IMG/VR virus record: IMGVR_UViG_3300030061_003600
Length of the DNA stretch: 64,000 nucleotides
Reading direction: 5' to 3' (one strand)
Source of the DNA: a virus
Notes under the pieces: generated by a model
The model's database searches: none
The model's input: only the letters and a program-made list of their open reading frames with translations
Told to the model about the DNA's origin: nothing
Program-made: the position numbers and the translations under genes
In this document: positions 1-64,000 of the stretch, piece after piece
Layout: each line of letters begins with the position of its first letter
Position numbering within the stretch: position 1 is the stretch's first letter

Positions 1-34
1 TCTTTGGAAAATGAAATAACAAAATCAATGACAA

Positions 35-400
35 ATGGATGATTTAACAATAAAAATAAAAGTCAATAAAAAAATTGGCATTCCTGAATGGGAGAGATTT
101 GAGCAATTAGCAGATGATAAAGAAGATTTATGGAAGATTTTTTGGGCGATAAGTAATGATAAAAAAAATATAGTAAAAGACAACATATGTGCTATATCTT
201 ATTTTAATCGCTTTGTAATGCCATCATTGGAAAATCCTATGAGAGAATTTATTACTGAACAAATTTTAGACAAATCAGATATAGAAACAATTTTATCGTT
301 ATATGTAAGATTAATACCTCGCAATGCGTGTAAAACTTGTGACTGTGAGGAAAAGTTTTTAGATAAACTTCATAAACATCACGAATTAGACCAAATTTAA
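35..400 (+). CDS. hypothetical protein (121 aa)
   Basis: ORF tiles with the next gene; CxxCxC near C-terminus; no family recognised. Confidence 0.6.
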   Translation: MDDLTIKIKVNKKIGIPEWERFEQLADDKEDLWKIFWAISNDKKNIVKDNICAISYFNRFVMPSLENPMREFITEQILDKSDIETILSLYVRLIPRNACKTCDCEEKFLDKLHKHHELDQI

Positions 401-402
401 GT

Positions 403-807
403 ATGATAATATCAGGAAAAATATATTCACTTAATCAAGTAACAGATGATATTACAAATGTTGTTTTGGTTAAGAGTAGAAATAAAAAAGAGTATTTTGT
501 TTCAATACTTTGTTATTTTCATTTTTCCGATTTAGTAAAAAGATATTATTTAATGGGAGATTATGTCAAAATTTGGTTTAGAATAAGAAGTAATCAAAGG
601 ATGGGTCAAGACAATAAACCAAGATATTATACAGATGTTATAGCCGATAAGATGGTTTTGGTAAAACGAAAAGGGCTAAAAATTAAACGACTAACAAATG
701 AGTATGGAATGGAGGAAAAACACAAGTATGTTATAGAAGATACGGGTGAACTAATTCCTCAACATAGTGTAAAAAGTGCAATACAAGATAACCCAAATAG
801 AGATTGA
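403..807 (+). CDS. putative OB-fold ssDNA-binding protein (SSB/DUF3127-like)
   Basis: GDYVKIWFRIRSN...RYYTDVIADKM resembles the SSB-type OB-fold strand pattern. Confidence 0.45.
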   Translation: MIISGKIYSLNQVTDDITNVVLVKSRNKKEYFVSILCYFHFSDLVKRYYLMGDYVKIWFRIRSNQRMGQDNKPRYYTDVIADKMVLVKRKGLKIKRLTNEYGMEEKHKYVIEDTGELIPQHSVKSAIQDNPNRD

Positions 808-1096
808 CAAATCAGTAATGTGCTTTATTGCAATATCTGCTAACCAAGAAATAGCAGGAAAATGCTCTTTTAAAATAAGAGAAGGAAATATAATAAGATA
901 CCAAGATGCATATGTAAATGATTCGCACCGACAAAAGGGTATTTATGGACAACTATTTGATGCAAGACAAACATATGTGAATGAAAATTACCCAAACTAC
1001 AAAGTTGAAGCATTTTGTAGAGATACAACGGTAGAAAAGTTTAAGAATAATGGATTTGAAGTTAAAGGAAATTTATATTTAGTAGAAAAAAAATGA
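776..1096 (+). CDS. GNAT-family acetyltransferase
   Basis: AYVNDSHRQKGIYGQLF acetyl-CoA-binding motif A; FKNNGF motif B; GTG start. Confidence 0.75.
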   Translation: MQYKITQIEIDKSVMCFIAISANQEIAGKCSFKIREGNIIRYQDAYVNDSHRQKGIYGQLFDARQTYVNENYPNYKVEAFCRDTTVEKFKNNGFEVKGNLYLVEKK

Positions 1097-1911
1097 GATT
1101 AGGAGTAAGTTATAATGTATTTGATGGGGAAGAACATTTAGAGGAGTCAATATCCCGAATTAGAGAAAGCGTGGACTTTGTTTGCATAGTTTATCAAACA
1201 ACATCTAACTATGGCGAAAAAAGAGATGATTTAGAGCCATTTTTAGCCGATTTAAAGGTGCGGGGCTTGGTGGACTATATGTATTGTTATAATCCAAAAG
1301 AAGTTGAAGGAGGTAAAAGGGGAGAGATAAATGAAATTATTAAAAGAAATATAGGTAGGGATATATGTGTAAAAGTGGCAAATTGTACCCATCATATAAC
1401 ATTAGATTGTGATGAAATGTTTGTTTCTGAAGAATTTGAATGGGCAAAACAAGAGGTTATAAAAAACAATTATGACACTACTTATGTTTCTTATGATAAT
1501 TATTACAAAAAAAATAACCTTAAAATATGTCAATCTTCTTTTTTAAATAAAACAGGAATGAAAATAGGAAATTTAGGATATATTTCATTTATAGTAAAGT
1601 GCGATAAAAGACATTATGGTCAGGGAATATCTCCTGTTATAGTAGACCCAACAAGAACCATAGATTGTAATAAATTTGAGGTATTTAATAGAGGAAAGAT
1701 AAAAATGCATCATTATTCTTACATAAGAAATAGTGAAGAGAGTTTAAGAAGAAAATTAAATAACACTTCTTTTAAGCAGCATCAGGCGGCAGAAACCGGA
1801 ATAGAAAAGGTGGTTCAAAATTTCATTAATTACAAAGATGGAGAAAAAGCAAGTATAATGTGGCTAAATGGGTGTTTAGAAATAGATTTAATAAATGTTA
1901 AAAGTGATTAA
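1093..1911 (+). CDS. GT-A fold (GT2-like) glycosyltransferase
   Basis: N-terminal VSYNVFDGEEHLEESI strand-helix, EIIKRN, DxD motif LDCDE. Confidence 0.7.
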   Translation: MRLGVSYNVFDGEEHLEESISRIRESVDFVCIVYQTTSNYGEKRDDLEPFLADLKVRGLVDYMYCYNPKEVEGGKRGEINEIIKRNIGRDICVKVANCTHHITLDCDEMFVSEEFEWAKQEVIKNNYDTTYVSYDNYYKKNNLKICQSSFLNKTGMKIGNLGYISFIVKCDKRHYGQGISPVIVDPTRTIDCNKFEVFNRGKIKMHHYSYIRNSEESLRRKLNNTSFKQHQAAETGIEKVVQNFINYKDGEKASIMWLNGCLEIDLINVKSD

Positions 1912-2128
1912 AAAATTATTCTCTAAAATAACAATAAAGAAAATTATATTTCCTCAAATATATTGTGTTAGTCCCAAAATTATACGCAATCCGTGGTTGT
2001 TTTTGCCGCTTTGTGTTATATTTTTTTTATATAATATAGCGTGTTTATCTATATATTTTGTATCGCTTTTTTTGATTTTTTGTGTATTTTTTTTAGTTGA
2101 AAAGTTGAAAAAAATTATGAAACAATAG
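1895..2128 (+). CDS. small membrane protein
   Basis: Long hydrophobic stretch in C-terminal half; overlaps the upstream stop. Confidence 0.5.
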   Translation: MLKVIKKLFSKITIKKIIFPQIYCVSPKIIRNPWLFLPLCVIFFLYNIACLSIYFVSLFLIFCVFFLVEKLKKIMKQ

Positions 2129-2336
2129 TCACATTATTTTCTTGCTTTTTATCTTCTAATTTTGACACCCTATCTTCTAAATCTTTACTATGGTCTATTG
2201 ATTTTAACCACTTACGATAGAAGGTGAGTTGATAAAATATGACCGCAAGAGTAAGACCAAAAAAAGCCACGCTAATTGGAGAAATATCTCCACTTTCTGT
2301 GGTAAATTGTTTAGGTAAAATCTTTCCGTTTTTCAT
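2115..2336 (-). CDS. single-TM protein with short coiled coil; the only credible minus-strand gene
   Basis: Fills a gap with no + ORF; TM ISVAFFGLTLAVIFYQL then LEDRVSKLED. Confidence 0.55.
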   Translation of the reverse strand: MKNGKILPKQFTTESGDISPISVAFFGLTLAVIFYQLTFYRKWLKSIDHSKDLEDRVSKLEDKKQENNVTIVS

Positions 2337-2423
2337 AAAAATATGTTTTTTTATTTTTCAAGTTTTGATAAAAACCACTAAAAACTTGTTCTATTAAGGT
2401 GGTAAATATACGAATATATTTTC

Positions 2424-2431
2424 TATTTTTG
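2424..2431 (+). promoter_or_regulatory. Bacteroidota-type -7 promoter element TATTTTTG
   Basis: Matches TAnnTTTG, 7 nt before the ATG at 2439, in a divergent intergenic gap. Confidence 0.55.
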
Positions 2432-2438
2432 TATCATT

Positions 2439-3026
2439 ATGAGTGCAAAAGGAGGATTTACAATAGGACCATCACACGCAGAGGGTGGAATACCAATGAC
2501 CGTAAAATCAACGGGTCAGAAAATTGAGGTTGAGGGTGGAGAAGGTATTATCAATAAAAAATCTATGGCGGATAATCGTAAATTCAAAGTGGAAGGAACA
2601 CCAAAGCAAATAGCATCTGCGATAAACGAAATAGATGGTAATGGAGTGAGTTTTGATAAAGGAGCCCAAATTACAATGTTTCGCAGAGGGGGAATAATGT
2701 ACGAGCCACAGGTTTGCGATAGATATGCAAAATCTTGTGGAGAATATGATTTTTATGTATCAGATGGTGGCGAAAGTAAAAAAATAGGAGGAATTAAAAC
2801 AAAACCCAATTATTCTAATCCCCAAATGCTAAACATAGAAAAAATTAATATAGATGAAGATTTTTCCAATCCTCATACTTATAAATTCTACACCCAAGCC
2901 GTAATAGATGCATCAAAGAAAAAGGGTGCAGTTATAAACATTGAGTGTTTAGATGATAAGTGTATGTCCTCTTTGATTGACATAAGTGAGATGAATGATG
3001 ATTGCGACAAACTAACAATAAGATAA
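2439..3026 (+). CDS. protein with GPSHxxGGI...EVEGGE N-terminal domain and GG motifs
   Basis: SAKGG, GPSHAEGGIP, EVEGGEGIINKKS, MFRRGG followed by an unrelated domain. Confidence 0.6.
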   Translation: MSAKGGFTIGPSHAEGGIPMTVKSTGQKIEVEGGEGIINKKSMADNRKFKVEGTPKQIASAINEIDGNGVSFDKGAQITMFRRGGIMYEPQVCDRYAKSCGEYDFYVSDGGESKKIGGIKTKPNYSNPQMLNIEKINIDEDFSNPHTYKFYTQAVIDASKKKGAVINIECLDDKCMSSLIDISEMNDDCDKLTIR

Positions 3027-3032
3027 AAAATT

Positions 3033-5300
3033 ATGGCATTAAATAAGTCGGAAAAAGACAAAGTAGGAACCGATACTCTAAAAACAATTTTACAACTTGT
3101 AAGATATGATATTCCGGTTTTAGTAGTAGGTAAATCATCAATAGGAAAGTCATATACTTTGATAGAATTAACACAAAAATGGAGAGTTCCATCTTCTATG
3201 CTTTACATTGGTTCAGAAAAACCCGAAAATATAGAGGGTTTGGCTAAATTGATAAGCGATGATTATGATACGAAGCGAGATGATAAAGGGCAAAAAATAA
3301 GAACAGGAGAAGATATTTTAAAATTCTTAAAACCATATTGGTTCCCAAATACAAGCACTATTTCAACGCAAGTAGCAAACGGGCAAAGAATTTTTGATGA
3401 TTATATAAAAGTTTATGATAAGCCCGGAACTAAATTCAGGTATTCATATAAAATTCTACATCAGATATTAATATGTTTAATGGATGTTGATTATCCTGAA
3501 GGAGAGCAAGAAGTAGATGCAATTTTAGTGGATAGCGGAAACAACAATTTATCAGATGTTACAGGTGCTCCTGAAACCCTAAATACGACACCATTTATAT
3601 TTAAAAAGAGCCCTGATACGGCAATTCAAGCAGAAAGTGCTTATGAATATACTTTAAATGCTTTAGAGGCGGGTAGAGATGATATTAGAGATTTATGTAT
3701 GTATTTATGCACCCTTTTAGGGTATGGAAATTATTGGCTAATTCTTGATGAGTTAGACAAGGTGGGAGAAAACGAAACAGAAAAATATGCACCGCTTTTA
3801 CACATTGTTAGAGAAAGAACATTGAAAAGTTGGACTATGAAAGAAATAAACAATAAAAAGGGAATGCCAATTCCTCTTAAAGTTGATTATGGAGATTATA
3901 GTAGTATGGCGGATTTAATTCGTAAACAAATTTCGGAAGGACTTCCTTTAATGGATTGTAGAATAATAGGAATTGCTAACGCAACAAAAGACATTGAGGA
4001 AGCATTATTTAGAAGATTTTGTCAAATTGTTATGAGAAGCACAATGGCTTTATATCCACCCGACAATGAAGCAAATAAGGTTATGGAGTGTGTAGATGAA
4101 TTTTTACCAAACAGAATGGATGTTTCGTTATTATTGAAAAAAGTCGCCTTTCTTGATGAAGTAAACTTGCAATGGCAATATAGTTTTTTACCAAAAATTT
4201 TAAATAATACAGATACAAGTGGAAATTTCTTTTATCAAAACTTTAATTCATATTTCCAACAACTTATTAAATCTTCACAAGGAAATAAACAAGGAGCCGT
4301 AAATAGATTGGCGGCAGATGAGGATGTGTTTAATAAAACGGCTTGGGGAATGATATGGAGAGATAATTATTTAGGAGGAAAATCAAATTACAAAAAAGAC
4401 CCGGGACTTGCGGACTATTATCAAAGTATGGGTAACCTTTGGCTTTGTTTAGCAAAAGAATTTTATGAAGGAAGCGAGGAAGATACAGTCGGAGCAAAAA
4501 TAGCCGGTGCCACTAAAGTTGGGGCAGGTAAAATGACTCCAACAATGAGGTTAAGAAATGAAATAGCAGAAGCATTTAAAACATACGGAGATTTGTATTT
4601 TGATAATTTACAAAATGAATTATTTAATTCGTATGCAACAACTCGTGGAAACCCATCTGCATTATCAGCGTGGACTGTAAATGCATTACAATACATACAA
4701 GCGGCAAATGAAAATGAAGCAGGTGATTATGACCAATTGGCAGGAGTGGGTGATAAAATGCTTCCATTTATTTATCAGCAAATAATGATAAATTTAAGAG
4801 GAGATACTAAAATAGATTCAGATTTATTTACGCAACAAATGATAGAGGTAGATAAATTCTTTACCAAATTTTTAAATAAAGAAGGGGAAATAGGAACCCA
4901 CACCTTAAAAGTAGATGCCGACCAAACAGAAAAATTAATGTTTGGAGAAACTAAAAGCCGATTAAGAGGGATGAAACCTGCACAAAGAAAAGTTCAAGAG
5001 AAGCAAGGGTTATATGGTTTAGAAAATTATGATGAGTCCCTGTCTTTAAGTTTATATATAAGATATTACTTAATTGGTGCTTTATCAGGTTTTTATGACT
5101 CTGTATTAGGAAATAATGAGAGGTATATTGAATTTTTACAAGAAAGCAAAAAGGGTGGAAAAACTGAAAAAGTAATGAACTTTTTTAGAAACCCAAGAAT
5201 TAAAGATGTTTTAGTTAAATTTTATAATGGAAGTTTAACGGAAAGTCAGAAGGAAAGTGCTAATGGAGTAAGATTAAAAGAATTAATGGAAAGATTATAA
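3033..5300 (+). CDS. MoxR-like AAA+ ATPase
   Basis: Walker A GKSSIGKS, Walker B LILDELD, sensor IIGIAN, arginine finger EALFRRF; adjacent vWA genes. Confidence 0.85.
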   Translation: MALNKSEKDKVGTDTLKTILQLVRYDIPVLVVGKSSIGKSYTLIELTQKWRVPSSMLYIGSEKPENIEGLAKLISDDYDTKRDDKGQKIRTGEDILKFLKPYWFPNTSTISTQVANGQRIFDDYIKVYDKPGTKFRYSYKILHQILICLMDVDYPEGEQEVDAILVDSGNNNLSDVTGAPETLNTTPFIFKKSPDTAIQAESAYEYTLNALEAGRDDIRDLCMYLCTLLGYGNYWLILDELDKVGENETEKYAPLLHIVRERTLKSWTMKEINNKKGMPIPLKVDYGDYSSMADLIRKQISEGLPLMDCRIIGIANATKDIEEALFRRFCQIVMRSTMALYPPDNEANKVMECVDEFLPNRMDVSLLLKKVAFLDEVNLQWQYSFLPKILNNTDTSGNFFYQNFNSYFQQLIKSSQGNKQGAVNRLAADEDVFNKTAWGMIWRDNYLGGKSNYKKDPGLADYYQSMGNLWLCLAKEFYEGSEEDTVGAKIAGATKVGAGKMTPTMRLRNEIAEAFKTYGDLYFDNLQNELFNSYATTRGNPSALSAWTVNALQYIQAANENEAGDYDQLAGVGDKMLPFIYQQIMINLRGDTKIDSDLFTQQMIEVDKFFTKFLNKEGEIGTHTLKVDADQTEKLMFGETKSRLRGMKPAQRKVQEKQGLYGLENYDESLSLSLYIRYYLIGALSGFYDSVLGNNERYIEFLQESKKGGKTEKVMNFFRNPRIKDVLVKFYNGSLTESQKESANGVRLKELMERL

Positions 5301-6823
5301 TGCAGGAACACAAGTATTATACAGATTGGGATAGGTTTTGGGACTTTTATATGAATAGTGTAAAAGAGGATGTTGGCGAAAAAAGGTTTGCTGCATTAGA
5401 AAATAGTTCCTCAAGGTTAGCCCAAACACTTAAAAGAATTAAAGATGATTTTAGGTTGGGTGTTCTTGATGACCTAATAAGGGAGGCAGGAATGATACCT
5501 GATAAAATACTTTTAAAGTATGACCCAAAAGCAACCACTTTTTACTCTGCATATTCAAGAAAAAGAAAAAGGTTTTATATAGGTTATCCTACTTTTACTA
5601 AATATATGTGTTATTGGGAACCGGCAATGAAAGCCGCATTTAGACACGAAATGGGACACATATTAAGAGGTGATTGTTTACTTACTATGCCCTTTAGTGA
5701 TGTTCGTAATTCTAATTGTTGTATGGATATTAGAATAAATGACCAACTTGGTAGAGATGGGCTTTTAGAGGTGTATAAGTGTATGAACTTTAAGGATAAA
5801 GACAGAGAATTATTGGTTCCTGAACAACAATTTGGAAAAATTGATTTGCCTTATGATGAAGAAAATCCATATATACCTGAATGGTGGATTATAGCAAATA
5901 AATTTAATCAAGCCAACAAAAGGCAAAGAGAAGATAATGAAAAAGGAAAGGATAAAGAACCTCCAAAAGATTTTCAAGTAGGAGATTATGTAATAATAGA
6001 CACTTCAAATTCAGAATACGATGGAGAACCGGGAAAAATTGTAGATATAGATGCTGATGGAGAATATGTAATTGAAAGCATTAGTGAGGAAGAATTCAAT
6101 ATGGTAATGAATGCGGTAAAATCTTCAAGAATGCAATTAATACAAAGTGGAGATGTTATGGGGGTATTTAAAAAGGGTGAGATAATTTCAATGATACCCG
6201 AAGAAGAAGGACAAGAGGGTAGTTATGGAGATGATGGAAGTGAAGATGGACAAGGTGGAGATTCCGGAGGAGATGATGATGATGATGGAGAAGGTGGTGA
6301 AAGTGGAGAAGGAGGAGAAAGCGGAGAAAGTTCAGATGATAACAAAAAGAAAACACCGGAGGAAATAATAAAAGAAAAAGAAGAAATACTTGAAGATTTG
6401 TTAAACGGAGGAGTAGATGGAACAAATGAGGGAGATTCCGTGTGGTCAGATGAATTAAGTGAAGATGAAGAGCAAGAGGAAGATTCAGGAAGTAAGGTTA
6501 ATGAAGAAAGCGAAGAAGAAACCCAAGGAAATGCAGGAGAAGAAAATGAGGAAGAAAAAGAGTCAGGAAAAGGTGCTCAAGGAAAAGAAGAAGATGAAAT
6601 ATCAGATGAAATAGATGATGTTCCGGATTGGACAGATGAGCAGGTAAAAAGAAGAGAAGAGGTAGAGGAAAAAATAAAAGATATTAACTTAAAAAACAAT
6701 ATAAATAAGTCAATAAGTAATTTTAAAAACATAAAACAAAAGCACCAAGATAAACTATCTGAAAAAGAGATGATGCATATTGATAGTGCTTTGAATGAAT
6801 TAGAAACACTATTAAAAGATTAG
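5300..6823 (+). CDS. vWA-associated metallopeptidase-like protein (DUF2201 N-terminal type) with SH3/KOW-like insert and acidic tail
   Basis: HExxH in FRHEMGHILRG, downstream NCCMDIRIN; FQVGDYVII..PGKIVDI barrel; long D/E/G-rich region. Confidence 0.7.
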   Translation: MQEHKYYTDWDRFWDFYMNSVKEDVGEKRFAALENSSSRLAQTLKRIKDDFRLGVLDDLIREAGMIPDKILLKYDPKATTFYSAYSRKRKRFYIGYPTFTKYMCYWEPAMKAAFRHEMGHILRGDCLLTMPFSDVRNSNCCMDIRINDQLGRDGLLEVYKCMNFKDKDRELLVPEQQFGKIDLPYDEENPYIPEWWIIANKFNQANKRQREDNEKGKDKEPPKDFQVGDYVIIDTSNSEYDGEPGKIVDIDADGEYVIESISEEEFNMVMNAVKSSRMQLIQSGDVMGVFKKGEIISMIPEEEGQEGSYGDDGSEDGQGGDSGGDDDDDGEGGESGEGGESGESSDDNKKKTPEEIIKEKEEILEDLLNGGVDGTNEGDSVWSDELSEDEEQEEDSGSKVNEESEEETQGNAGEENEEEKESGKGAQGKEEDEISDEIDDVPDWTDEQVKRREEVEEKIKDINLKNNINKSISNFKNIKQKHQDKLSEKEMMHIDSALNELETLLKD

Positions 6824-6826
6824 ATT

Positions 6827-7042
6827 ATGTGGAACAACACACCAAGAAGATTAAGTGCACAAGACAGAATGAACATATGCAGCCGATGTCCGTTCTCAAA
6901 ACAAACTTTCGGAGTAGGATTAACTTGTGGAACACTATTAAGACCGGAATATGATAGAATGGGAAATAAATTAACCTGCGGATGTATATTAAAAGCAAAG
7001 ACACTACTGCCAAATGAAAAGTGTCCGCAAAATAAATGGTAA
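6827..7042 (+). CDS. small Cys-rich putative zinc-binding protein
   Basis: CSRCPF...CG...CGCILKAKT...CPQNKW. Confidence 0.7.
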   Translation: MWNNTPRRLSAQDRMNICSRCPFSKQTFGVGLTCGTLLRPEYDRMGNKLTCGCILKAKTLLPNEKCPQNKW

Positions 7043-8085
7043 TGAACTATAAAGAAAGAGAGGAAAAATATAATAACATTATTTCAGGTTTAAATGAAAA
7101 CCTTGAAGGTCTTGTCAGCAGATTAAAGGATGACATAAAGACCCAAAATAAGATATTAAATCCGATTACGGCAGAAATGCCGGACTCTTGTGGTTCAATG
7201 GAGTATAATGCATTTAATGAAGATGAACAATTAACGGCAGAAGATTTAAGAGATGTAAGAGAAGCAGAATTTAACATCGGAGAAATTAAAGCAGAGATAT
7301 TAAATAACAAAATTAAATTTCCTGATTCCGAGTATATTATACCGCCTGATAGTGTTGGAGAGGGCAAAGGAGAAGTTATGGGAACTATGGCAGTACCGGA
7401 AAGCGAGGGAGGAGAGCCGGAATGGTTTGGAGAAATAGAAGCAGGTATTGGAGAATTAATTGGTATGCCACGAATGGGAAGAAAGCATATAGATTATGAG
7501 GGGGCACAAACTTATATATCACAAGGTGTAGCAGTTTTTAGAAAGGCAAAAAACAAAATAGTAGATGATGATAAAGAGGTTATAGTTTTGCTTGACCAAT
7601 CAGGAAGTATGGGAAGTTATACAGAGGCAGGAGTTTCATTTTTAGACCTATTATCTCAATTCATACCTGATTTAGCAAAAAAGTATTCAGGTCAAATGTG
7701 GGTATGTGATGATTGTAAAATGAGTGATTACGAAAAAGACCCAAAGTTTGGTGTGCCTAACTCTGAAGAACCACTAAAAGATGTAGATAAAAGCATAATT
7801 TATCACGGAGGAGGAGGAACCAATTTTGAGGGAGCATTTAGAAAACTTGGAGATATTGAAAGAACAAAACAAAAAGAAAACCCTGACTATGAAATGTGTT
7901 TGATATTTTTTAGTGATATGTTTATTGGAAAAAGTGAATTTAAGAACTATAAGAAATATGGACCTACTAATCAAATTTGGGTTACTGCTAAAGGAAGCAG
8001 AAAAATTCTTGAAGATAGAGCCCCTTGGGTTCGTAATGACAAGAACATAAAAGAAGTTTATATTGATATGATAAAAACGAAATAA
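7036..8085 (+). CDS. von Willebrand factor A domain protein (DUF2201-like)
   Basis: MIDAS LLDQSGSM, GGGTNF, IFFSDM. Confidence 0.85.
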   Translation: MVMNYKEREEKYNNIISGLNENLEGLVSRLKDDIKTQNKILNPITAEMPDSCGSMEYNAFNEDEQLTAEDLRDVREAEFNIGEIKAEILNNKIKFPDSEYIIPPDSVGEGKGEVMGTMAVPESEGGEPEWFGEIEAGIGELIGMPRMGRKHIDYEGAQTYISQGVAVFRKAKNKIVDDDKEVIVLLDQSGSMGSYTEAGVSFLDLLSQFIPDLAKKYSGQMWVCDDCKMSDYEKDPKFGVPNSEEPLKDVDKSIIYHGGGGTNFEGAFRKLGDIERTKQKENPDYEMCLIFFSDMFIGKSEFKNYKKYGPTNQIWVTAKGSRKILEDRAPWVRNDKNIKEVYIDMIKTK

Positions 8086-8088
8086 GAA

Positions 8089-8802
8089 ATGGACTTTAAA
8101 GAGGTAAGAGAATTAAATGATAGAATAGAAAGAGTGGTAAAATCTTTACCCCAAGATTACTATGCCTCAAAGGAAGAGATTTCTTTTTATAAAAGATATA
8201 CCCGATGTGATGACTTTATTCTTTCATATGATTTAATAAATGACATATGGGAATGGATGAGGGGGGAGATAATAAATTATTCAGTAGAAGGAGATAAACA
8301 GGTTCCAAGCCCGGTTAGTGTTTTGCATACTAATAGCGGTGCAGGTAGAATGTTAGATATGGCACCTTCAAATAGCGTGATAACTGCATACAATTTAAGT
8401 TACATCTGTAAAAGGATAACTGATTTTGTATGTCAGAAGAGAGATGAGGATGGATTATATTTTTCTAATGAAAGAGATATATCGCAATACTTTGCTATAT
8501 GCAACACTAATTCTTCAAGAAAATATAACATTGTAATTACTCAACCAAATGAGGATATGACCTTTTATAAGTCAATAGATAATAATAAAGAGGTGGGAGA
8601 TTTTTCTCCTCTTGAATACTATGTAAAAAGAGGTTCACACTTTGTAAATAAAGATGGTTATTTAGTGGTTATTTACACTCCAAACTCGGATTTCACAAAA
8701 AGAGAGATGGAAGATTTGTCAGGAATGAAATTAGTTAAACAATTTAAAGATAAGAAGTTAGAATATATTTCTTATGAAGCAATTATATTAAAAAAGGAAT
8801 AG
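8089..8802 (+). CDS. degenerate N6-adenine DNA methyltransferase-fold protein
   Basis: Motif I-like VLHTNSGAGRML; motif IV position reads YNIVITQPNE rather than NPPY/F. Confidence 0.55.
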   Translation: MDFKEVRELNDRIERVVKSLPQDYYASKEEISFYKRYTRCDDFILSYDLINDIWEWMRGEIINYSVEGDKQVPSPVSVLHTNSGAGRMLDMAPSNSVITAYNLSYICKRITDFVCQKRDEDGLYFSNERDISQYFAICNTNSSRKYNIVITQPNEDMTFYKSIDNNKEVGDFSPLEYYVKRGSHFVNKDGYLVVIYTPNSDFTKREMEDLSGMKLVKQFKDKKLEYISYEAIILKKE

Positions 8803-9243
8803 ATGAGAAAGAAATTATGGTTTAATCAAGTAGGACCGGATATAAATGCATCCTTTACTCCCAACATAGACAACACTTCGTTGTGGTCACTTCCGGGAGG
8901 GGGAAACATAAATCCTTATTTTAGTGATGATGACCAAGCAGATGTTTTAGACACAGAGCCAAATGAAACCTACGAAGAGGATATGCCTTCTCTTCCTGTG
9001 GGAGATACAATAGATAAATTTGACCCAATGGGAAATATGCATTATTCACACCCATTTGATGAGTCGGGAGTTCCTGAAGAGGTTAATATAACTATTGAAA
9101 CGGGGCATTGCAATTTTATGGACTCTGAAATAGAAACTCTTTATTCAGATTTAAATTTCGCAAGAAGCCAAGAAGAAGTGGACAAGATTTATAAGAAAAT
9201 AGAAACTTTAGAAGAAATGATAAGTAATCAAAAATGTAATTAA
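8803..9243 (+). CDS. hypothetical acidic protein with LWFNQVG N-terminal motif
   Basis: N-terminus matches those of 53278 (LWFNQAG) and 60593 (LWFGQAG). Confidence 0.65.
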   Translation: MRKKLWFNQVGPDINASFTPNIDNTSLWSLPGGGNINPYFSDDDQADVLDTEPNETYEEDMPSLPVGDTIDKFDPMGNMHYSHPFDESGVPEEVNITIETGHCNFMDSEIETLYSDLNFARSQEEVDKIYKKIETLEEMISNQKCN

Positions 9244-9255
9244 AAAATAAAAAAT

Positions 9256-9525
9256 ATGGCTTATTTAGCACCAAATTTTAAAATAGATACAACCGAAAAT
9301 AGTTCAATAGATTTTTTAGAAGCAAAAACTGCTGAAGGAAAAGAAATTGTAGGATATGAGGAGAGAGAATTAATAGGTAAAACAGACCGAGATTTAGATG
9401 TCGTTAAAACAGAAAAACTAAATATGGCAAAGTTTACAAAAAACTTGCCTTTATGTAAAGGACCTGAAAATAAGTATTGGACTTTAAATGATGATGGAGA
9501 TTTAACACTTGAATATATTAAATAA
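9256..9525 (+). CDS. hypothetical protein (89 aa)
   Basis: A-rich start context; tiles with neighbours. Confidence 0.6.
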   Translation: MAYLAPNFKIDTTENSSIDFLEAKTAEGKEIVGYEERELIGKTDRDLDVVKTEKLNMAKFTKNLPLCKGPENKYWTLNDDGDLTLEYIK

Positions 9526-9767
9526 TGGAATTGCCAAAATTGTATAGTATAAAAAATATGCAGCAAAAGAAAGAAATTGTTGCAAATATCGTAGAGAAAT
9601 TAAGCCGTTTAGATGCGGAAAGGTTTCCTAATATATGTATGCAAATTGATAATGATAATAGTAAGGTAGAGTTGATAGATACAATTATAACAAACATATA
9701 TAGTCCAATGGGAGTATATAGCGTAGAAGATGCAATTTCTTCTATTGAAGTGACATTGAACAATTAA
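9525..9767 (+). CDS. hypothetical protein (80 aa)
   Basis: Stop/start overlap with the upstream gene. Confidence 0.6.
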   Translation: MELPKLYSIKNMQQKKEIVANIVEKLSRLDAERFPNICMQIDNDNSKVELIDTIITNIYSPMGVYSVEDAISSIEVTLNN

Positions 9768-9841
9768 ATATTGCAAGAATTTTAGATTATATAAGCGAAA
9801 TAGTAGGGCAACTTAATGACAACATTGATTACAATGAAATC

Positions 9842-12800
9842 TTGAGGAAGGAGGATATGTATGTGATTGGTAAATATGTGGCGAGAAATCCAAATTTTGT
9901 TTACGGAAATTGCAGTCCTTTCGCTGATACCACCAAAACTTACCCAAAAGATGGGCTTATACAAGGTCAATATGGAATAAATACTTCTTATTGGAAATCA
10001 CTTAAAAAAGTGGCTGACCAAAAAGGAAAACAAAAGACCGAATACTTTAAAGAAAGAATTTTAACAGGAAGCGGAGCCAAAGACCCTGATGTAAGAAAGT
10101 TGATGGATAGATTATTTAAACACCCTGTTTATGAAGATTTAGTAGATGCATTGGGTAATTTAATTAATTATAATGTTTTAAACAATACATTCCAATCAAT
10201 AGGTGAGAGAGGAAGCACCTTTGACAAAATAAATACAAACCTTAATTTTTCTTCACTTCCTTATGGTTTAGTTTCATCTATAAATACAGGAAACTACAAG
10301 CATTATGTAGATTATACCGGACAACTTTCAGTTACAGAGGTTAAGGAAATGATGATAGCACTTTCTCCGGTTAATCTTAATTTAAGTAATTCAACAGTAG
10401 AGCAGACAGGAAAGTATTTTCAATGCGTATTGAACTCGGATGAAAATACCATTAAGTTAGATTATAGAAAAAACTTTGCAAGGGGTTATATAAAAAATGA
10501 AAAAGTAAATTTAGACCTGCGAAGCACAGGAGAAGATTATAATTGCACACCCCTATCCTTACAATCTTCCATAGATGAATCTTATATGACAGGTGGGTAT
10601 GCCTATAATTTAGAAAAGATAAACGATGAATCAACTAAAATAAATATATCACCTATTTCGGATAAACAAAGTTGCACGGAGAGAGATTTGCAAAAGATTG
10701 AAAAACAAGCAGAATTTGTAAGTGATTTACCCAACAATGATAAATATGTAAAGGTTTCAGGTATAAAAGGAAAGGAATTATTAGATAATGTTATGCCTTT
10801 TAGTTGTTTGTCAAGAAATTTTTATGATAGTGCAAATCAAATTTTTAGTGAAAGCAAAGATGGTTTTAAAGCAATTTCTACAAGATTATATTTTGACAAA
10901 AGAAATGAGGTGTTTTTAAATGCCCGAAGTAATGATTTATTTTTTGCTTTATCCTGTGCAACATTTGGAGATATTAAAGAAGATGTAATAGATGTTTATT
11001 ATAACGAGTCAAAGGATGAAGCATATTTTGTAAATTCAAATAAAGAACAATATGGATATTGTAGAGGTTTAAATGCTTCATTGCTTTCTAATTGTGAGCA
11101 CATTATTTATGCAGAATTATATAAGCCATCTTTATCTATTCAGCAGAAAACTCAATTATTTGAGGAGCAGGATGTAAGACCGATAACTTTATCTAAAGAA
11201 ATAATAGATGAAGCAGAAAGTTTAGAGTCAGCAATTCAAAGACAGGCAAAACTACAAGACATTCAAGATGGAGAGATATTTTATAAACTCTTAATTAAAA
11301 ATATAACTGCATATGTTTATACTTATGCGGAGCAAATAAAGGTAAATGGTTCATTGGTGTGGAGAACACAAAAAAATCCAAAATGGTCATTAGATGCAAG
11401 TGAGGGTAATTGGTTTAAAAATCAAGATGGAAAGATGCAATGGTCTAATCCGGACAATTTTTATATCTATGATGTAAGAGAAACATTTTGGATGAACAAT
11501 CAGGATATGTCAATAAAAGAGGTGTTGGCATATTTTGTAACAAAAGGAGGAAGCAGTAAAGACAATTCATCTTATTACAGAAAACTTTGCCAAAGGATAT
11601 TAGGAATAGATTATTTCGTTTTTTCTAAAAAATTATTCCCAATACTTTTACAGGAAGGATATATATGCGTTGAGGAATTAGATATTTCGCCAAGTTCAGG
11701 AGAGGTAACAAACCGGAAATATAGTTATCGTTATGATTACACATCGGGAGATGTATATAAAAAATTAGAAGTTCTTGGGGGCAACCTTCAAGACAATATA
11801 AAAGCATTTTATGGAGAAAATAAAGGAAATCAAATTATAGATAATCAATTTTCTCTTCTTGATAATGCAAAACCTACACCCCTTTCTTTTGGAGATAAAA
11901 ACCCCGCATTAAATCTTGTAATTAATATACATAACCCTATTTTATTTAGAAGTAAAGATAGTTTTGTTGGTAGAATAGGTGAGGATTATGGTGTATTTAG
12001 AGATGGAAAAGTGAGAATTTCAACCGTGGAGCAGGGAGATAATATGTATAATCCTATAAAAGAAGGAGGAGGAGGAAGAAGTCAAATATATAAGTATTTT
12101 AGAGAGCAAAATCCATTGAACTTATCTAACAATCATTTAAAGAAATTTTATGAATGGATAATGTTTGGAAAAGGAGTGGATTTTATAAGTAATCCAATAA
12201 TAAAGAACAGAAAAGAGTTTTACTTAATTGAAGGATATGTTTTTCCTATTCCTTCATCAGAATTTATTACCAAGCACATACTTCCAAATTTTGAAAAGAT
12301 TGTAGATGAGGGAGATAATATACCTTGTCCTTTAGAGTTTTTGCCCCAACTTCAAAAAAATCAAAAAACATTTACTAAAGGAAATGTATATAAAAATAGT
12401 GACAGATTCCAATATAGTAACTTAACACAAGCAAGTAGAGAAAACTTAATTAAAATAGGATTAGTAGAGAAAAAACCAAAGAAGGCAGTAGAGGTAAAAA
12501 TAAAAGACCCTAAAGACCCGAAACAAACAATTACAAAAAAACAAATGTTTACTCCTATTACAGAGGAAGAGGGTAAAAGGATTTTTAATGTTATTTCAGA
12601 TAAATATAAGAAATTAGAAAGTGAGATAATAATTGAGGGTAATTCTTTATTTACTATTTTTTGTAAAACACAACTTAAACCTGATTACAGAATATATTTA
12701 GAAAAATTATGGAACTCTACATATAACAATATGGCGGTTGCTAATTATAAAAAGTTTCCTATTTTCTGTGAGCATTCAAGGTGGTTTGGCTCAATGCCAA

Positions 12801-15800
12801 AACCTTTTTTGTTTAATTTAAGAGATGCCCAAGTTGAGGGTATGAAGTTTTCGGTAGCAAACAAAAATTCAGGACTTTTGGCACACGAGGTTGGTTTTGG
12901 TAAAACAACCACATCTATTGCTATGATGTCCCATATGATATTAACCGGAGAAAGTAAAAGAACGATAGTATTTACTCCTAATCAGGTTTATGAAAAATTT
13001 GCAGATGAGATTATTGGGAGAGATACTACGGGCACATTAGGTCTATTAACAAATTGGCAAGTATTAGAAAAAGACAAAAGAGAAGGAAATAAAAGCCGAG
13101 TAGATATTATTAAGTTTGGAAATGCATCTACAACTATTTTATTTGGAACAAAAGATGTTGAGGGTCTTAAAGAATATAATCAAGATGAATTAGATATTAT
13201 AGCAAGGTGGAAGGGAAAAACTAAACCGAGAAAAGGAAAAGACACAAGAACTGAAGAAGAAAAAGGGGTGTTAGAGCAGGTTAGAAAACAACTATCTAAT
13301 TTACCCGCAGGGCGACCAACATTTTTACCTGAAGATAATCTTCCTGTCATTACTTATAGTGATGGTAGAGAAGAGGGTAGTAGGTTTTCAAAGACATTAA
13401 GAGAATCAGATGCAGGAAAATGGTTTGATTCTTTTAATTATTATCTTGGTTCAAAGATACCTGAACTTTACGATGATGAAAATGTATCTCAACTTGAGGC
13501 AATTGAAGGTGTTATTGATAAAGTACAAAGATTAATAGATTTTAATGTTGCAACAGTAGATAGTGAATATGAGAAATTTAAAACCGGATATAGATATAAT
13601 ATGCAAGATTTTACCGGAGAAAATAAATCTAAAATATCTACCTATCCACAATCAGTACAAGATTGGTGGAAGAAAGCAGACCCAAGAGCAAATAAAAACA
13701 CTCTAAATTATGCAATAGGTCAGAATTCTTATCCTCAAAAATCTTGGGTTAGCAATACCGATGATGCTTTAAAAGATGGGGTGATTACTAAAAGTCAATA
13801 TGACAGAATTAAAGCGGAAGAAAAATCTCTTCAACAAGAATGGGAGGGAACTTTATCCGAGTTGGGAATAAAGAAAATAAAACAACTTGAAAATAATCTT
13901 GGTAAAGTATTTTTTAATCCAACTGACAATAAAAATTCAGGAAAAGTTACCGTTCTATTGAAGCAAATAGAAGGGATGTTAATTGATATATTAGGCATAT
14001 ATAAACCGCAAGTATTAGCGGAAAATAGGATAATTTTATGTTCACATCAGGCAATTAAAAAGTTTAGGGCTTCTTCCGAAGCAAGAGATAAAGCCAAGAT
14101 GTATGTGCAAAATGTAGAAGATGTTCGGTATGTAAATCCAAGCACAAGTAGATTTTATGATAATCTTGCTAATCAACCACTTTCTTTTAGAAAATTAAAC
14201 ATTGATGGTATATGTGTAGATGAGATACACAATTTCAATAATTTAATAAGTAAGCCAAGAGAACATATGTTGTCTAATGTTTCTCCAAAACGATTAGGAA
14301 GAAGCAAGGCGGAGAAAGAGTTCCATTTACTTCCTACTATGTCAGCAAATGCTGCTCTTAAATTTTTACCCGATGGAGATAGTATTACATCTAATGTTGG
14401 TCTGTATATTCAAGAGGAAACACCATATCATCATCCAAACAAGAAAAATCTTAAAACAGAAAAATCGGGCAGTCAGAATGCTTACCGACTTAAATACTAT
14501 TCTTCAGGTAAGGGTAGTTTAACAAGTGGACCATCCAATCTAATGGCTTTAGTGTTCCAAATTCAAGAGAAAGAAAGCAATAAAGATGTTAATAATACAA
14601 TTTTAATGTCTGCAACCCCTTTCACGGATAACATTTTCCAAATGTTTTCAGTATTTGGTATGACTAATTTAGAAAAGATGAAAGAGAGCAACATTGCATC
14701 AGTATGGGAATTCTTTGTGACTTTTGTAAAAGAAGAATGGAGATATAACATTACACATAGGCAAACCTTCGGATTATTTCCGGAAATACAGAGTTATTAT
14801 AACACTTCAGCAATGGCGAACTTTATAAAGGCGATGGCTAATTTTAAGGTTTCCGATAAAATTATTGAAAGCACCCGACCTTTAAAATATCTTATACCAC
14901 AAGATGGTGCGGATAGTGGGTATCAAGCGGGAGCAAATACTTCATCTGTGGAATGGGCACCTGAACTTGCGGATGTGTCAAGTTATATTGAATTAAGTCC
15001 TGTTCAAACACAGATAATGAAAAAGATTTCAGAATATGTAGAAGGAAAGATAGATGTTCCTTTCCAATACTGCCCTAATTATGGAGAGGCAATACAAGTA
15101 AAGGAAGAAACCGGTGAGATAACATTTGTTAATGAGGAGGTTAAAGAAACGATTGAAGAAGTAGATGATATATTAAAAAGAGCAAAGAAAGAAGAAGAGT
15201 CAAGTAATGAGTGGAGTGAATTGCTTTTTGAGGCGAGAAGATTATTGGTTTCATTAAGAGAAGCATATCCTGAAGATGGAAGAATTGCACGAAAACAACA
15301 AAAGGTGGATAGGGCACTTTATGAGCCGGAGCAACTAAAAGAAATGAAAGAGGAGGAGTCCTTATATGATAGTAATTATGAGGACATTGATTTGACCGTA
15401 AATAGCAAGAATGAAGTTAGGTTAGCAAGAGCAATTGTTGGTCAATCTTTTGGGCAATTATGTGTGATTTCTCCTTATCTATTAAAATGTGATAAAGATG
15501 GAATAACTCCTAACGACCTACTAAAAGATTATCCTTTATATCCTGATGATAAATCTAAATCGGCAAAGAATTTTGTAGAGCAAAGTCCAAAAATTAAATA
15601 TGCCGTAGAGTGTGCAATAAACTCAATACTTTATGACTCTAAATCAGTTAGAAATGACCGGCAGGTTGGAGGTCAGATAATATACATTAATAAGGGTAAA
15701 AGTATGAAGTATGGCGGAAACTTTTATAATATATATGAACTTATACAAACTTATATAGCAGATAGAAAAATTAAGTATTATGACAATATAGAAGAGAAAG

Positions 15801-17212
15801 AAAAAATACTAACTAAAGAGCATATTGGTATTATTACGGGGGGTATGTCGGGAACAGTAAGTGCGACAGATAAGTACAATGAGGTCAAGATAGATAATAC
15901 GACTAATAAACCTAAAAAAATAGGTAAAAGAGAAGATATAAGAGATAAGTTTAATGATGGAAGAATAAAGATATTAATAGGTTCTTCGGCTATAAAAGAA
16001 GGAATAGACCTAAATAAAAGAGCCCATACTCTTTATGTATGTGATAGCGACTTTTCTCCTTCTAATGCAATGCAATTAGAGGGCAGAATATGGCGACAAG
16101 GAAATATGTGGGAGTTTGTCAGAATAGTATATGTGCTTGGGAGAGATAGTATTGATGCATTCGTTTATTCAAAACTCCAAACCAAGATAACAGAGATTAA
16201 AAAGATGTTAGAGCAGGGAGTATATGAAATGAATAAGACCCAATATACTATAAATGCAAAAGAAAGAATTAGAAATATAATTTCTGATATTGACCAATTG
16301 ACTGATTTGGCTTGGCAAGACCGGGTAGATGAATTAAACATAAAAGTTGCTAATTATTCAGATGAAAAGAGTAAACTTCAAACTATAAGAAAAAAATATG
16401 GAGAAGTAAAAATTTCTTTTGATAAATATGTATATATGATGAACCTTCTTTACAAATTGGTAATAGATAGAGAAAAAAGAATACTTGCGGATAAAGAAAA
16501 AACACAAATTGATATATTAAAACAATATGAGTGGCAAGTAAAAAGTAGAGGTAGGGGCAGGTTGTGGAGAGAGCAGAATAGGTTTGTTCCGGTTTCTATG
16601 GAGGAGGTATTGGAAATTATTGATAAGAAAATAGATAATAACGATATAGTTTTGGAAAACCAAGATATTCATCTAACCTCTTATTCAGATATGTCAGAAG
16701 TAAATGTCGTTGCAAATAAGGTTAGAAGAATGGTAAATGCACGAAAGGGCGAGATAAAAACCATTCTTTCTTTACCCCAAGACCAAAGAGATATGGAATT
16801 AAGAAATACTAATTCAGAATCAAGTTTAGGGAAACAGGTAGTTAAAGTTATTTTATATAATCAAAAGGATAAAAAGGGTTTTGTGTATGAATCTCTTGTT
16901 AAAAGAATAAATGAATTTGTTACCGGCTCTGAATATGAAAGTGTAATTACTAATTATAATTATCTAATAGAAAATAAGGGATATTCTATTGAAGATGCGG
17001 AACTATTAATTACTAAAGCAAATAACAAAATAGTAGAAGGTCAATCAGAATTAAATAGCGAAAAGAAGTGGAAGTCGGAAAGAAGAATAAAAGAGCAGGA
17101 AATTCAAGATGAAAACTCTAAAATGAGAGGAGATGACCTTGAAACATTGATAGAGAACTTTAAGAGGTCTATGTCATTATTAAAAATTAGAGTAAAAAAA
17201 GATAAAAAATGA
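9842..17212 (+). CDS. very large DarB-like SF2 (SNF2-type) helicase/translocase; true start may be upstream at 9770
   Basis: LLAHEVGFGKT (I), CVDEIHNFNNL (II), MSATPF (III), IGSSAIKEGIDL (V), QLEGRIWRQGN (VI), the motif style of P1 DarB-type proteins. Confidence 0.85.
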   Translation: MRKEDMYVIGKYVARNPNFVYGNCSPFADTTKTYPKDGLIQGQYGINTSYWKSLKKVADQKGKQKTEYFKERILTGSGAKDPDVRKLMDRLFKHPVYEDLVDALGNLINYNVLNNTFQSIGERGSTFDKINTNLNFSSLPYGLVSSINTGNYKHYVDYTGQLSVTEVKEMMIALSPVNLNLSNSTVEQTGKYFQCVLNSDENTIKLDYRKNFARGYIKNEKVNLDLRSTGEDYNCTPLSLQSSIDESYMTGGYAYNLEKINDESTKINISPISDKQSCTERDLQKIEKQAEFVSDLPNNDKYVKVSGIKGKELLDNVMPFSCLSRNFYDSANQIFSESKDGFKAISTRLYFDKRNEVFLNARSNDLFFALSCATFGDIKEDVIDVYYNESKDEAYFVNSNKEQYGYCRGLNASLLSNCEHIIYAELYKPSLSIQQKTQLFEEQDVRPITLSKEIIDEAESLESAIQRQAKLQDIQDGEIFYKLLIKNITAYVYTYAEQIKVNGSLVWRTQKNPKWSLDASEGNWFKNQDGKMQWSNPDNFYIYDVRETFWMNNQDMSIKEVLAYFVTKGGSSKDNSSYYRKLCQRILGIDYFVFSKKLFPILLQEGYICVEELDISPSSGEVTNRKYSYRYDYTSGDVYKKLEVLGGNLQDNIKAFYGENKGNQIIDNQFSLLDNAKPTPLSFGDKNPALNLVINIHNPILFRSKDSFVGRIGEDYGVFRDGKVRISTVEQGDNMYNPIKEGGGGRSQIYKYFREQNPLNLSNNHLKKFYEWIMFGKGVDFISNPIIKNRKEFYLIEGYVFPIPSSEFITKHILPNFEKIVDEGDNIPCPLEFLPQLQKNQKTFTKGNVYKNSDRFQYSNLTQASRENLIKIGLVEKKPKKAVEVKIKDPKDPKQTITKKQMFTPITEEEGKRIFNVISDKYKKLESEIIIEGNSLFTIFCKTQLKPDYRIYLEKLWNSTYNNMAVANYKKFPIFCEHSRWFGSMPKPFLFNLRDAQVEGMKFSVANKNSGLLAHEVGFGKTTTSIAMMSHMILTGESKRTIVFTPNQVYEKFADEIIGRDTTGTLGLLTNWQVLEKDKREGNKSRVDIIKFGNASTTILFGTKDVEGLKEYNQDELDIIARWKGKTKPRKGKDTRTEEEKGVLEQVRKQLSNLPAGRPTFLPEDNLPVITYSDGREEGSRFSKTLRESDAGKWFDSFNYYLGSKIPELYDDENVSQLEAIEGVIDKVQRLIDFNVATVDSEYEKFKTGYRYNMQDFTGENKSKISTYPQSVQDWWKKADPRANKNTLNYAIGQNSYPQKSWVSNTDDALKDGVITKSQYDRIKAEEKSLQQEWEGTLSELGIKKIKQLENNLGKVFFNPTDNKNSGKVTVLLKQIEGMLIDILGIYKPQVLAENRIILCSHQAIKKFRASSEARDKAKMYVQNVEDVRYVNPSTSRFYDNLANQPLSFRKLNIDGICVDEIHNFNNLISKPREHMLSNVSPKRLGRSKAEKEFHLLPTMSANAALKFLPDGDSITSNVGLYIQEETPYHHPNKKNLKTEKSGSQNAYRLKYYSSGKGSLTSGPSNLMALVFQIQEKESNKDVNNTILMSATPFTDNIFQMFSVFGMTNLEKMKESNIASVWEFFVTFVKEEWRYNITHRQTFGLFPEIQSYYNTSAMANFIKAMANFKVSDKIIESTRPLKYLIPQDGADSGYQAGANTSSVEWAPELADVSSYIELSPVQTQIMKKISEYVEGKIDVPFQYCPNYGEAIQVKEETGEITFVNEEVKETIEEVDDILKRAKKEEESSNEWSELLFEARRLLVSLREAYPEDGRIARKQQKVDRALYEPEQLKEMKEEESLYDSNYEDIDLTVNSKNEVRLARAIVGQSFGQLCVISPYLLKCDKDGITPNDLLKDYPLYPDDKSKSAKNFVEQSPKIKYAVECAINSILYDSKSVRNDRQVGGQIIYINKGKSMKYGGNFYNIYELIQTYIADRKIKYYDNIEEKEKILTKEHIGIITGGMSGTVSATDKYNEVKIDNTTNKPKKIGKREDIRDKFNDGRIKILIGSSAIKEGIDLNKRAHTLYVCDSDFSPSNAMQLEGRIWRQGNMWEFVRIVYVLGRDSIDAFVYSKLQTKITEIKKMLEQGVYEMNKTQYTINAKERIRNIISDIDQLTDLAWQDRVDELNIKVANYSDEKSKLQTIRKKYGEVKISFDKYVYMMNLLYKLVIDREKRILADKEKTQIDILKQYEWQVKSRGRGRLWREQNRFVPVSMEEVLEIIDKKIDNNDIVLENQDIHLTSYSDMSEVNVVANKVRRMVNARKGEIKTILSLPQDQRDMELRNTNSESSLGKQVVKVILYNQKDKKGFVYESLVKRINEFVTGSEYESVITNYNYLIENKGYSIEDAELLITKANNKIVEGQSELNSEKKWKSERRIKEQEIQDENSKMRGDDLETLIENFKRSMSLLKIRVKKDKK

Positions 17213-19461
17213 GAAAGTTTTTAGACACATTTCCTAATATAAAACTTCAGCAGTTATATACAGTATATCCTGATTATAATGTTTTTATTAACGAATTAAT
17301 TGAGTTAGATAAAAAGGTAAAAGAAGGTGTTTCGGTAGAGGTTGAAGAGCAATATGAATTACTTATGAATACTTTGGATGCCTTTTTATTTAGAGAAAGT
17401 AGCATTGAAAAGTTTAACAATGTATATACTAACCCTATACAACAAATTGATATATCATTGATACCACAACAAGGAGTATCATTGCCATTAGAAGAAAGAG
17501 AAGAAATAGAAGCAGATTTAGAAAGCGAGATAAAGGAGATGATGAAAGGAGTGGATAGTGATGTTGTTGAAGAAATAATGCAAGAAAACGAAGAACAAAA
17601 ACAAAAGATAATCGGAGAGGAAATGCCAATCCGAACAAGAGAAGATTTTGATGAAGAAGATAGGTTTGTGGGGATAAGTTGGAAATATGATACTTTCAAG
17701 CAAACTGAATTTGCCCTTGCTCTTGCTATGTTAAAGCAAGGTTGTAAATTTTATTATACTACATATGGGTCCAAGCATTTCGCAATGTTTAAGTTAAAGG
17801 GAATGGGTAGAATAATTATAGAAACATCAGAGGAAAGATATAGTTATGATAACTTATTTCAACCATCTAATAAAGAATTAAAAGTATTTATGCTTGATGA
17901 TAGTGGAAAATCATTGCAAACTATTTTCAATATATTCAAAGATGCTTGGGATATGGATGAGGATTCTTATTCCAAATTAGATGATGAATTTTTATTTAAT
18001 ACTCCATACATATATTCAGCATATCAAGAAGGTGTATTGTGGAAAGAGGCAGAATTGCTACAACAGTCAAGGGGTATTGTTGAAAGAGGAAGATGGCTCA
18101 ATGAGTATTTTTCATTATATGTTCCTTTAGAAAGAATATGCACATTACAGTTGTGTAAAGAGGTTCACCAAAACACAAGGGGAAGCGAGGCAGATGCAAA
18201 AGAAGTTATACAAAGAGATTTAAAGGAAAATACCTTTTATATAGAGGGTATTGGGGATGTAAATCATTCCTATGATATTTTAGAAAAATTACAAACTCAA
18301 AACCTATTAGATATAAATTATAAACCTACTCCACTTGCATCCGGATTGCTTTCTTACAATAGCGATAAAATTATGCCGCAGTTCAGACCATTTATGTATT
18401 ATATGAACAATTTGGGTGAAAATTTGAAAAAATCAAAAGAAACTTATTATTCCTCTTTTAATGGTCAAACAGTTTATCACACCAAAAAAGATGTTAAGGA
18501 TATAAAATTTGCTTTAGCAATTCCAAGTACGGACAGACAACTGATGGGTGTTGAGAATGCTATTCAGGCAGATTCTTTTCCTGTTAAATGGCAACAAGAA
18601 GAAGATTTTAAGAACTACCACGAGTATTTAACATTTGCTTCCGGAGGTAGTTTAAGTATTAGAAAAATGCACGAAGCCCGTGAGCAAAGAAAAGCAACAC
18701 AGGGTAAAATAATGTTTAGAGATTTAGACCGAAAAGAATTATATGTAGCAAGTACAGAAAGACCCGGCATAAATTACTGCATTAACGGACAAGATTATAG
18801 GTATATATGCTCAATGTACGGAGAGGATAATATACGAATTTTAGGAACACCCGATTCACCTTTTAGTAAGCCATCATTAGTATTTTTTATGATAGTAGAT
18901 GCCAAAAACAACTTATTAGCAGTATTGTCTGCACTTGGCTCACAGGCACAACCGGCAACTAAAATGGTGGAAACAAGAAAGGGGGTTTGGGAGGAACAAG
19001 ATAGACAGATTTCTCCACGAATTCCAATAGATATGCAAGAAAAGATTTTGAATCAAAGGGAGGAAATACAATTAGATATTCTTGCAAGTTGGATAACCCT
19101 ATCTTCAAGAAATTACCCAAAAGAAATTTGGGATATGCAGAGTGCCGTAGAAGAGGTAGAAAAAACTGCACCTGTTCTAACATTAGAGGGAAAAATGATA
19201 GGTGAAAAAGAAGATATAGACACGAGTAATGAAGAGGAAATAAAAACAGATGAGGCGGAAAAAAGGGAAGATATAATTATAGATTTTGACAACCCTGAAG
19301 AGCCAATCGTTTTAGTAGAAGATGAGAAAACAATTAAATTAAAAGAACTAAATGAAGAGTTACTTGACCTGCAAGATTATATAGAGGAGATAGGAAATGA
19401 CCCGGATGCAGAAAAAGAAATTGAAGAAATAAAACAAAATATAGAAGCATTAAAACAATAA
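17209..19461 (+). CDS. large hypothetical protein (750 aa) with acidic ends
   Basis: Long ORF overlapping the helicase stop; one FASGG; no family recognised. Confidence 0.75.
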   Translation: MRKFLDTFPNIKLQQLYTVYPDYNVFINELIELDKKVKEGVSVEVEEQYELLMNTLDAFLFRESSIEKFNNVYTNPIQQIDISLIPQQGVSLPLEEREEIEADLESEIKEMMKGVDSDVVEEIMQENEEQKQKIIGEEMPIRTREDFDEEDRFVGISWKYDTFKQTEFALALAMLKQGCKFYYTTYGSKHFAMFKLKGMGRIIIETSEERYSYDNLFQPSNKELKVFMLDDSGKSLQTIFNIFKDAWDMDEDSYSKLDDEFLFNTPYIYSAYQEGVLWKEAELLQQSRGIVERGRWLNEYFSLYVPLERICTLQLCKEVHQNTRGSEADAKEVIQRDLKENTFYIEGIGDVNHSYDILEKLQTQNLLDINYKPTPLASGLLSYNSDKIMPQFRPFMYYMNNLGENLKKSKETYYSSFNGQTVYHTKKDVKDIKFALAIPSTDRQLMGVENAIQADSFPVKWQQEEDFKNYHEYLTFASGGSLSIRKMHEAREQRKATQGKIMFRDLDRKELYVASTERPGINYCINGQDYRYICSMYGEDNIRILGTPDSPFSKPSLVFFMIVDAKNNLLAVLSALGSQAQPATKMVETRKGVWEEQDRQISPRIPIDMQEKILNQREEIQLDILASWITLSSRNYPKEIWDMQSAVEEVEKTAPVLTLEGKMIGEKEDIDTSNEEEIKTDEAEKREDIIIDFDNPEEPIVLVEDEKTIKLKELNEELLDLQDYIEEIGNDPDAEKEIEEIKQNIEALKQ

Positions 19462-19464
19462 GAT

Positions 19465-22400
19465 ATGGAGGAATATAAAGGTAAAACAATTGAGGAGTTA
19501 AGCGAGTTATTAGATGATTTGCAAGAGCAACAAGAGGTTTTGATTGATGACCTTGATGACCCGGATTTAAAAGAGGCATATGATAGTAATGAAGCCGAAA
19601 TTGCAAGAATAAAATCTGCTATGGGGACAACAGTTGGTAGTGTAGAGCAAGATTTAGAGTATAGAGAAGAAATGGATGCTATGGAAAAAGAGATAGATGA
19701 AAAAGATGAAACCTTTGTAGTTACGGAAAAAGAAGTTAAAAATTCTGATTTAGAAAATAGTAAATTCTCCGATATTAAAATAGATAAAAGCATCTTTTTT
19801 GGAGATGGTGGAAAAACAAAAACAGGAATTATGAAAAATATAGATTTAGACACTTACCATAAAATGCGTAATGCAGAATTTAATAAAGAAGTGAAAGCGG
19901 GAAGAATGGAAGATACTGATGAAAATTGGGAAAGATTTGATGAGGAGTATTTTGAGGAACTTTATGCTAAAGGATATACGATAGAAATGGCAAAAGGTGG
20001 TGCAATTTATAAGGGACATAAAGTAAAGATAAAGGATAGCGGTAAAACAATGAAGGTTACTGATGTATCTAAAAACAAAAAAGACCAAGTAGAGTTTTCA
20101 GGAGATGAAGGAACATACTTGATTGGAGATATTGAAAAAATGGAAAAAGGTGGTAAGGTTTTTAAGGCACCTAAAGGTTGGAGAAAAACAAAACAAGATG
20201 AAGGAGAAAAAACTTATAAGCATAAAGATGGAAGAGAAATTATAGTATCTGATAGTATGGTGGGAACCCCATCTTTTGAGGTAATATGGGAAATAGAAAA
20301 ATCTTACAATTGGGAAGATTGGAAAACAAAAAAGTTTCCGATGAACAAAGAGGGCACTAAAAAAATGGAAGAATTTTTGACAAAACTAATGAGTAGTTCT
20401 TATGCAAAAGGTGGTAAGATTGAAATTACATCTGCACCCGACTATCATAAGGTAAGAAATAAGGAGTATGATAAAAGAGTAAGAGAGGGAAAAATCAAAG
20501 ATACTGATGAAAATTTTGAAAAATTTGATGATGAGTATTTTAATGAATTAGTCAAAAAAGGTAAAATTGATATGGACAATTATTTCGCAAAAGGTGGTAA
20601 AACTGATGATGTAATTATGATTAAAATAGGTGGGGATAAAAAATACCCATATTATATTAAGAAGATTGACACTACACATATGTCTATGGCTAACAATAAA
20701 GATGGAGTTGATTTAGTTGTTCCATCTCATATTTTGCAACACAAAGGAGAAAGTTATTATGATGATGTTCGTTCTTGGTTAAAAGGAGGGCAAAGTCCTA
20801 ATGGAAAATCTTATGATAGTGATTATTACGCTAAAGGTGGTGAAGTAGACAAAGAATACATAATTAGAGTTTACGAAAATCAACAAGATTACGAATTTGA
20901 TGAAAACTATGATAATGTTTATTTAGATGATAAAGCACCAAGCAAAAAAAGAGCCATTAGGAAAGCCCGAGAAATAGAAAATAATAAAGGTAAAAAAGAT
21001 ACTTGGGTAAGAGTAATAGATAATGCATCACAATACAATGATGAAATATATTCTACTACATTTCCTCAAGGTTTTGAAAAAGGTGGAGAAGTAAAATGGG
21101 ATTTTAGTGAAGAAGAAGTTATAGATGGTGCTAATAATTTAGCATCTGCACTAACGCTTATAGATGGAAAATTATTTCAGGTACACGATTTTGAATATGA
21201 CAAAGGTAAAGGTGCCGGTTTTGAACTATCAATAGATGATGAAAAATATGCAGGAGGAAGTTATTATATTGATGCAGATGGCACAATGATAAATGCGGCT
21301 ATGAGTGGTGCTCCTTATGGTAATATAAAAGATAGTAAAAGGGAGTTAATAAAAGCATCTAAATCATTTGCAAAAGGTGGAGAAACTGCTACCGATTATT
21401 CAGGAGAATATAGAGATTTAAGAACTTTTGTAATGAGAAATGGTTTGCGAGAAGCAATGGGTAAAAAATATGGCTTTGAGGCAAAAGATTATGAAGATTA
21501 TGTAAGAGGAGAGTTGGGATATGATACTGAAGTTATACAAGAATTAGCAGGAGATAGATATAAAGTTGAGTATATAGAGAGATACGATGAAGCAACAGGA
21601 AGGAGAGATAAAGATGGAGAAGGAGTTATTATTGTAAGCAAATCATTTGCAAAAGGTGGTATGACAGGATTTAATAAGTTTTTTGATAAATTCAAAAGAA
21701 GTGATGCTTATATATCTGAACCAAGGAAAACTGCTAAAGGAAATTACATAGTAGAAGTAGAGCCACACGATAAAGAAACATCTAAACAAATGAAAGATTA
21801 TATGCAAAGTGAAGGTATAGGATATAGTCCTAAACCTATGGGTAAAGGTTTTTATACTCAATTTGCAAAAGGTGGAGAAACTGAAAAAGGTTATTTAGTT
21901 CTTTTATATGCAGGTTCATATCAATTTAAGAACTCATCAGAGTCAAATATATATTTAAATACTTTGGTTGATGCAATAGAATATGCCAAAAAAGAAATGC
22001 GAAAACAAAGAAATTATCGTTCATCAACGGATAAAATGTGGGCAGTAATTAAAGGAGAAGGGCAAGATATAAGAATAACTGAAGATGATGTTAAAGATTA
22101 TTATGAAAAAGGTGGTCCTATCAAAAGAGGAAGTGGAGCAAGAATGAGTATTGATTTTATAAAAGAAACAAGAAAAGTTGGTGATTTTGTAAGGGTTGAA
22201 ACTGATATTTTGGGAAAAGAAGAATTAACAGGAGAAATTGAGAGTTTCAGTCCTTTAAAAATAAGAACAGATGAAACATCAGTTGTAGTAATTCCTAATG
22301 AGTCCATCAAATATCTTACAGACCCAAGTCCTTTCAACTATGCAAAAGGTGGAGAAATTAGTATAGAGGGAAATCCTTATAAAAATGAAGATTTTTTCAT

Positions 22401-24051
22401 ATATAGAAATGGAAAAGAAGTAGCAAGTTGGAATGTAGATGAAATGGCAGAAGATGAAGATGTAGAAGATTTAGCCAAAGAAATGTTTTATTTGTGGAAA
22501 AATGATGAAGAAGAATTAGGAAAAAGATTAGATAGAATAAGTTATGCAAAAGGTGGTAGTATAGAAAAAGAATTAGAGGGTTATCAGGGAATGTATGATT
22601 ATGCGATAGCCAACAATTTTACACCAAGCCAATTAGCAGATGAATTAGAATTTACAACAGGTTTAAAAGATGAAAGAGATAAAAAGTTTTATGCTCATCT
22701 TAAAAATTTAACTCGTATGTTTCCTGATAAACCCCTTTCTGAATTTGCAAAAGGTGGTGTAACTAAAGGGCAAACATTAGCCGAAAATTTTAATAGGAAA
22801 GATGAAGTTAAAAATGTGGAATTTTGGAAAAATGATGTCATAGTTAAAGATAAAGATGGAAAAGCAGTAAGAATAGATTTGGATAAAGGAGAAAGAATAG
22901 AGTTAAATGCAAAAGGAGGAGAAACTGCTTCACCAATAACTAATTATCATAGAACTATAATGGGGACATTAGGGTTTGATTTGAAAGTTAAAGGAATGAG
23001 AAAAGCACAAGATTTTATTGTATATCCTATTGTTGCAAAAACAGATACTATAAGAATTCAAAGTGATAAAAAATGGGGAGAGATACATATTAATACAGGA
23101 AAAGGAATTTTAAGCAAGTCAGGAAGCACGAGTTGGCATTTACACGCTGATATGATGAATATGAATGTCATTAAGTTTGAATTAACACCCGAAGAATTGG
23201 AAGAATTAAAAAAACAAATAAAATCTACTTCAGGAAAAGATGTAGGTAATACTATTATGAGAACTGATAATAGCGGAGCAGCACTTCTTGAGCACGGAGG
23301 AGAAATTGATTTAAATGAGGTTGATATATATGAAGCGGATGAAAATGGAAATTTTACGGTTGTGATTGATGGAGATGTCTTTGATATGAATTATCATACT
23401 ATGCCTAATATGAGTGTTAATATGTATGCAGGAAGTCGTTCAGAATATCCTTCAGACATTAGTCATTGGGGTAAAAAAATAACATTTGAAGATGCACCTC
23501 AAGTTATAAAAGATAAAATAGGAAAGAGAATAGAGGAATTCCATACGCATTTAGATAAGGGAGGTAAAATCAAGGAAGATAAAAGAAAGTGGTCACATCA
23601 TATGTGGTTCACAAATGAAAAACCGGGTGACACTTATTATTATGAAGATGCCGTAATAGATTATTTGATAGATAATCCACGAACTTTTAAGTTAGATATA
23701 AATAGAAGAGCCCTAAATAAGCCGGGTAAATTATCTGAAGTTTATAAAGATATGGGAATAAGCACAAGTAGTGGATATTTAAATCCTCAAGATATAAAGC
23801 AGTTTGCTATTGATAATGAGAAATACGATTGGTTAAAGATAGAAGGAGATAGAGGTTCTGACTCAAGAAAAAGAACGATTAAAAAGTATTTAGATAGAAG
23901 AAAAAAATATGCAGAATATGCAGAGGGTTTATCAAGAGAAGAATTATTAGAGCAAATTGAAATGTTAAATACGATGGCTTGGGAAGAAAAGGATAATGAA
24001 ATGAGGTCAGAAATGTTAGCAGAAGTAAATAAAATGAGAACACAACTATAA
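19465..24051 (+). CDS. modular protein of about 18 small domains separated by 17 [YFM][AE]KGG-type motifs
   Basis: Motifs in order: FGDGG, MAKGG, MEKGG, YAKGG, FAKGG, YAKGG, FEKGG, FAKGG x3, YEKGG, YAKGG x2, FAKGG, NAKGG, LEHGG, LDKGG. Confidence 0.85.
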   Translation: MEEYKGKTIEELSELLDDLQEQQEVLIDDLDDPDLKEAYDSNEAEIARIKSAMGTTVGSVEQDLEYREEMDAMEKEIDEKDETFVVTEKEVKNSDLENSKFSDIKIDKSIFFGDGGKTKTGIMKNIDLDTYHKMRNAEFNKEVKAGRMEDTDENWERFDEEYFEELYAKGYTIEMAKGGAIYKGHKVKIKDSGKTMKVTDVSKNKKDQVEFSGDEGTYLIGDIEKMEKGGKVFKAPKGWRKTKQDEGEKTYKHKDGREIIVSDSMVGTPSFEVIWEIEKSYNWEDWKTKKFPMNKEGTKKMEEFLTKLMSSSYAKGGKIEITSAPDYHKVRNKEYDKRVREGKIKDTDENFEKFDDEYFNELVKKGKIDMDNYFAKGGKTDDVIMIKIGGDKKYPYYIKKIDTTHMSMANNKDGVDLVVPSHILQHKGESYYDDVRSWLKGGQSPNGKSYDSDYYAKGGEVDKEYIIRVYENQQDYEFDENYDNVYLDDKAPSKKRAIRKAREIENNKGKKDTWVRVIDNASQYNDEIYSTTFPQGFEKGGEVKWDFSEEEVIDGANNLASALTLIDGKLFQVHDFEYDKGKGAGFELSIDDEKYAGGSYYIDADGTMINAAMSGAPYGNIKDSKRELIKASKSFAKGGETATDYSGEYRDLRTFVMRNGLREAMGKKYGFEAKDYEDYVRGELGYDTEVIQELAGDRYKVEYIERYDEATGRRDKDGEGVIIVSKSFAKGGMTGFNKFFDKFKRSDAYISEPRKTAKGNYIVEVEPHDKETSKQMKDYMQSEGIGYSPKPMGKGFYTQFAKGGETEKGYLVLLYAGSYQFKNSSESNIYLNTLVDAIEYAKKEMRKQRNYRSSTDKMWAVIKGEGQDIRITEDDVKDYYEKGGPIKRGSGARMSIDFIKETRKVGDFVRVETDILGKEELTGEIESFSPLKIRTDETSVVVIPNESIKYLTDPSPFNYAKGGEISIEGNPYKNEDFFIYRNGKEVASWNVDEMAEDEDVEDLAKEMFYLWKNDEEELGKRLDRISYAKGGSIEKELEGYQGMYDYAIANNFTPSQLADELEFTTGLKDERDKKFYAHLKNLTRMFPDKPLSEFAKGGVTKGQTLAENFNRKDEVKNVEFWKNDVIVKDKDGKAVRIDLDKGERIELNAKGGETASPITNYHRTIMGTLGFDLKVKGMRKAQDFIVYPIVAKTDTIRIQSDKKWGEIHINTGKGILSKSGSTSWHLHADMMNMNVIKFELTPEELEELKKQIKSTSGKDVGNTIMRTDNSGAALLEHGGEIDLNEVDIYEADENGNFTVVIDGDVFDMNYHTMPNMSVNMYAGSRSEYPSDISHWGKKITFEDAPQVIKDKIGKRIEEFHTHLDKGGKIKEDKRKWSHHMWFTNEKPGDTYYYEDAVIDYLIDNPRTFKLDINRRALNKPGKLSEVYKDMGISTSSGYLNPQDIKQFAIDNEKYDWLKIEGDRGSDSRKRTIKKYLDRRKKYAEYAEGLSREELLEQIEMLNTMAWEEKDNEMRSEMLAEVNKMRTQL
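19993..22760 (+). repeat. dispersed in-frame repeat AAAGGTGG (core of WWTGCAAAAGGTGG), 13 consecutive motif copies
   Basis: Motifs 2-14 of the 1528-aa ORF all use AAA GGT GGN; spacing about 150-300 nt. Confidence 0.85.
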
Positions 24052-24060
24052 CTTAATTAT

Positions 24061-26289
24061 ATGAGCATAGAAGAGAATAGAAAAAAAGAAATGGGTTTTC
24101 CTAAAAATCCTGACAATATAACTAAAGATGAACTTCACGAACATTTTGATTTAAATAATGATGGTAAAGTTAATATAGAAGAGTATGCTGAACATATTAA
24201 TTATCATTGTGAAAACCCTGATGTTTTAGAGGATGAAATGCAACAAGCAGATTTTGAACGAGGTTTTAAATATGCAGAGGGTGGAAAGGTAGAAAAATAT
24301 ATAATTGTAAGGGGTACTAAATATGGTGAAAAGTATTATTACCAAAAGGGTACTAATGAACATAACAACAAATGGTTAAGAACTAAAAAAGGGGCTACTA
24401 TTTTTACTGACATTAAAGAAGCAGAAAAATATGCTGATGAATCCGATGGAGATATAGAAAATTTAACTACCTATGCAAAAGGTGGAGAGGTAGAGATATT
24501 TAGTTATTACTTTGATGTTGATAAAGTAAAAAGCATAGAAAATGTAGAAGTATTTACAAATCAAAGAAAAGGACATAAGAATTATGTGAGAGTAGATTAT
24601 ATTCAGTTGTCTAAACCCCAAACTATGCAAGTTGATTTTAGAAAAATACCATTTGATACACAAGAGGAATTAACCTACATTAAAAAAACTTTACGAGATA
24701 ATTTCGGCTCTACCTATGCAAAAGGTGGTAAAACTAAAAAAGCCAAAACTTGGAAAGAAAAGTATAATAAAAAGTATGGTAATGATTTAGATGCATCAAA
24801 TTCTTTATCAGACATTGCAGAAGATACAGGAGTTTCAAAAAAAGGAATACAAAAGATATATAATAAAGGTATTGGGGCATATAAAACAAACCCCTCAAGT
24901 GTTAGACCTAATGTTAAGTCAAAAGAGCAATGGGCTCAAGCAAGAGTTTATAGTGCAGTAATGGGAGGCAACGCAGCCAAAGTAGATGCTAAAGAGTTAA
25001 AAATGGAAAAAGGTGGAGCATTAAAAAAAGAGTTTAAATTTGACAAAAATTTTGTAATATATGTTCCTTCTACTACTGATGTTGGAGAAAAAATATCTAA
25101 AAAAGAATTAGAAAAGAGGGTTCAAGAAGTAGAAAAATATGTAGCCAATGAATTTGGAGGATATACTGAAACAGAAACCGATGGAGGGTATAAATCAACT
25201 TCAGGAGAGATAATAGAGGAAGATATTGTTAAAGTATCAGTATTTGCTAATAATAAAGATTGGAAAAATAACGAAAACAAAGTTGTAAAGAAAGTAAAAG
25301 AATGGTCTAAAAAATGGGGTCAGGAAGCCATAGGATTTGAATTTGAAGGAGATTTATATTATATAGATGCAGATGGAAAGTTTGGATGGGGAGGAACTAT
25401 ACTTGGTGCTCTTGTCGGGGGGTATGCAGGATATAAGATAGGAAGGGCAAGACCCCAAAAGAAAGGATTTGACACCGAAAAGAAATTAATTAATAGAGCC
25501 AAAAACACAAGATGGGACAAAGATGGCGGCATAAGGTATGCAAAAGGAGGAGAAATGATGAAAGGAATTAGAACACCTAAAATAGTAGAGTTTGAAGATG
25601 GTGGAGAAGTTGATTTATTTGAGCATTATGAAAAACTGCCAACTAAATCAAAAATTATTGTTGATTATTATATGCAAAAGTATGAAGATGGAGATTACGA
25701 TTATAGTGATAGTAAAAAGTTCCTTGAAGAAATGGAAAAAACCGGATATACTTTTGAATATGGGTTAGATAATGAGCCATATGATTTAAGAAAAATGAAA
25801 ATAGGCGGGGCATTAGAATTAGTACACGCATATGATGATGATGGCTCCTTATTTGGAACAGGACATATAGAAAAAGTAGAAGGCGGAAAGACCTATGTTA
25901 GATTTGATAGCCAAAAGGTTAAGGCATTTGATAATGACAAAGTTAAGCCCGTAATGGCAAAGGGTGGATTAACACCTGCCAAAGCAAAGAAAATGTTAGA
26001 TGATGGAATGGCTCAAGGAAAGCCGCTTACTGATAGGCAAAAAAGATATTTTGGGGCAATATCGCAAGGAAAAGCAGATAAAGCAAGAGAAAAATCAAGT
26101 ATGAAGAGGGGAGGAAAAACAAAATCTATAAATTATAAAAAGAAAGATTATGGTTTAGATTATTTATATAATCAATTAAAAATTAGTCGTGAACTTTTAG
26201 ATAGAGCAACAACTACTGATGAAAAAGATATTCTTTCATTAAGATTGAAAAGCATACAAAAGGTAATTGATAATACATTGAGAATATGA
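24061..26289 (+). CDS. second GG-motif modular protein with N-terminal EF-hand
   Basis: EF-hand loop DLNNDGKVNIEE; motifs YAEGG, YAKGG x3, MEKGG, FEDGG, MKIGG, MAKGG, MKRGG. Confidence 0.8.
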   Translation: MSIEENRKKEMGFPKNPDNITKDELHEHFDLNNDGKVNIEEYAEHINYHCENPDVLEDEMQQADFERGFKYAEGGKVEKYIIVRGTKYGEKYYYQKGTNEHNNKWLRTKKGATIFTDIKEAEKYADESDGDIENLTTYAKGGEVEIFSYYFDVDKVKSIENVEVFTNQRKGHKNYVRVDYIQLSKPQTMQVDFRKIPFDTQEELTYIKKTLRDNFGSTYAKGGKTKKAKTWKEKYNKKYGNDLDASNSLSDIAEDTGVSKKGIQKIYNKGIGAYKTNPSSVRPNVKSKEQWAQARVYSAVMGGNAAKVDAKELKMEKGGALKKEFKFDKNFVIYVPSTTDVGEKISKKELEKRVQEVEKYVANEFGGYTETETDGGYKSTSGEIIEEDIVKVSVFANNKDWKNNENKVVKKVKEWSKKWGQEAIGFEFEGDLYYIDADGKFGWGGTILGALVGGYAGYKIGRARPQKKGFDTEKKLINRAKNTRWDKDGGIRYAKGGEMMKGIRTPKIVEFEDGGEVDLFEHYEKLPTKSKIIVDYYMQKYEDGDYDYSDSKKFLEEMEKTGYTFEYGLDNEPYDLRKMKIGGALELVHAYDDDGSLFGTGHIEKVEGGKTYVRFDSQKVKAFDNDKVKPVMAKGGLTPAKAKKMLDDGMAQGKPLTDRQKRYFGAISQGKADKAREKSSMKRGGKTKSINYKKKDYGLDYLYNQLKISRELLDRATTTDEKDILSLRLKSIQKVIDNTLRI

Positions 26290-26353
26290 CCCTGCTTTTA
26301 AGGGGTAAAAAAAAATTAACTTAACAAATGTGGTTAATTATTTTAAAAAATAA

Positions 26354-26361
26354 TATATTTG
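26354..26361 (+). promoter_or_regulatory. Bacteroidota-type -7 element TATATTTG
   Basis: TAnnTTTG in the intergenic gap, 20 nt before the ATG at 26382. Confidence 0.55.
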
Positions 26362-26381
26362 TAACTTAAAATGATAATAAA

Positions 26382-26960
26382 ATGGCAACTAAAATAGAAG
26401 CATTAGAAAAGACAATAAGGGCACAGGAAAAAATGAAAGCCAACTTTGAAAAGAAGGGTAAAGATAAATTTTCAAAGAAAATAGAGGAAAAAGTAAAGGA
26501 CTTAAAAGCAGAACTTAAAAAATTGAAAGATGCTGATAAGCCAAAGAAAGAAGCAAAAAAACCTGCAAAATCAAAATCAAAGAAAATTGCAGGAACAATG
26601 TCCGAAGAAGATTGTAGAAAATTACTGAAAAAGATGAGGGGCAAATATATGAAATCAGAAAGCACTACTAAAAAGAACATTGAAGAAGGTAGAGCAACAA
26701 AGGATGGTGTTTTGAAGCCAAGTGCTTCATTAGAAAATGAGTCAGAAAGTATTGAAAATAAAGCCGACTCCGGACAAACTATCAATAAAAAAGAACAAAA
26801 AGCCATTGCTTTTAACATTGAAACAATTGTAAAAAATTGTGTAGAGATGATAAAATATAAAAAAGATGCCGACCAATTACTTAAAGATTTAATAAGGTCT
26901 TTAGGGGAATTAAGAGCAGATATAGCATCGGGAAGATTAAAGCCCGGAGCACAAAATTAA
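26382..26960 (+). CDS. very basic Lys-rich protein, possible DNA-binding/condensing protein
   Basis: KPKKEAKKPAKSKSKK and overall Lys excess. Confidence 0.6.
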   Translation: MATKIEALEKTIRAQEKMKANFEKKGKDKFSKKIEEKVKDLKAELKKLKDADKPKKEAKKPAKSKSKKIAGTMSEEDCRKLLKKMRGKYMKSESTTKKNIEEGRATKDGVLKPSASLENESESIENKADSGQTINKKEQKAIAFNIETIVKNCVEMIKYKKDADQLLKDLIRSLGELRADIASGRLKPGAQN

Positions 26961-26984
26961 TTAATAACCAAAACTTATACAATT

Positions 26985-27494
26985 ATGTACCCACACCAAG
27001 TTTTAATGGAAGAGCATTCTCTTCAAAAACAAGACCTTTCAAAAGAGGCACAGAATTATTTAAAAGATTTTAATCATTTTCACAGAGGAGTTTCTTTAAA
27101 GAAGTCAAGAGCCGAAAAAAAAGGAGTAGAATTTGCTATGACTGAAGCGGACAATGATAAATTAAATAGATTTTCTAAATCAGTATGTATTCAAATTTAT
27201 GAAGATATGAATACTACAAGGCAAGAGGCAGAAAAAAAGAAAGCCGAGGAACTTAAAATCCAAGAGGAAGCCCTGCAATTAAAGAAAGCCCAAGAGGAAG
27301 AAGATGCTAAAAGAAAATCGGAAGCAGAGGAAAAGAAAAAAGAAGAAGAAAAAAGATTAGAATTAGAAAAATTAGCCCAAGCAGAGCAACAGGAGAGAGA
27401 ATTAGCCGAAAAAGCACAAGCAGAAGCACAAGAAAAAGCCAAAGCCAAAGCAAAGGCGGAAGAGGGCGGAGGGCTATTTGATTACTTTTTTTAA
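26985..27494 (+). CDS. coiled-coil protein (E/K/A-rich)
   Basis: Long charged helical repeat region. Confidence 0.65.
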   Translation: MYPHQVLMEEHSLQKQDLSKEAQNYLKDFNHFHRGVSLKKSRAEKKGVEFAMTEADNDKLNRFSKSVCIQIYEDMNTTRQEAEKKKAEELKIQEEALQLKKAQEEEDAKRKSEAEEKKKEEEKRLELEKLAQAEQQERELAEKAQAEAQEKAKAKAKAEEGGGLFDYFF

Positions 27495-27503
27495 AATTAT
27501 ATT

Positions 27504-28472
27504 ATGGCAAGAAATAGAAGAAGAACTAAAAATTCACCACAAAATATAAATACTTCCTCACCCAAAACCAAATATGGGCTAATACCGGTAAATAATCTTA
27601 CCTATGGAAATCCAAATGCTGCCCAAGATATAATGGTAAGACAAGAGGGTAATTTTGACTATATAGCAAACCACTATATGGATAAGCCCTATCCCAACAA
27701 TGATGGTAATTATGCTCATAAAGAGTTAAAATCTATACGAAAAGATATGGAGAAACTACAACACGATAAAGTTGTAGAATTGAGCATAAAATTTGATGAA
27801 GATTTAAGTGGAATGTTAATTGATACTGCTGACAAATGCGGTGTTTCTAATCCTTCAGAATTTGTTAAAGAATTAATGCAGGATATAAATCCTATTATAA
27901 TGAAGTTAAAATACTTCTACAATAGAATTAGACCTTATCAATTAGCCAATGTAACTTCATTCCCTCTAAATCCAATGCCTACTATTTCTGCACAATCACC
28001 ATCTTATCCATCAGGACATACTGTTCAAAGTAGAGTTTTTGCAGATGTATTAAGTTTTCGTTATCCTGACCAACAGGATATGTTAGACAAGTTTGCAGAT
28101 AAGTGCTCTAAATCAAGAATTATTTTGGGGGTTCACTTTCCATCTGATGAGGTTTTTGGTAAGCAGTTAGCCGCAGGAATTGTTAAAGATGAAAACTTTA
28201 AACATAAGTATTTTAATGCAGAGAGAATTGCCGAAGGTGTTAGCAAAAGTCCTATAAAAAACTATGCCAACGCACATCCCGAAAATGACCCATTTGGAAT
28301 ATCTAATTCAATTAATGGTCAAAGTCAAAGACAACAAAATAGAGATTCTCAACCAAGACCGGGTGCAGATTTATACACACCCCCTAAAACAGTAAATGAA
28401 GATGAAATTTTTGGCGGAGTTCCTAAAGCACCTGATGGCAATATGCCGTTCCCGGGTGCCCCAAGACCTTAA
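27504..28472 (+). CDS. PAP2/acid phosphatase-haloperoxidase superfamily protein
   Basis: All three motifs: KYFYNRIRP, PSYPSGH, SRIILGVHFPSD. Confidence 0.85.
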   Translation: MARNRRRTKNSPQNINTSSPKTKYGLIPVNNLTYGNPNAAQDIMVRQEGNFDYIANHYMDKPYPNNDGNYAHKELKSIRKDMEKLQHDKVVELSIKFDEDLSGMLIDTADKCGVSNPSEFVKELMQDINPIIMKLKYFYNRIRPYQLANVTSFPLNPMPTISAQSPSYPSGHTVQSRVFADVLSFRYPDQQDMLDKFADKCSKSRIILGVHFPSDEVFGKQLAAGIVKDENFKHKYFNAERIAEGVSKSPIKNYANAHPENDPFGISNSINGQSQRQQNRDSQPRPGADLYTPPKTVNEDEIFGGVPKAPDGNMPFPGAPRP

Positions 28473-28500
28473 TAATAAAAATAATAATAACCCGATAGTT

Positions 28501-29136
28501 ATGAAAAATGATAAGTACCATTGGATTTTAGATGCAGGGCACGGAGGTTTAGACCCCAAAAGCGGAGAGTATCAAACACGGGGAAAAAGAAGCCCTATGT
28601 TTCCACCCACAAGTGAATATGGAGGAAAAGTTTTATATGAAGGTGTGCGAAATAGGCAAGTTTTAAAATGCCTTAAAGAATTGTTAGATGAAAATAATTA
28701 TGAATATAGTGTTGTTTCAGATGAGTGGAAAGACAATACTTTAAGTGATAGAGTAGCAAGAGCAAATAAAATAGCAGAAACAAAAGAGAATTGCATATAT
28801 GTATCTATACATCATAATGCATATGGTAAAGGATGGAACAATGCTCACGGAATATCCACATATCATTTTCCTAAATCTGAAAAAGGTTTTAGATTGGCGG
28901 GAGTATTTAATAGTCAAATAGTAGAAGAAATGGGTTGGAGAAATAGAGGTGTTAAAAGTGCAAACTTTTATGTTCTAAAATATACAAAAATGCCATCTGT
29001 TTTAACTGAAAACGGATTTATGACCAACCTTAAAGAAGCCGAAGTATTAATGAGTGATGAAGGAAGTTATAAACTTTCATTAGCACATTTTGAGGCAATT
29101 AAGGAGATAAATGACAGAGGATTAAATTTTTTATAA
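28501..29136 (+). CDS. N-acetylmuramoyl-L-alanine amidase (Amidase_3), probable endolysin
   Basis: ILDAGHGG, YEGVRN, VSIHHNA, VLTENGFMTN; ATG at 28501 preferred over the 28396 extension overlapping PAP2. Confidence 0.9.
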   Translation: MKNDKYHWILDAGHGGLDPKSGEYQTRGKRSPMFPPTSEYGGKVLYEGVRNRQVLKCLKELLDENNYEYSVVSDEWKDNTLSDRVARANKIAETKENCIYVSIHHNAYGKGWNNAHGISTYHFPKSEKGFRLAGVFNSQIVEEMGWRNRGVKSANFYVLKYTKMPSVLTENGFMTNLKEAEVLMSDEGSYKLSLAHFEAIKEINDRGLNFL

Positions 29137-29174
29137 AAAAAAAGACAGTAATGACTTGTTTTAATTATTTTTTG

Positions 29175-29182
29175 TATATTTG
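29175..29182 (+). promoter_or_regulatory. Bacteroidota-type -7 element TATATTTG
   Basis: TAnnTTTG in the gap after the amidase; nearest TTG is 16 nt upstream (short spacing). Confidence 0.45.
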
Positions 29183-29228
29183 TCCTTTAAACATCTCATT
29201 TTTACAAGTTGTTTATTCCTTTAAATTC

Positions 29229-29256
29229 AGTCAGGTTGGTGCCTGACTTTTTTTTT
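29229..29256 (+). terminator. intrinsic terminator
   Basis: Stem AGTCAGG / CCTGACT, 6-nt loop, followed by 8 T. Confidence 0.8.
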
Positions 29257-29260
29257 GTAT

Positions 29261-29656
29261 ATGTTATATAGAAAAGTAATACCTGCACCATTAGAAAAAG
29301 TAGAATTAGGAAAAAATAAAAAATCCACCTACTACTTAACTGCAAACTTATTTTATAGTAGTGTTCATTATCAAGTTAGAAAACAAGTAGTGGATGAAGC
29401 AAAGGCATTTCTCGCCCCACATTTGCAGGATTGCCCTGTGCTTGGAACTAATTTAAGCATTTCAATTGGATATAGAACCGATAAAAATTCACATTTTGAT
29501 TTAGATAACAAAGCATTTTTTTGGCAAAAAGTTATGTGTGACCTATTAAAAAGAATGGGTAAAATAGAAGATGATAGCGTTAAGCACATCCAACAAATAC
29601 ATTATTTTTATCAAAAAGGAGAGCCGAGTATAACTTTGCAAGTAAATAAGTTGTAA
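29261..29656 (+). CDS. rusA: RusA-like Holliday junction resolvase
   Basis: FDLDNKAFFWQKVMCDLL...GKIEDDSVKHI matches DxDN..K..D..DD; ATG at 29261 preferred over TTG at 29255. Confidence 0.75.
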   Translation: MLYRKVIPAPLEKVELGKNKKSTYYLTANLFYSSVHYQVRKQVVDEAKAFLAPHLQDCPVLGTNLSISIGYRTDKNSHFDLDNKAFFWQKVMCDLLKRMGKIEDDSVKHIQQIHYFYQKGEPSITLQVNKL

Positions 29657-29680
29657 TTACAATTATTTTATTTACTTTTG
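29651..29680 (+). promoter_or_regulatory. complete Bacteroidota-type promoter TTG-N19-TACTTTTG with overlapping palindrome TTGTAATTACAA
   Basis: -33 TTG at 29651-29653, 19-nt spacer, -7 at 29673-29680. Confidence 0.7.
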
Positions 29681-29714
29681 TTGCAATTAGATATTATTTA
29701 TTAAAATAAAATTT

Positions 29715-30158
29715 TTGTTCGTGAAACACACCAATTCTTTTGACCTCATTAAAAAATTAATGAAACTTGTTGATGCAAAAGGAATAGAAAAAGCAAAAAA
29801 AATTATTGAAAAAGGACTGAATGAAGGGTATGAAACTCAAGATTATCTTGTAGCATTTATTATTCAATCTGTATGTAAAAGTTTTAATATCTCCGAGAGT
29901 GAACTATTCATAGGCAAGAGCCGAAAGTTTGGAGTCAGAACCAAGGCAAGAGCAATGTTAGTATATATGTTGAAAACTCATCTTAACTTCTCTCAATCTC
30001 AAATTTCTCAAAATCTAAAATTAAATAAAGCAACCGTTAGTCGGGACTTTAAGTATATGGAAAATTTAAACCCCAAATTTCCTGAAGAAAAAAGACAATT
30101 AAATAAATTAAGTAATTTAAACACCGAAATACTACATTTCGTTGAAAATAATAAATAA
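29715..30158 (+). CDS. HTH DNA-binding protein, DnaA C-terminal-domain-like
   Basis: VCKSFNISESELFIGKSRK...KARAMLVYML...SQSQISQNLKLNKATVS; start may be GTG at 29721. Confidence 0.7.
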   Translation: MFVKHTNSFDLIKKLMKLVDAKGIEKAKKIIEKGLNEGYETQDYLVAFIIQSVCKSFNISESELFIGKSRKFGVRTKARAMLVYMLKTHLNFSQSQISQNLKLNKATVSRDFKYMENLNPKFPEEKRQLNKLSNLNTEILHFVENNK

Positions 30159-30159
30159 T

Positions 30160-31341
30160 ATGGCGGATATAAATACACCGGATTATTCGGAATTAAGTAC
30201 ACCTGACAACTTTAACCCATTTGATGAGCCGGTTATACAAAGAGAATATACAAAGCCAAAGGTTTCATATGACCCAAACTCTATTCAAACTATACCGGAA
30301 CCAACATATCAACAACCTAATTTAGATGAGTTACAGGAGGATGATTATGAGGATGATAAACCGGCATCTAAAAAAGAAAGACCATCTAAACCAAAATCAG
30401 GGTTTGGTTCGGATGACCCATTTGTAAATAACGATTTAGAAGATTATAGTAAAAAAGATGCAGATGAAAGTGCATCTCAAATGGTAGATACATTTTTAGA
30501 GGGATATAAGGTTGCTCATACTTTTGGACAAAAATACTTTACAATAGGCGAGGAAGAGATAGTAAAAAAAGCCATTAAAGGAGAGTTAAATCCTGATATG
30601 AGAATACCAATTTCTCAAACTAAAACAATTTCAGTTCACGAATTTATTGGAGAATATAATAGACAAGTTACTGAAGTTCTTGTAGTGGAAGATGAGTTTG
30701 TAGAAAAGGTAAGACCCGTAATGATTAGAGTATTCTCTGCAAGAGGTTATGGAATGACCGATGAGCAGTACCTAATGTTCGCATTTGGAAAGGATATATT
30801 ACAAAAAGGAGCACAACTTTATACATTCAAAAAATCACTTACACAGTCATTAAAAATGATGACAGAAATGTGGAACCAACAAGTTCAGCCACAATATAAT
30901 CCATCATCACCACCACCTTCTGAAGCAGGAGGACCTCCACCACAAGGACCTCCACCACAAGGACCTCCGCCACAGGAGCCACCACAACCTCCGCCTCCAC
31001 CACCAATGCAGCCACAACAACCAATGCCGAATGAAATGAATGATATTCCAATGGATGATATGCCAATGGATAATATGCCAATGGATGATATGCCTATAAA
31101 TGAAACCGTAGAAGAAGAAATGCTTCCACAAACTCAAGATATAGTTACGATGCACGATGATATGGAAGATGAAATTACACCAAAACCTGCAAAGAGAAGA
31201 AGAGGCAGACCAAAGAAAAAAATGAGATTAGAACCTACGGAAGAAGAAACTAAAACCACTATTATAGAGCCGGAGATAACAGATGTAGATTTAAATAAAG
31301 GTTTTGATATGTCAGATGCTATGGAAACTGAAGAAAAATAA
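30160..31341 (+). CDS. hypothetical protein with acidic N-terminus, helical core and Pro-rich repeats
   Basis: ATG directly after the upstream stop; GPPPQ x3, PMDDM x3, C-terminal KRRRGRPKKK. Confidence 0.75.
   Translation: MADINTPDYSELSTPDNFNPFDEPVIQREYTKPKVSYDPNSIQTIPEPTYQQPNLDELQEDDYEDDKPASKKERPSKPKSGFGSDDPFVNNDLEDYSKKDADESASQMVDTFLEGYKVAHTFGQKYFTIGEEEIVKKAIKGELNPDMRIPISQTKTISVHEFIGEYNRQVTEVLVVEDEFVEKVRPVMIRVFSARGYGMTDEQYLMFAFGKDILQKGAQLYTFKKSLTQSLKMMTEMWNQQVQPQYNPSSPPPSEAGGPPPQGPPPQGPPPQEPPQPPPPPPMQPQQPMPNEMNDIPMDDMPMDNMPMDDMPINETVEEEMLPQTQDIVTMHDDMEDEITPKPAKRRRGRPKKKMRLEPTEEETKTTIIEPEITDVDLNKGFDMSDAMETEEK
30931..31092 (+). repeat. two 15-bp tandem repeats (GGACCTCCACCACAA x3 at 30931-30975; CCAATGGATGATATG x3 at 31048-31092)
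   Basis: Read directly; near-perfect copies. Confidence 0.85.
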
Positions 31342-31985
31342 TGACTCATAGATTGACTGAAATATCAGAAAGATTAGGTGCTTGTAAGGCAGTTCATAAC
31401 TTTACAGAAGTATATGGTCCTATTTTTGACAAATATAAATCTCCTAAAATTTTAGAAGTAGGAATTGCAGAAGCAAAATCTATTAAAACATATTTAGAAT
31501 TTTTTGATTCTCCTACAATAATAGGTATGGATAAAATGTCAAAACATCCAAATATGGAAACGGATTATAAAACTGATTCCGAGAAAAATAATTGGAAATT
31601 TATTGAGGGCGACCAAACTTTTCCGGATGACCTTATGAAGTGTGAGTTAAAGGGGGGTTATGATATTATAATAGATGATGGGGGTCATATGATGAACCAA
31701 CAACAAATATCTTTTGGAATACTTATAGATATGGTTAAAAAGGGAGGTTATTATATTATAGAAGATTTGCACACTTCTTTTATGAGTGGATTTCAAATGT
31801 ATGACTCAAAATTCACAACCTATGAAATGTTAGAAAAAATTGAAAAAAGGGAATTAGGGTTTAGCAGTTATTTGACTAAAGAAATGCAGGAAAATATATT
31901 AGAAAAAGTGGACAAAATAAAAATATGGTCTACTAAAAATAAAAAATATGATAAAGGTATGACTGCAATTATAAAATTAAAATGA
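31341..31985 (+). CDS. class I SAM-dependent methyltransferase, sugar O-methyltransferase-like
   Basis: ILEVGI, FIEGDQT, YDIIIDDGGH, YYIIEDLHTS. Confidence 0.8.
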   Translation: MTHRLTEISERLGACKAVHNFTEVYGPIFDKYKSPKILEVGIAEAKSIKTYLEFFDSPTIIGMDKMSKHPNMETDYKTDSEKNNWKFIEGDQTFPDDLMKCELKGGYDIIIDDGGHMMNQQQISFGILIDMVKKGGYYIIEDLHTSFMSGFQMYDSKFTTYEMLEKIEKRELGFSSYLTKEMQENILEKVDKIKIWSTKNKKYDKGMTAIIKLK

Positions 31986-32007
31986 GTATTAACCTAAAAT
32001 TTAAATT

Positions 32008-32217
32008 ATGAAAACATTTATTTTTTTAGTAGTTCTTGTTCTTTTTGGTCTTTCTGTTTATTATTTGTGCCATAAAAAAGGTAAGTGTAAAACCACTCCT
32101 TCAAAGGCAAAAGATAAAAGAGTAGAAAGCATTAAAAGGGCACAAAAGAATCTACACCCTGAATACAACAAAGGAGTTGATAGGGGAGCAAATGGAAGAT
32201 TTACAAAAAAGCGATAG
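32008..32217 (+). CDS. small N-terminal TM protein with basic tail
   Basis: TM FIFLVVLVLFGLSVYYL; C-terminal RGANGRFTKKR. Confidence 0.65.
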   Translation: MKTFIFLVVLVLFGLSVYYLCHKKGKCKTTPSKAKDKRVESIKRAQKNLHPEYNKGVDRGANGRFTKKR

Positions 32218-32222
32218 ACACT

Positions 32223-32930
32223 ATGAAATATAGGAGAAAGAGGGTTTTAGTATGTGGACCCCAATCAGATATTAAAAAGTATTGTTTTGATGATTGGGCA
32301 GAAAATGTAAAAAAATTTACTTATCCTGATTACGATGTCTTTCTTGCTGACAATTCATTAACAAAAGATTTTAGCGAGTACATAAAATCTAAAGGTTTTG
32401 ATTGTATAAATATAACTGAAGAGGATAATAAAGATTCAGTATTAAAAAGATTAGCCATAAGCCACGAATTATGCAGACAATATGCATTAAGAAAAAATTA
32501 TGACTATATACTTCATCTTGAAACAGATGTTTTTCCTCCTCCTGATGTTATTGAGAAATTAATGTTTGAAAGAAAGCCAATTATTGGTGCAGTTTATCAA
32601 TTAAATGATAATGAGAATAGACAACCAATGCTTAATAGGATTTCTTCTAATTCTGATGACCATAGGTGTGCTATATCAGGAAGCAGCAATAACTTTATGA
32701 TAAATGGTAAACCTGTTCAAACACTATCCGCAGGGTTAGGTTGCATTTTAATTGCAAGACCTATATTTAAAAAATATGACTTTAGATATATTGAGGGTCA
32801 AAGTTGGTTTCCTGATGTAGTTTTTATAAATGATTTGTATAGAAGCAATCAAAAGTATTTTGCTCATACAGGAATTATATGCGAACATAGAAACTCAAAA
32901 TGGGGAGAATGGGGAAAAGATTATAAATAA
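32223..32930 (+). CDS. GT-A fold glycosyltransferase
   Basis: YILHLETDVFPP, AGLGCILIAR, PDVVF, C-terminal CEH. Confidence 0.75.
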   Translation: MKYRRKRVLVCGPQSDIKKYCFDDWAENVKKFTYPDYDVFLADNSLTKDFSEYIKSKGFDCINITEEDNKDSVLKRLAISHELCRQYALRKNYDYILHLETDVFPPPDVIEKLMFERKPIIGAVYQLNDNENRQPMLNRISSNSDDHRCAISGSSNNFMINGKPVQTLSAGLGCILIARPIFKKYDFRYIEGQSWFPDVVFINDLYRSNQKYFAHTGIICEHRNSKWGEWGKDYK

Positions 32931-33015
32931 AATAAAAAAAAATGACAGGAGAACAATACAAAGGTATGATGGACTTGCTTAAACAAATTTTAATACAACT
33001 CAAAAGAATAAAAAA

Positions 33016-33168
33016 ATGCTAATAACATATTTGGGATTTATTTTTTTAGGAATAATACTATTTTGTTTTGCGTGTAGTATTATCTCATTAATTGTTAATA
33101 GGAATAGTCCTGTTGATAAGCAAAACGAAAAATTGATAAAAAATATGAATAAACTAAAAAATAAATAG
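33016..33168 (+). CDS. small TM protein (50 aa, not in ORF track)
   Basis: MLITYLGFIFLGIILFCFACSIISLIV...; stop abuts the ATG at 33169. Confidence 0.6.
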   Translation: MLITYLGFIFLGIILFCFACSIISLIVNRNSPVDKQNEKLIKNMNKLKNK

Positions 33169-33594
33169 ATGGCAGATTTTAAAGAAAACATAACTAATGT
33201 TAGTCAATCAGATAAAAACAAATACTATAAAAATTTTAAATGGAAAATGCCCGGGGATATAAATAAATATCTTGGTGAAAGGGAAAAGGGAAGGGACACT
33301 TCTATGAAAGGACAAAAAGGAAGATTAGAGGAGCAGTTAGATTTAAGAAAAAAGTATGTAGAACTTTTAGAGCAAAAAGAAAAATCACTTAAAAAGTTTG
33401 TTGAAGAGCCGAGTGATGAAAATAAATTAATACTTGAATTAGCAACCGCAGAAGTAGATTTATACAATATAAAGATTGAAATCGTTGCTCAAAAAAATGT
33501 CTATGTAGACACCTATATTTATTATAAAGAAGATTTTATGAAAAGATTTGAAAATGGAGAAGAGGAAAAGAAGGTTAATAATTACGAAAAATAA
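33169..33594 (+). CDS. coiled-coil hypothetical protein
   Basis: Helical charged pattern; tiles with neighbours. Confidence 0.65.
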   Translation: MADFKENITNVSQSDKNKYYKNFKWKMPGDINKYLGEREKGRDTSMKGQKGRLEEQLDLRKKYVELLEQKEKSLKKFVEEPSDENKLILELATAEVDLYNIKIEIVAQKNVYVDTYIYYKEDFMKRFENGEEEKKVNNYEK

Positions 33595-33597
33595 GAT

Positions 33598-34416
33598 ATG
33601 AGAGAACCAAAACTCGGTATGGCAGTAGGAAAAAAAGGGATTGGTAAAACTTACCAAACCAAAATTCTAATTGAGTCCTATGTATATGGAAACCCTGAAA
33701 AGGGTGTGTTGCCAAGAAGAGTTTTAATTTTAGATGTAAATGATGAGTTTGTAGATTATAAAGCCATTTCAATGAAAGATTTGGTAAAGTTTTCAGTTAT
33801 GCCTAATGCAGAAATAAGAAGAGTAAGACCTTTTGATGAGAAAACAGGAATTAGATTAACTTTAAAAGAGATAGCAAATTGCTTATGGGACATACTTCAT
33901 TATTTCCGAGGGGGTATGCTATTAATTGAAGATATAAACAAATATGTAGGTGACCACTTGCCAACAGATATAGTTGGTGCAATATGTTCTAATAGACATA
34001 CGGATTTAGATATAATTATGCATTTTCAGAGCATTGGAAGAATAACAACAAAAGTATGGCAAAATGCTAATTGGTTAAGATTTCATAAAAACTCTGATAG
34101 TATAGAAAGGCATAGAAATAAATTTCCTGATAAATATGAAATGTTTAGTATTGCGGAAAATATAGTAAATACTCAATACTTTAATGACAATCCACGGTAT
34201 TTTGTATATGTAGATTTAGATGAGGAAAAGATAAAAGGAAAAATGAGTGAAACAATTATTTTAAATGGAATTGATGAATATCTGTCCCGAAATTTTAATT
34301 CAGTTGTAAAACCTGCTATAAACAAAAAAAGTTTAACAGATGGCTCTAAAATAGATAGAGATGAAGCAATACAAAAGGTAAGAGATAGAATCAGGATTCA
34401 ATACTTTGATAAATAA
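33598..34416 (+). CDS. FtsK/HerA-superfamily (A32/P9-like) genome packaging ATPase
   Basis: Walker A GKKGIGKT near N-terminus, VLILDVNDEF, Walker B LLIEDIN, RH...IIMHFQS motif; single-domain size (272 aa). Confidence 0.75.
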   Translation: MREPKLGMAVGKKGIGKTYQTKILIESYVYGNPEKGVLPRRVLILDVNDEFVDYKAISMKDLVKFSVMPNAEIRRVRPFDEKTGIRLTLKEIANCLWDILHYFRGGMLLIEDINKYVGDHLPTDIVGAICSNRHTDLDIIMHFQSIGRITTKVWQNANWLRFHKNSDSIERHRNKFPDKYEMFSIAENIVNTQYFNDNPRYFVYVDLDEEKIKGKMSETIILNGIDEYLSRNFNSVVKPAINKKSLTDGSKIDRDEAIQKVRDRIRIQYFDK

Positions 34417-34921
34417 TATGCCATATAGTTATAGCGATTATAAAATAGAGATTAGATTTTTTTTAAAAAAAACCATACCGGTTGGTGCAAAAATTTTAGA
34501 TGTAGGACCGGGTGCGGGAACCTATTTGAATTTGTGTCAGGGGTTAGGTTATAAAATGGATTGCATTGAAATACATAAACCCTATATAAATGAATTCAAA
34601 TTAAAAGAAAAATATGACAATGTATATGAAGGAGATATTTTAGATTTTGACATATCTAAATACGAGGTTATTATTTTAGGAGATATTTTAGAACACTTAA
34701 ACATTAAAGATGCTCAAGATTTGATAAATAAAATAACTGAAAAAAAAATAAAATGTTTAGTAGCAGTTCCTTATGAAATGGAACAAGGAGAACTTGAAGG
34801 TAATGTTTATGAAACTCATTTGCAACCTGATTTAACTCCCGATATTATGTTAGAAAGATACCCGAATTTAAAGTTGCTTATTGGAAATGAAAGGTATGGA
34901 TATTATATAAATAAAAATTAA
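34406..34921 (+). CDS. class I SAM-dependent methyltransferase
   Basis: ILDVGPGAG, IILGDILEHL; start may be 34418. Confidence 0.8.
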   Translation: MINNMPYSYSDYKIEIRFFLKKTIPVGAKILDVGPGAGTYLNLCQGLGYKMDCIEIHKPYINEFKLKEKYDNVYEGDILDFDISKYEVIILGDILEHLNIKDAQDLINKITEKKIKCLVAVPYEMEQGELEGNVYETHLQPDLTPDIMLERYPNLKLLIGNERYGYYINKN

Positions 34922-34930
34922 AAATAAAAA

Positions 34931-36403
34931 ATGAAGAGATACGATATTATAAATGCGTTAATCAAAAAAAATAATTATAAAACATATCTTGAAATAGGAG
35001 TTAGAGATAAAAAATGTTTTAATAAAATAAATATAGAAGATAAGAAAGGATGCGACCCATTAAATGAGGAGTTTTTAAAAGATTTCTCTGCTCATAAGAG
35101 CACTTTAACAAATCAATGGCACCCCTCTCAAGTAGATGTAGATTTTAGAATGACTTCCGATGAGTATTTTAAAAATTATAAGCACAAATATGATATTATT
35201 TTTATAGATGGATTACACGAAAATGAGCAAGTATATAGAGATATTAATAATTCTTTAGAATCTTTAAATAAAGGTGGCACAATTGTAATGCACGATTGTT
35301 TGCCAACAGAAGAAATTCATCAAATAGTTCCGCAGCAACAAAGTTTTTGGAATGGAGATGTATGGAAAGCATTTGTAAGAGTTAGAAACGAAAGAAAAGA
35401 TGTAGAGATGTCAGTTGTTGATACTGATACAGGTGTTGGCATAATTACATTTGATAAAAAGAAAAAACCTGCTATTGATGGAAAAGTAATTCTTGATTGG
35501 AAAAACTATTCTAATAACAAAGAGGATTGGATGAATGTTAAAAGTAAAGCCGATTTTAAAAAAGAAGTAGGAGAAGAAAACTTTTTACAAAAAAGAGCCC
35601 AAAGTTTTTTTCATAGCGGAAGTTTAGGAGATGTTATATTCTCATTGCCTTTTATCATTAAAAAAGGAGGTGGAGATATATATTTAAAAAATAAACATCA
35701 GTTTTCTGCAATTGATAAACAATACAATTCTTTGTATAGATTATTAAAATCACAACCATACATAAATAATGTAAATTTATATAAAGATGGATATGGAGAT
35801 AAAACTTATAAAAAAGGTTCAACTTCTGAAATAGACACTAATGCTAAAGTTAAATATGATAACTCGGTAGAATTAGATATTGATTTAGATTATTTTAGAT
35901 TATCTCCAAAATTATGGGAAGAACAATTGGTGTTTTCATATTTCCGTGTTTGGAATGAAAGCCCTGACAAAACACCTTTTCCTTTTATCTTGCTAAAAGA
36001 AGATTTTAAATTCAAAACTGAATCTTTAAATAATAATATAGAAATTCCAAAAGGAAATTTCAATGTATTTCATATTACTCAAAGATATAGAGATGGGGTA
36101 GAATTTGATTGGGAAAAATGCATTAAAAAGCAAGAAAACAAAAACTATTATATAGGGCTACAATCAGAATACGATGCTTTTATAAAAGAGTATGATGTAA
36201 AAGATGATTTGATATTTTATGGGGATAAAGTAAAAGACCTTTATGATATGGCTTGGATTATCAAAAAATGTGATAATTTTTATTGCAATCCATCCGTTTC
36301 TCAAGCAATTGCTATGGGTCTATATAAAAAATATCATATAGCAATCAATCCTAAAATAAAAAATGTTTTGACAGGTATGCCAATTGAAATAGTATTGAAA
36401 TAA
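34931..36403 (+). CDS. fusion of a Methyltransf_24-like domain and a GT-B (GT9-like) glycosyltransferase
   Basis: YLEIGV, YDIIFIDGLH, IVMHDCLP; then HSGSLGDVIFSLP. Confidence 0.7.
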   Translation: MKRYDIINALIKKNNYKTYLEIGVRDKKCFNKINIEDKKGCDPLNEEFLKDFSAHKSTLTNQWHPSQVDVDFRMTSDEYFKNYKHKYDIIFIDGLHENEQVYRDINNSLESLNKGGTIVMHDCLPTEEIHQIVPQQQSFWNGDVWKAFVRVRNERKDVEMSVVDTDTGVGIITFDKKKKPAIDGKVILDWKNYSNNKEDWMNVKSKADFKKEVGEENFLQKRAQSFFHSGSLGDVIFSLPFIIKKGGGDIYLKNKHQFSAIDKQYNSLYRLLKSQPYINNVNLYKDGYGDKTYKKGSTSEIDTNAKVKYDNSVELDIDLDYFRLSPKLWEEQLVFSYFRVWNESPDKTPFPFILLKEDFKFKTESLNNNIEIPKGNFNVFHITQRYRDGVEFDWEKCIKKQENKNYYIGLQSEYDAFIKEYDVKDDLIFYGDKVKDLYDMAWIIKKCDNFYCNPSVSQAIAMGLYKKYHIAINPKIKNVLTGMPIEIVLK

Positions 36404-36424
36404 AAGAAAGTTTATTTTTTTATA

Positions 36425-36432
36425 TATCTTTG
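36425..36432 (+). promoter_or_regulatory. Bacteroidota-type -7 element TATCTTTG
   Basis: TAnnTTTG 4 nt before the ATG at 36437 (would give a leaderless mRNA). Confidence 0.45.
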
Positions 36433-36436
36433 CCTA

Positions 36437-36664
36437 ATGAAAAATAAATTAGGTTTAATAGTTGGAGGAACCACTTTTGTTTTGTTTATGACCGAAGCAA
36501 TTATGCATTTTAATATGGGTCAAAACTATAAAAAACATAAAAAAGAAGATATTGACACTTTCAAATTACCTGATACAAAAGAGTTAGGAAAATTGGCTTT
36601 AGTTGTCGGCATTTTCTCTATAATGAATGGGGTTATAATAAGTGAAATAAAAAAAACACTTTAA
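36437..36664 (+). CDS. small two-TM membrane protein
   Basis: Hydrophobic segments at both ends. Confidence 0.7.
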   Translation: MKNKLGLIVGGTTFVLFMTEAIMHFNMGQNYKKHKKEDIDTFKLPDTKELGKLALVVGIFSIMNGVIISEIKKTL

Positions 36665-36763
36665 TCTCAACCTAATTTCAACATTTTTCATATGTTTTCA
36701 GGGTTAAATGATATTTTTTAAAATAACTTCAACAAAACCCGTTTCACAATTTATTTACTATAT

Positions 36764-36796
36764 ATATAACCAAACCTGTTATATCTTCTAAATTTG
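36764..36796 (+). promoter_or_regulatory. putative capsid-operon promoter: -7 element TAAATTTG (36789-36796) preceded by inverted repeat ATATAAC-N7-GTTATAT
   Basis: Read directly in a ~190-nt non-coding gap. Confidence 0.5.
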
Positions 36797-36851
36797 TCCT
36801 GTATTAATTAATGGCTTGTGCCAAGTTTAATTTAAAAAAATCTTTAGTAAG

Positions 36852-36986
36852 ATGATTGAAGGCAAAGGAAAAAAATCAATGTGGATGGGAGTATTCGGAG
36901 TTGCATTTGGTGTAATGGTAGGTATCATTGCGGCAGATATGGTGAAGAAAAACTTCTTAAACAAAGATGGAGAAGAAGCAGCATAG
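36852..36986 (+). CDS. small TM protein (44 aa, not in ORF track)
   Basis: MIEGKGKKSMWMGVFGVAFGVMVGIIAADMVKK... Confidence 0.7.
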   Translation: MIEGKGKKSMWMGVFGVAFGVMVGIIAADMVKKNFLNKDGEEAA

Positions 36987-37179
36987 TTATGGATTGTAAG
37001 TCCTACGGGCATTTCGTTAAAAGTTCTCCTCCCGTTGAGCAATGCTCCGGTTGAGTTGAGAATGGATAACAAACATAGTTATGAAGTTTTGTAAAAATGG
37101 GACAACCCGTAAGGGGAGTTTTTGATTTAATAGGAAAGTCCTATTAATTAGTGTTAAACCAAAAAAAATTAAAGAAAAA
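36987..37179 (+). ncRNA. putative structured RNA / 5' leader of the capsid gene
   Basis: GC-richer than flanks; CCC-GTAA-GGG, TTAATAGGA-AAG-TCCTATTAA (37127-37147), possible GGGCATT/AATGCTC pairing. Confidence 0.4.
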
Positions 37180-37899
37180 ATGGAAAATTTAAACCGTTAT
37201 TTCTCTGATGCAGAAGAAAACATCTCAAATGAGTATATGTCAGCAGATGGCGTAAACGAATGGGATGATGCTTTTGACTTTGGTGGTTCCGAAGAAGAGT
37301 ACCTAAATGCAGTAGGGTCTGCTGATGCAAGTTCATCACAACCTTACATCATTTCACTTTATAACTCTACGGCAGCAGATATTGCTTCTGTTGAGGTAGG
37401 AGGTGCGTATAACAACATTACAACGACTGTTGGCGATAAAGCCAATACTGCGGGTGTTGCATATACAATGGGTATTTCAGGTGTAACTTATCTTGAATTT
37501 TTGTGGCAAAGTAGTTCAAAACCATTCGTGGTTGGACTTACTTACTTACAATCTGATGGAGGTTCATCTCAAGTTCTTGAAACTATCGTAGTGAAAGTAG
37601 TGGACTCTAATGGTAACCAACAACAAAAAACTCTTGTTCCAACAATTGACCCTTACCAAAACCAAACAGACATTACTGTATTAAAGCATACCTACAAGTG
37701 GGATGGCTTTACTACATTAACAGTTAATAATGTGACTGCAAAGAAAACTTTAAAAGTTTACTTGTTCCCATCTGAAACTGTTTCTCAAGGTCGTGCTCTA
37801 ACAGGCAATTCAATTGCTCGTGGTTATGGTAATCCAAATGTTGTAAGACAAGATAAAATTGTTTTAGGTCAAGGAGTTGCTCGTGCATTAAGAGGTTAG
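37180..37899 (+). CDS. major capsid protein candidate (single jelly-roll-sized beta domain after an acidic leader)
   Basis: About eight beta-strand segments in ~140 aa; high-expression codon bias (CGT, GGT, TAC, AAC, ATC) unlike neighbours; own leader and terminator; near the ATPase. Confidence 0.6.
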   Translation: MENLNRYFSDAEENISNEYMSADGVNEWDDAFDFGGSEEEYLNAVGSADASSSQPYIISLYNSTAADIASVEVGGAYNNITTTVGDKANTAGVAYTMGISGVTYLEFLWQSSSKPFVVGLTYLQSDGGSSQVLETIVVKVVDSNGNQQQKTLVPTIDPYQNQTDITVLKHTYKWDGFTTLTVNNVTAKKTLKVYLFPSETVSQGRALTGNSIARGYGNPNVVRQDKIVLGQGVARALRG

Positions 37900-37924
37900 T
37901 ATTAACCTTATGAGATTAGATATT

Positions 37925-37977
37925 AAATGGGGCAGAGGCATATGCAAAGGCATTTGTTTCAAGCCCCATTTTTTTTA
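37925..37977 (+). terminator. intrinsic terminator after the capsid gene
   Basis: AAATGGGGC ... GCCCCATTT stem followed by a T-run. Confidence 0.8.
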
Positions 37978-38000
37978 CGAAAAGATTAAAAAAAGATAGA

Positions 38001-38519
38001 ATGAGTTTATACGAATATATTGCATTAAACAATTCCCACGGGGCAAATGACCTGTTGGGAAATTATGGTTTTAAAGCCACAGATAGTATAGATAAGTTAA
38101 TAGATAGATTAAAAATGATTGTGAGGAAATATAAAAAGATTGCCTTGCAAGATATTAGTGAGATACATCCTGATAAGGATTTACTCTCTTCATTTACTAT
38201 CTCTAATAGTTCGGATAAAGAATTTGCTTATGCAACCGGTAGAACACCCGGATTTGAAGAACCAATTGTAGAGGTAGCACCTGAAGAACCAACCTTTGAG
38301 CCACCCCCAAAAGACCCTTTCGTTGCTACGGAAGTAATAGCGGAAATAAAAGATGTAAAAAAACAAATTCTGAAAGATAAAGTCCGAAGAGAAATAAATG
38401 AAAGGAGAAGAAGAAGGGAAAGAAACAGAAGAACTAATCATATGGGTTCAATGCAAAATTCTCCAATGCTTCTTTTAGCAGTAGGTTTCGCAGTAGGATA
38501 TATTATAGCAAAAAAATAA
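38001..38519 (+). CDS. putative virion membrane protein
   Basis: C-terminal TM; FAYATG motif; Arg-rich stretch. Confidence 0.7.
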   Translation: MSLYEYIALNNSHGANDLLGNYGFKATDSIDKLIDRLKMIVRKYKKIALQDISEIHPDKDLLSSFTISNSSDKEFAYATGRTPGFEEPIVEVAPEEPTFEPPPKDPFVATEVIAEIKDVKKQILKDKVRREINERRRRRERNRRTNHMGSMQNSPMLLLAVGFAVGYIIAKK

Positions 38520-38520
38520 T

Positions 38521-39330
38521 ATGAGATATGAATATCACAACTTTTCAGAGAATTTTAAAGCAATACAAAATACAAAAGATATGGCTATAACAAGAGAATT
38601 GATGCTATCAGAGGTTGCGAAAGTGATAGATGGTAGACCTGCATTAGTAAGAAAGGCACTTATAAAGTGTGGAGTAAGATTATCAGCAAGACCGGGTAAA
38701 AGAGAATTAGTAAGTGCAGTAGCAGTAAATTTAGTAAGTAAGTGTGTGAGAGTGGCGATAATGAAATTAGTTTTAGCCAATCAACTTCCTTTTATTGATG
38801 GTGCAGACAGAGCATATGGAGATTTAGGAGAAAAAGTAGGAGATTTTGACACAGATTTAAGTAGAGATGAATTTATGAACCACCCGGGTTTCATTAGCGG
38901 ATTATTTGGTGGTGGTGGTGGAGGTTCTTCTACAACTACAACTACTCCTACAAATACTACATCTAATGTAACAAACAGTAGTAGTAAGGGTATTTCAGGA
39001 GGAGAAGCATTAGGAGCCGGAGTTCAAGTTTTATCTACTATTGCAGGAATTTGGCAAGGTAATAAAGGATATAAAGAAATGGGTAAGCAAAGAGCACACG
39101 AAATGGAACTTGCTCAAATGAATAGAGATTTAATGTTAGAGCAAATGAATTTGTCGGCTAATCAACCGGTTTCAGGTCCTACACAGGCAGGAATGGGCGG
39201 AGGAGCAAATATGACAACTTTTGTGTTGTTAGGTATTGGTGTAGTAGCCATTATAGGATTTGGTATATATAGTGCAATGAAAGGTAGAGGAAGAGTAAAA
39301 TCTTCTGCACCGGTAACTGCTGCTAATTAG
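38521..39330 (+). CDS. putative virion membrane protein with NHPGF motif
   Basis: FMNHPGFISGLFGGG, S/T-rich linker, amphipathic helix, C-terminal TM. Confidence 0.7.
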   Translation: MRYEYHNFSENFKAIQNTKDMAITRELMLSEVAKVIDGRPALVRKALIKCGVRLSARPGKRELVSAVAVNLVSKCVRVAIMKLVLANQLPFIDGADRAYGDLGEKVGDFDTDLSRDEFMNHPGFISGLFGGGGGGSSTTTTTPTNTTSNVTNSSSKGISGGEALGAGVQVLSTIAGIWQGNKGYKEMGKQRAHEMELAQMNRDLMLEQMNLSANQPVSGPTQAGMGGGANMTTFVLLGIGVVAIIGFGIYSAMKGRGRVKSSAPVTAAN

Positions 39331-39341
39331 TTCTTTGACAT

Positions 39342-39635
39342 ATGTTTGATGAAGTAGATGAAATATCTTTTGATAGCAATAAGCAAGTTTCTAACGGAAT
39401 GTTAATGCCGGAAGGAACTCAAGACAATGTAAATAACATCGTTAATGATGGAAAAGCAGCATTGGTTAAAGAAAGTACGAAAGAAATGTTGAAAGGAGCA
39501 GTTTTAGGAAGTGTTTTAGGAGCAATCCTTTCATTATGGAGAAAAAAAAGTGTTTGGATGGGAGTTTTAGCAGGAGGTTTAGCCGGAGGTTACCTTGCTA
39601 AAGAAAGCATTATAGATTTTAAAAAAGAAGAATAA
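39342..39635 (+). CDS. small glycine-zipper membrane protein
   Basis: GAVLGSVLGAILS, GVLAGGLAGG. Confidence 0.7.
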   Translation: MFDEVDEISFDSNKQVSNGMLMPEGTQDNVNNIVNDGKAALVKESTKEMLKGAVLGSVLGAILSLWRKKSVWMGVLAGGLAGGYLAKESIIDFKKEE

Positions 39636-39772
39636 TGGCTTTAGAACCTTACGAACAAGAAGAGATGGAAATGGATGTAATACAGAATGGAATATCCGTA
39701 AAGTATTTAGCCATTGCCGGTGGAGTGTTAGTAGCATTAATAGTAGGAATAAATTGGTTAATTAGAAGATGA
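39635..39772 (+). CDS. small TM protein (45 aa, not in ORF track)
   Basis: Overlaps the upstream stop and downstream ATG; YLAIAGGVLVALIVGINWLIRR. Confidence 0.7.
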   Translation: MALEPYEQEEMEMDVIQNGISVKYLAIAGGVLVALIVGINWLIRR

Positions 39773-40599
39773 ATATATTATTTAAAACAAAGCAAAAGTC
39801 ATTAACAATAATGATAGAGGTCGTTACAGATGGTCCTCAAAAAATGCAAATTGTTGTAAAGGATATAAATAAGCCAAATACGGATTATACAAACCGATAT
39901 GCAACCATAAATGGAACACAGAGGTTTTTTGTAAGAATGCCAATGTCACCATATGAAGCATTAATTAGCGTGTATAATAAAGCAAATGGCAATTTAAAAC
40001 AAGGTCAAGACCCAACTTTTAAAGTAGTAAAAGTGGATGCAAGACCTTTAGAAAGAAAAATGGATTGTGTTGATTGGAGTAATCCAAAAATTAGGGATTT
40101 TGTGAATTTTGCACAACAATTCTCTGACAACGCAGGTATATTAAGTGCAGGAAAGTTTCCTAATGGGAGCACATATATCTCTGATGAGGGTAATTTTAGA
40201 ATAGATTACTTTGATGATATAAGAACAAAAAGAGGTTTGGTAATACAAACCCCTGCAAGAATTAGTCAGTCCAAAGGAATTATACAAGTGAGCAAAGCAC
40301 ATTATAAAAAGTTCACAGTTCCAATGAGAATGGCAATTCTATTACACGAATTTTCTCATTTTTATTTAAATGAGAATATGGAAGATGAAACAGAAGCAGA
40401 TTTGAATGGATTATTAATTTATTTGGCTCTTGGTTATCCAAGGATAGAGGCATATCAAAGTTTCCTTACAACATTTAAGGACACACCGACACCTCAAAAC
40501 AAAGAAAGGTTTGACATTTTAAATCAGTTTATAACAAATTTTGAAAGAAATAAATTTTGTACTCAATATAACACACCCAATTTGAATGCAAGTAGATAA
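39769..40599 (+). CDS. HExxH zinc metalloprotease (gluzincin-type), candidate maturation protease
   Basis: AILLHEFSHFYLN followed by ETEAD; N-terminal beta domain; no TM. Confidence 0.7.
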   Translation: MNILFKTKQKSLTIMIEVVTDGPQKMQIVVKDINKPNTDYTNRYATINGTQRFFVRMPMSPYEALISVYNKANGNLKQGQDPTFKVVKVDARPLERKMDCVDWSNPKIRDFVNFAQQFSDNAGILSAGKFPNGSTYISDEGNFRIDYFDDIRTKRGLVIQTPARISQSKGIIQVSKAHYKKFTVPMRMAILLHEFSHFYLNENMEDETEADLNGLLIYLALGYPRIEAYQSFLTTFKDTPTPQNKERFDILNQFITNFERNKFCTQYNTPNLNASR

Positions 40600-40618
40600 T
40601 AATAAATAAAAAAAAGTT

Positions 40619-41326
40619 ATGGCAGGAACAATAATAGGAAGATTACCCAATGGGGGAACAATTTGCGATTGTGGTGGAGATACACCATATATTAATTGTG
40701 GAAGCGGGTGTCAATGTTGTAATGTTGCACCTAATACGGGTACAACAGATTATATAAGCAAAACAAGAGGAGTTCCTTCTGAAGGAAATTCAAATCGTGG
40801 AGCAAGAGGTCAAGAATTAGCATTTAGAAATGCTTCAGGAAAATATAGAAATGATATGAGCAGTTCTTCAGATTATAGGTCAGACAATGACCCATTTTGG
40901 ATGACATATGCTCGTAATGGACAGAGAGTTAGTTATCCTGTTCACCCACCATTATATATGGCAAGAAATAATGATTTCAGACCTGATTGGATGAAAAACA
41001 ACCAAAGAGATATGACACCAATTCACCCACCGTTATATCAATCACGAAGAGGAGCAACTCCTATTCACCCACCATTATATCAGTCAAGAAAAGGAGCAAC
41101 TCCTATTCACCCACCGTTATATCAATCAAGAAGAGGTATGACACCAATTCACCCACCATTATATCAATCACGAAGAAGCACAGGATTTAGAAGATTTTCG
41201 GGTGATGAAAATGGTACGATGATGACAATGAGTGTAGGAAAATTACTAATGGGATATTTAGCAATAGGTTTAAGTGCTTTTGTAGTTGGTTATGCAATTA
41301 AAAAAGGATGCGATACCGCAAAATAA
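40619..41326 (+). CDS. putative virion membrane protein with Cys-rich N-terminus and 14-aa repeats
   Basis: CDCGG..CGSGCQCC; FRNASG; TPIHPPLYQSR[RK]G x4; C-terminal TM. Confidence 0.7.
   Translation: MAGTIIGRLPNGGTICDCGGDTPYINCGSGCQCCNVAPNTGTTDYISKTRGVPSEGNSNRGARGQELAFRNASGKYRNDMSSSSDYRSDNDPFWMTYARNGQRVSYPVHPPLYMARNNDFRPDWMKNNQRDMTPIHPPLYQSRRGATPIHPPLYQSRKGATPIHPPLYQSRRGMTPIHPPLYQSRRSTGFRRFSGDENGTMMTMSVGKLLMGYLAIGLSAFVVGYAIKKGCDTAK
41012..41179 (+). repeat. 42-bp tandem repeat x4 encoding xTPIHPPLYQSR[RK][GS]
   Basis: Read directly; mostly synonymous variation. Confidence 0.9.
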
Positions 41327-41333
41327 AAAGATT

Positions 41334-41489
41334 ATGGAAAAAACAATAATAATAGGAACAAGCGAAGATAAAAGAAAACCAATGAAAACAATGCCTGTTA
41401 GTGCATATGTGCTATCAATGTTGTCAGTTGGAATTTTGTTTTATGTAATAGGGTATGGCTACTGTAAGGGTAGAGATGCTGCTAAATAA
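41334..41489 (+). CDS. small TM protein (51 aa)
   Basis: ATG at 41334 after the upstream stop; GYGYCKG tail like those of 40619 and 59847. Confidence 0.7.
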   Translation: MEKTIIIGTSEDKRKPMKTMPVSAYVLSMLSVGILFYVIGYGYCKGRDAAK

Positions 41490-41496
41490 TTAAAAT

Positions 41497-42204
41497 ATGA
41501 AAGAAATGACAGACAAATTTTTAAATTTTGATGGAATGCCATCAGATGTGCCAAATGATATGCCTTGGAGTGATACAAAATGGTCAAATCAAGCAGGTCA
41601 ATTAACAGAGCAGGAGGCGGTAAATGTTTCTACTATATACGGAACTGCATTAAATGCTTCCGGTCAGGAAAGTATTACATTAGACCATCATATGAATATG
41701 AGTCCTAATATGGTCTTAACAGATGATGACAATAGCAAAATGCCTGATAGTGATAATTGGAGCAATCATCCGGGATTTTTAGGTATTACTTGGAGTTCAA
41801 AGAAAGCGGAATCAGAAAGATACCAAAAAGAACTTAACAAAGTAAATAGTCAATATCCTAATACAGGAAGTTGTGCAATTCTAACTGATAGTTTAGATAG
41901 GATAGATGCTGACCTTGCAAACTTAAATGCCAATAAAGATGGCGGAGGAAGAGGTGCTAAAAGAGTAAATGCAAGAGCAAGAAAAGCAAGAAATGCTCGT
42001 AGAAAAGGTATCGCAAGTGGTGCGGCTGCGGCTTGTGCAGGAGAAGAAGCGGCTTGGCAAAGACAACAGGTAGAGTTACCACAGTTAATGTTACAAGCGG
42101 CACCTCAAGCAAGACAAGCAGGAATGAGCACAACTAATCTTATTCTTGGAGTTTTAGTTCTTGGAGGTATTGGTTTTGCTCTTTATAAAATGGGAAAAAG
42201 ATAA
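41497..42204 (+). CDS. putative virion membrane protein with several motif copies
   Basis: FLNFDG, WSNQAG, LNASG, WSNHPGF; Cys-flanked helical hairpin; C-terminal TM. Confidence 0.7.
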   Translation: MKEMTDKFLNFDGMPSDVPNDMPWSDTKWSNQAGQLTEQEAVNVSTIYGTALNASGQESITLDHHMNMSPNMVLTDDDNSKMPDSDNWSNHPGFLGITWSSKKAESERYQKELNKVNSQYPNTGSCAILTDSLDRIDADLANLNANKDGGGRGAKRVNARARKARNARRKGIASGAAAACAGEEAAWQRQQVELPQLMLQAAPQARQAGMSTTNLILGVLVLGGIGFALYKMGKR

Positions 42205-42207
42205 GAT

Positions 42208-42720
42208 ATGAGTAAAGTAATGAAATGTAATGGTCAGTATATAAAAGACCACGCTTGTTATCCTTTATGTCCATCACCTGATGGTTGGGGATGTGATACT
42301 TCTTCAATTTTTGGAGGAGGAGATGGCATAGGTGGACCAACTGATAACTATACAGTAACAACAGGTAATGCCGTATCAGGAAATACTTCAACAAGAACGA
42401 ATGTAAGCCCGATAGACCCATATCAAAGTATAACACCTGATATGTTAAATGCAAGTGGTGATTTATGGTTTGGGGTAAACGGAGAACAACAAAATAATCC
42501 TCTTTGGTTTAATCAATCAGGGGATGCGGTAATAAAAGTAGATGGCGATACTTATGCTTATGAGCCGGTTTTGACTTGGGATAGAGGTTGTGATGCTATG
42601 GATGATAGTGGAGATGGTATTATGACTAACAAAGATTGTAGTCATAGGTCAAAATTTGGGGGTGTTCCGGGATTAAGATTAGGAGCATATAGGTTTAAGA
42701 ATGGTGTAATGGACAATTAA
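42208..42720 (+). CDS. Cys-containing putative virion protein
   Basis: KCNGQYIKDHACYPLCP; MLNASG, WFNQSG. Confidence 0.65.
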   Translation: MSKVMKCNGQYIKDHACYPLCPSPDGWGCDTSSIFGGGDGIGGPTDNYTVTTGNAVSGNTSTRTNVSPIDPYQSITPDMLNASGDLWFGVNGEQQNNPLWFNQSGDAVIKVDGDTYAYEPVLTWDRGCDAMDDSGDGIMTNKDCSHRSKFGGVPGLRLGAYRFKNGVMDN

Positions 42721-42730
42721 AAAATAAAAT

Positions 42731-43648
42731 ATGTTTATAGATAGCGATTTTAATGGTAACAGTTTTGGGTCTTTTGAGGAGGATATGAACTCTAACTTTA
42801 TAGGACATAATAATATAATGCAAACTGTGTTGGCAAATACCGACATAGGAAAATCAACTGCCTCTGCTTGGTGGTCATTTGTAAATGATTATGGTATAAC
42901 GCCAAGCACTAAACAAATGAAAGATGCCGGGTGTACAGGAGGTGTAACAAATACAGGAGGTTTTATGGCGGGTTCAATTTCAAATCTTCTTGCAAATACT
43001 AAATGTCGTTGGGATAGAAGAGTATGGGAATATGGAGATGATAGTGCGGTAACTCAAGCATTTGATACCAAAGCAAAAACAAAGAACTCATACGATTATG
43101 GTATGGCGGAAATGAGTAATGCTTTAAATGATGCTCAATCTGATGTAGATGCAGACATTCCTTTTGGAAGTGATATGACTTGTGCTCAATATGACCAAGC
43201 AATTAATTCTTTAAATGGTGCGATGTCAGATTGGAATGCAGCAAGTGTAACTCATAAATACGATAGAGATTTAAGAGCAGCATATTTAGCAGCAATTGCT
43301 AATAACATTTCAGAGATTTCTAATTATATGGATGTTAGAGATTGTAATGGAGCAACATCTGCTATTGACACTTCACAACAGGCGGCACAGGATGCTTTGG
43401 ATGCACAACAAGCAGCAGAAACGGCAGCAGCACAATCAGAGGCAGAAAGTGCAGCAGCAGCACAAGAAGCACACGAAAGAATTGAAGCACAAGAGAGAGC
43501 AAATCAATTAGCGATTGCTCAATTAGAAAACGAAGCAGAAGAGAATAGATTAGCAGCCGAAGAAGAAAAAGCGGCTTTAGATAAAAGAAATAAAATGATT
43601 ATGTATGGGGCAGGGGTTGTCATCTTACTATTAATACTTAAAAAATAA
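42731..43648 (+). CDS. coiled-coil C-terminal TM protein, paralogue of 43655
   Basis: Shared MFIDS start, RDC, A/Q/E coiled coil, terminal TM. Confidence 0.7.
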   Translation: MFIDSDFNGNSFGSFEEDMNSNFIGHNNIMQTVLANTDIGKSTASAWWSFVNDYGITPSTKQMKDAGCTGGVTNTGGFMAGSISNLLANTKCRWDRRVWEYGDDSAVTQAFDTKAKTKNSYDYGMAEMSNALNDAQSDVDADIPFGSDMTCAQYDQAINSLNGAMSDWNAASVTHKYDRDLRAAYLAAIANNISEISNYMDVRDCNGATSAIDTSQQAAQDALDAQQAAETAAAQSEAESAAAAQEAHERIEAQERANQLAIAQLENEAEENRLAAEEEKAALDKRNKMIMYGAGVVILLLILKK

Positions 43649-43654
43649 AAAGAT

Positions 43655-44251
43655 ATGTTTATAGATAGCGAACAAAATTCAAGTTGGAGTAATATGACTC
43701 AAAATGATGATGGTTATATGAACCATCCCGGTTTCCTTGGAGGAACTTGGTGGAAAGATACTTTTAATCCTAAAAAAGCAGAGGAAGAAAGGTATCAAGA
43801 TGAAAAAGCCAAGCAAAAATCAAATTGTGATTATGCAGCAGGAGATAGTTGCGAGGACTTATATGATTGTAAAGAATACTTTCAAGGTCTTTACAATGCT
43901 AATACAGGAAACACAAGAGTTCCTAAAAGAATAAGAAAAGCATCTTCTCATCATATGGGAAAAGTAAATGAGTATTTAGCAGCAAGAGATTGTGATGTTC
44001 AAACAAGTGTTTCTTCATCAGTAGATACTTCATATCAAGCAGTTGATGACAAAAACGAAGAGTTAGCGGCTATTAGAGAACAACTTACTCAAATTAGTCA
44101 AGATTCTGCTACTGCTCAAGAGAGCACTTTTAAACAAGCACAAGATATGATTAATGCAGAAGCGGCTAAATCAGAACAAGAAAAAAAGAATTTAATGATA
44201 GGAGGAGGGGCAGTAGTTGCCATTCTATTATTAGTAGTATTAATGAAGTAA
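43655..44251 (+). CDS. coiled-coil C-terminal TM protein with NHPGF motif
   Basis: YMNHPGFLGGTWW; RDC; terminal TM. Confidence 0.7.
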   Translation: MFIDSEQNSSWSNMTQNDDGYMNHPGFLGGTWWKDTFNPKKAEEERYQDEKAKQKSNCDYAAGDSCEDLYDCKEYFQGLYNANTGNTRVPKRIRKASSHHMGKVNEYLAARDCDVQTSVSSSVDTSYQAVDDKNEELAAIREQLTQISQDSATAQESTFKQAQDMINAEAAKSEQEKKNLMIGGGAVVAILLLVVLMK

Positions 44252-44281
44252 ATAATAATAATTAACAAAAAATAATAAATT

Positions 44282-44863
44282 ATGGCATTTTTAGGAAACA
44301 TTTTTAATTCCGGCAACTTTGGAAATAATCAAGGGTCAGGAGCAGCAACATCAGGTGCAGGAGGTGTATTAGGAGGTATCGCAGGAGCAGGTACAGGTAT
44401 TATACCGGGAACAGTAGCAACATCAATCCCAAGACCGGGTAGACCGATAAAACCGGGTGGTTTTATTGGGGGACAATGGTGGAATAGACCGGGTAGACCG
44501 GGTAGACCGGTTAGACCGGGTAGACCGGGTAGACCTATTTTTGATACACCATCAAGATACACGGTTCCTTACCATACACATACTATGGAGCACAATGGAT
44601 GGACAAAAGAAACAGGAGGTCCAACTAATATGAGAATGACTAAACCAAGACCACCATTTTTCGGAGGAGGATTTATAGGCAGACCAAGACCTATTCCACA
44701 GGTTCCTATTCAACCAAGACCGGTAACCACTATTAAACCGGGAATGAATATACCGGCAGTACCACAGGCACCAATGATGAGAAATGCAAGTGGATGTGGA
44801 GCAGGATATTCTAATGCAAGTGGAGATGAGTGTGGATTATGGATGTGTGCATCAGGACACTAA
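44282..44863 (+). CDS. Gly/Pro/Arg-rich low-complexity protein
   Basis: RPG repeats; MRNASG, YSNASG, MCASG at C-terminus. Confidence 0.65.
   Translation: MAFLGNIFNSGNFGNNQGSGAATSGAGGVLGGIAGAGTGIIPGTVATSIPRPGRPIKPGGFIGGQWWNRPGRPGRPVRPGRPGRPIFDTPSRYTVPYHTHTMEHNGWTKETGGPTNMRMTKPRPPFFGGGFIGRPRPIPQVPIQPRPVTTIKPGMNIPAVPQAPMMRNASGCGAGYSNASGDECGLWMCASGH
44486..44530 (+). repeat. 9-bp tandem repeat AGACCGGGT x5 (one variant)
   Basis: Read directly. Confidence 0.9.
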
Positions 44864-44904
44864 TAATAAAAATAAGTAATAATAAATTTTAAAAAAAAAT
44901 AAAA

Positions 44905-45261
44905 ATGACTGCAAATCAAGTTTACAAATTATCAGGTTCAGATACACCATTCAGCGAGTGGGTAGGAGAACAAAAAATTAAATACGGAGAAAAATTCGTA
45001 GAAAATGAAGAGTTTATCAATATGAATGGAGAGGGCTTTGTACAAGAAACTCCACCAACTGCTGCTGATGTAGTAATGCAAAATTCTGATGAGAATATAC
45101 AATTCCCAAGAGGTGCTGCAATAGGTGGTAGCGTAACTTTAGGAGGTTCAGAATTAGAAGGAAATGTTAGTGTTTCTAACTTCCCAACTAAAAAAGTTCT
45201 TTTTGCGGCAGGAGTAATAGTAGTAGGGCTTTGGGCATATAATAAATATATAAAGAAGTAG
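44905..45261 (+). CDS. C-terminal TM protein
   Basis: FINMNG; VLFAAGVIVVGLWAY. Confidence 0.7.
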   Translation: MTANQVYKLSGSDTPFSEWVGEQKIKYGEKFVENEEFINMNGEGFVQETPPTAADVVMQNSDENIQFPRGAAIGGSVTLGGSELEGNVSVSNFPTKKVLFAAGVIVVGLWAYNKYIKK

Positions 45262-45265
45262 AGTT

Positions 45266-45715
45266 ATGGCGAATACTAATAATATACTTATTGGTGTTGG
45301 TGCGGTTGCGGCTTTAGGTGTCGGTGTATGGCTTTTAACTAAAAAGTCAAATACAACTACAACTACTACAACGGGTGGAGGTCAAAATGACCCTTCTACA
45401 AATACAGTAGATAGTTTAGGAACGACTCTTGGAAATTTATTTTCCGAAATTTTTGCTAATAAGACAAAAAACGATAACAATACGACCTGTAATGCTCCGG
45501 CAGACCCTTATTCTTATGATGGTATAGATAAAGATGACTATTCATCAAGTGAGATTGAGAAAATGCAAGAGAAATTATCTAATATGAGTCCTGAAATAAA
45601 AGCCATTATAGATGGTTCAGGAGGAGTAGATGGATATATAGGTCCGGGTTTTAAAAATGCTTATAATATGGCAAGAAAAGCGTGTTTAATAAATGGAGTT
45701 TCTAATCTGACATAA
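45266..45715 (+). CDS. N-terminal TM protein with degenerate peptidoglycan-binding-like domain
   Basis: EIEKMQEKL...VDGYIGPGFKNA. Confidence 0.55.
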   Translation: MANTNNILIGVGAVAALGVGVWLLTKKSNTTTTTTTGGGQNDPSTNTVDSLGTTLGNLFSEIFANKTKNDNNTTCNAPADPYSYDGIDKDDYSSSEIEKMQEKLSNMSPEIKAIIDGSGGVDGYIGPGFKNAYNMARKACLINGVSNLT

Positions 45716-45724
45716 AAATAAAGT

Positions 45725-46297
45725 ATGGGATTTATAAATAATCATTCAGATAATTTTCTAAAAAGTAATTCGGCTTGGGGAGATGATAATGTGACTTACT
45801 ATAATATACCTCAAGGTAGAGAGAAGTCGCAGGGATTTGACCCAAGAGATATGAATTATGAAGATATAGAGGATATGATTTCTCAAGTATCTTCTGTTGT
45901 TCCAAGTAATCAGCAAGATGCTGAAGTTTTACAAAGAAAGTTAAATTATCTTGAAGAGGAAAAGTCAAAGAGAGATGAATTGGAAGAGGTAACTCGTATT
46001 GAGAGAGATGATGCTTTTGAGCCGCATAATACTTTAGTAAAAGAGGATGTGGTAGATAAAAAACCACCAATAAAAGTAACTGAAAGACCATCACCAAAGC
46101 CAATTGAACCAAAACCGGTAAAGCCAATAGTAACCGGTCTTGAGGATATGTTAGAAGAGTCGGATATGGAGTTAGAAGAAATCTTAAATGATGATATTAC
46201 AATTCCTGAAGTTAATACAACTACCGGAGATGATGATACTACTAATTTTTTAATAGCGGCATTAATAATAATTGTTGCAATAAAAATAATGGATTAA
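45725..46297 (+). CDS. acidic C-terminal TM protein
   Basis: PKPIEPKPVKP linker; terminal TM. Confidence 0.65.
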   Translation: MGFINNHSDNFLKSNSAWGDDNVTYYNIPQGREKSQGFDPRDMNYEDIEDMISQVSSVVPSNQQDAEVLQRKLNYLEEEKSKRDELEEVTRIERDDAFEPHNTLVKEDVVDKKPPIKVTERPSPKPIEPKPVKPIVTGLEDMLEESDMELEEILNDDITIPEVNTTTGDDDTTNFLIAALIIIVAIKIMD

Positions 46298-46298
46298 A

Positions 46299-46811
46299 AT
46301 GGAAAAGAATACTAAAATAATCTTAATCGTAGGTGTGGCAGCAGCCGTAGGAGCATACTTTATGTTTGCTAATAAACCTGAAGAAAAAATTGGTGATACC
46401 GATGATGATTCGGGAGATATACCTGATGTTAATACTGACCCATTAGATAATCCTGCGGTAGGACCTTATCAAGGAGATAAGCCAAGAAGTCAAGGAAATT
46501 CAAATACTATTACAACAACTGTTGAACCTTATGGGGATTTTGCTATGTGTGTTCCGGCAATGGAATCAGAAGGAGGTGGTAAAGGTAAATACATTAGTGT
46601 TGATGACCCTTATACACCAAAAGCAGTTGAGTCAGAAAGAAGGCAATTAATTACTGATAATTTAAGCGTAGGTGATACTATTGATTTAGATGGCAGGGCT
46701 TGTACAATTAAGAAGTTTTGGGCAGATAGTGCCGGAAGAAATGCAGCAATTCAATGTGAAAATCACGAGAATATAACATATGATAACAACTCTCAAATTT
46801 GTTGGTCATAA
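46299..46811 (+). CDS. N-terminal TM protein, paralogue of 46825
   Basis: C-terminal LSVGD..CTIKKFWADSAGR..AIQCE domain. Confidence 0.7.
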   Translation: MEKNTKIILIVGVAAAVGAYFMFANKPEEKIGDTDDDSGDIPDVNTDPLDNPAVGPYQGDKPRSQGNSNTITTTVEPYGDFAMCVPAMESEGGGKGKYISVDDPYTPKAVESERRQLITDNLSVGDTIDLDGRACTIKKFWADSAGRNAAIQCENHENITYDNNSQICWS

Positions 46812-46824
46812 AAATTAAAAAAAA

Positions 46825-47190
46825 ATGGATAAAAAGAAAAAAATAATGATAGGTGTAGGAGTAATAGCAGCAATAGGTGCATACTTCTTATTTTTCCGTA
46901 AAGGAAGTAATGGTGATGTAGCCAAAAGCGGAGCATCAGCCGGATTATCAATTGGTGTAAATCAAGCCAAAGGTAAAGGAGATGGAAAATGGCTTGGTAT
47001 TAGAAAAATGTCAGATAGAGATATTGCAAGTTCTTCACTATCATTAGGAACGGTTGCTTCATATAATGGTTCTCCTTGTACGGTAAGCAAATTTTGGAAA
47101 GATGATAACGGAAGAACGGGTGCAGTTCAATGTGAAGAAATATCAGCAGGAAATTATAATGTGCCTGAAGGAAGCAGTTTATCTTGGTAA
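46825..47190 (+). CDS. N-terminal TM protein, paralogue of 46299
   Basis: LSLGT..CTVSKFWKDDNGR..AVQCE domain. Confidence 0.7.
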   Translation: MDKKKKIMIGVGVIAAIGAYFLFFRKGSNGDVAKSGASAGLSIGVNQAKGKGDGKWLGIRKMSDRDIASSSLSLGTVASYNGSPCTVSKFWKDDNGRTGAVQCEEISAGNYNVPEGSSLSW

Positions 47191-47200
47191 TATATAGGAT

Positions 47201-47650
47201 ATGAGTAGTAAATCTTGTCTAATAATACCTACAAATTCAAGCAGTTATGCTACTTGGATAGAATGGCATAAGTCATTAAAAAAGTGCGTTGGTAAATCTA
47301 ATGCTAATCAACTTTGGATGATGAATTATGATAAAGAAGTTCCGGGGGATAGTGTAGAGGTGCGAGAATATATGCGTACACAAGGGGTTGATTTAGACAG
47401 AAATGTTGCCGAGAGATTAACAGATTTTGGTTCAGGAGTATATAATTGGTTTGGAGGAGCAATAGATTTTACATCCGGAATTTCAATGGTTATTGTATTA
47501 ATAATAGTTGGAGGGGCGGGATTAATGATATATAACATTGTGAAAACACCGGAAGGTTCAACAAGATTAGCAGCCGCAATAGGAACAAGAGGAATGTCAG
47601 AAGGAGTTGGAGCAATAGGAGGAGGTTCACAAAAACAAATAGCAGGATAA
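47201..47650 (+). CDS. membrane protein
   Basis: Trp-rich helical N-terminus; TM ISMVIVLIIVGGAGLMIY. Confidence 0.7.
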   Translation: MSSKSCLIIPTNSSSYATWIEWHKSLKKCVGKSNANQLWMMNYDKEVPGDSVEVREYMRTQGVDLDRNVAERLTDFGSGVYNWFGGAIDFTSGISMVIVLIIVGGAGLMIYNIVKTPEGSTRLAAAIGTRGMSEGVGAIGGGSQKQIAG

Positions 47651-48105
47651 TGAATAGAAAGACACAAATAACATTAGGAGCATCCATCGTAGCATTGGGG
47701 GGAGGTTACCTTATAGTAAATTCTATTCGCAGAAAATCATTGTTTAATAAGATAGCAGAAGCGATAGGCGGAGCAGCAACTAATTTAGGAAATTATGATG
47801 CGTGGTTTAGCCCTTCTTATTATCAAGATTTTACAAATGGAAACTATATTCTATTAACAGATGGAACGACTTTGCAAAAAGCAAGAAAGATAGGAGATGC
47901 TTTTGGGGTTATATGGAATGATACAGATGATATAATGGGGGTTATGAGAAGCATACCTGATGGGGTAGCATTAAGTCAAGTGTCGGCAAAGTTTCAAGAA
48001 AAAGGATATGGTGATTTAAGAACAAAAATAGGGGAAATGGGTAAAGCAGAATCTAATCAAGTTGGTCAGATTTTATCTCAAATTCCTGCATATAGACAAG
48101 TATAA
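47650..48105 (+). CDS. N-terminal TM protein with one annexin-like repeat
   Basis: KARKIGDAFGVIWNDTDDIMGVMRSI..LSQVSAKF...GDLRTKI follows the annexin repeat pattern. Confidence 0.5.
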   Translation: MNRKTQITLGASIVALGGGYLIVNSIRRKSLFNKIAEAIGGAATNLGNYDAWFSPSYYQDFTNGNYILLTDGTTLQKARKIGDAFGVIWNDTDDIMGVMRSIPDGVALSQVSAKFQEKGYGDLRTKIGEMGKAESNQVGQILSQIPAYRQV

Positions 48106-48107
48106 TT

Positions 48108-49139
48108 ATGGAAAACCAAGGAATGTCAAAAGGAGTAAAAATAGCATTATGGTCTGTTAGTGGATTATTATTAGCGACAGGTTTATTTTTTGGAATCCGT
48201 GCAATAGTTAAGGCGGGAGGTAAGAAAAATAATAAATTAAGTGATGCCGAAAGAAGAGAGTTAGAACTTTTAAAGCAGAAAGAAAAAGATGGTACACTAA
48301 CAAATGAAGAACAAATTATTTTAGATGATTTAGAAAAAGACACCCCTATATACACTCCTAATCCGGGTGAAACAACTACTCCGGGAGGTTCATCTTTTCC
48401 AATTAAGGTAGGAGATGGTAATGATGATATAGCAAGAATTCAGTTGGCAATGAACGGAAAGCATTCCGGCAAAGTAGTTCCGGGATGGTGTTGTACTCCG
48501 GGTAATGGATTCACAAATACTGATATAGCAGTAGATGGGTTGTTAGGACCTGAAACTGCGGAAGTATTAGGGGCATATGAAGATTTTTGTAAGTGTGGAG
48601 GTTTTGCGTGGAGTTATTGTCAATGTAATGATATTAGTATAAGCGAAAAAAGATACCAAGCACTTATACAAGGAGTTGATACAAGCGATGCTGCACTTGC
48701 TGCTGCGGGATATACAGTTCAAAATCCTTCAACAAGTTCATTTGCAGGATTTAATGGATATTCAAACGCAAAAGGAAGGGTTGATGAAAGACCTAATTCT
48801 TATTATAGAGCAAGAAAAGGAATGCAAGATTGTCCTCCGGGACAAGTATATGAAGATGGAATGTGTAAACCAATTGGAGCACCTTCAGCAAGATTTTCAG
48901 GATATTCCAATTTTAATTTACCTGAATATGGAGCAAAATACGATAGTCCATTAGGTAATTTTTATAAAAGTCAATTTGCATTTACTAATGATTACCCTAA
49001 TCAAAGTCCAATGCAACATAGTTATGGAATGGGTAAGGGATTTGGATTTGCAGGGGCTCCTCACTTTCCTTTTGAAGGAAAAACGGGTTCTGAAAGTGAA
49101 ATACAAACGGTACAAGAATTTATAGATGATGTGCCATAA
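48108..49139 (+). CDS. N-terminal TM protein with peptidoglycan-binding domain and aromatic/Gly-rich tail
   Basis: FPIKVGDGNDDIARIQLAM...VDGLLGPETAEVL; YSNAKG; DERPNSYYR block shared with 49826. Confidence 0.65.
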   Translation: MENQGMSKGVKIALWSVSGLLLATGLFFGIRAIVKAGGKKNNKLSDAERRELELLKQKEKDGTLTNEEQIILDDLEKDTPIYTPNPGETTTPGGSSFPIKVGDGNDDIARIQLAMNGKHSGKVVPGWCCTPGNGFTNTDIAVDGLLGPETAEVLGAYEDFCKCGGFAWSYCQCNDISISEKRYQALIQGVDTSDAALAAAGYTVQNPSTSSFAGFNGYSNAKGRVDERPNSYYRARKGMQDCPPGQVYEDGMCKPIGAPSARFSGYSNFNLPEYGAKYDSPLGNFYKSQFAFTNDYPNQSPMQHSYGMGKGFGFAGAPHFPFEGKTGSESEIQTVQEFIDDVP

Positions 49140-49151
49140 ATAAAAAAGAAT

Positions 49152-49210
49152 TAGGAGAGAGATGACTCTTACGAGTTATGGGGAGGGTGTGTCCCCTTTC
49201 TCTCCCCTTT
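49152..49210. other. GC-rich intergenic multi-stem element
   Basis: Outer GGAGAGA/TCTCTCC stem enclosing ATGACTC-TTAC-GAGTTAT and a GGG/CCC stem. Confidence 0.5.
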
Positions 49211-49252
49211 AATATAAAAAATAAATAAATTAATAAACTAAAAAAAAATAGT

Positions 49253-49813
49253 ATGGGATTTTATAGAGATACAGAAAATTACGCTTGGATTAATCAAGCA
49301 GGACCGGGAGTTGGAGCAGACCCGGCAGGAGGGGCAGTTGTAGGACCACCTGCACCACCACCTATTGGAGGAGGAGCAGCAGGAGCATTTCCTTCGTGTG
49401 CTTCTACAATGAACCAATGTCCGTGTAGTTACGGAGGGTGTATGGATAATTCTTATATGGAGTATGATGCAAATGCAACTTGTGATAATGGAAGTTGTGC
49501 AACACCTATTGTTGCAGGATGTATGACTCCTTCAGCAATAAACTATAATCCGGCTGCAAATGTGGATGATGGTAGTTGTATAGGTGCCATTTCAGGATGT
49601 ACTGACCCTAATGCTACAAACTATAATGCTCAAGCAAATACAGATTGTAGTGGTAATATAGTTCAAGGCGGAGGTGGAGCAGCCCAACCACAACCGGGAG
49701 GAAATATAGGTTTTAATGGATATTCTAATGCATCAGGTTGTGGAAACACCTATTCAAACTTCAATCAACAAGGTTTTGGAGGATATAATGACCAATTGTG
49801 GTTTAACGACTAA
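49253..49813 (+). CDS. Cys-rich protein with three GC[TM]D repeats
   Basis: WINQAG; GCMD..NGSC, GCMT..DDGSC, GCTDPNATNY. Confidence 0.7.
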   Translation: MGFYRDTENYAWINQAGPGVGADPAGGAVVGPPAPPPIGGGAAGAFPSCASTMNQCPCSYGGCMDNSYMEYDANATCDNGSCATPIVAGCMTPSAINYNPAANVDDGSCIGAISGCTDPNATNYNAQANTDCSGNIVQGGGGAAQPQPGGNIGFNGYSNASGCGNTYSNFNQQGFGGYNDQLWFND

Positions 49814-49825
49814 AAAATAAAAAAT

Positions 49826-50440
49826 ATGAATAATTATTATAATATGGGGGGCTGCGGAAACTATTCTAATGCAGTAGGTAGAAATGCAATGATTAATCCA
49901 ATGCCACCTATGCCACCGGCAATGTCAATGGATGAAAGACCAAATTCTTATTATAGAGGAAGAGGAGGTAGACCAAGTGTTTCTCGCCCCGGTCAAGACA
50001 GAAGAAAATGTTCGGTAACCTGTGGTTATGGTCCAAGAGCAGGAAGAGTTTGTAGCGGTGCTTGTAGTTTAAATTTAACAGAAGGAATGTGTTGTTCAGG
50101 TCCGGGAGTATATATGGAAGAAGGAAGTCGCAATAGTAGAAACTTTATGGGATTTGATGGTTCAAATAGGATGGGATATGATAATGATGGAATGGCATCG
50201 GACATTTGGTTTAACCAAAAAGGAAGAGGAAATTCAAGAAGTTGGTCAGGCGGATGTAGAACAAGTGGAGATTGTGTAAATGACAGACCGGCAGATTGTG
50301 CACCTTGTTGTGAATCAATGTGTGTTTCCGACTCAACAGGTTATGGAACTTGTGAATACGAGGGTGTTCCTTGTGGAAGTCAAGTTTATCAATCAAGTAA
50401 AAGTAGAGGTTTTTCAGGAAACGGCTTTACATCTTATTAA
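49826..50440 (+). CDS. Cys-rich putative virion protein, mosaic paralogue of 58454
   Basis: Shared FDGSNRMG.DNDGMASDIWFN and terminal FSGNGFTSY. Confidence 0.7.
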   Translation: MNNYYNMGGCGNYSNAVGRNAMINPMPPMPPAMSMDERPNSYYRGRGGRPSVSRPGQDRRKCSVTCGYGPRAGRVCSGACSLNLTEGMCCSGPGVYMEEGSRNSRNFMGFDGSNRMGYDNDGMASDIWFNQKGRGNSRSWSGGCRTSGDCVNDRPADCAPCCESMCVSDSTGYGTCEYEGVPCGSQVYQSSKSRGFSGNGFTSY

Positions 50441-50468
50441 TTAAATAAAATATATAAAAAATAAAAAT

Positions 50469-50606
50469 ATGCAAGAAGGTACAGGAACAGATAGTTCTAC
50501 AACAACAGAAGAAAAAGGTTATACATTATTTACTAAACAATACTTTATAGGTATTATAGTAGGTGTAGTTGGTTTAATGGCTTACCAAAAATATATTAAA
50601 AAATAA
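50469..50606 (+). CDS. small TM protein (45 aa, not in ORF track)
   Basis: YFIGIIVGVVGLMAYQKYIKK; stop overlaps the next ATG. Confidence 0.7.
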   Translation: MQEGTGTDSSTTTEEKGYTLFTKQYFIGIIVGVVGLMAYQKYIKK

Positions 50607-50848
50607 TGAGTTTAATTGGAGGAATAAATGATTGCGAAACTGCCGTAACTACAATGAGATTCGCTTCAGAGGCGGATAAAGATGCGTGGTTAGAAAATTG
50701 CAAGGCATCGGCTCAAGATGATACTGAAATTACAAGTTCAGTAGAGGAAACGGGTACAGATTCTTCTAAAAAAAATTCAAAAATCTTATTATATGTATTA
50801 GTGGGAGTTTTTGCGTATTGGATATATAGTCAGAATAAAAAAATATAA
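50606..50848 (+). CDS. small C-terminal TM protein
   Basis: Cys pair, terminal TM. Confidence 0.7.
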   Translation: MSLIGGINDCETAVTTMRFASEADKDAWLENCKASAQDDTEITSSVEETGTDSSKKNSKILLYVLVGVFAYWIYSQNKKI

Positions 50849-50850
50849 TT

Positions 50851-53265
50851 ATGAAATTAAGTTCTTTTAGGAATAAAGTAAATAAGTTAAGTTGCGACAG
50901 GTTGAAACCCATACTTTCAATTTTAGTTAGAAAACTTAAAGCGACTCCTGCTTTTAGAAGAAGAAGAAGAGAGCAGATAAGAGTAAAAATTAGAGTAATT
51001 CAAAGGGCTATAAATCGTAAATGTATGCAGGGAGGCGATATGAAACAAGCAACTGATGTGGCGACTATGTACGGAATGTATTTAAATCAAAGCGGAAGGG
51101 CAAGTGCTTCAATTCAACCTACAAAAACATTTAAGGACAATATGATGAATGGCTTTAAGAAGTTTGGAGTTAGTTTTCTTAATAATAGAAAGACATCAAA
51201 CCTTGAAACCTTAAAGGGATTAGAAAAAACAGGTAGAAATCCTCTTTGGCAACAAAAAATAAGAAATAAAATTGCTTTTATAGATTCTATAATTAGTGGT
51301 AGAGTAAATCCTACATATTATAGTGCTTCAGGAGTAAGAAGAGGGGCAAGAAATTCAGCAGTTACTTCAATGCCGCAACTACCAATGGCACCAACTGTAC
51401 CATCGGCAGGAATTTCAACAACACCTCCAAGTACATCTATTACAGTCCCACCGGTAAATAATTATGCAGAGGTAGATAAGCGTTGCAGAGAGTATTCAGC
51501 AGCATATTTATCCGGCAATATGGTTATAATGGATTCTATTGCTTCACAAGTAGCAGCAATATATAATACAAGTGTAGGTCAAGCAAAGATTTTACTTGCA
51601 GAAAGATGTTTATGTCAAGGATTAACAATAGGTGATGACCCTTGTCCACCATCAGACCCAAATTCACCATTTTATACAACAGATAATTTCTGTACTTCAG
51701 ATTGGTGTGTAGATGGTCAAGGAAATCCAAAGCCAAATGCTCATCCTGATTGTGAGTGTTGTCCAACAACGACAACCGAAATACCTTGCGATGAAATTTT
51801 CCAAAACCCACAAATGCAACAAAGTTGGTGTCAAAAATGGACACAAGCACAACAAAGTGGTAATTCTATGCAAATTCAGTCAGAGATAAGTAATTTAGCA
51901 ACTGCTTATAATATAACAAATGCACAGGCACAAAGTGTATTTTTAAGATGTTGCCCGGGAACAGGTGATGACCCTTGTCCACCATCAGACCCAAATTCAC
52001 CATTCTATACAACAGATAATTTCTGTAACTCTGATTGGTGTGTAGATGGTCAAGGAAATCCAAAGCCAAATGCTCATCCTGATTGCAGATGTTGTGATGA
52101 TGGAACAAGCACCGGTTCGGATATTCCGTGTAAGTATGTTCGTGCAGAAGGTATATGTCAAAAGTATTGGATGCATATGAATAATAATGATGCTCAAGCA
52201 GCAATGCAAGAGGTAAATCAATTTGCTTTAAATGAAGGAATTAGCACACCGGCTGCCTATGCATTAGTATTAAAATGTTGTGATGATAGTGGATTAGGAG
52301 AATTCTCTTGTGAAAGAGTATCTGATGATTGGTGTACAAAATTTCACGCAGCATTCCCATATGGACAACAATCTCCAAATATGCAAGGAACCGTAAATCC
52401 ATTTATTGCATATGCAAGTGGCTTTGGCTATACATTAACTTATAACCAAGCATACGATATTTTATTAAGATGTTGTGGAGATGGAACAAGCACAGGAGAT
52501 AATCCTTGTGAGGACCCTAATTGGACTAATTTACAATGGCAAGGAACTATCGGTCAGCCAAATTATCCGGGAGGTAAACACAACTATTGTGATAGATGTG
52601 GAACTAATAGTCAGGGGGCTAATTTCCCTGTTATTTGGATGAATGGACAATGGCAGTATGACCCTGTAAATGGAACTAATTACTGTCAATGTTGCCCTCC
52701 TCCGGTTACTCCTGACCCTGATTTGCCTTGTGGCTCATTAAATGAAGAAGCAGCAATATGTTCTCATTATTTACAAGCACAAGCGACTAACAATAGTTTG
52801 ATGCTTAATAATATAATAACAACTGTTTCAAATCAATTAGGATTAAGTAATTCTCAAGCAGTATCATATTTAGATAGATGTTGTGGTTCAAATACTTCTC
52901 CTTGTGATGGATTCCAAGACAATGGATGTTGTGGAAAATGTGATGCTTGGGATGGCGACCCAACTACTAATAATATGGGAGGTTTACCTTTAATGGGACA
53001 AAATGATGGTTGTTATAATTGGTGTCAGCAAAATCAACTTTGTTGTAATCCACCTACAAATACTACAACAGGAACGGGGACAAATACAGGAGTTGCAGTT
53101 GGCGGAGTAAATCAAGCAGATGTAGTACCTGCTGCCGACTCAAATAACGGAACAGGAGGATATAATCCTGTAAATCAAACACAAACTAATATAAATAATA
53201 CCGGATATACTACTCCGTTAAGGTTTTCAGGAGCCAATGGAGAGTTTATGTTTGGAGATTATTAA
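50851..53265 (+). CDS. large Cys-rich repeat protein with basic N-terminal region (possible spike or receptor-binding protein)
   Basis: Arg/Lys-rich first ~150 aa; five helical C...C...RCC-type repeats; two near-identical GDDPCPPSDPNSPF...CC units. Confidence 0.7.
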   Translation: MKLSSFRNKVNKLSCDRLKPILSILVRKLKATPAFRRRRREQIRVKIRVIQRAINRKCMQGGDMKQATDVATMYGMYLNQSGRASASIQPTKTFKDNMMNGFKKFGVSFLNNRKTSNLETLKGLEKTGRNPLWQQKIRNKIAFIDSIISGRVNPTYYSASGVRRGARNSAVTSMPQLPMAPTVPSAGISTTPPSTSITVPPVNNYAEVDKRCREYSAAYLSGNMVIMDSIASQVAAIYNTSVGQAKILLAERCLCQGLTIGDDPCPPSDPNSPFYTTDNFCTSDWCVDGQGNPKPNAHPDCECCPTTTTEIPCDEIFQNPQMQQSWCQKWTQAQQSGNSMQIQSEISNLATAYNITNAQAQSVFLRCCPGTGDDPCPPSDPNSPFYTTDNFCNSDWCVDGQGNPKPNAHPDCRCCDDGTSTGSDIPCKYVRAEGICQKYWMHMNNNDAQAAMQEVNQFALNEGISTPAAYALVLKCCDDSGLGEFSCERVSDDWCTKFHAAFPYGQQSPNMQGTVNPFIAYASGFGYTLTYNQAYDILLRCCGDGTSTGDNPCEDPNWTNLQWQGTIGQPNYPGGKHNYCDRCGTNSQGANFPVIWMNGQWQYDPVNGTNYCQCCPPPVTPDPDLPCGSLNEEAAICSHYLQAQATNNSLMLNNIITTVSNQLGLSNSQAVSYLDRCCGSNTSPCDGFQDNGCCGKCDAWDGDPTTNNMGGLPLMGQNDGCYNWCQQNQLCCNPPTNTTTGTGTNTGVAVGGVNQADVVPAADSNNGTGGYNPVNQTQTNINNTGYTTPLRFSGANGEFMFGDY
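51631..52095 (+). repeat. ~130-bp direct repeat pair (about 51631-51762 and 51964-52095)
   Basis: Read directly; only five codons differ; offset 333 nt, in frame. Confidence 0.9.
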
Positions 53266-53277
53266 AAAATAAAGATT

Positions 53278-54291
53278 ATGGAAAATAAATTATGGTTTAA
53301 TCAGGCAGGAGAATCTTACAATGGAATACCGTGTGATGACATATATGGAGGATGTCCTGTAAGTCAAGCGGGAACACCTATTATAGATACTAATCCTCCT
53401 GTACCACTTGCTATTCCGGCACCTAATGCTACTGATGCTCAAATTGCAAATGACCCGGGATATTTACAGGTATTGGCAGATGGTTCAGTAATAGATGCTA
53501 ATGGAAATATAGTTTCCGAGGGAACAGATGATGGTTTAGCACCGGTACAACCTATGTTACAAGCGGGACAAAGAGTTAGTAAGGTATTTTCAGCATCAGG
53601 TCAAATAAGTGCTAATTTAATGATAGGAACGGTTACGGGAATAATACAAAAAACATTACCGGCTAAATACGAAATTATTTGGGATAATGGAACGAGTTCT
53701 TTTGATTTAGCAAGTGATGTAACTCCTATGCCAAATCAACCTGTGCAACCAATAACAGAACCTATTTATTCAATAGGTCAAGAAATAGTATATAATTCTT
53801 ACCATAATTGTCCTGTGGGTGGAGGTCCAATTGCTCCTAATGACCCTTGTGTAGTAAGCGGGAGAGGTGTTATAGTGGGAATGGATGAAACAAGCCCGGT
53901 GCCAAGATACCAAGTTCAAATGGTGAATGGCGATATAAAATTCTTAATGGAAGGAGAAATGCAACCATTTCAACCTACCGGTGAAGAATTATCATATGAA
54001 GAAAAATTTTGCCAAGATAAAGTGAATGGTATGTCTTGGGCAGATGTAGACCCAAATCCGGATAAAGAAAATTATTATGCAACTTGTGTACAAGAACAAT
54101 TGGCTCTTGGAGATGGAACAGTATTTACTCCTCCATCGCCTGTTGTGGTTGAGCCACCATCAGGAGCAGACAGTTGTGGAAAAGATAAATATGCTTTACC
54201 TATACAGATAGGAGAAGAAAAGTGTATAGATAAAACTTTAGCATTAGTGTTAGGTGCACTTGCTATATATTATATAATGACAAAAAAGTAA
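53278..54291 (+). CDS. C-terminal TM protein with two SH3/Tudor-like barrels
   Basis: LWFNQAG; LQAGQRV..GTVTG..YEIIWDNG; YSIGQEIV..GVIVG..YQVQMVNG. Confidence 0.6.
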   Translation: MENKLWFNQAGESYNGIPCDDIYGGCPVSQAGTPIIDTNPPVPLAIPAPNATDAQIANDPGYLQVLADGSVIDANGNIVSEGTDDGLAPVQPMLQAGQRVSKVFSASGQISANLMIGTVTGIIQKTLPAKYEIIWDNGTSSFDLASDVTPMPNQPVQPITEPIYSIGQEIVYNSYHNCPVGGGPIAPNDPCVVSGRGVIVGMDETSPVPRYQVQMVNGDIKFLMEGEMQPFQPTGEELSYEEKFCQDKVNGMSWADVDPNPDKENYYATCVQEQLALGDGTVFTPPSPVVVEPPSGADSCGKDKYALPIQIGEEKCIDKTLALVLGALAIYYIMTKK

Positions 54292-55089
54292 TTGATTATG
54301 GAAAACAACGATAAATACTTAAATTTCTTTGGGGATTCTCAAAATTATAAACTCCATAACCCACTACCTAATCCTTATGGATTAAGAGGTAATCCGGATT
54401 TGAATGCAAATTCTGCTGACCACGGAGATGGATTAAATGGAACTCCCGATTATAGAAGTTTTACGGGAGAAGTTCAAGATGATGCTTGGAGTAATCACCC
54501 GGGATTTATAGCCGGTTTATTTGGAGGAGGAAATAATAATGATGAGCCAAATACTTTGAGTGATGGTCAAGTAGATGCAAATAACGATGGATTGCCTGAC
54601 TATTTAGAAGTGGGACCGCAACCTGACCCTAATGCAGCCCAAGAGAGTGGGGGCGGAGGATTTATTTCTGCTTGGTTTGATGGCAAAAGAACTTATTATT
54701 CTTGTCAAAACGGACAAGTTATAAGCCAACAATTTGAGAGAGGTTCTCAACCTTCGGGATGGGGAACAAACCGAAGTAATGCTTGTTTAAATCCTGACCA
54801 AATAGCACAAAAACAAGCAAATACTTGGAGCACTATTGGAAATATATTTAAAAGTATAAATACAGGTTTTAAAACGGGTTTAAATGCAGGAAGTCCTAAT
54901 ACAGGAGGCGGAACAGGCGGAGGAGTTATAGACCCGGGAACAACAACAACTACAACTACTCAAGCAGGAGTAGGAGGTGATACTTCCAAAATTATTGGAT
55001 GGGTATTAGTTGCAGGAGTAGTATTTGGATTGGGATATATGGCGATTAAAGCGGCAGGAGCACCAAGACCTGATTTTTATAACGATTAA
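54292..55089 (+). CDS. C-terminal TM protein with NHPGF motif
   Basis: WSNHPGFIAGLFGGG; amphipathic WSTIGNIFKSI; terminal TM; start may be 54298. Confidence 0.7.
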   Translation: MIMENNDKYLNFFGDSQNYKLHNPLPNPYGLRGNPDLNANSADHGDGLNGTPDYRSFTGEVQDDAWSNHPGFIAGLFGGGNNNDEPNTLSDGQVDANNDGLPDYLEVGPQPDPNAAQESGGGGFISAWFDGKRTYYSCQNGQVISQQFERGSQPSGWGTNRSNACLNPDQIAQKQANTWSTIGNIFKSINTGFKTGLNAGSPNTGGGTGGGVIDPGTTTTTTTQAGVGGDTSKIIGWVLVAGVVFGLGYMAIKAAGAPRPDFYND

Positions 55090-55092
55090 AAA

Positions 55093-55593
55093 ATGGAAAA
55101 GAAACATTTAATATATGCAGGATTAGGGGTTGCCGTAATAGCAATCATATCTTATCTTAATAGGCAAAGAAAGTTGCTTCAGGGATTTGGATATGAGTTA
55201 TTAGCAGTCACTTATTTAGGCACAACTGATAATGTTTCTAAATTAGAAGTGAAAATGAAATTCACTAATACTGCGGATTTTAACATAGAAATAAAGGGGT
55301 ATAAATTTGATGTATTAGTAGACAATAGAGTAGTAGCCAAAGCAGAAGGTTCGGAGGTTTATAGTATTCCACCAAAACAATCAGTTATTATTCCATTTAT
55401 AGGTAATGCAGATACCAAATTAACTTTGACTTTAGGTATATCTTCTCTTATAGAGCATTTTGTAGATAGCACACAAAGTAATGCTACATTAAGGGGTACT
55501 GTAAATATAAAAGCGGGTGTAGTAAGTATTAAAAATTTACCCTTGGAATTTTCTGCAACAACCGAGGAGTTAATTAATGAGTTAAAAACATAG
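55093..55593 (+). CDS. LEA_2/WHy-domain protein with N-terminal TM
   Basis: LEVKMKFTNTADFNIEIKGYKFDVLVDNRVVA...IPPKQSVIIP. Confidence 0.7.
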   Translation: MEKKHLIYAGLGVAVIAIISYLNRQRKLLQGFGYELLAVTYLGTTDNVSKLEVKMKFTNTADFNIEIKGYKFDVLVDNRVVAKAEGSEVYSIPPKQSVIIPFIGNADTKLTLTLGISSLIEHFVDSTQSNATLRGTVNIKAGVVSIKNLPLEFSATTEELINELKT

Positions 55594-55612
55594 AAAAATT
55601 AGATAATTTTAT

Positions 55613-55620
55613 TATTTTTG
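55613..55620 (+). promoter_or_regulatory. possible -7 element TATTTTTG
   Basis: TAnnTTTG 17 nt before the ATG at 55638. Confidence 0.4.
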
Positions 55621-55637
55621 AAAATAAAAAATAGAAG

Positions 55638-56078
55638 ATGAATAAGGCATTAAAAACACAAATAGTAAATTCGGCAATTGACATAATGAGCAATGCCCTA
55701 AAAAGATTATCTGCAAAAAACAATTGTGATGCAAAAGACATTCAACTTGTAATTAAGTTTAATGGACAAAGTGTTTTATATTCATATATGAAGGAGTATC
55801 AAGAAATTAGCGATTTAACATTTAATGAAATTTTAGATGTAAAGTTTGATTTTAAGCAAAGAGAATTTTTAACGGCTCCATTTTTACAAAAAGCAATAAT
55901 TAGATTAGCAGAGGAAAAAAATGTTGATGCAAATGAAATATCATCAGTTATAGTAACAAAAGATAGTGATGCTGACAAGGTTTATATTTTAGCATACCAC
56001 AATAATGAATTTTTTAAACAAATATCTTTCAATTGGTTGTTTGAGAACCCGGAGGAAGTATTAGGAAATATAGGATAA
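55638..56078 (+). CDS. hypothetical protein (146 aa)
   Basis: Tiles with neighbours; no TM. Confidence 0.7.
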   Translation: MNKALKTQIVNSAIDIMSNALKRLSAKNNCDAKDIQLVIKFNGQSVLYSYMKEYQEISDLTFNEILDVKFDFKQREFLTAPFLQKAIIRLAEEKNVDANEISSVIVTKDSDADKVYILAYHNNEFFKQISFNWLFENPEEVLGNIG

Positions 56079-56079
56079 T

Positions 56080-56358
56080 ATGAGTGCAATTTTTACAAGA
56101 AGATTAAATGCAGCAGATGTGGTAACCGTAAGTGAAGGAAACGGTGCCACTTATGTTTCCGTGCTTTGTAAAACGGACAATAGTGGAGCAGCAGGGATAA
56201 CCATACTTGGAACCGGAGGTTTAGGAGGTTTGACTTCTAACGCTATAACTCTATTAGCCAATGAAAGTATAACAATACAATCTCCTGATGGAAGAAACAT
56301 AGGTGATTTAACAATAACTGCCGGAGCAAGTAGCACCGGAATAGTTGTATCAATGTAA
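56080..56358 (+). CDS. small beta-rich putative structural protein
   Basis: Alternating hydrophobic strands rich in G/T/S. Confidence 0.6.
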   Translation: MSAIFTRRLNAADVVTVSEGNGATYVSVLCKTDNSGAAGITILGTGGLGGLTSNAITLLANESITIQSPDGRNIGDLTITAGASSTGIVVSM

Positions 56359-56361
56359 TTT

Positions 56362-56619
56362 ATGGCAACACAAAAAGAAAATATAACTTATATTAAGCAA
56401 GAGATAAAAAAACAAGGTGTTTTGTTAGAAAGATTAGCAACTGCCGTGTGTGGAGATGCAGAGTTTGGTCAAAAAGGATTGATTGAACAAGTTAATGAGC
56501 ACTCGGACTATATAGCGGAAGATAAAACATTTAAGAACAAAATTATGGGAGGAATAACTGCCATAACAACGGTATGGGGTTTAATAATAACCGCAGTAAT
56601 AAAATTTTGGAAAGATTAA
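56362..56619 (+). CDS. coiled coil plus C-terminal TM protein (holin/XhlA-like architecture)
   Basis: Architecture only; IMGGITAITTVWGLIITAVIKFW. Confidence 0.45.
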   Translation: MATQKENITYIKQEIKKQGVLLERLATAVCGDAEFGQKGLIEQVNEHSDYIAEDKTFKNKIMGGITAITTVWGLIITAVIKFWKD

Positions 56620-56646
56620 TAATTTAAATAATAAAAAAGAAGAATT

Positions 56647-56802
56647 ATGAATGCAATGCAGAAAAAAAGAATGTTCACTCATTATGAAGAATTAGGGTGG
56701 AGTCAAAGAGAAATTGTTGCTTATGGAACAGTAGATTTAACAGGAGAAAAACCTTCAGAATCTAAAAAGAAAGTAAGTAAGAAAGAAAGCAAGAAAGATT
56801 AA
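56647..56802 (+). CDS. small basic protein (51 aa, not in ORF track)
   Basis: Fills the gap between neighbours; Lys-rich tail. Confidence 0.55.
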   Translation: MNAMQKKRMFTHYEELGWSQREIVAYGTVDLTGEKPSESKKKVSKKESKKD

Positions 56803-56805
56803 TTA

Positions 56806-57060
56806 ATGAAGAAAGCACCAACATTATATATCATCGGGGCTTTTGCGGCAGGATTTATCCTTTATGGGATATACAAGAGCCGAAAGCAAGAGGAAAGCAC
56901 AAATACACCTTTACCTTCACAAGAAGGGACTACTCCATTAGAGAATAGTCAGGCAGTAGAGCCAACTTCTACCACACCTGTTTCCGGGACATCGCAAACA
57001 ATCCTTGATGGTTTTAATGAAAATGATGCACAACTTTTAAAAGAAGAACTTAAAAATTAG
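56806..57060 (+). CDS. N-terminal TM protein with S/T/P linker
   Basis: LYIIGAFAAGFILYGIY. Confidence 0.7.
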   Translation: MKKAPTLYIIGAFAAGFILYGIYKSRKQEESTNTPLPSQEGTTPLENSQAVEPTSTTPVSGTSQTILDGFNENDAQLLKEELKN

Positions 57061-57065
57061 ATAAA

Positions 57066-58436
57066 ATGGATAAAAATTTATTGGGACTAATAGGTGTCGG
57101 TGTGGCTGCCTATTTTATTCTTAACAAGAAGAAGGATGAGGAGGTTGCTATAACCACCAATGAACCTACCACACCCGTAGACCCAATTATTTCTGATGTA
57201 ACACCCGTTACACCAATAGTAGACCCATATATAGACCCTAACACAGGAGTTGTAACACCCGTTACACCAATAGTAGACCCATATATAGACCCTAACACAG
57301 GAGTTATTGTAGACCCTATTGTACCACCTGTAACAGATGTAATAGGATGTATGGACCCTAACTCAATTACTTATAACCCATTAGCAACTATGGAACCTGT
57401 TTCAGGATTAGATGCAAATGGTAATCCGGTATGTCAGTATGGCGACCCGATTGACCCAACTCCGGTTATAACACCGGGATGTATGGACCCATTAGCAACT
57501 AACTATGACCCATTAGCAACAATAGACAATGGGACTTGTGTATTACCTGTAACTCCGGTTGCAGGATGTACTGATGCTACTGCAACTAACTATGACCCAT
57601 TAGCCACATCTGATGATGGTAGTTGTGCTTATGCTCCTGCTCCAATAGCAGGATGTATGAACCCGTTGTCAGATAATTATAACCCATTAGCAACAATTGA
57701 TGGGGAACCTTGTATAGGTCCATTTAATCCAATGCCATTAATTCCGGGATGTACAGATGCAACTGCAAACAATTATAATCCAAGTGCCGAAGAAGATGAT
57801 GGCTCGTGTACTTATGATATAGGCGGGTGTATTGACCCAACTGCAAATAATTATAATGCAGGTGCGAATATAGATGATGGAAGTTGTACATATGATATAG
57901 GCGGGTGTATTGACCCAACTGCTACTAATTATAATATAAATGCCAATATAGATGATGGCTCTTGTGATTACACACCGGCTGCCGTTATGGGATGCGTAGA
58001 CCCTACGGCTAACAACTATAATCCTTCCGCAAATGCAGATGATGGTAGTTGTACTTATGATATAGGAGGATGTACTGATGCTACGGCAGCCAACTACAAT
58101 CCAAGTGCGAATGTTAATGATGGAAGTTGTGCTTATACTGTAAATTGTTATCCTCAAGGATGTTTAAGTCCGGGTGTACCTGAACCTATGCAATCATATT
58201 CAGTAATTGGTTCGGCAACTTGCCCACAATACACACAACAAACACCGGCTGACTGCGGTGCATTACCTACAACAGGATGTACTGACCCAAATGCTATTAA
58301 CTATGATGCAGGAGCAACTACACCTTGTGCAGGTCAAGGCGGAGGCGGAGGTAACGCAGGTGGAGGAGGTCTAAATCCAACACCAAATGTCGGAAGAAAC
58401 TTTAGTGGAGGACAATTTATGTTTGGAGATTATTAA
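57066..58436 (+). CDS. N-terminal TM protein with ten GC[TMIV][DN]..A.NY...A..DDGSC repeats
   Basis: Repeats counted in the translation; ends FSGGQFMFGDY like 50851. Confidence 0.8.
   Translation: MDKNLLGLIGVGVAAYFILNKKKDEEVAITTNEPTTPVDPIISDVTPVTPIVDPYIDPNTGVVTPVTPIVDPYIDPNTGVIVDPIVPPVTDVIGCMDPNSITYNPLATMEPVSGLDANGNPVCQYGDPIDPTPVITPGCMDPLATNYDPLATIDNGTCVLPVTPVAGCTDATATNYDPLATSDDGSCAYAPAPIAGCMNPLSDNYNPLATIDGEPCIGPFNPMPLIPGCTDATANNYNPSAEEDDGSCTYDIGGCIDPTANNYNAGANIDDGSCTYDIGGCIDPTATNYNINANIDDGSCDYTPAAVMGCVDPTANNYNPSANADDGSCTYDIGGCTDATAANYNPSANVNDGSCAYTVNCYPQGCLSPGVPEPMQSYSVIGSATCPQYTQQTPADCGALPTTGCTDPNAINYDAGATTPCAGQGGGGGNAGGGGLNPTPNVGRNFSGGQFMFGDY
57197..57304 (+). repeat. 54-bp tandem duplication encoding VTPVTPIVDPYIDPNTGV x2
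   Basis: Read directly; copies identical. Confidence 0.9.
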
Positions 58437-58453
58437 TATATAAAAAGAATAAA

Positions 58454-59263
58454 ATGGGATTTTTAGAAAATAATGAAACAATGGCTTGGTTAAATCAAGC
58501 AGGGGGCGGATGTCCTTGTCAGTATGCAGGTTGTACAGACCCGGCAGCAAATAATTATGATGCAAGTGCATCTGTTGATGATGGAAGTTGTACTTATCCA
58601 CAAATATCGTGTTACAAATGTGTTGGAAGCAATTTAGTAGGAAATAACTTTAACGGACCAAGTTGTCCGGGAGGATGGAGTGCAACTCCACCAAATTGTA
58701 CACCTATAATTAGAAATTTTAGTGGAGATTACTATAATATACAAGGAAATGATGGAAAACCTTATGATATAAGAAATTGTCCTTGTGGAACTTGTCCCGG
58801 GGCAAATAGTTGTGTTCCGTGTGACCATAATCCTTGTGGAGAAGAAGCAATTATGCAAGACCGACCAAATAGAGGTATAATGCCTATTTCTCTACCACGA
58901 ATGGATGGAAGAAAAGTACAAGCGGGAGGAAGATTATCTCAAAGAATTTCAAAAGGAGATACTGACCCTACTGATGATATGGGTTTTAGAAGATTTGATG
59001 GTTCTAACAGAATGGGCTTTGATAATGATGGAATGGCATCGGATATTTGGTTTAACGCAAGAGGTAGGAAAGGAAGAAGAGGTAGAGGACAATCAAGGTT
59101 AGATTCAGGAGGAAATTGTTATTATACCTGTCCTAATGGCGGAACTGTGACTTTACCTTGTGATGAGCCGGTAGTAAATATAACTGCTGCTTGTGGTACA
59201 CAATTAGCACCTGCTGATGATAGAATGAATAGATTTTCAGGAAACGGCTTTACATCATATTAA
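58454..59263 (+). CDS. Cys-rich mosaic putative virion protein
   Basis: N-terminus like 49253, C-terminal blocks like 49826. Confidence 0.7.
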   Translation: MGFLENNETMAWLNQAGGGCPCQYAGCTDPAANNYDASASVDDGSCTYPQISCYKCVGSNLVGNNFNGPSCPGGWSATPPNCTPIIRNFSGDYYNIQGNDGKPYDIRNCPCGTCPGANSCVPCDHNPCGEEAIMQDRPNRGIMPISLPRMDGRKVQAGGRLSQRISKGDTDPTDDMGFRRFDGSNRMGFDNDGMASDIWFNARGRKGRRGRGQSRLDSGGNCYYTCPNGGTVTLPCDEPVVNITAACGTQLAPADDRMNRFSGNGFTSY

Positions 59264-59265
59264 TT

Positions 59266-59811
59266 ATGGGAAAAGGACTTAAAATAACATTAATAACAGT
59301 AGGTCTGCTTGGAACAGGAGTAGGTTTATATTTCTTATTACGACCTCGTGGAGGAAAGAATGGAAAAAATAAATCTACTGATGATAGTATCTTTGATAAA
59401 GTAATAAGAAACACTTTTTATGGTGATGACTCTTTTCCTTTAAAGAAAGGAAGTGGAGGCGACAAAGTGAAAGCACTACAAAGATTTTTGAACGATGCGA
59501 ACTCTAATAATAATTTAGATGTAGATGGAAAGTTTGGTCCTTTAACTGAAGCGGCATTAAAAAGTGAGCAAGACCCATTTGAGCAATTTAAAGTTTCTTA
59601 TCCTAATGCAGTTTATGGTCAAGTTTCGCAAGGTTATTATAATGACTTTGTAAAAGAATATGAAGGTACAACGACTACCATACCAACAACTCCAAACCCT
59701 TCTAATTTTTTAGATAGGGATAATGATGGTGTTTCGGATTATATAGATGGAGATGGTGGAGCAGGAACAAATTTTACAGGCGGAATATATAATAATGCTT
59801 GTGGGTGTTAA
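59266..59811 (+). CDS. N-terminal TM protein with peptidoglycan-binding domain (PG_binding_1-like)
   Basis: FPLKKGSGGDKVKALQRFLN...LDVDGKFGPLTEAALK. Confidence 0.8.
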   Translation: MGKGLKITLITVGLLGTGVGLYFLLRPRGGKNGKNKSTDDSIFDKVIRNTFYGDDSFPLKKGSGGDKVKALQRFLNDANSNNNLDVDGKFGPLTEAALKSEQDPFEQFKVSYPNAVYGQVSQGYYNDFVKEYEGTTTTIPTTPNPSNFLDRDNDGVSDYIDGDGGAGTNFTGGIYNNACGC

Positions 59812-59846
59812 TAATAAATAATATAAATTGAATAAATAATATAGTT

Positions 59847-59978
59847 ATGGCAAAACAAAAAATGAATATCGGAGGATTTGCAGTTTCACTTGTATTAACA
59901 GGTGCTCTGTTTTTTGCACTTGGTTATGGGTGGCAAAAAGGTAGAAATATAGCAGATAGAAGAAGAGAAGAAGCATAA
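59847..59978 (+). CDS. small TM protein (43 aa, not in ORF track)
   Basis: FAVSLVLTGALFFALGYGWQKG, a tail similar to 41334 and 40619. Confidence 0.7.
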   Translation: MAKQKMNIGGFAVSLVLTGALFFALGYGWQKGRNIADRRREEA

Positions 59979-59998
59979 ATTAATATATAGTATATACT

Positions 59999-60478
59999 AT
60001 GGGAATAGATTCAGGTTTTAATAGTTTTGGGTTTGTAGATGACCGAGAAGAGGAAGAAAGATGGGGGCTTTTAGATAAGAAATTATCTGAAGCGAACTCT
60101 CCTACTCCTCCTAAAGAAGAAGATACAATTCATACTATTGATGGAAAAATGGAAGTTGGTGATGATGGCACTTCTGATTGGGTTGAAGATATGCAGAAAA
60201 GTAGTTTAAAAACCTATAAAAGAAAAAGTGCTAAAAACAGAAATTTCTTTCAAAGAAATAAGAGAGAGATATTTGATGCGGTAATTATATTAGGCATCAT
60301 ATATGTAGGTTATAAATTATTCTTTGAGAAAGATGAAGATGGCGATTTTGACCACGGGGGAGAAGTAGATTATACTCCTACTCCTCAATCCGTACCGGCA
60401 CCTGAACCTGCGGCTCCTATAAATCCTGCACCTCCAAGACCGGAGATGCCGGAAGCAACTTTTAACCCTGAAGCATAA
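59999..60478 (+). CDS. membrane protein with one FDHGG motif and Pro-rich tail
   Basis: TM AVIILGIIYVGYKLFF, then FDHGGEV. Confidence 0.7.
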   Translation: MGIDSGFNSFGFVDDREEEERWGLLDKKLSEANSPTPPKEEDTIHTIDGKMEVGDDGTSDWVEDMQKSSLKTYKRKSAKNRNFFQRNKREIFDAVIILGIIYVGYKLFFEKDEDGDFDHGGEVDYTPTPQSVPAPEPAAPINPAPPRPEMPEATFNPEA

Positions 60479-60588
60479 TGAGAGAAGATAATAGAGGGGA
60501 TAAAAAAAAGAGGAAGCCAAGAATAGTGTTTTGGACAATTTTAGCAGTAGGACTATGGTATATGAACGAAAAAGTATTTAAAAAATAA
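60478..60588 (+). CDS. small TM protein (36 aa, not in ORF track)
   Basis: Overlaps the upstream stop; IVFWTILAVGLWYM. Confidence 0.6.
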   Translation: MREDNRGDKKKRKPRIVFWTILAVGLWYMNEKVFKK

Positions 60589-60592
60589 AATT

Positions 60593-61108
60593 ATGAAAGA
60601 ATTATGGTTTGGTCAAGCGGGGGTTACTTTATCTCAACACGGAGATGGAGATGATAGATTTCCGGGATGGCAAGAAAGTTTTGGAGCCGGTACATATTTA
60701 GGAAATGATGATTTCCCTAACGATGATGCATCGCATATAGAAATAGATAGCGGATATACTGCAACATTAAGAGAACACGGTCCATCTGATGACAGATACC
60801 CGGGTAATGAATATACTTACACAGGACCTACTACTATGAACTTAAATCATTTTAATGATGAATTAAGCGAACTTGAGGTAGATGAGATTGTGGAGCCAAC
60901 ACCTGACCCAATACCTGACCCAATACCTGACCCAACAATAGAGGATGAAATAATAGATGCAGATATTCCCGTAGATGTGCCTGATATGCCTGATACAGAT
61001 ACAGGAGATGTTGATGAAGCAGGTTTAGCAGGAGGAGGTAATACAATGTTATATGTTGGAATAGGAGCAGTTGCATTAGTGGCAATCGTTTTAATGATGA
61101 AAAAATAA
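60593..61108 (+). CDS. beta/gamma-crystallin-like domain protein with C-terminal TM
   Basis: VTLSQH...NDDASHIEIDSGYTATLREH...FNDELSELEV two-motif pattern; PDPI repeat linker. Confidence 0.6.
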   Translation: MKELWFGQAGVTLSQHGDGDDRFPGWQESFGAGTYLGNDDFPNDDASHIEIDSGYTATLREHGPSDDRYPGNEYTYTGPTTMNLNHFNDELSELEVDEIVEPTPDPIPDPIPDPTIEDEIIDADIPVDVPDMPDTDTGDVDEAGLAGGGNTMLYVGIGAVALVAIVLMMKK

Positions 61109-61112
61109 AATT

Positions 61113-62201
61113 ATGGCTGAAAACAAAAAATGGATAGCAGCAGTAAATGCAGAAATGAAAAAGAAGGGAACAGTAGGTTCTTTTACTAAACAAGCCAAAA
61201 GAGCAGGAATGTCTGTTCACGATTTTGCTATGAAAGTAAAGGAGAATCCTGAAGATTATTCTAAAAAAACACACGAAAGAGCAGGTTTGGCTTTAACTTT
61301 TGAGAAAATGGCTAAAGATAGAAAGTATGCAGCAGGTGGAAAAACTCAAGGATATAATGATAAGTTAGATGAAGATTTAGGAACAAGATTAGGTAGAGAG
61401 AGAGGTTATAAACAATCATTAAAAGACCGTAGAGATGAAAGTAAAGCAGGAAATAAAACTCTTGGTCGTAGAGCATATGCAAGTGTAGATACTATGGATA
61501 AAGGAGATAGAATGTTTATGCACGGAGGAAAAACTAAAATGATGCACGGAGGTTTTACAGAAGATTACACATTAAAATTCAAAAGAGATACAGATGTTAG
61601 AATTGTAGGTGAAGATGGAAATGTAGTTGATGTTGAAAATTATAAAAAAGGTGACCAAGAAAAAGTAGATATATTATCTTCTGATGGTAAATTTTTAATG
61701 GTACAATTTCAAGATGGTTATGTAGGTCATATCAATAAAGAAGATGTGCAAGACCAAATGTATATGCACGGAGGCAAAACGCAAGGTTATGCCGATGAGC
61801 AAGATGAGAGTTTAGGAATGAGAACAGGAGCAGAATCTACTAAAAAACAAAGTATGAAAGCCCGTAGAGATGATTCTTACGGAAAGTGGGGTAAAAGAGA
61901 TATGGAAGATAGAGATATTACTATGGCACGAGGTGGGTCTGTAAAAGGAAAAATTGATAGAGATAGATATGTAAAACTGCGAAGAGATAAAGACAAAGAA
62001 ATTGCTAAACTAAAGAAAGAAAAAGGTGCTTTAAGAAAAGCAACTATCACTAAAGAAAAATGTGATGACAAAATTGAAACTCGTTTAGAGGGAGAGTCAA
62101 ATGCAATAAAATTGAAAGAGTCAAGTGGAGATACCAACCAAACTTTACTTATTGGAGGTGTAGCCGGAATTTTATTTGGAGCATTCTTAATTGGAAGATA
62201 A
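61113..62201 (+). CDS. third GG-motif modular protein, with C-terminal TM
   Basis: YAAGG, FMHGG, MMHGG, YMHGG, MARGG; two related GGKTQGY modules. Confidence 0.75.
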   Translation: MAENKKWIAAVNAEMKKKGTVGSFTKQAKRAGMSVHDFAMKVKENPEDYSKKTHERAGLALTFEKMAKDRKYAAGGKTQGYNDKLDEDLGTRLGRERGYKQSLKDRRDESKAGNKTLGRRAYASVDTMDKGDRMFMHGGKTKMMHGGFTEDYTLKFKRDTDVRIVGEDGNVVDVENYKKGDQEKVDILSSDGKFLMVQFQDGYVGHINKEDVQDQMYMHGGKTQGYADEQDESLGMRTGAESTKKQSMKARRDDSYGKWGKRDMEDRDITMARGGSVKGKIDRDRYVKLRRDKDKEIAKLKKEKGALRKATITKEKCDDKIETRLEGESNAIKLKESSGDTNQTLLIGGVAGILFGAFLIGR

Positions 62202-62203
62202 TT

Positions 62204-64000
62204 ATGAAAAGAAGAAATAGACAAAATAGTTATGAGAGAGGGGGGCAGTTAGAACTTGCCAAGGCAATGGGTAATGTTGCCAAAAAAGGTGAAAAAGAAA
62301 TTAATGAGGGAAGAGAAGAAATAAAAAGTTTAAGAAAGGATATTACAAAGACAGAAAATGAAGTTAATAATTTGAAAAGAGGTATTGACATTCAAAATAA
62401 ACTTAAAACAAAAAAAGAAGGTATTATTAAGGACATAAAGAAAGATTTAGGCGGAATATATAATACTGTTCAAGATGCAAAAAAACAAAAAGCAAAATTT
62501 GCCGATGGTGGAGATATAAAAGCCACATCTGAATACACTTTTAGCGAATTATATAAAATGCCTTATGGTAAATTAGAAAAGTATTTTAAGAAGTTTTATG
62601 GATATGAGGGAGATGAAGAAGTTGTTTTTGATGAAATATATACAGATAGTCAATTTGTGGGTAAAAGCGAAAAAGAAAAAAAGAAAATACTAATAGATAA
62701 TTTCAAAGATTTTGCAAAAGGTGGGGAAATAACAAATGCAGATGGCGAAACTAAAACAAAAGAAGAGTGGATAAAAGATTGGGAGGAATGGCAAGAAAAA
62801 TCATACGGAAGTGAGTATTATGATGTTCCTAAACTTGTAGAGCACTATGATATGCAAGGAGAACTTGCAGAACAAGTCAAATATGATTTAGAAATAAGTA
62901 GAAGTCAAGCCGAAGAGTTGGCAGAAATGATATATAAAAAACATTCAGAAGGGGGGACAAAATTTAAAAAAGGTGGGGATTTAGATTGGGGAGATGAATA
63001 CACAATAGAAATTTGGGAAACGGAAGAACACAGGGAGCATTTAGGACCTGACACTATATTGCCTGATGGCACGACTGATGAAGAGGTTATTTCAGAGGCA
63101 CGGAAGTTTTTTGAAGATTATGCTGCGGTAGAGGTTGAGAAAAATGGAGAAGTTATTTTTCATATATCTACTGATGCCCCTAAAGGAAAAAGATATGCAA
63201 AAGGTGGTAGTGTAGAAGATAAAGAATATGTATTAGAAAGATACTATGTATATGTAAGCCGAGATAGTTATGAAGAGGGAGAGTTAGATAATGTGCATAA
63301 TTGGGATAGTTCTGATATGCAAGAAAATAATAAAACTTTCTCATCAAAATCTGCTTTAATGGACTTTATCAAAGAAGTAATTGATAGAGATACACAAGAG
63401 GACAGGACAATAGATGATTACTTTATGATTGAAAGTGATGATGATGAAACTACTATTGATTATTCAGTATTATGTAAGTATAATGCATTAGGTAGAGGTT
63501 ATGACCATTACGAAAAAGCATCTGATGAAGAAATAGAAAAATGGAAGAAAGGTGATTTAGAACTATTTAATGTTGGTTTTACATTTAAAGTAAAGGTATA
63601 TGAGCCGAGAAAGAAAGCAGAATTTGCAAAAGGTGGAATTACCAAAGAAGAAGCCATAAAGGAAGCATTAAGGCAGGGGGTAGATTTTGAAAAAGATTTT
63701 CACGCACAAAGTAAAGGGAATGAATTAGTAGAGATAGCCAAAAAACAAGGTTATCAAAAGCCAAAAAGTGCAAGTGGGAGTAGAGGGAGATATTTCTTTT
63801 ATTATTTACAAAAAGAATATGATAAGAATAAAGAATATGGCTACTATGATGATTATGCTAAAGGTGGATTTATTAAAGACAACTATTGGGGAATTGATGA
63901 AGATGAATTTAATGAATTAAAAGAAGAAAAGCAGTTAGATTTAGGAAAATGGCATCTGTATTATAATGATACTATGAATGAGTGGGAGGCAACAATGGAT
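62204..64000 (+). CDS. fourth GG-motif modular protein, 3'-truncated by the window end (not in ORF track)
   Basis: Manual translation from ATG 62204 stays open to 64000 (599 codons); YERGG, FADGG, FAKGG, FKKGG, YAKGG, FAKGG, YAKGG. Confidence 0.85.
   Translation, partial: MKRRNRQNSYERGGQLELAKAMGNVAKKGEKEINEGREEIKSLRKDITKTENEVNNLKRGIDIQNKLKTKKEGIIKDIKKDLGGIYNTVQDAKKQKAKFADGGDIKATSEYTFSELYKMPYGKLEKYFKKFYGYEGDEEVVFDEIYTDSQFVGKSEKEKKKILIDNFKDFAKGGEITNADGETKTKEEWIKDWEEWQEKSYGSEYYDVPKLVEHYDMQGELAEQVKYDLEISRSQAEELAEMIYKKHSEGGTKFKKGGDLDWGDEYTIEIWETEEHREHLGPDTILPDGTTDEEVISEARKFFEDYAAVEVEKNGEVIFHISTDAPKGKRYAKGGSVEDKEYVLERYYVYVSRDSYEEGELDNVHNWDSSDMQENNKTFSSKSALMDFIKEVIDRDTQEDRTIDDYFMIESDDDETTIDYSVLCKYNALGRGYDHYEKASDEEIEKWKKGDLELFNVGFTFKVKVYEPRKKAEFAKGGITKEEAIKEALRQGVDFEKDFHAQSKGNELVEIAKKQGYQKPKSASGSRGRYFFYYLQKEYDKNKEYGYYDDYAKGGFIKDNYWGIDEDEFNELKEEKQLDLGKWHLYYNDTMNEWEATMD

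Follow-up and report, generated by a model that had tools for sequence, protein, structure and literature searches.

A tag-punctuated array of shuffled protein modules, putatively delivered as cargo, in an uncultured marine bacterial virus

RESULTS

The array and its neighbourhood

The window analysed here is the whole stretch of 64,000 nucleotides from an uncultured marine bacterial virus. Its central feature for this work is ORF 19465-24051 (array A), a single open frame of 1,528 codons on the plus strand. Within it the tripeptide K-G-G occurs 16 times, against 1.3 expected from composition, and divides the protein into a head, a series of small cassettes and a tail (Table 1). This bears out the original prediction of a punctuated array of small modules. 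The count given there, 17 motif copies spaced 50-130 residues apart, was close; we find one fewer and a spacing of 17-215 residues, mostly 51-98. The form [YFM][AE]KGG accounts for 13 of the 16 sites, and the other three read SWLKGG, LNAKGG and HLDKGG. The full consensus spans seven residues, [YF]-A-K-G-G-[EK]-[TIVL]; at the level of sequence, Gly-Gly is followed by [EK][TIVL] at all 16 module borders. A logo drawn over 230 distinct joints contains information solely at positions -2 to +4.

Table 1. Features of the window that are discussed in the text
Feature	Position	Strand	Description
DarB-like SF2 helicase	9842..17212	+	2,456 aa; directly upstream; PHROG 10089, E 4e-16
Conserved 750-aa ORF	17209..19461	+	Between helicase and array A; one general-form tag
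Array A	19465..24051	+	1,528 aa; 17 segments with 16 K-G-G tags between them; zero cysteine
N-terminal head m1	19465..20001	+	Residues 1-179; net charge -28; common to many related arrays
Variable cassettes m2-m15	20002..22920	+	17-98 aa each; shuffled among relatives
Conserved C-terminal tail	22921..24051	+	m16 (215 aa) and m17 (161 aa); in most arrays of the clade
Array A tag K codons, first eight	19993, 20146, 20407, 20590, 20782, 20833, 21079, 21373	+	
Array A tag K codons, last eight	21652, 21868, 22108, 22345, 22549, 22750, 22912, 23557	+	
Array B	24061..26289	+	742 aa; 5 K-G-G tags, 7 of general form
M48-like zinc protease candidate	39769..40599	+	276 aa; N-terminal beta-sandwich and M48-like zincin domain
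362-aa ORF	61113..62201	+	Two general-form tags (YAAGG, MARGG); 1 cysteine
Array C	62204..64000	+	Runs past the window end; 5 K-G-G tags; 1 cysteine in 598 aa

Array A is rich in Lys, Glu and Asp. Cysteine is nearly absent from such proteins, with 62 in 56,031 residues over 64 arrays, compared with 0.7-7% in most other proteins of the window. Module m13 has a net charge of -10 and, together with the strongly acidic head, agrees with the earlier remark that several modules are acidic. A duplicate pair had also been reported correctly: residues 125-187 and 306-386 are 52% identical, the C-terminal part of head m1 being a copy of module m4. The remaining modules are mutually unrelated, as had been claimed, with pairwise identities of 16-29%. 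Where several SH3/KOW-like modules had been suggested, we find one, a weak match to the Sm/SH3-like beta-barrel family MS_channel_2nd (E 5.5e-4). Pfam, PHROG and NCBIfam families gave no match in array A itself, and no known fold or family was found for the tail modules m16 and m17.

The proximity to DarB that had been noted is confirmed by the helicase upstream, and the gene order helicase, 750-aa ORF, array A, array B is preserved in relatives. The 750-aa ORF has no family match in Pfam or PHROG. Array B has modules that match phrog_3543, phrog_37263 and, flanked by its tags at residues 221 and 317, DUF5824 (residues 220-308); in relatives this array carries WGR and DNA-ligase modules as well. 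Two relatives that share modules with array A add further domains, namely LPD11 (P0043) and RelA_SpoT with Eco57I (P0024). Synteny with amidase, small HerA-like ATPase and membrane-protein genes supports a viral context for array A. Searches of the window, which included PHROGs for part of the ORFs, found no prohead protease, portal or large-terminase family, only a 272-aa HerA/FtsK-like ATPase whose family matches are weak. The host virus group is undescribed, with records of about 85-130 kb and many tail-anchored membrane proteins, and no relatives were found among 50,697 deposited phage genomes.

Modules are shuffled among relatives

About 300 metagenomic relatives differ in the sets of modules that lie between their tags, which number 5-18 per protein. 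We grouped 305 modules into 55 families and 96 singletons; they are reordered among proteins while module length is kept. A tandem-repeat structural protein was rejected as an explanation, given this diversity, the one duplicated pair and the different folds that stand side by side.

It had been suggested that each module be searched for stand-alone homologues, and such homologues exist. P0062, P0125 and P0150 are free-standing versions of single modules, all without the tag. The first two of these sit in runs of small ORFs, and the run containing P0125 (L135) also includes the recombination genes Sak and DUF3799. Homologues of this kind lie among small early genes of other phages, and many array modules are versions of genes that stand singly there.

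The tag is a recombination joint and a constrained peptide

Where do the exchanges between arrays begin and end? In blocks of DNA that are 75-100% identical between related contigs, 37 of the 45 internal ends fall at a tag (between -15 and +20 nt of it), whereas chance would place 12.8% there (p 8e-26). In one case a 228-nt block that is 100% identical corresponds to exactly one cassette. The DNA word itself, TWTGCAAAAGGTGG (with at most two mismatches), is found 24 times on the plus strand and 0 times on the minus strand, against 1.5 expected. GGT encodes the first Gly in 21 of 24 tags, compared with 18% at other x-G-G sites. The lineage of array A spells the tag GCA AAA GGT GG, and this is the sole sequence shared by unrelated cassettes. 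For the same peptide, relatives G001 and G007 prefer GCT for alanine and GGC or GGT for the first glycine. The synonymous spelling of the tag is specific to each lineage, beyond codon usage.

The peptide persists across lineages as [YFML][AE]xGG, and arrays of this form also occur in viruses whose core protease is just 45-50% identical. The third residue varies by lineage (K, D, N, E or L), therefore recognition, if there is any, is loose at this position. Taken together, the breakpoints on tags, the lineage-specific spelling and the persistence of the peptide show that the tag is a recombination joint that is also constrained as a peptide.

Constraint on synonymous sites might also be expected if the DNA or RNA word, instead of serving recombination or being read as a peptide, acted in translation through a frameshift, a pause or an internal start, and the word does include the run A-AAA-G and the Shine-Dalgarno-like GGTGG. 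We regard this as very improbable. Downstream of the tags, stops in the -1 and +1 frames come no sooner or later than on average in the gene, and the spelling differs by lineage whereas the peptide is constant. Moreover, the genes here have A-rich leaders that lack Shine-Dalgarno sequences, and GGAGG is not avoided in coding sequence (132 copies on the plus strand).

The joint in a structural model

In an AlphaFold2 model of array A residues 306-472 (pLDDT 82, pTM 0.53), helical and alpha/beta domains stand apart and take up no fixed orientation to each other. Model residues 72-75 (protein 377-380), which hold the tag's Gly-Gly, lie between two confident domains at a pLDDT below 50, a value that may partly reflect an alignment covering just one of the two domains. 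In the model the tag is thus exposed and flexible, and links modules that fold separately.

The original prediction named a fold in which the motifs form one repeating unit as the outcome that would speak against it. A fibre or solenoid with the tags as turns would be consistent with the fairly regular tag spacing of about 50-100 residues. Nothing of the kind was seen. The modules are unrelated and differ in size, their free copies lack the tag, the composition is unlike that of fibres, and the model puts Gly-Gly in low-confidence linkers between separate domains that are not fixed relative to each other. We consider this the least credible of the explanations, with hardly any chance of being correct.

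A candidate protease

An Ulp1- or adenain-type protease had been proposed elsewhere in the genome, and the searches did not support it. Five related records, of which four have a completeness rating of 100%, gave no match at E <= 1 to PF02902 (Peptidase_C48) or PF00770 (C5), and a Pfam search of the window ORFs returned no clan CE protease family.

The sole candidate that we see for cutting array A at its tags, and a weakly indicated one, is the M48-like zincin encoded at 39769-40599. It is a separate, conserved gene, 15.7 kb downstream among membrane-protein genes, and no zincin-like peptidase lies inside the array. The protein has 1,664 homologues. Across 37 sequences at identities of 48-86%, residues H193-E194-x-x-H197, E207, E209 and D211 (the pattern HExxH...E.EAD) do not vary. 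The best matches of the structural model (pLDDT 88.8) are BepA (M48) at Z 8.4, which is middling on the fold-comparison tool's own scale, the Zn-peptidase 3c37 at Z 6.7 and Ste24 at Z 6.1. Because the protein has no Pfam match, its assignment to M48 is by fold and motif only. The zincin belongs to the core genes of the entire virus group. Even G003, G006 and G008, in which tags are few or degenerate, encode it, and it must therefore have other substrates.

DISCUSSION

Is the chain cut at its tags?

Our preferred reading, to which we give about an even chance, is that array A is a polyvalent cargo protein in the form of a cassette array, putatively cut at the tags, packaged and delivered. An acidic conserved head and a conserved tail frame about 15 interchangeable small modules. 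Recombination at the tag word swaps, adds and removes cassettes with the reading frame intact. The tag peptide is kept across lineages that spell it differently, which suggests that something reads it. However, within a single lineage, concerted evolution of the recombination joint could alone keep much of the peptide unchanged. The likeliest reader would be a protease, acting as the virion matures or once it has entered, that splits the chain into separate small proteins; array A is probably cut at its tags. Packaging and delivery with the DNA may be supposed because a DarB-like helicase is adjacent, sister arrays have enzyme modules and cysteine is nearly absent.

Much of the same evidence would suit one long protein that stays uncut, like beads on a string. 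The tag would then be a recombination joint and a Gly-Gly hinge, and the conservation of its peptide a side effect of the in-frame DNA word. Small modules might, for example, pass readily through a channel during ejection, or function without being released from the chain. We hold this to be possible but rather doubtful. Breakpoints do fall on the tag, its spelling is lineage-specific and Gly-Gly lies within a flexible linker. A dedicated Gly-Gly protease was not found by the clan CE search of five related records and the window, and the known polyvalent proteins N4 vRNAP and ArdC are transferred full-length (PMC5512222). Yet an aromatic residue at -2, Ala at -1 and a beta-branched residue at +4, none of which a hinge requires, are seen throughout the 230 joints and in lineages whose DNA spelling of the tag differs. 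The free-standing homologues, in addition, work as separate small proteins.

The tag could instead be a docking or packaging signal. A virion component (for instance the membrane, the capsid interior or the packaging ATPase) would bind it without cutting, and many copies would give avid incorporation. As a short linear motif the tag recurs in the exposed linkers of each protein, and in the relatives P0052 and P0118 a final tag is directly followed by a C-terminal membrane anchor. But the number of copies in a protein simply follows its cassette content, with no apparent limit, and packaging signals would more obviously be sought in the conserved head and tail domains. We judge this explanation unlikely.

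Comparison with known systems

Polyvalent proteins combine unrelated domains in one polypeptide of a mobile element, with or beside DarB-like helicases, and evolve as mosaics (Iyer, Burroughs, Anand, de Souza and Aravind 2017, PMC5512222). Both delivery alongside the DNA and processing by zincin-type peptidases have been predicted for them (PMC5512222). Array A resembles them in joining many unrelated domains in a single polypeptide of 17 segments, several with independent homologues, and its relatives have LPD11, RelA/SpoT, Eco57I methylase and DNA-ligase modules. Unlike the arrays, which have a strict tag at every joint, the published proteins are described without a delimiter motif (the paper has no 'KGG', 'GG motif' or 'linker'). 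In the arrays, furthermore, the tag is a mapped breakpoint, most modules are not enzymes but tiny orphan proteins, and a gene of its own encodes the zincin.

Adenovirus precursor proteins are cut by adenain, whose sites have a hydrophobic residue two places before the first Gly; in the array A tag this residue is three places before it. The Gly-Gly-X polyproteins pp220 and pp62 of ASFV are cut by pS273R (PMC10308890). The likeness is that of a Gly-Gly-punctuated chain, a virion protein there and putatively so for array A, in a virus with an internal membrane; one relative of the array virus carries inverted terminal repeats. The proteases of those viruses are clan CE cysteine proteases, of which none was found in the window or in five related records, and their polyproteins give fixed structural products whereas array A consists of shuffled cassettes.

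Internal head and ejection proteins of T4, phiKZ and SPN3US are processed by prohead proteases (A-X-E motif, gp245; PMC10052503, PMC5694885). There too a short motif in packaged, ejected proteins is read by a virion maturation protease, as we predict for the arrays, and some substrates have multiple sites. Prohead proteases mostly trim an N-terminal propeptide, however (13 of 14 sites in SPN3US), and do not part 15 modules from one another. Their motif is not a recombination joint, and their class differs from that of our candidate.

The border peptides of polymorphic toxins offer a further parallel. In CdiA (VENN), Rhs (DPxGL) and MARTX, a short conserved peptide borders an exchangeable module and provides homology for swapping; in Rhs and MARTX it is a processing site too. 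The array tag likewise could combine both roles. Each of these toxins has one variable tip, or else a handful of effectors that its own cysteine protease domain releases, and all are bacterial, not viral many-cassette arrays. We found no description of this tagged array family in the literature searched.

Implications

More tentatively still than the uncut chain, we suggest that a 12-15-nt word forms an in-frame, integron-like platform by which a giant gene can capture any small early gene in a large uncultured group of Bacteroidota viruses. The word would encode an exposed linker that a protease can read, and the captured gene would be expressed within a polyprotein that is packaged, cut at the tags by a virion metalloprotease and delivered ready-made with the genome. 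If true, this would be a bacterial-virus counterpart of the ASFV and adenovirus Gly-Gly polyproteins that uses another protease class.

For polyvalent phage proteins processing has been predicted with no processing site known, and the tag is an exact, repeated and conserved candidate. The arrays also give a nucleotide-resolution view of a virus population that swaps whole protein modules in frame at micro-homology. Such swapping could explain the fast turnover of accessory, possibly anti-defence, repertoires. The roughly 150 module families are a catalogue of small phage proteins for screening, with function mostly unassigned, and the tag may prove useful as a portable junction, taken from nature, with which to assemble chains of several proteins.

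A shuffled family of tagged arrays

The seven-residue tag that separates modules m1-m17 of array A is a junction of cassette exchange. The window has 31% G+C with all genes in one direction, and array A contains 16 K-G-G sites where composition predicts 1.3, 13 of which fit [YFM][AE]KGG. At the nucleotide level, TWTGCAAAAGGTGG (allowing up to two mismatches) is found 24 times on the + strand and never on the - strand, against 1.5 expected; 22 of the 24 matches lie in frame within three genes. The tag recurs in the adjoining array B and in array C, and further arrays occur in related viruses (see table). A logo built on 230 distinct junctions, drawn from P0001-P0024 plus three more ORFs of the window (27 proteins in all), carries information at seven positions only, [YF]-A-K-G-G-[EK]-[TIVL]. 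The K-G-G that follows [YF]A is nearly invariant, and arginine very rarely takes the place of the lysine.

The original prediction described the modules as mostly unrelated, with one duplicate pair, and noted a DarB neighbour. All of this holds: residues 125-187 share 52% identity with residues 306-386, the segments of array A are otherwise without mutual relation, and a 2,456-aa DarB-like helicase adjoins.

A word-based search recovered 23 proteins from marine metagenomes, 870-1,900 residues long and with 6-18 tags apiece. Residues 1-1200 of array A, searched exhaustively against 1.84 billion representatives, gave 295 matches (E <= 1e-3). When all proteins were split at the tag and the pieces compared, the 305 modules formed 55 families and 96 singletons. 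A given module keeps its length while its order and neighbours differ between proteins, and a few head and tail domains bracket the arrays across the family. On contigs of 98-122 kb the gene order is conserved: helicase, a 750-aa ORF, array A, array B, PAP2 and amidase. We consider this cassette-array architecture to be established. Every relative examined retains the PAP2 and Amidase_3 pair immediately downstream of its arrays. In one contig (L100) array A is interrupted by two frame changes, which are probably assembly errors and not genuine gene splits because coverage is only 3x.

Annotation resources had little to say about the arrays. Pfam, PHROG and NCBIfam scans of 16 array A segments returned marginal matches only, ESM Atlas feature searches with residues 180-540 and 1153-1528 gave no usable result, and tblastn of array A detected nothing in the deposited phage genomes. 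When IMG/VR was scanned at DNA level for pairs of tags spaced by 180-210 nt, only chance or unrelated loci came up, and no description of the tag was found in the literature searched.

Coordinates of arrays and associated features in the window and in related contigs
Feature	Sequence	Coordinates	Description
Array A	Window	19465-24051 (+)	Single open frame, 1,528 codons
Cassette m10	Window	21648-21875	228 nt
Array B	Window	24061-26289
PAP2 and amidase	Window	27504-29136	PAP2 phosphatase-family membrane protein, then Amidase_3 cell-wall hydrolase
ATPase	Window	33598-34416	HerA/FtsK-like, 272 aa
Tail-anchored series	Window	36400-50500	Long series of small proteins (C-terminal transmembrane helix, then basic residues)
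Beta-rich protein	Window	37180-37899	239 aa, cysteine-free
N-H-P-G-F-[IL] proteins	Window	38521-39330, 41497-42204, 43655-44251	Tail-anchored; common motif, then Gly-rich/aromatic residues
Candidate protease	Window	39769-40599	276 aa, M48-like
Cys-rich proteins	Window	49253-53265, 57066-58436	5-7% cysteine, e.g. 47 Cys in an 804-aa ORF
Loosely tagged ORF	Window	61113-62201	Looser tag form, two copies
Array C	Window	62204-64000	Continues past window end
Array B	L002 (122-kb Tara contig)	15764-19903	1,379 aa, with WGR and ATP-dependent DNA-ligase modules
Array B region	L003	6213-10284	Ligase part a separate overlapping ORF; array A as in L002
Array A	L100	6900-8500	Two frame changes
Short-spacer arrays	G001 (L082, L083)	35141-45524	Very short spacer cassettes repeated between tags
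Repeat-rich ORFs	G001	77760-90800	IGGG/TIGG/NTAS repeats
Repeat-rich ORFs	G002	70917-80000	IGGG/TIGG/NTAS repeats

Exchange and spelling of the tag

We compared positions 19465-26289 of the window with five related contigs using blastn, and took internal block ends as breakpoints. The blocks are 75-100% identical, with unrelated sequence in between. Their ends fall within -15 to +20 nt of the tag Lys codon in 37 of 45 cases, against 12.8% at random positions (binomial p 8e-26, although block ends are not fully independent). For example, one block with 100% identity coincides exactly with cassette m10.

The tags of the window favour GGT as the first Gly codon (21 of 24 copies), whereas among the 128 other x-G-G sites GGT accounts for 23 and GGA for 70. 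Alanine is GCA in 18 of the 20 Ala-bearing tags and lysine is AAA in 23 of 24, and the bias is shared by two further contigs, L001 and L002. Shine-Dalgarno avoidance was rejected as the cause of the GGT: the coding strand has 132 copies of GGAGG, GGA is used at the other x-G-G sites, and start codons follow A-rich leaders that lack a Shine-Dalgarno sequence, a Bacteroidota-like trait. A frameshift signal at the tag was also rejected.

Other relatives were reached via the conserved candidate protease. Two of them, G001 (rated complete at 102 kb) and G007 (a 132-kb contig), have arrays with up to 19 tags, spelled GCT ... GGC/GGT contrary to local codon usage, and G002 has little spelling bias. 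In these lineages the peptide is loosened to [YFML]-[AE]-x-G-G, where x is K, D, N, E or L, and it is sparse or degenerate in G003, G006 and G008. That spelling is lineage-specific is established. The survival of the peptide through these changes of spelling indicates a constraint at the protein level, and the homogenised spelling within a lineage points to concerted evolution, driven by recombination at the joints. The tag is likely to have a role as a peptide, most probably as a cleavage site.

In the G001 lineage YAKGG and YADGG tags alternate, and the spacers include a 10-residue unit in four copies (G-G-F-M-N-N-N-N-V-Y-A-[KD]-G-G) as well as 21-residue units.

Modules as separate proteins

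A suggested search for stand-alone homologues of the modules was successful, and the existence of such proteins is established. Single modules are matched by tagless free-standing proteins of 65-139 residues: P0062 matches m3, P0125 matches m4, and P0150, P0149 and P0136 match m8, a module that is also present in long tagless proteins. The conserved core of m3 starts two residues past the Gly-Gly and stops a few residues short of the next aromatic. Runs of small ORFs are the usual appearance of phage early regions. The genes for P0062 and P0125 sit within such runs, the latter (locus L135) including Sak and DUF3799 recombination genes, and we infer that these are typical early regions.

In array B, DUF5824, phrog_3543 and phrog_37263 each occupy one inter-tag space; a full-text literature search found no paper on DUF5824. 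Sister arrays contain a DNA ligase with WGR, RelA_SpoT with Eco57I, and the 'large polyvalent protein-associated domain' LPD11. These domains tie the array family to the polyvalent proteins of Iyer et al. (PMC5512222), for which processing by zincin peptidases was predicted and no delimiter was described.

Structure was predicted with AlphaFold2 for residues 306-472 only, using an alignment of 32 rows that covers module m5/m6 only; the multi-module alignments A3, A7, A8 and A10 were discarded as MAFFT had stacked unrelated fragments. In the resulting model (mean pLDDT 82, pTM 0.53) m4 forms a helical hairpin and m5/m6 folds as an alpha/beta domain; each is confident, but their mutual orientation is undefined. 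The joint Gly-Gly (model residues 72-75, protein residues 377-380) and the preceding tag (312-317) score <50, and the internal SWLKGG belongs to the folded module. Subject to the uneven alignment depth, the model agrees with a beads-on-a-string arrangement in which the joints are exposed. Fold searches gave no functional lead; the sole clear match was a 75-aa free-standing uncharacterised protein, matching m5.

A candidate protease

A Ulp1/adenain-type enzyme had been anticipated, but a search for a clan CE protease in five related virus records, four of which are rated complete, found none, and Pfam recognised no protease in the window. The M48-like ORF is a plausible candidate for a maturation protease. 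It has 1,664 homologues, and HExxH, E207, E209 and D211 are invariant in 37 sequences of 48-86% identity. The model of the protein is confident and consists of a beta-sandwich and, after it, a zincin domain that best matches E. coli BepA (family M48, Z 8.4). The gene sits amid those of tail-anchored membrane proteins. Because relatives with few tags have the protease too, it must act on other substrates besides the arrays. Its predicted complex with a junction peptide of 35 residues (714-748), run without controls, scored 0.00 and speaks neither for nor against binding. The protease has no tblastn match in deposited phage genomes. The N-H-P-G-F-[IL] motif shared by three tail-anchored proteins may be a further processing site for this zincin.

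The virus and its proposed cargo

Cysteine is nearly absent from the arrays, with 0 in 1,528 residues of array A, 1 in 742 of B, 1 in 598 of C and 62 in 56,031 family-wide; other presumed virion proteins of the window reach 7%. This near absence would serve translocation in an unfolded state. From the context we infer that the arrays are packaged in the virion and delivered. The Cys-rich proteins encoded elsewhere in the window contrast sharply with the arrays. In P0052, P0118 and P0026 (arrays or fragments from relatives), the tag is followed directly by E-V-K-K-K-G... and a Gly-rich transmembrane helix at the end, a sequence pattern which suggests that some modules are membrane-tethered via a tag-linked anchor.

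The virus looks like a large membrane-containing one without relatives among deposited phage genomes, where our searches found none. In genome collections its relatives are mostly within MAGs labelled Bacteroidota, and the Amidase_3 gene and a peptidoglycan-binding domain in the window indicate a bacterial host. No portal, large terminase or tail families were recognised in and around the tail-anchored series, neither the ATPase nor the presumed capsid protein matched any sequence in the PDB, and the helicase C-terminus located no orthologues in distant relatives. The relatives are 84-132 kb long, and one has inverted terminal repeats (G004, IMGVR_UViG_3300042868_013265, locus L024; 84,420 bp, 100% complete according to IMG/VR). 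Searches of this genome and of four other relatives for a protein-primed polymerase (PF03175) were negative. G001 and G002 contain several ORFs of 540-1,450 aa dense in IGGG/TIGG/NTAS repeats, with up to 36 copies, which may be fibre or spike proteins.

What the first reader, a model, noticed from the sequence alone, without database searches (positions are those of the whole stretch)
19993..22760. The GG motif is conserved at DNA level: possible recombination site for in-frame cassette exchange
Seen: 13 consecutive motifs use AAA GGT GGN, often within WWTGCAAAAGGTGG. A non-motif WLKGG inside a module uses AAA GGA GGG, and by eye GGA is the commoner Gly codon nearby. The same 8-mer recurs three times near 24480-25013 and five times in 62204-64000. 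Inference: modules are gained, lost or shuffled by recombination at this repeat, giving an integron-like array at the protein-domain level.
Basis: partly seen in the sequence, partly recalled or inferred. Interest (0 to 1): 0.78.

Follow-up and report, generated by a model that had tools for sequence, protein, structure and literature searches.

The report
Recombination-prone linker in phage effector arrays
An uncultured marine phage strings dozens of unrelated small protein domains into giant genes, and the short linker between them (…Tyr/Phe-Ala-Lys-Gly-Gly) is kept identical at the DNA level; near-identical relatives have gained, lost, moved and swapped whole domains exactly at it.

Summary
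Observation confirmed. AAAGGTGG occurs 24 times on the + strand (2.8 expected, none on the - strand). The 13 sites from 19993 to 22757 are all in frame as Lys-Gly-Gly, with 3 more in ORF 24061-26289 and 5 in ORF 62204-end.

The codon bias is real and holds across the family. In 84 junctions sharing neither flank, Gly1 is GGT in 65 (background 34%), Ala is GCA in 69/72 (55%) and Lys is AAA in 82/84 (79%). Other Gly-Gly pairs in the same genes follow the background.

- In 10 related metagenomic loci, 114 of 137 homology-block ends lie inside WWTGCAAAAGGTGG, against 8/137 for random positions.
- Two 99.8%-identical genomes differ by one module lost inside TGCAAAAGGTGGA.
- One module sits in array 3 of the window but in array 1 of a 99%-identical relative.
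- One module is 94% identical between phages whose other shared genes are 68-78% identical.

Avoidance of Shine-Dalgarno-like sequence is rejected, because these genes use none.

It is not an integron: no integrase and no attC-like symmetry were found. The best fit is a polyvalent-protein array whose probable cleavage-site linker also serves as a short-homology crossover site. Cleavage and the recombination mechanism are inferred. Earlier notes of this scan report cassette swapping at other linker peptides in other phages.

The parts
19465..24051 (+). Array 1: a 1528-aa ORF of 17 modules (51-179 aa). It has a conserved N-terminal module, 13 variable modules and a constant C-terminal block (modules 15-17).
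   Evidence: ORF. Module split and family clustering. Homologous arrays P0001-P0023. No Pfam or PHROG family.
19993..22757 (+). Run of 13 in-frame AAAGGTGG cores (K-G-G of the [YFM][AE]KGG linker), at 19993, 20146, 20407, 20590, 20833, 21079, 21373, 21652, 21868, 22108, 22345, 22549 and 22750.
   Evidence: Pairwise exact repeats spanning the core are 8-23 nt long, and 8-20 nt for adjacent pairs. Homology with relatives starts and stops at these sites.
20782..20790 (+). Internal WLKGG (AAA GGA GGG) inside module 5. It is not a linker and is never a breakpoint.
   Evidence: W60, L61 and G63 are conserved residues of the folded domain (model pLDDT 91.7). Module 5 is kept whole in 8 other arrays.
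22909..22920 (+). Linker variant GCA AAA GGA GGA before the constant C-terminal block. Homology with L001, L002 and L003 resumes here, and those three carry GGT at this site.
   Evidence: blocks start at 22907. Joints 21875->22907 and 22563->22907 in other runs.
23293..23565 (+). Two Gly-Gly sites (LLEHGG at 23296, HLDKGG at 23560) between modules that always travel together. They use GGA and lack the consensus peptide.
   Evidence: Modules F04-F01-F21 are always adjacent in relatives.
24061..26289 (+). Array 2: a 742-aa ORF with a DUF5824 module. AAAGGTGG cores lie at 24478, 24721 and 25009; variants lie at 24277, 25543 and 25960.
   Evidence: The module between 24478 and 24721 is absent in L001 and in a contig of run X19, where 19 nt are shared at the joint.
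62204..64000 (+). Array 3 (ORF open at the window end), with AAAGGTGG cores at 62717, 62969, 63200, 63629 and 63860.
62977..63199 (+). Array-3 module that also occurs, with one mismatch, as an extra module in array 1 of the 99%-identical relative L001.
   Evidence: 99.5% over 205 nt. alignment: homology runs from AAAAAGGTGG to AAAAGGTGG.
9842..17212 (+). Context: a 2456-aa DarB-like SF2 helicase giant directly upstream. The order giant, then a 750-aa ORF, then arrays 1 and 2 is kept in relatives.
   Evidence: Helicase_C, ResIII, PHROG DarB-like antirestriction. Synteny in L001-L008.

Best explanation
The three ORFs are polyvalent-protein-type arrays. Each is a string of autonomous, mostly unrelated small domains joined by the linker [YF]-[AE]-K-G-G. 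The linker is probably a cleavage site that releases the domains, which are likely virion-delivered effectors given the DarB-like neighbour. The linker is encoded almost always by the same 11-14 nt, (T)WT GCA AAA GGT GG, always in the same codon phase. These short direct repeats are the only sequence shared between neighbouring modules, between arrays and between phages. They act as crossover points for short-homology recombination or template switching. Every exchange therefore deletes, inserts, moves or replaces exactly one or more whole modules and stays in frame. Repeated exchange, possibly helped by selection for exchangeability, keeps the synonymous positions uniform.

Shown here: the codon bias, the shuffled module order, and the nucleotide breakpoints inside the motif, including recent events in 99-99.9% identical genomes.

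Inferred: the recombination mechanism, cleavage at GG, virion delivery, and an anti-defence role.
For: Codon-level conservation beyond the peptide:
- In 84 junctions that share neither flank, Gly1 is GGT in 65 (p = 5e-16 against 34%), Ala is GCA in 69/72 (p = 4e-15 against 54.5%) and Lys is AAA in 82/84 (p = 1e-6).
- The bias is seen in each lineage, including L007, whose background GGT is 23%.
- Other Gly-Gly pairs inside the same array ORFs are GGT in only 20/74, while degenerate motif variants keep GGT in 14/21.
- The AAA-GGN codon pair elsewhere is GGT in only 137/463.

Module shuffling:
- Clustering gave 63 module families. Module 5 occurs at 92-96% aa identity in 8 other arrays at other positions.

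Breakpoints:
- 114/137 homology-block ends lie within -12..+20 of the Lys codon, against 8/137 random. Starts peak at -6/-7 and ends at +7/+8 (alignments).

Recent events:
- L004 and L005 are 99.8-99.9% identical except for one 246-bp module lost inside TGCAAAAGGTGGA.
- Between L004 and L006, a 233-bp module that is 100% identical sits at another array position.
- The window and L001 are 99.2-99.9% identical in the backbone yet differ by about 6 cassette events.
- A module of window array 3 is inserted in L001 array 1, with junctions in 9-10 nt of the core.

Mosaic histories:
- Adjacent modules of the window against L001 are 99.6, 91.0, 97.0 and 100% identical. Module 7 is closer to L002 (98.2%), although the L002 backbone is only 94.5% identical.
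- Module 9 is 93.8% identical to L009, whose other shared genes are 68-78% identical.

Other sequencing runs:
- 8 of 13 contig joints have both ends at motif sites. In the probable source run X1, 5 of the 6 listed loose ends lie at motif sites.

Module autonomy:
- Module 5 folds as a compact domain (pLDDT 91.7), with confidence lowest in its last residues, which include the YAKGG motif.
- It also exists as stand-alone 70-110-aa proteins and in proteins without the motif.

Polyvalent-protein context:
- The arrays sit next to a DarB-like giant.
- Family members carry RelA_SpoT, Eco57I methylase, DNA ligase/WGR and DUF5824 modules.
- This matches the concept described in PMC5512222.
Against: - No recombination event was observed directly. 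Only contigs were available, so neither split reads from one clone nor circles could be sought.
- Selection for intact domains would also place surviving junctions at linkers, so breakpoint position alone does not prove that DNA identity guides the crossover.
- Crossovers also occur at sites where the window carries GGA (22912, 25543) and at a few non-motif places: 23 of 137 block ends, for example window 21354.
- Eight to 23 nt of identity is below the usual minimum for RecA-type recombination, and no recombinase was found in the window. The window covers only part of a roughly 100-kb genome.
- Cleavage at GG is untested and no known protease family was detected.
Confidence: 0.72

Rival explanations
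1. Protein-level selection only. The linker is conserved for cleavage or flexibility. Recombination breakpoints are random, but only in-frame junctions between whole domains survive. The synonymous bias comes from an unknown translational or mRNA constraint of this peptide context.
For: Survivorship would also place junctions at linkers. The peptide motif extends to P1'/P2' ([EK], then a residue with T at codon position 2), which is a protein-level feature. Some junctions lie at GGA variants or outside motifs.
Against: It offers no reason for GCA 96%, AAA 98% and GGT 77-81% when other Gly-Gly pairs in the same ORFs follow the background. Every junction examined at the nucleotide level is seamless within 9-23 shared nt. 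Variants that have lost the Lys still keep GGT.
Confidence: 0.13
2. A true site-specific system. A dedicated recombinase or nuclease, integron-like or homing-like, recognises the 11-14-nt site and moves modules, possibly through circular intermediates.
For: The site is very uniform and always in one phase. One cassette plus one motif was inserted cleanly at another motif 40 kb away, which is what excision as a circle followed by reintegration would give.
Against: Pfam finds no integrase, transposase or recombinase in any ORF of 120 aa or more in the window. The site has no dyad symmetry, and conservation is limited to positions -6..+8. Arrays occur in two phage types that share no obvious flanking enzyme gene. 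Crossover points vary within the motif.
Confidence: 0.08
3. GGT is chosen to avoid the Shine-Dalgarno-like AAAGGAGG inside a long gene, which could cause pausing or internal starts.
For: AAA GGA GG would spell a near-perfect Shine-Dalgarno sequence.
Against: None of 51 gene starts has GGAG or GAGG upstream; the leaders are A-rich. AGGAGG occurs 55 times in the window and GGA-GGN is the commonest Gly-Gly coding elsewhere. The idea does not explain the GCA and AAA bias.
Confidence: 0.01
4. Assembly artefact. Metagenome assemblers mis-join contigs at the repeated motif, creating false module orders.
For: All relatives are metagenomic contigs, some at 2-3x coverage.
Against: The repeats are 8-23 nt. 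By general knowledge that is shorter than the k-mers assemblers normally use, though no assembly parameters were examined here. Going only by their contig names, the assemblies appear to come from both short-read and long-read pipelines, and both kinds show the pattern. The identical array P0022 was recovered on 49 contigs, and three loci from three different samples were fetched. Module identities differ between neighbouring modules, which mis-joining would not produce.
Confidence: 0.02

Closest known systems
Polyvalent proteins of phages and conjugative elements (Iyer, Burroughs, Anand, de Souza, Aravind 2017; PMC5512222)
   Same: Many unrelated domains sit in one phage polypeptide next to virion and DarB-type genes. 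The family contains RelA/SpoT, methylase and ligase domains. Processing into separate units is predicted, and the paper raises the possibility of recombinational variability of cassettes.
   Different: Here the domains are mostly tiny and unannotated. They are separated by one fixed GG linker, no MPTase or other known peptidase was found, and the linker is conserved at synonymous sites and mapped as the crossover point. A term search of that paper found no occurrence of 'linker', 'glycine' or 'shuffl'.
Glycine-rich motifs of T-even gp38 adhesins (Tetart et al. 1996, 1998, as cited in PMC3157838)
   Same: Short conserved motifs separate variable segments, and genetic exchanges occur within or near the conserved motifs, giving chimeric proteins.
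   Different: The gp38 motifs are structural core elements of one folded domain, and the variable parts are loops. Here the motif is a linker between autonomous, non-homologous domains. The number of units varies, units move between genes, and there is no sequence relationship to gp38.
Integrons (IntI, attI, attC cassettes)
   Same: Both are arrays of exchangeable units bounded by a repeated site; units are gained, lost and reordered, and they move between arrays.
   Different: No integrase was found. The site is an 8-14-nt asymmetric coding sequence rather than a folded attC. The units are in-frame protein domains of one ORF rather than separate genes.
Polymorphic toxin loci (Rhs/CdiA with a conserved pre-toxin motif and orphan cassettes); from general knowledge
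   Same: A conserved coding motif demarcates swappable C-terminal modules, and recombination at the conserved sequence installs new modules.
   Different: Those loci have one variable tip per protein plus immunity genes. Here 10-20 variable units lie in series, with no immunity genes and in a phage context.
Earlier notes of this scan on other phages: cassette arrays with LYSRA, QFxP, LAASE and xVNE linkers (e1-3510303, e1-3432247, e1-3279046, e1-138857)
   Same: Giant phage proteins are built of cassettes separated by a short repeated peptide, with cassettes swapped at that peptide between relatives.
   Different: They have different linkers and different phages. Those notes were not checked here, and their summaries do not mention a synonymous-codon signal at the linker.

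Membership tests
Integron | IntI-type tyrosine recombinase gene next to the array | tested here: not met
   Pfam scan of all ORFs of 120 aa or more in the window found no integrase or recombinase. None is listed among the precomputed Pfam hits of genes flanking the arrays in L001-L011. The rest of the roughly 100-kb genome was not available.
Integron | attC sites: imperfect inverted repeats able to fold | tested here: not met
   The nucleotide logo of 84 independent junctions shows conservation only from -6 to +8 (T A/T T G C A A A A G G T G G), with no symmetric partner.
Integron | Cassettes are separate promoterless genes | tested here: not met
   The units are in-frame segments of one ORF.
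Polyvalent proteins (Iyer et al. 2017) | Several unrelated domains in one polypeptide of a phage or plasmid | tested here: met
   17 modules fall into 16 different sequence families (one, F02, occurs twice) plus one unclustered module. Module 5 is an autonomous fold that is also found alone.
Polyvalent proteins (Iyer et al. 2017) | Domain repertoire typical of the class (DarB-type helicase/MTase, RelA/SpoT, ligase and others) and virion or late-gene context | tested here: inconclusive
   The neighbour is DarB-like. RelA_SpoT, Eco57I MTase, DNA ligase and WGR occur in related arrays. Most modules in the window's own arrays have no family. Packaging in the virion was not tested.
Polyvalent proteins (Iyer et al. 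2017) | Processing peptidase (MPTase or papain-like) in the protein or locus | tested here: inconclusive
   No peptidase family was found by Pfam. ORF 39769-40599 has an HEFSH motif but no Pfam or PDB match. ORF 2439-3026 has only a non-significant OTU-like hit (E = 0.08).
Conserved-motif-mediated domain swapping (gp38 GRM type) | Exchanges map within the conserved motif that flanks variable segments | tested here: met
Conserved-motif-mediated domain swapping (gp38 GRM type) | Homology to gp38 adhesin | tested here: not met
   The arrays have no Pfam or PHROG adhesin hit. The resemblance is one of principle only.

The most novel reading that the evidence does not exclude
One 11-14-nt element does two jobs. 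As protein it is the cleavage site that releases each effector domain. As DNA it is a phase-locked crossover site. This gives uncultured marine phages, probably of Bacteroidota, an integrase-free 'domain integron'. Through it, injected anti-defence domains are copied between arrays, between genes and between distantly related phages, at a rate comparable to point substitution. Cassettes may pass through circular or template-switch intermediates, and the synonymous sites are held by selection for exchangeability.
Probability: 0.35. Interest if true: 0.88.

Novelty: new variant of a known kind. Interest (0 to 1): 0.76.

Why it matters
It gives a concrete, testable nucleotide-level mechanism for how phages rebuild multi-effector proteins so quickly: in-frame shuffling at a short coding repeat that has a clear synonymous-site signature. 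If the modules are injected counter-defence factors, these arrays are a rich, naturally delimited catalogue of small autonomous domains of unknown function; module 5, for example, gives a confident model with no significant PDB match. The linker gives a simple rule for finding and cutting them out. It would also be a rare case where synonymous codon choice is best explained by recombination rather than by translation. The finding can be checked directly with long reads or with a recoding experiment once a member is cultured.

Tried and rejected
- Shine-Dalgarno avoidance was rejected: no Shine-Dalgarno use at 51 starts, and AGGAGG is common in coding sequence.
- Codon-pair context was rejected: AAA-GGT is only 30% of AAA-GGN elsewhere.
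- Gene-wide codon optimisation was rejected: non-motif Gly-Gly pairs in the same ORFs follow the background.
- The polyprotein had no relatives in the GenBank phage collection (tblastn) or in IMG/VR. The ATPase had none in either collection and the putative capsid gene had none in IMG/VR. Array 2 found only single-module matches to hypothetical proteins of Tenacibaculum and Cellulophaga phages.
- No whole genome is held for the window, and the records behind L003 and L007 could not be searched for recombinases.
- AlphaFold on modules 5-9 without an alignment gave pLDDT 36 and is uninformative.
- Foldseek of the good module-5 model against the PDB gave no significant match. The module-5 family has no Pfam match.
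- PDB sequence searches of two protease candidates gave nothing significant.
- Literature searches for the AKGG motif, phage polyproteins and cassette cleavage sites found no description of these arrays.
- A genome-wide Chi-like role for the 8-mer is not supported: outside the arrays it occurs 3 times, as expected by chance.

Full report
**1. The observation**

The window is an AT-rich (about 31% GC) virus-like contig with all genes on the + strand and no tRNA genes. AAAGGTGG occurs 24 times, always on the + strand, against 2.8 expected.

Twenty-one of the 24 copies lie in three ORFs: 19465-24051 (13 copies), 24061-26289 (3) and 62204-end (5). In each case the 8-mer is read in frame as Lys-Gly-Gly of the peptide [YFM][AE]KGG.

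- Nine of the 13 sites in the first ORF are GCA AAA GGT GG, and 12 copies of WWTGCAAAAGGTGG exist in the window.
- GGA is the major Gly codon: 691 against 399 GGT outside the arrays.
- The first Gly of motif sites is GGT in 21 and GGA in 2. All other Gly-Gly pairs give 25 GGT of 136 (Fisher p = 1.4e-11), and other Gly-Gly pairs in the same three ORFs give 6 of 22 (p = 1.3e-5).

**2. What the genes are**

- The first ORF splits into 17 modules of 51-179 aa. It has no Pfam or PHROG family.
- It follows a 2456-aa DarB-like SF2 helicase giant and a 750-aa acidic protein.
- The second array carries a DUF5824 module.
- The window also encodes an Amidase_3 lysin, a PAP2 protein and a weak HerA/FtsK-type ATPase match. 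None of its gene starts has a Shine-Dalgarno sequence; the leaders are A-rich. Single modules match hypothetical proteins of Tenacibaculum and Cellulophaga phages. Together these point to a phage of marine Bacteroidota, which is an inference.
- No cultured or IMG/VR relative exists for the tested genes.

A search of 5.8 billion proteins found 23 array proteins from marine metagenomes (ENA, JGI, Tara). All are punctuated by [YF]AKGG-type motifs. A few related arrays carry recognisable enzymes: RelA_SpoT, Eco57I methylase, DUF2958, and DNA ligase with WGR.

Module 5 was studied as an example.
- It has 121 representative clusters. It occurs in arrays flanked by the motif, as stand-alone 70-110-aa proteins, and in other proteins without the motif.
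- With an alignment it folds as a compact domain (pLDDT 91.7). Confidence is lowest in its last residues, which include the YAKGG motif.
- It has no significant PDB match by Foldseek and no Pfam match.

The arrays therefore fit the concept of polyvalent proteins (PMC5512222). That cleavage occurs at GG is an inference from three things: the polyprotein-like layout, motifs placed 6-11 residues from some N-termini (MSAKGG in P0023 and in window ORF 2439), and the flexible tail. No protease was identified.

**3. Codon test across the family**

DNA was fetched for 11 loci.

Over 129 unique motif contexts, Gly1 is GGT in 104, Ala is GCA in 108 of 112, and Lys is AAA in 127. A stricter set kept only the 84 junctions that share neither flank with another accepted junction:

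| Position | Motif sites | Background | p |
|---|---|---|---|
| Gly1 = GGT | 65/84 | 34% | 5e-16 |
| Ala = GCA | 69/72 | 54.5% | 4e-15 |
| Lys = AAA | 82/84 | 79% | 1e-6 |
| Gly2 = GGT | 43/84 | 34% | 9e-4 |

- The bias is present in each lineage, including L007, where background GGT is 23%.
- Inside the same array ORFs, non-motif Gly-Gly pairs are GGT in 20/74. Degenerate motif variants that have lost the Lys keep GGT in 14/21.
- The AAA-GGN codon pair elsewhere is GGT in 137/463.
- Shine-Dalgarno avoidance cannot explain the bias: 0 of 51 starts have GGAG or GAGG upstream, and AGGAGG occurs 55 times in the window.

The DNA-level conservation goes beyond what the peptide requires.

**4. Module order and breakpoints**

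Clustering of modules gave 63 families, and their order differs between arrays. Module 5 is found at 92-96% aa identity in eight other arrays at different positions. The N-terminal module and the C-terminal block F04-F01-F21 form a more constant frame.

At the nucleotide level, homology between the window and its syntenic relatives L001-L003 (94-99.9% identical in the upstream 10 kb) breaks and resumes at the motif in nearly every case.

Over all pairs of 10 loci, 114 of 137 homology-block ends lie within -12..+20 of the Lys codon, against 8 of 137 random positions. Block starts peak at -6/-7 and ends at +7/+8, so the shared tract is WWTGCAAAAGGTGG. These pairs are not independent, but the pattern is uniform.

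**5. Recent events**

- L004 and L005 come from different samples and are 99.8-99.9% identical over 10 kb. They differ only by one 246-bp module, and the junction lies within TGCAAAAGGTGGA.
- Between L004 and L006, a 233-bp module that is 100% identical occupies another position in the array, with 14-23 nt shared at the joints.
- The window and L001 differ by about six cassette-level events in 6.8 kb, although the flanks are 99.2-99.9% identical.
- One of those events is an extra module in L001 array 1 that matches window 62991-63195 in array 3, 40 kb away, with one mismatch. Its homology runs from AAAAAGGTGG to AAAAGGTGG. One cassette plus one motif has been copied into another motif site.
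- In L001 the first array ORF ends seven codons after a motif, and a new ORF re-enters the homology at the next motif. A contig of run X4 joins array 1 to array 2 (22359->24715). Gene fission and fusion therefore use the same sites.

**6. Mosaic histories**

- Adjacent modules of the window against L001 are 99.6, 91.0, 97.0 and 100% identical. Module 7 is closer to L002 (98.2%) than to L001, although the L002 backbone is more distant.
- Module 9 is 93.8% identical to a module of L009. That phage has a different gene content, and its other shared genes are 68-78% identical. The block starts at TTTGCAAAAGGTGGT.

**7. Other sequencing runs**

Contigs of four runs were laid on 19000-26500.
- Eight of 13 joints have both ends within about 15 nt of motif sites. 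Examples are 20415->20833, 21875->22907, 22563->22907 and 24466->24710; the last has 19 shared letters.
- In run X1, a possible source of the window, five of the six listed loose ends lie at motif sites. This suggests co-occurring variants in one sample.
- Only contigs were served. Rare deletions within one clone, and circles, could not be sought.

**8. Interpretation**

The linker's DNA is the only sequence shared by otherwise unrelated neighbouring modules. It is in one codon phase everywhere, so any motif-by-motif exchange is in frame and module-precise. Within the window's first array the copies share 8-23 nt.

The most economical mechanism is short-homology recombination or replicative template switching between these repeats, acting within an array, between arrays and between co-infecting phages. 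The uniform synonymous sites are either what makes this efficient or the result of constant exchange (concerted evolution). The data do not separate the two.

A dedicated site-specific enzyme is less likely. No recombinase was found in the window, the site has no symmetry, and crossover points vary inside the motif.

A purely protein-level explanation leaves the GCA/AAA/GGT bias unexplained.

Assembly error is unlikely. The repeats are 8-23 nt, which by general knowledge is shorter than the k-mers assemblers normally use; no assembly parameters were examined here. Going only by their contig names, the assemblies look like both short-read and long-read products, and both show the pattern. One identical array was recovered on 49 contigs.

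**9. Comparison with known systems**

- It is not an integron: the integrase, attC and separate-gene criteria are all unmet.
- It fits polyvalent proteins in architecture and context. It adds a fixed GG linker and a mapped recombination role for that linker.
- The principle that exchanges occur in conserved motifs between variable segments is known from T-even gp38 adhesins (PMC3157838) and, from general knowledge, from polymorphic toxin loci.
- Earlier notes of this scan describe cassette swapping at other linker peptides in other phages. I did not check them, and their summaries do not report a synonymous-site signal.

I rate this a new variant of a known kind. It has unusually clean comparative evidence and a directly testable mechanism.

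Noticed in passing
window 2439-3026: This 195-aa ORF begins MSAKGG, a linker motif right after the start, as in array protein P0023. It has only a non-significant similarity to a bacterial OTU deubiquitinase (E = 0.08). OTU enzymes cut after Gly-Gly, so it is a lead for the missing protease, but nothing more.
   Followed up: partly
window, 51 gene starts (e.g. 19440-19464, 37155-37179): No Shine-Dalgarno sequences at all; the leaders are A-rich (TAAAAAATAAA type). This is typical of Bacteroidota and suggests the host group.
   Followed up: partly
L001 13059-13285 versus window 21875-22907; run X4 joint 22359->24715: Arrays are split into separate genes or fused across genes at the same motif. 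In L001 a stop follows seven codons after a motif and a new ORF re-enters at the next motif. An X4 contig joins array 1 directly to array 2.
   Followed up: partly
window 20599-20841 (module 5): This widespread 81-aa domain has 121 representative clusters and conserved D24, H27, H44, D56, W60 and L61. Its AlphaFold model is confident (pLDDT 91.7), but it has no significant PDB fold match and no Pfam family. It occurs alone, in arrays and in other giant proteins, including one with about 13 tandem copies (P0073).
   Followed up: partly
window 61113-62201: The ORF just before array 3 carries a different repeated Gly-Gly motif, M-H-G-G-K-T (three times, CAC GGA GGN), plus YAAGG and MARGG. It is not encoded by the AAAGGTGG core.
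   Followed up: no
junction logo, positions +15 to +19 after the aromatic codon: The residues after GG are biased. P1' is mostly Glu or Lys, and P2' has T at codon position 2 in 71% of 84 junctions (Val, Ile or Leu type). This extends the peptide motif to [YF][AE]KGG[EK][VI].
   Followed up: no
window 33598-34416, 37180-37899; contigs behind L003 (97.6 kb) and L007 (122 kb): The virus has a small HerA/FtsK-like ATPase match (E = 5e-4). No terminase family turned up in the Pfam scans of all ORFs of 120 aa or more, or in the one PHROG scan of ten ORFs. The genes tested (polyprotein, ATPase, putative capsid gene) have no relative in GenBank phages or IMG/VR. Related contigs reach about 100-120 kb. 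Its virion type is unresolved.
   Followed up: no
P0023; L007 15764-19903: Related arrays include enzyme modules: RelA_SpoT-like nucleotidyltransferase, Eco57I-type methylase, DUF2958, and ATP-dependent DNA ligase with WGR. This is consistent with host-takeover or anti-defence cargo.
   Followed up: partly
window 21354 versus L001 11956-12217: One of the few breakpoints not at a consensus motif. L001 carries TATGAAAAATC (Y-E-K-S) where the window has the linker, possibly a decayed or cryptic site.
   Followed up: no

Follow-up and report, generated by a model that had tools for sequence, protein, structure and literature searches.

What keeps a short coding repeat nearly constant at the DNA level, down to silent codon positions, while the protein segments between its copies vary? 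The question is raised by a 64,000-nucleotide stretch (the window) of a roughly 100-kb marine phage, ∼40 kb of whose genome lies outside the window. The initial annotation had reported 13 consecutive AAA GGT GGN motifs and proposed that modules are gained, lost or shuffled by recombination at this repeat, in an integron-like array of protein domains. All 13 motifs are present, in frame, in the open reading frame (ORF) at 19465–24051. The features discussed below, all on the + strand, are as follows.

9842–19461, +: DarB-like SNF2 helicase protein (2456 aa) and a 750-aa ORF (Pfam, PHROG, synteny)
19465–24051, +: modular gene 1, encoding P0001 (1528 aa), with a conserved N-terminal region, ∼14 cassettes and a conserved C-terminal region (ORF, translation)
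19993–22757, +: 13 consecutive junction sites AAA GGT GGN, encoding [YFM][AE]KGG, starting at 19993, 20146, 20407, 20590, 20833, 21079, 21373, 21652, 21868, 22108, 22345, 22549 and 22750 (motif search, codons, base frequencies)
20002–22920, +: variable cassette array of gene 1 (relatives differ in which module families they carry and in what order)
20782–20790, +: WLKGG (AAA GGA GGG) within a module, not a junction (codons; neighboring pieces never separated)
21645–21888, +: cassette with a 72-aa module, swapped between diverged genomes (DNA homology ends within both junction motifs)
22912, 23296 and 23560, +: junction-like sites with GGA, encoding NAKGG, EHGG and DKGG, respectively (codons of the gene 1 ORF)
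22921–24051, +: conserved C-terminal region of gene 1, with the degenerate EHGG and DKGG (collinearity, codons)
24061–26289, +: modular gene 2, encoding P0002 (742 aa), with junction 8-mers at 24478, 24721 and 25009 (ORF, motif search)
24486–24728, +: 243-nt cassette present in the window and missing from the related contig L005 (homology blocks overlap by a direct repeat)
61113–62201, +: related ORF with variant junctions YAAGG, MHGG (three times) and ARGG and a C-terminal transmembrane helix
62204–64000, +: modular gene 3, running off the window end, with 8-mers at 62717, 62969, 63200, 63629 and 63860
62963–63207, +: cassette located in different genes of near-identical genomes (match to L005 11444–11688)

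Junction sequence and codon choice

The 8-mer AAAGGTGG has 24 exact matches in the window, all on the + strand, against 2.76 expected and a maximum of 8 after shuffling. Thirteen of these lie within 19993–22757 in gene 1, where every gap between sites is a multiple of 3 and AAA GGT GGN encodes K-G-G at 13/13 sites. The further copies that had been annotated near 24480–25013 (three) and in 62204–64000 (five) were recovered at the positions listed for genes 2 and 3. The 14-mer WWTGCAAAAGGTGG encloses 7 of the 13 sites and occurs 12 times across the window, and GCAAAAGGTGG occurs 14 times. Base frequencies over 23 junctions give the DNA consensus T[AT]T GCA AAA GGT GG, conserved from −3 to +10 only; the site is asymmetric, with no second arm, inverted repeats or flanking conservation. 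In-register identity between junction pairs has a median of 10 nt. At the peptide level, conservation reaches [YFMW]-A-K-G-G-[KES]-[VIT] over 148 diverse proteins. An hmmscan of P0001 and P0002 gave no match to the Pfam KGG repeat, a motif family of stress proteins.

Codon choice at the junctions departs from background. The Gly codons number 819 GGA, 495 GGT, 128 GGG and 93 GGC overall, bearing out the initial impression that GGA is the commoner. In contrast, the first Gly is GGT at 21/23 [AE]KGG junctions, versus 32% of all Gly codons (binomial, 6e-9) and 32/173 (18%) of other Gly-Gly pairs (Fisher, 6e-12). The second junction Gly is unbiased (GGT at 11/23), the junction Ala is GCA at 17 of 19 sites (p = 0.005), and AAA-Gly outside the motif uses GGT in only 23/83 cases. 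The same GGT bias is found in six related contigs, including a lineage only ∼70% identical to the window. The run of GGT junctions stops after the 13th, and the next three junction-like sites of the same ORF have GGA; despite its GGA, the one at 22912 forms the boundary between the variable and constant portions of gene 1. The WLKGG previously singled out as non-motif does use AAA GGA GGG, and the 64-aa and 17-aa pieces that flank it remain joined in 9/9 proteins with that module.

Module mosaicism, breakpoints and cassette movement

The junctions separate modules of 50–100 aa, the first lying at residue 177 of P0001, which begins MEEYKGK. These modules are autonomous domains. Residues 541–636, bounded exactly by two KGG motifs, have an AlphaFold2 pLDDT of ∼90, with values <50 outside; heterogeneous alignment flanks may be partly responsible for the low pLDDT at linkers. 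The same modules are also found elsewhere as stand-alone small proteins, and many small relatives start with a 5–16-aa leader ending in the motif. One query gave 264 clusters of related modules at 50% identity. P0001 has no Pfam or PHROG family match and has 23 homologs whose coverage is partial and mosaic; the sole Pfam match of P0002 is DUF5824, in one module, and one relative, P0025, carries RelA_SpoT and Eco57I domains. In P0004 and P0013, a fused module pair has YEKSL where P0001 has FAKGG, with loss of the GG. The modular genes adjoin the DarB-like giant helicase: the 2456-aa protein (Pfam Helicase_C, ResIII and SNF2; PHROG DarB-like antirestriction) and the 750-aa ORF are syntenic upstream of gene 1 in 6/6 relatives.

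Across 25 proteins, from metagenomic contigs that are not independent samples, module strings differ in both content and order. Their breakpoints are at the motif and not elsewhere: 68/74 DNA homology ends lie within −12 to +20 nt of the junction Lys codon, compared with 7.9 expected and a random maximum of 21. The initial annotation had named codon usage, module order and breakpoint position as the tests of its proposal, and all three come out in its favor. DNA homology of the gene 1 array to contigs L004, L005 and L006 is patchy, whereas the flanks are 94–99% identical; the C-terminal region is collinear, with 94–99% identity to L004–L006 and 73% to L001–L003. Between the window and L005 the flanks are 99.2% identical, yet gene 1 differs by 5–6 cassette events, and cassette turnover is fast relative to point change. 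The exact P0001 protein is present on 11 marine metagenome contigs, and therefore the array is not reshuffled every generation.

Individual events could be followed to the nucleotide. A 246-nt module found in L001 and missing from L002 has the 13-nt direct repeat TGCAAAAGGTGGA on both sides. The 24486–24728 cassette, which has a 19-nt direct repeat ending in GCAAAAGGTGG on its two sides, is missing from an L005 gene that is 99.6% identical, in a genome 99% identical. One module, at 100% identity, has changed position between L001 and L003. The cassette at 62963–63207 is 99.2% identical to L005 11444–11688, which is part of gene 1 there and sits at the junction corresponding to window 21079; the two loci are ∼40 kb apart and the shared stretch is 9–10 nt on each side. 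The cassette at 21645–21888 is 95% identical to L001–L003, whose flanking genes are only 66–72% identical to the window. Identity among shared cassettes ranges from 91% to 100%, and they must therefore have separate histories. Resolved events involve 9–19 nt of identity, and every junction is seamless: no linker is duplicated or partial. These indels, the one move and the cassettes swapped between genes and genomes support gain, loss and shuffling of modules at the repeat.

A second lineage and a proposed mechanism

A second, unrelated phage lineage (L016 and L018) has arrays joined by a different peptide, E-S-V-(V)-[TN]-E, encoded by GAA TCA GTT ACT GA, in which the junction Ser is TCA at 8/9 sites versus 28% in the background. 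The flanks of L016 and L018 are 99.7% identical, and the gene differs by three module indels ending in the E-type motif. Aligning one module common to both lineages places KGG junctions where the E-type junctions fall, and on this basis the two linkers appear equivalent. The E-type junctions fit the rule by which prohead proteases of the T4 type cleave behind a Glu preceded by a short motif (PMC9026906). The N termini of the second lineage resemble the leader of T4 IpII and IpIII (read from AF158101). Such leaders are confined to that lineage; P0001 does not have the ∼10-aa N-terminal capsid-targeting leader ending in Glu of T4 internal proteins, which a gp21-type protease removes.

From the observed codon bias, module mosaicism, breakpoints inside the motif, cassette movement and second-lineage parallel, we consider it likely that short-homology recombination acts at the linkers of capsid-delivered polyproteins and that the linker is probably a protease site. 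Genes 1, 2 and 3 would encode polyproteins of small, autonomously folding modules with [YF][AE]KGG between them, and 11–14 nt of the linker consensus would act as an in-frame short-homology recombination site. A crossover or template switch between two linkers would delete, insert, move or swap a whole module and regenerate an intact linker and reading frame each time. Linkers that keep the consensus would continue recombining, and silent-site identity would be maintained in this way. By analogy with the second lineage, the linker peptide would most likely be cleaved by a phage maturation protease, presumably after GG, and the modules would most likely be packaged in the capsid, injected with the DNA and early acting, for example in anti-defense.

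Breakpoint position alone fits both this DNA-driven mechanism and one of selection only, in which random illegitimate recombination leaves survivors joined at domain boundaries and the silent bias has an unrelated cause. With modules that are autonomous domains, junction-located recombinants would be favored; selection alone could put surviving breakpoints at domain boundaries, and position is therefore no proof that DNA identity causes the crossovers. Also weighing against the DNA-driven mechanism are the shortness of the identity at junctions, the lack of a recombinase match among the window ORFs scanned, the GGA of the border junction at 22912 and the recurrence of the exact P0001 allele. 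We nonetheless regard selection alone as rather unlikely. It leaves unexplained why only the first of the two Gly is biased, why this bias persists in a lineage so diverged (∼70% identical) that silent changes would be expected to have reached saturation, why the second lineage keeps the silent positions of its own, different motif, and why the junctions are seamless. It is from silent-site conservation that we infer that DNA identity drives the crossovers. Codon choice could instead serve translation, with GGT either avoiding a Shine-Dalgarno-like AAAGGAGG, of which AAA GGA GG would give a perfect copy, or suiting a tRNA or codon pair. This is highly improbable: A-rich leaders, not Shine-Dalgarno sequences, precede the genes; AAAGGAGG is present in frame 6 times within ORFs; most non-motif Gly-Gly pairs are GGA-GGN; away from the motif AAA-GGT is not favored; the window yielded no tRNA genes; and the Gly-free motif of the second lineage shows the same effect. 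The relatives are all metagenomic contigs, but the chance that the mosaicism is an assembly artefact is negligible, given that repeats of 11–19 nt are shorter than assembler k-mers, that arrays of the same structure were assembled from both short and long reads of different samples, and that L002 and L003 have an identical gene 2 and the 11 contigs an identical P0001.

If a dedicated enzyme, whether a site-specific recombinase or a nicking or homing nuclease, recognized GCAAAAGGTGG, the system would be integron-like in the true sense. The core of 11 nt has high specificity and is confined to one strand, most window ORFs have no function assigned by family match, and a large part of the genome is beyond the window. 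We find such an enzyme improbable, however, because no integrase, recombinase or nuclease family of Pfam or PHROGs matched the ∼45 window ORFs scanned (those of 150 aa or more), because the site is short and asymmetric, with neither inverted repeats nor flanking conservation, and because an unrelated sequence serves the second lineage in the same way, which a generic homology-based process fits better. The linker may also be an uncleaved structural hinge or spacer, the protein acting whole as a multidomain “polyvalent” protein. Whole delivery is possible for polyvalent proteins of phages (PMC5512222), the window yielded no protease gene, and the fused pair of P0004 and P0013 has dispensed with the GG. 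We hold this to be doubtful rather than improbable, as KGG aligns with the T4-type protease-site-like junctions of the second lineage, the leaders of many small relatives end in the motif, and the linker peptide is conserved over so diverse a protein set.

Recombination at probable protease-site linkers, our preferred reading, may or may not extend to tailed phages generally as a hitherto undescribed “in-ORF integron” route to build and diversify injected arsenals, with lineages converging through different protease motifs; we judge the two outcomes about evenly balanced. If it does, dozens of small effector domains would be translated as one polyprotein, and protease-site codons, fixed at silent positions, would double as recombination sites. 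Cassettes would be cut, pasted and imported between genes 40 kb apart and phages only 70% identical, every exchange in frame and with a working cleavage site, and K-G-G here and E-S-V-T-E elsewhere would be convergent motifs. On the preferred reading itself, the locus would be a concrete, nucleotide-resolved example of selection or molecular drive on silent codon positions keeping a coding linker recombinogenic, and hence of evolvability built into a gene. The 264 clusters represent a large pool of small phage modules of unassigned function; their probable delivery into the host upon infection makes them candidates for anti-defense functions. The two junction types offer a simple rule for dividing giant ORFs into testable units, and phage-delivered protein cargo could be engineered plug-and-play with the module design as a natural template.

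Comparison with known systems

In MARTX and CdiA/Rhs polymorphic toxins, effector domains likewise form arrays or are exchanged in frame at conserved peptide motifs, and MARTX effectors are freed by proteolysis between domains. These are secreted toxins of bacteria, in which usually a terminal cassette or a few effectors are exchanged via long flanking homology. The polyvalent proteins are very large mosaic multidomain proteins, encoded beside DarB-like helicases and delivered with the DNA (Iyer et al., 2017, PMC5512222). The window's relatives also combine many unrelated domains in variable architectures (25 proteins, 264 related clusters). P0001 has no Pfam match at E ≤ 0.01, the catalogued polyvalent domains (MPTase, LPD families, ART and others) included, and PMC5512222 makes no mention of a repeated linker of the KGG type or of junctions conserved at the DNA level.

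Head proteins of T4 and giant phages are processed by prohead protease, and T4 IpI–III are injected anti-restriction proteins (PMC9026906, PMC3012670, PMC12373910). The second lineage, which shares modules with the window's, has T4-like leaders and Glu-ended junctions; the analogy suggests the same logic of packaging, cleavage and injection. The window's lineage differs from T4 internal proteins in having K-G-G rather than x-x-E and many effector modules per polypeptide instead of one per gene.

Integrons have ordered interchangeable cassettes that share a recombination site and move between arrays, and the arrays described here similarly vary among close relatives with breakpoints at a shared site. 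We found no attI, no IntI-type tyrosine recombinase beside the array among the ∼45 window ORFs scanned and no structured attC, with its hairpin inverted repeats per cassette, at the 23 junctions. The cassettes are not separate genes and are expressed by translational fusion. The term integron-like thus holds for the logic of the arrays, as a functional analogy only, because neither integrase nor attC-like site was found.

The system in the window is a variant of known phage cassette shuffling, as in PeSL, the T-even IP loci and the gp38 glycine-rich motifs. In PeSL cassettes, short conserved flanking sequences mediate gain, loss and shuffling of accessory units, which the authors explicitly liken to integrons (Arbiol et al., 2010, PMC2839356), and the cargo of the T-even IP loci is described as capsid-packaged injected proteins with a conserved leader (Repoila et al., 1994, as cited in PMC2839356 and PMC12373910). 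Both shuffle small units at conserved repeats in phage hyperplastic regions, and units are inserted, deleted and replaced between near-identical genomes here as well (window and L005, L016 and L018). PeSL and the IP loci move whole ORFs at intergenic promoter and stem-loop elements of ∼70–100 bp, which are absent from the window junctions; the window instead moves domains inside one ORF, and its repeat is 11–14 coding nt kept in one reading frame. The glycine-rich motifs of the gp38 adhesin and conserved motifs of gp37, proposed as crossover sites (Trojet et al., 2011, PMC3157838; Tetart et al., 1998, as cited there), are similarly short conserved coding motifs between variable segments. In gp38, however, the motifs make up the structural core of one domain, with variable loops fixed in order and number, whereas in the window each segment is an autonomous domain and the number, order and location of segments vary.

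Silent-site conservation at the module junctions

The window appears to come from a tailed-phage genome. Its large ORFs all lie on the + strand, the GC content is ∼31%, and Pfam and PHROG matches include an endolysin, methyltransferases, and a 2456-aa DarB-like SNF2 helicase protein. Scanning the window ORFs for family matches produced neither a protease nor a recombinase candidate. The exact sequence of P0001, the 1528-aa product of modular gene 1 (19465–24051, + strand), recurs on 11 marine metagenome contigs, one of which, 103,022 nt long, is from Tara Oceans. Downstream, a PAP2-family phosphatase ORF overlaps the start of an Amidase_3 endolysin ORF (27504–29136), and this pair is kept in the related contigs L003 and L006. 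The ORF at 57066–58436 contains the Cys-rich repeat CTYDIGGC(I/T)D three times and has a Gly-rich tail; around it, the ORFs of the 38–60 kb region are Gly- and Cys-rich, lack a family match, and may encode tail or fibre proteins.

The sequence AAAGGTGG occurs 24 times in the window, on the + strand only, compared with 2.8 copies expected. The 13 consecutive copies described in the initial annotation lie at 19993–22757. Their spacings are all multiples of three, and they read K-G-G in P0001, where the junction peptide [YFM][AE]KGG appears once per 50–100 residues. Three further copies of the 8-mer fall near 24480–25013, in the P0002 ORF of modular gene 2 (24061–26289), and five in 62204–64000, in the ORF of modular gene 3 that leaves the window end. 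The WLKGG within a module (20782) uses GGA GGG, again as first read, and the three junction-like P0001 sites that follow the run of 13, in the conserved C-terminal part, carry GGA.

Across 59 window ORFs, GGA is indeed the commoner Gly codon (GGA 819, GGT 495, GGG 128, and GGC 93). We ran the proposed codon-usage test of motif against background Gly-Gly and found a bias confined to the first of the two junction Gly codons: GGT is used at 21 of the 23 [AE]KGG junctions of the modular genes (binomial p = 6e-9) and in 32 of 173 other Gly-Gly pairs (Fisher p = 6e-12 versus junctions), and makes up 31% of Gly codons outside the motif in the modular genes. The second Gly shows no bias at the 23 junctions. 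Junction Ala is GCA in 17 of 19 cases and junction Lys is AAA in 22 of 23. The resulting DNA consensus is T[AT]T GCA AAA GGT GG, with conservation confined to positions −3 to +10, and pairs of junctions share a median of 10 and a maximum of 23 identical in-register bases.

Three translational explanations for GGT were rejected: Shine-Dalgarno avoidance, given that window genes start behind A-rich leaders without a Shine-Dalgarno sequence; a tRNA effect, since no tRNA genes were found in the window; and a codon-pair effect, as AAA-Gly away from the motif uses GGT in 23 of 83 cases.

Module mosaicism and breakpoints among relatives

A word-indexed search with P0001 returned 23 proteins, all KGG-rich, with high identity over small fractions of P0001. 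Cutting each protein after every [KRH]GG and clustering the pieces revealed a common pool of modules whose number and order vary. One 82-aa module distinguishes P0007 from P0008, P0018 and P0019 differ in one module, and in P0009 one module sits elsewhere in the array; the suggested comparison of module order shows that both order and content differ. The 64-aa and 17-aa pieces around the internal WLKGG are never separated in these relatives.

At the DNA level we compared six related contigs, L001–L006, all syntenic with a helicase gene followed by a ∼720–750-aa ORF, modular gene 1, and modular gene 2. Flank identity to the window is 99.2% for L005, 94–95% for L004 and L006, and 66–72% for L001–L003. 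The GGT bias at junctions is present in all six (10–13 of 12–16 sites versus 30–45% background). Across all pairwise blastn alignments of gene 1, counting distinct ends of blocks of at least 88% identity and at least 150 nt, 68 of 74 homology-block ends lie at −12 to +20 of a junction Lys codon, whereas random placement puts 7.9 there on average and never more than 21. Breakpoints thus fall mostly at the motif.

Individual cassette events can be traced with nucleotide precision in these alignments. A 246-nt module present in L001 is absent from L002, and both module ends and the lone L002 junction are TGCAAAAGGTGGA. The module at L001 736–968 is 100% identical to L003 1558–1790 at a different position, with homology stopping inside the motifs, and window 21645–21888 has 95% identity to L001–L003 against a ∼70% background. 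In gene 2, the window module 24486–24728 (243 nt), flanked by a 19-nt repeat, is missing from the 99.6% identical L005 gene. Cassettes also move between genes: window 62963–63207, which belongs to gene 3, matches a cassette of L005 gene 1 at 99.2% identity, inserted there at the junction equivalent to window 21079 with 9–10 common bases on each side. Overall, gene 1 of the window and of L005 differ by 5–6 cassette events despite 99.2% identical flanks, and since the identities of their common cassettes range from 91% to 100%, these have separate histories.

Several irregularities accompany these arrays. In P0004 and P0013, YEKSL replaces FAKGG (P0001 residues 634–641), so that Gly-Gly is lost and two modules are fused; one of the few homology ends off the KGG motif falls at this lost junction. 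In L005 (10001–14430), a low-coverage long-read contig, gene 1 ends after the 72-aa module, with separate ORFs encoding the conserved C-terminal part; this could be a sequencing error or a genuine split. A duplicated segment of ∼82% DNA identity occurs both in the conserved N-terminal region of P0001 and in a 61-aa module further along (window 19465–20001 and 20410–20592), placed at gene positions 419–495 and 1007–1083 through matches to near-identical relatives.

Neither P0001 nor a stand-alone module homologue had a tblastn match among 50,697 isolated phages, and scanning IMG/VR with a back-translated peptide gave no relative. A DNA-pattern scan of IMG/VR for two spaced 11-mer copies found 9 contigs, mostly encoding other basic proteins with [MY]AKGG repeats that are not clearly the same arrays. 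Six unrelated IMG/VR viral contigs (L008, L009, L010, L012, L014, and L015), two of them with a GC content of about 50%, encode basic proteins whose repeated [MY]AKGG is specified by GCAAAAGGTGG. The peptide motif may extend beyond the window's lineage, bearing in mind that these contigs were chosen by the DNA pattern itself. The literature searched contained nothing relevant on an AKGG/YAKGG linker or DUF5824.

Module homologues and a second junction type

When the variable P0001 region was used in a full HMMER search, 264 clusters (50% identity) were recovered, mostly with one or two modules in common, in proteins of 58–1725 aa that include some stand-alone small proteins. The KGG context among the matches is [YFMW]-A-K-G-G-[KES]-[VIT]. 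AlphaFold2, run on P0001 525–655 with a 55-sequence alignment, predicts a helix, five-strand, helix domain at 541–636 (pLDDT ∼90), with low confidence for the flanking stretches that hold two KGG motifs; the domain model has no significant structural neighbour in PDB or BFVD.

This same module has ∼55 homologues in proteins without KGG junctions. They too consist of arrayed modules, here linked by E-S-V-(V)-[TN]-E, and in the module alignment the two junction types fall at matching positions on either flank of the 541–636 domain. The arrays of this second, independent lineage, with E-S-V-(V)-[TN]-E junctions and T4-like leaders, are:

L016, 7165–10287, modular array
L018, 754–2955, modular array
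L017, 2565–5399, modular array

N-termini of the second lineage (e.g., MKHIQTFESINE-A and MKKIKLPNEFVNE-A) are similar to the T4 IpII and IpIII leader (AF158101). T4-type and giant-phage prohead proteases cleave after a Glu that follows a short motif, and internal proteins are directed to the capsid by a 10-residue leader (PMC9026906, PMC3012670). In L016 the junction DNA is GAA TCA GTT ACT GA, with Ser as TCA in 8 of 9 cases versus 28% background, and between L016 and L018, whose flanks are 99.7% identical, three module indels have homology ends inside the E-type motif. Silent-site and breakpoint effects therefore depend on neither the GGT codon nor Gly. A second-lineage contig also carries DNA polymerase B, a RecA/UvsX-like protein, and DnaB.

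Many small multi-module proteins (P0030, P0034, P0056, P0130, P0145, and P0150) begin with a 5–16-aa leader ending in the junction motif, and the window ORF 2439–3026 begins MSAKGG (AAA GGA GGA). These leaders may act as propeptides, or they may provide the first cassette with a recombination site on its 5′ side. Atlas searches with this ORF and with the P0001 C-terminal region gave no usable lead. The ORF at 61113–62201 has variant junctions (YAAGG, three MHGG, and ARGG), a module GGKTQGY..DE.LG.R repeated twice, and a C-terminal transmembrane helix resembling the C-termini of the small relatives P0034, P0049, and P0109.

Mechanism and comparison with known systems

Module orders, breakpoints, and single events support the proposal of module gain, loss, and shuffling at the repeat. 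The most likely mechanism is recombination or template switching at short homology, because the site is short and asymmetric, no recombinase was found in the window, and the second lineage uses an unrelated sequence. A crossover or template switch at short junction homology would gain, lose, or shuffle modules, and silent-site identity would persist because only junctions that keep the consensus go on taking part. Breakpoints at domain borders would be expected from selection alone as well, and three observations count against short-homology shuffling: the GGA junction at 22912 still borders variable and constant parts, the common homology is very short, and the exact P0001 allele is stable on 11 contigs. 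We also considered a possible Chi-like role for GGTGG; the 8-mer is not enriched off the in-frame motif (3 sites versus ∼2.8 expected).

By analogy with the second lineage and with T4 internal proteins, which are diverse injected anti-restriction proteins (PMC12373910), and given the DarB-like neighbour, we regard the linker peptide as a probable protease site and the modules as probable capsid-delivered proteins.

The integron-like array of the initial annotation holds for module shuffling at the repeat, but no integrase was found among the window ORFs scanned and the site is not an attC, which places the arrays outside the integron class. They fit the broad notion of polyvalent proteins (PMC5512222), although that paper describes no such linker. 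Among known systems, the arrays most closely resemble PeSL-mediated modular shuffling and the T-even internal-protein loci (PMC2839356), together with the glycine-rich motifs of gp38 (PMC3157838). In contrast to these, the cassettes of the window are domains inside one ORF, the repeat encodes a linker, stays in one frame, and is under silent-site constraint, and cassettes hop both between genes and between distant genomes.
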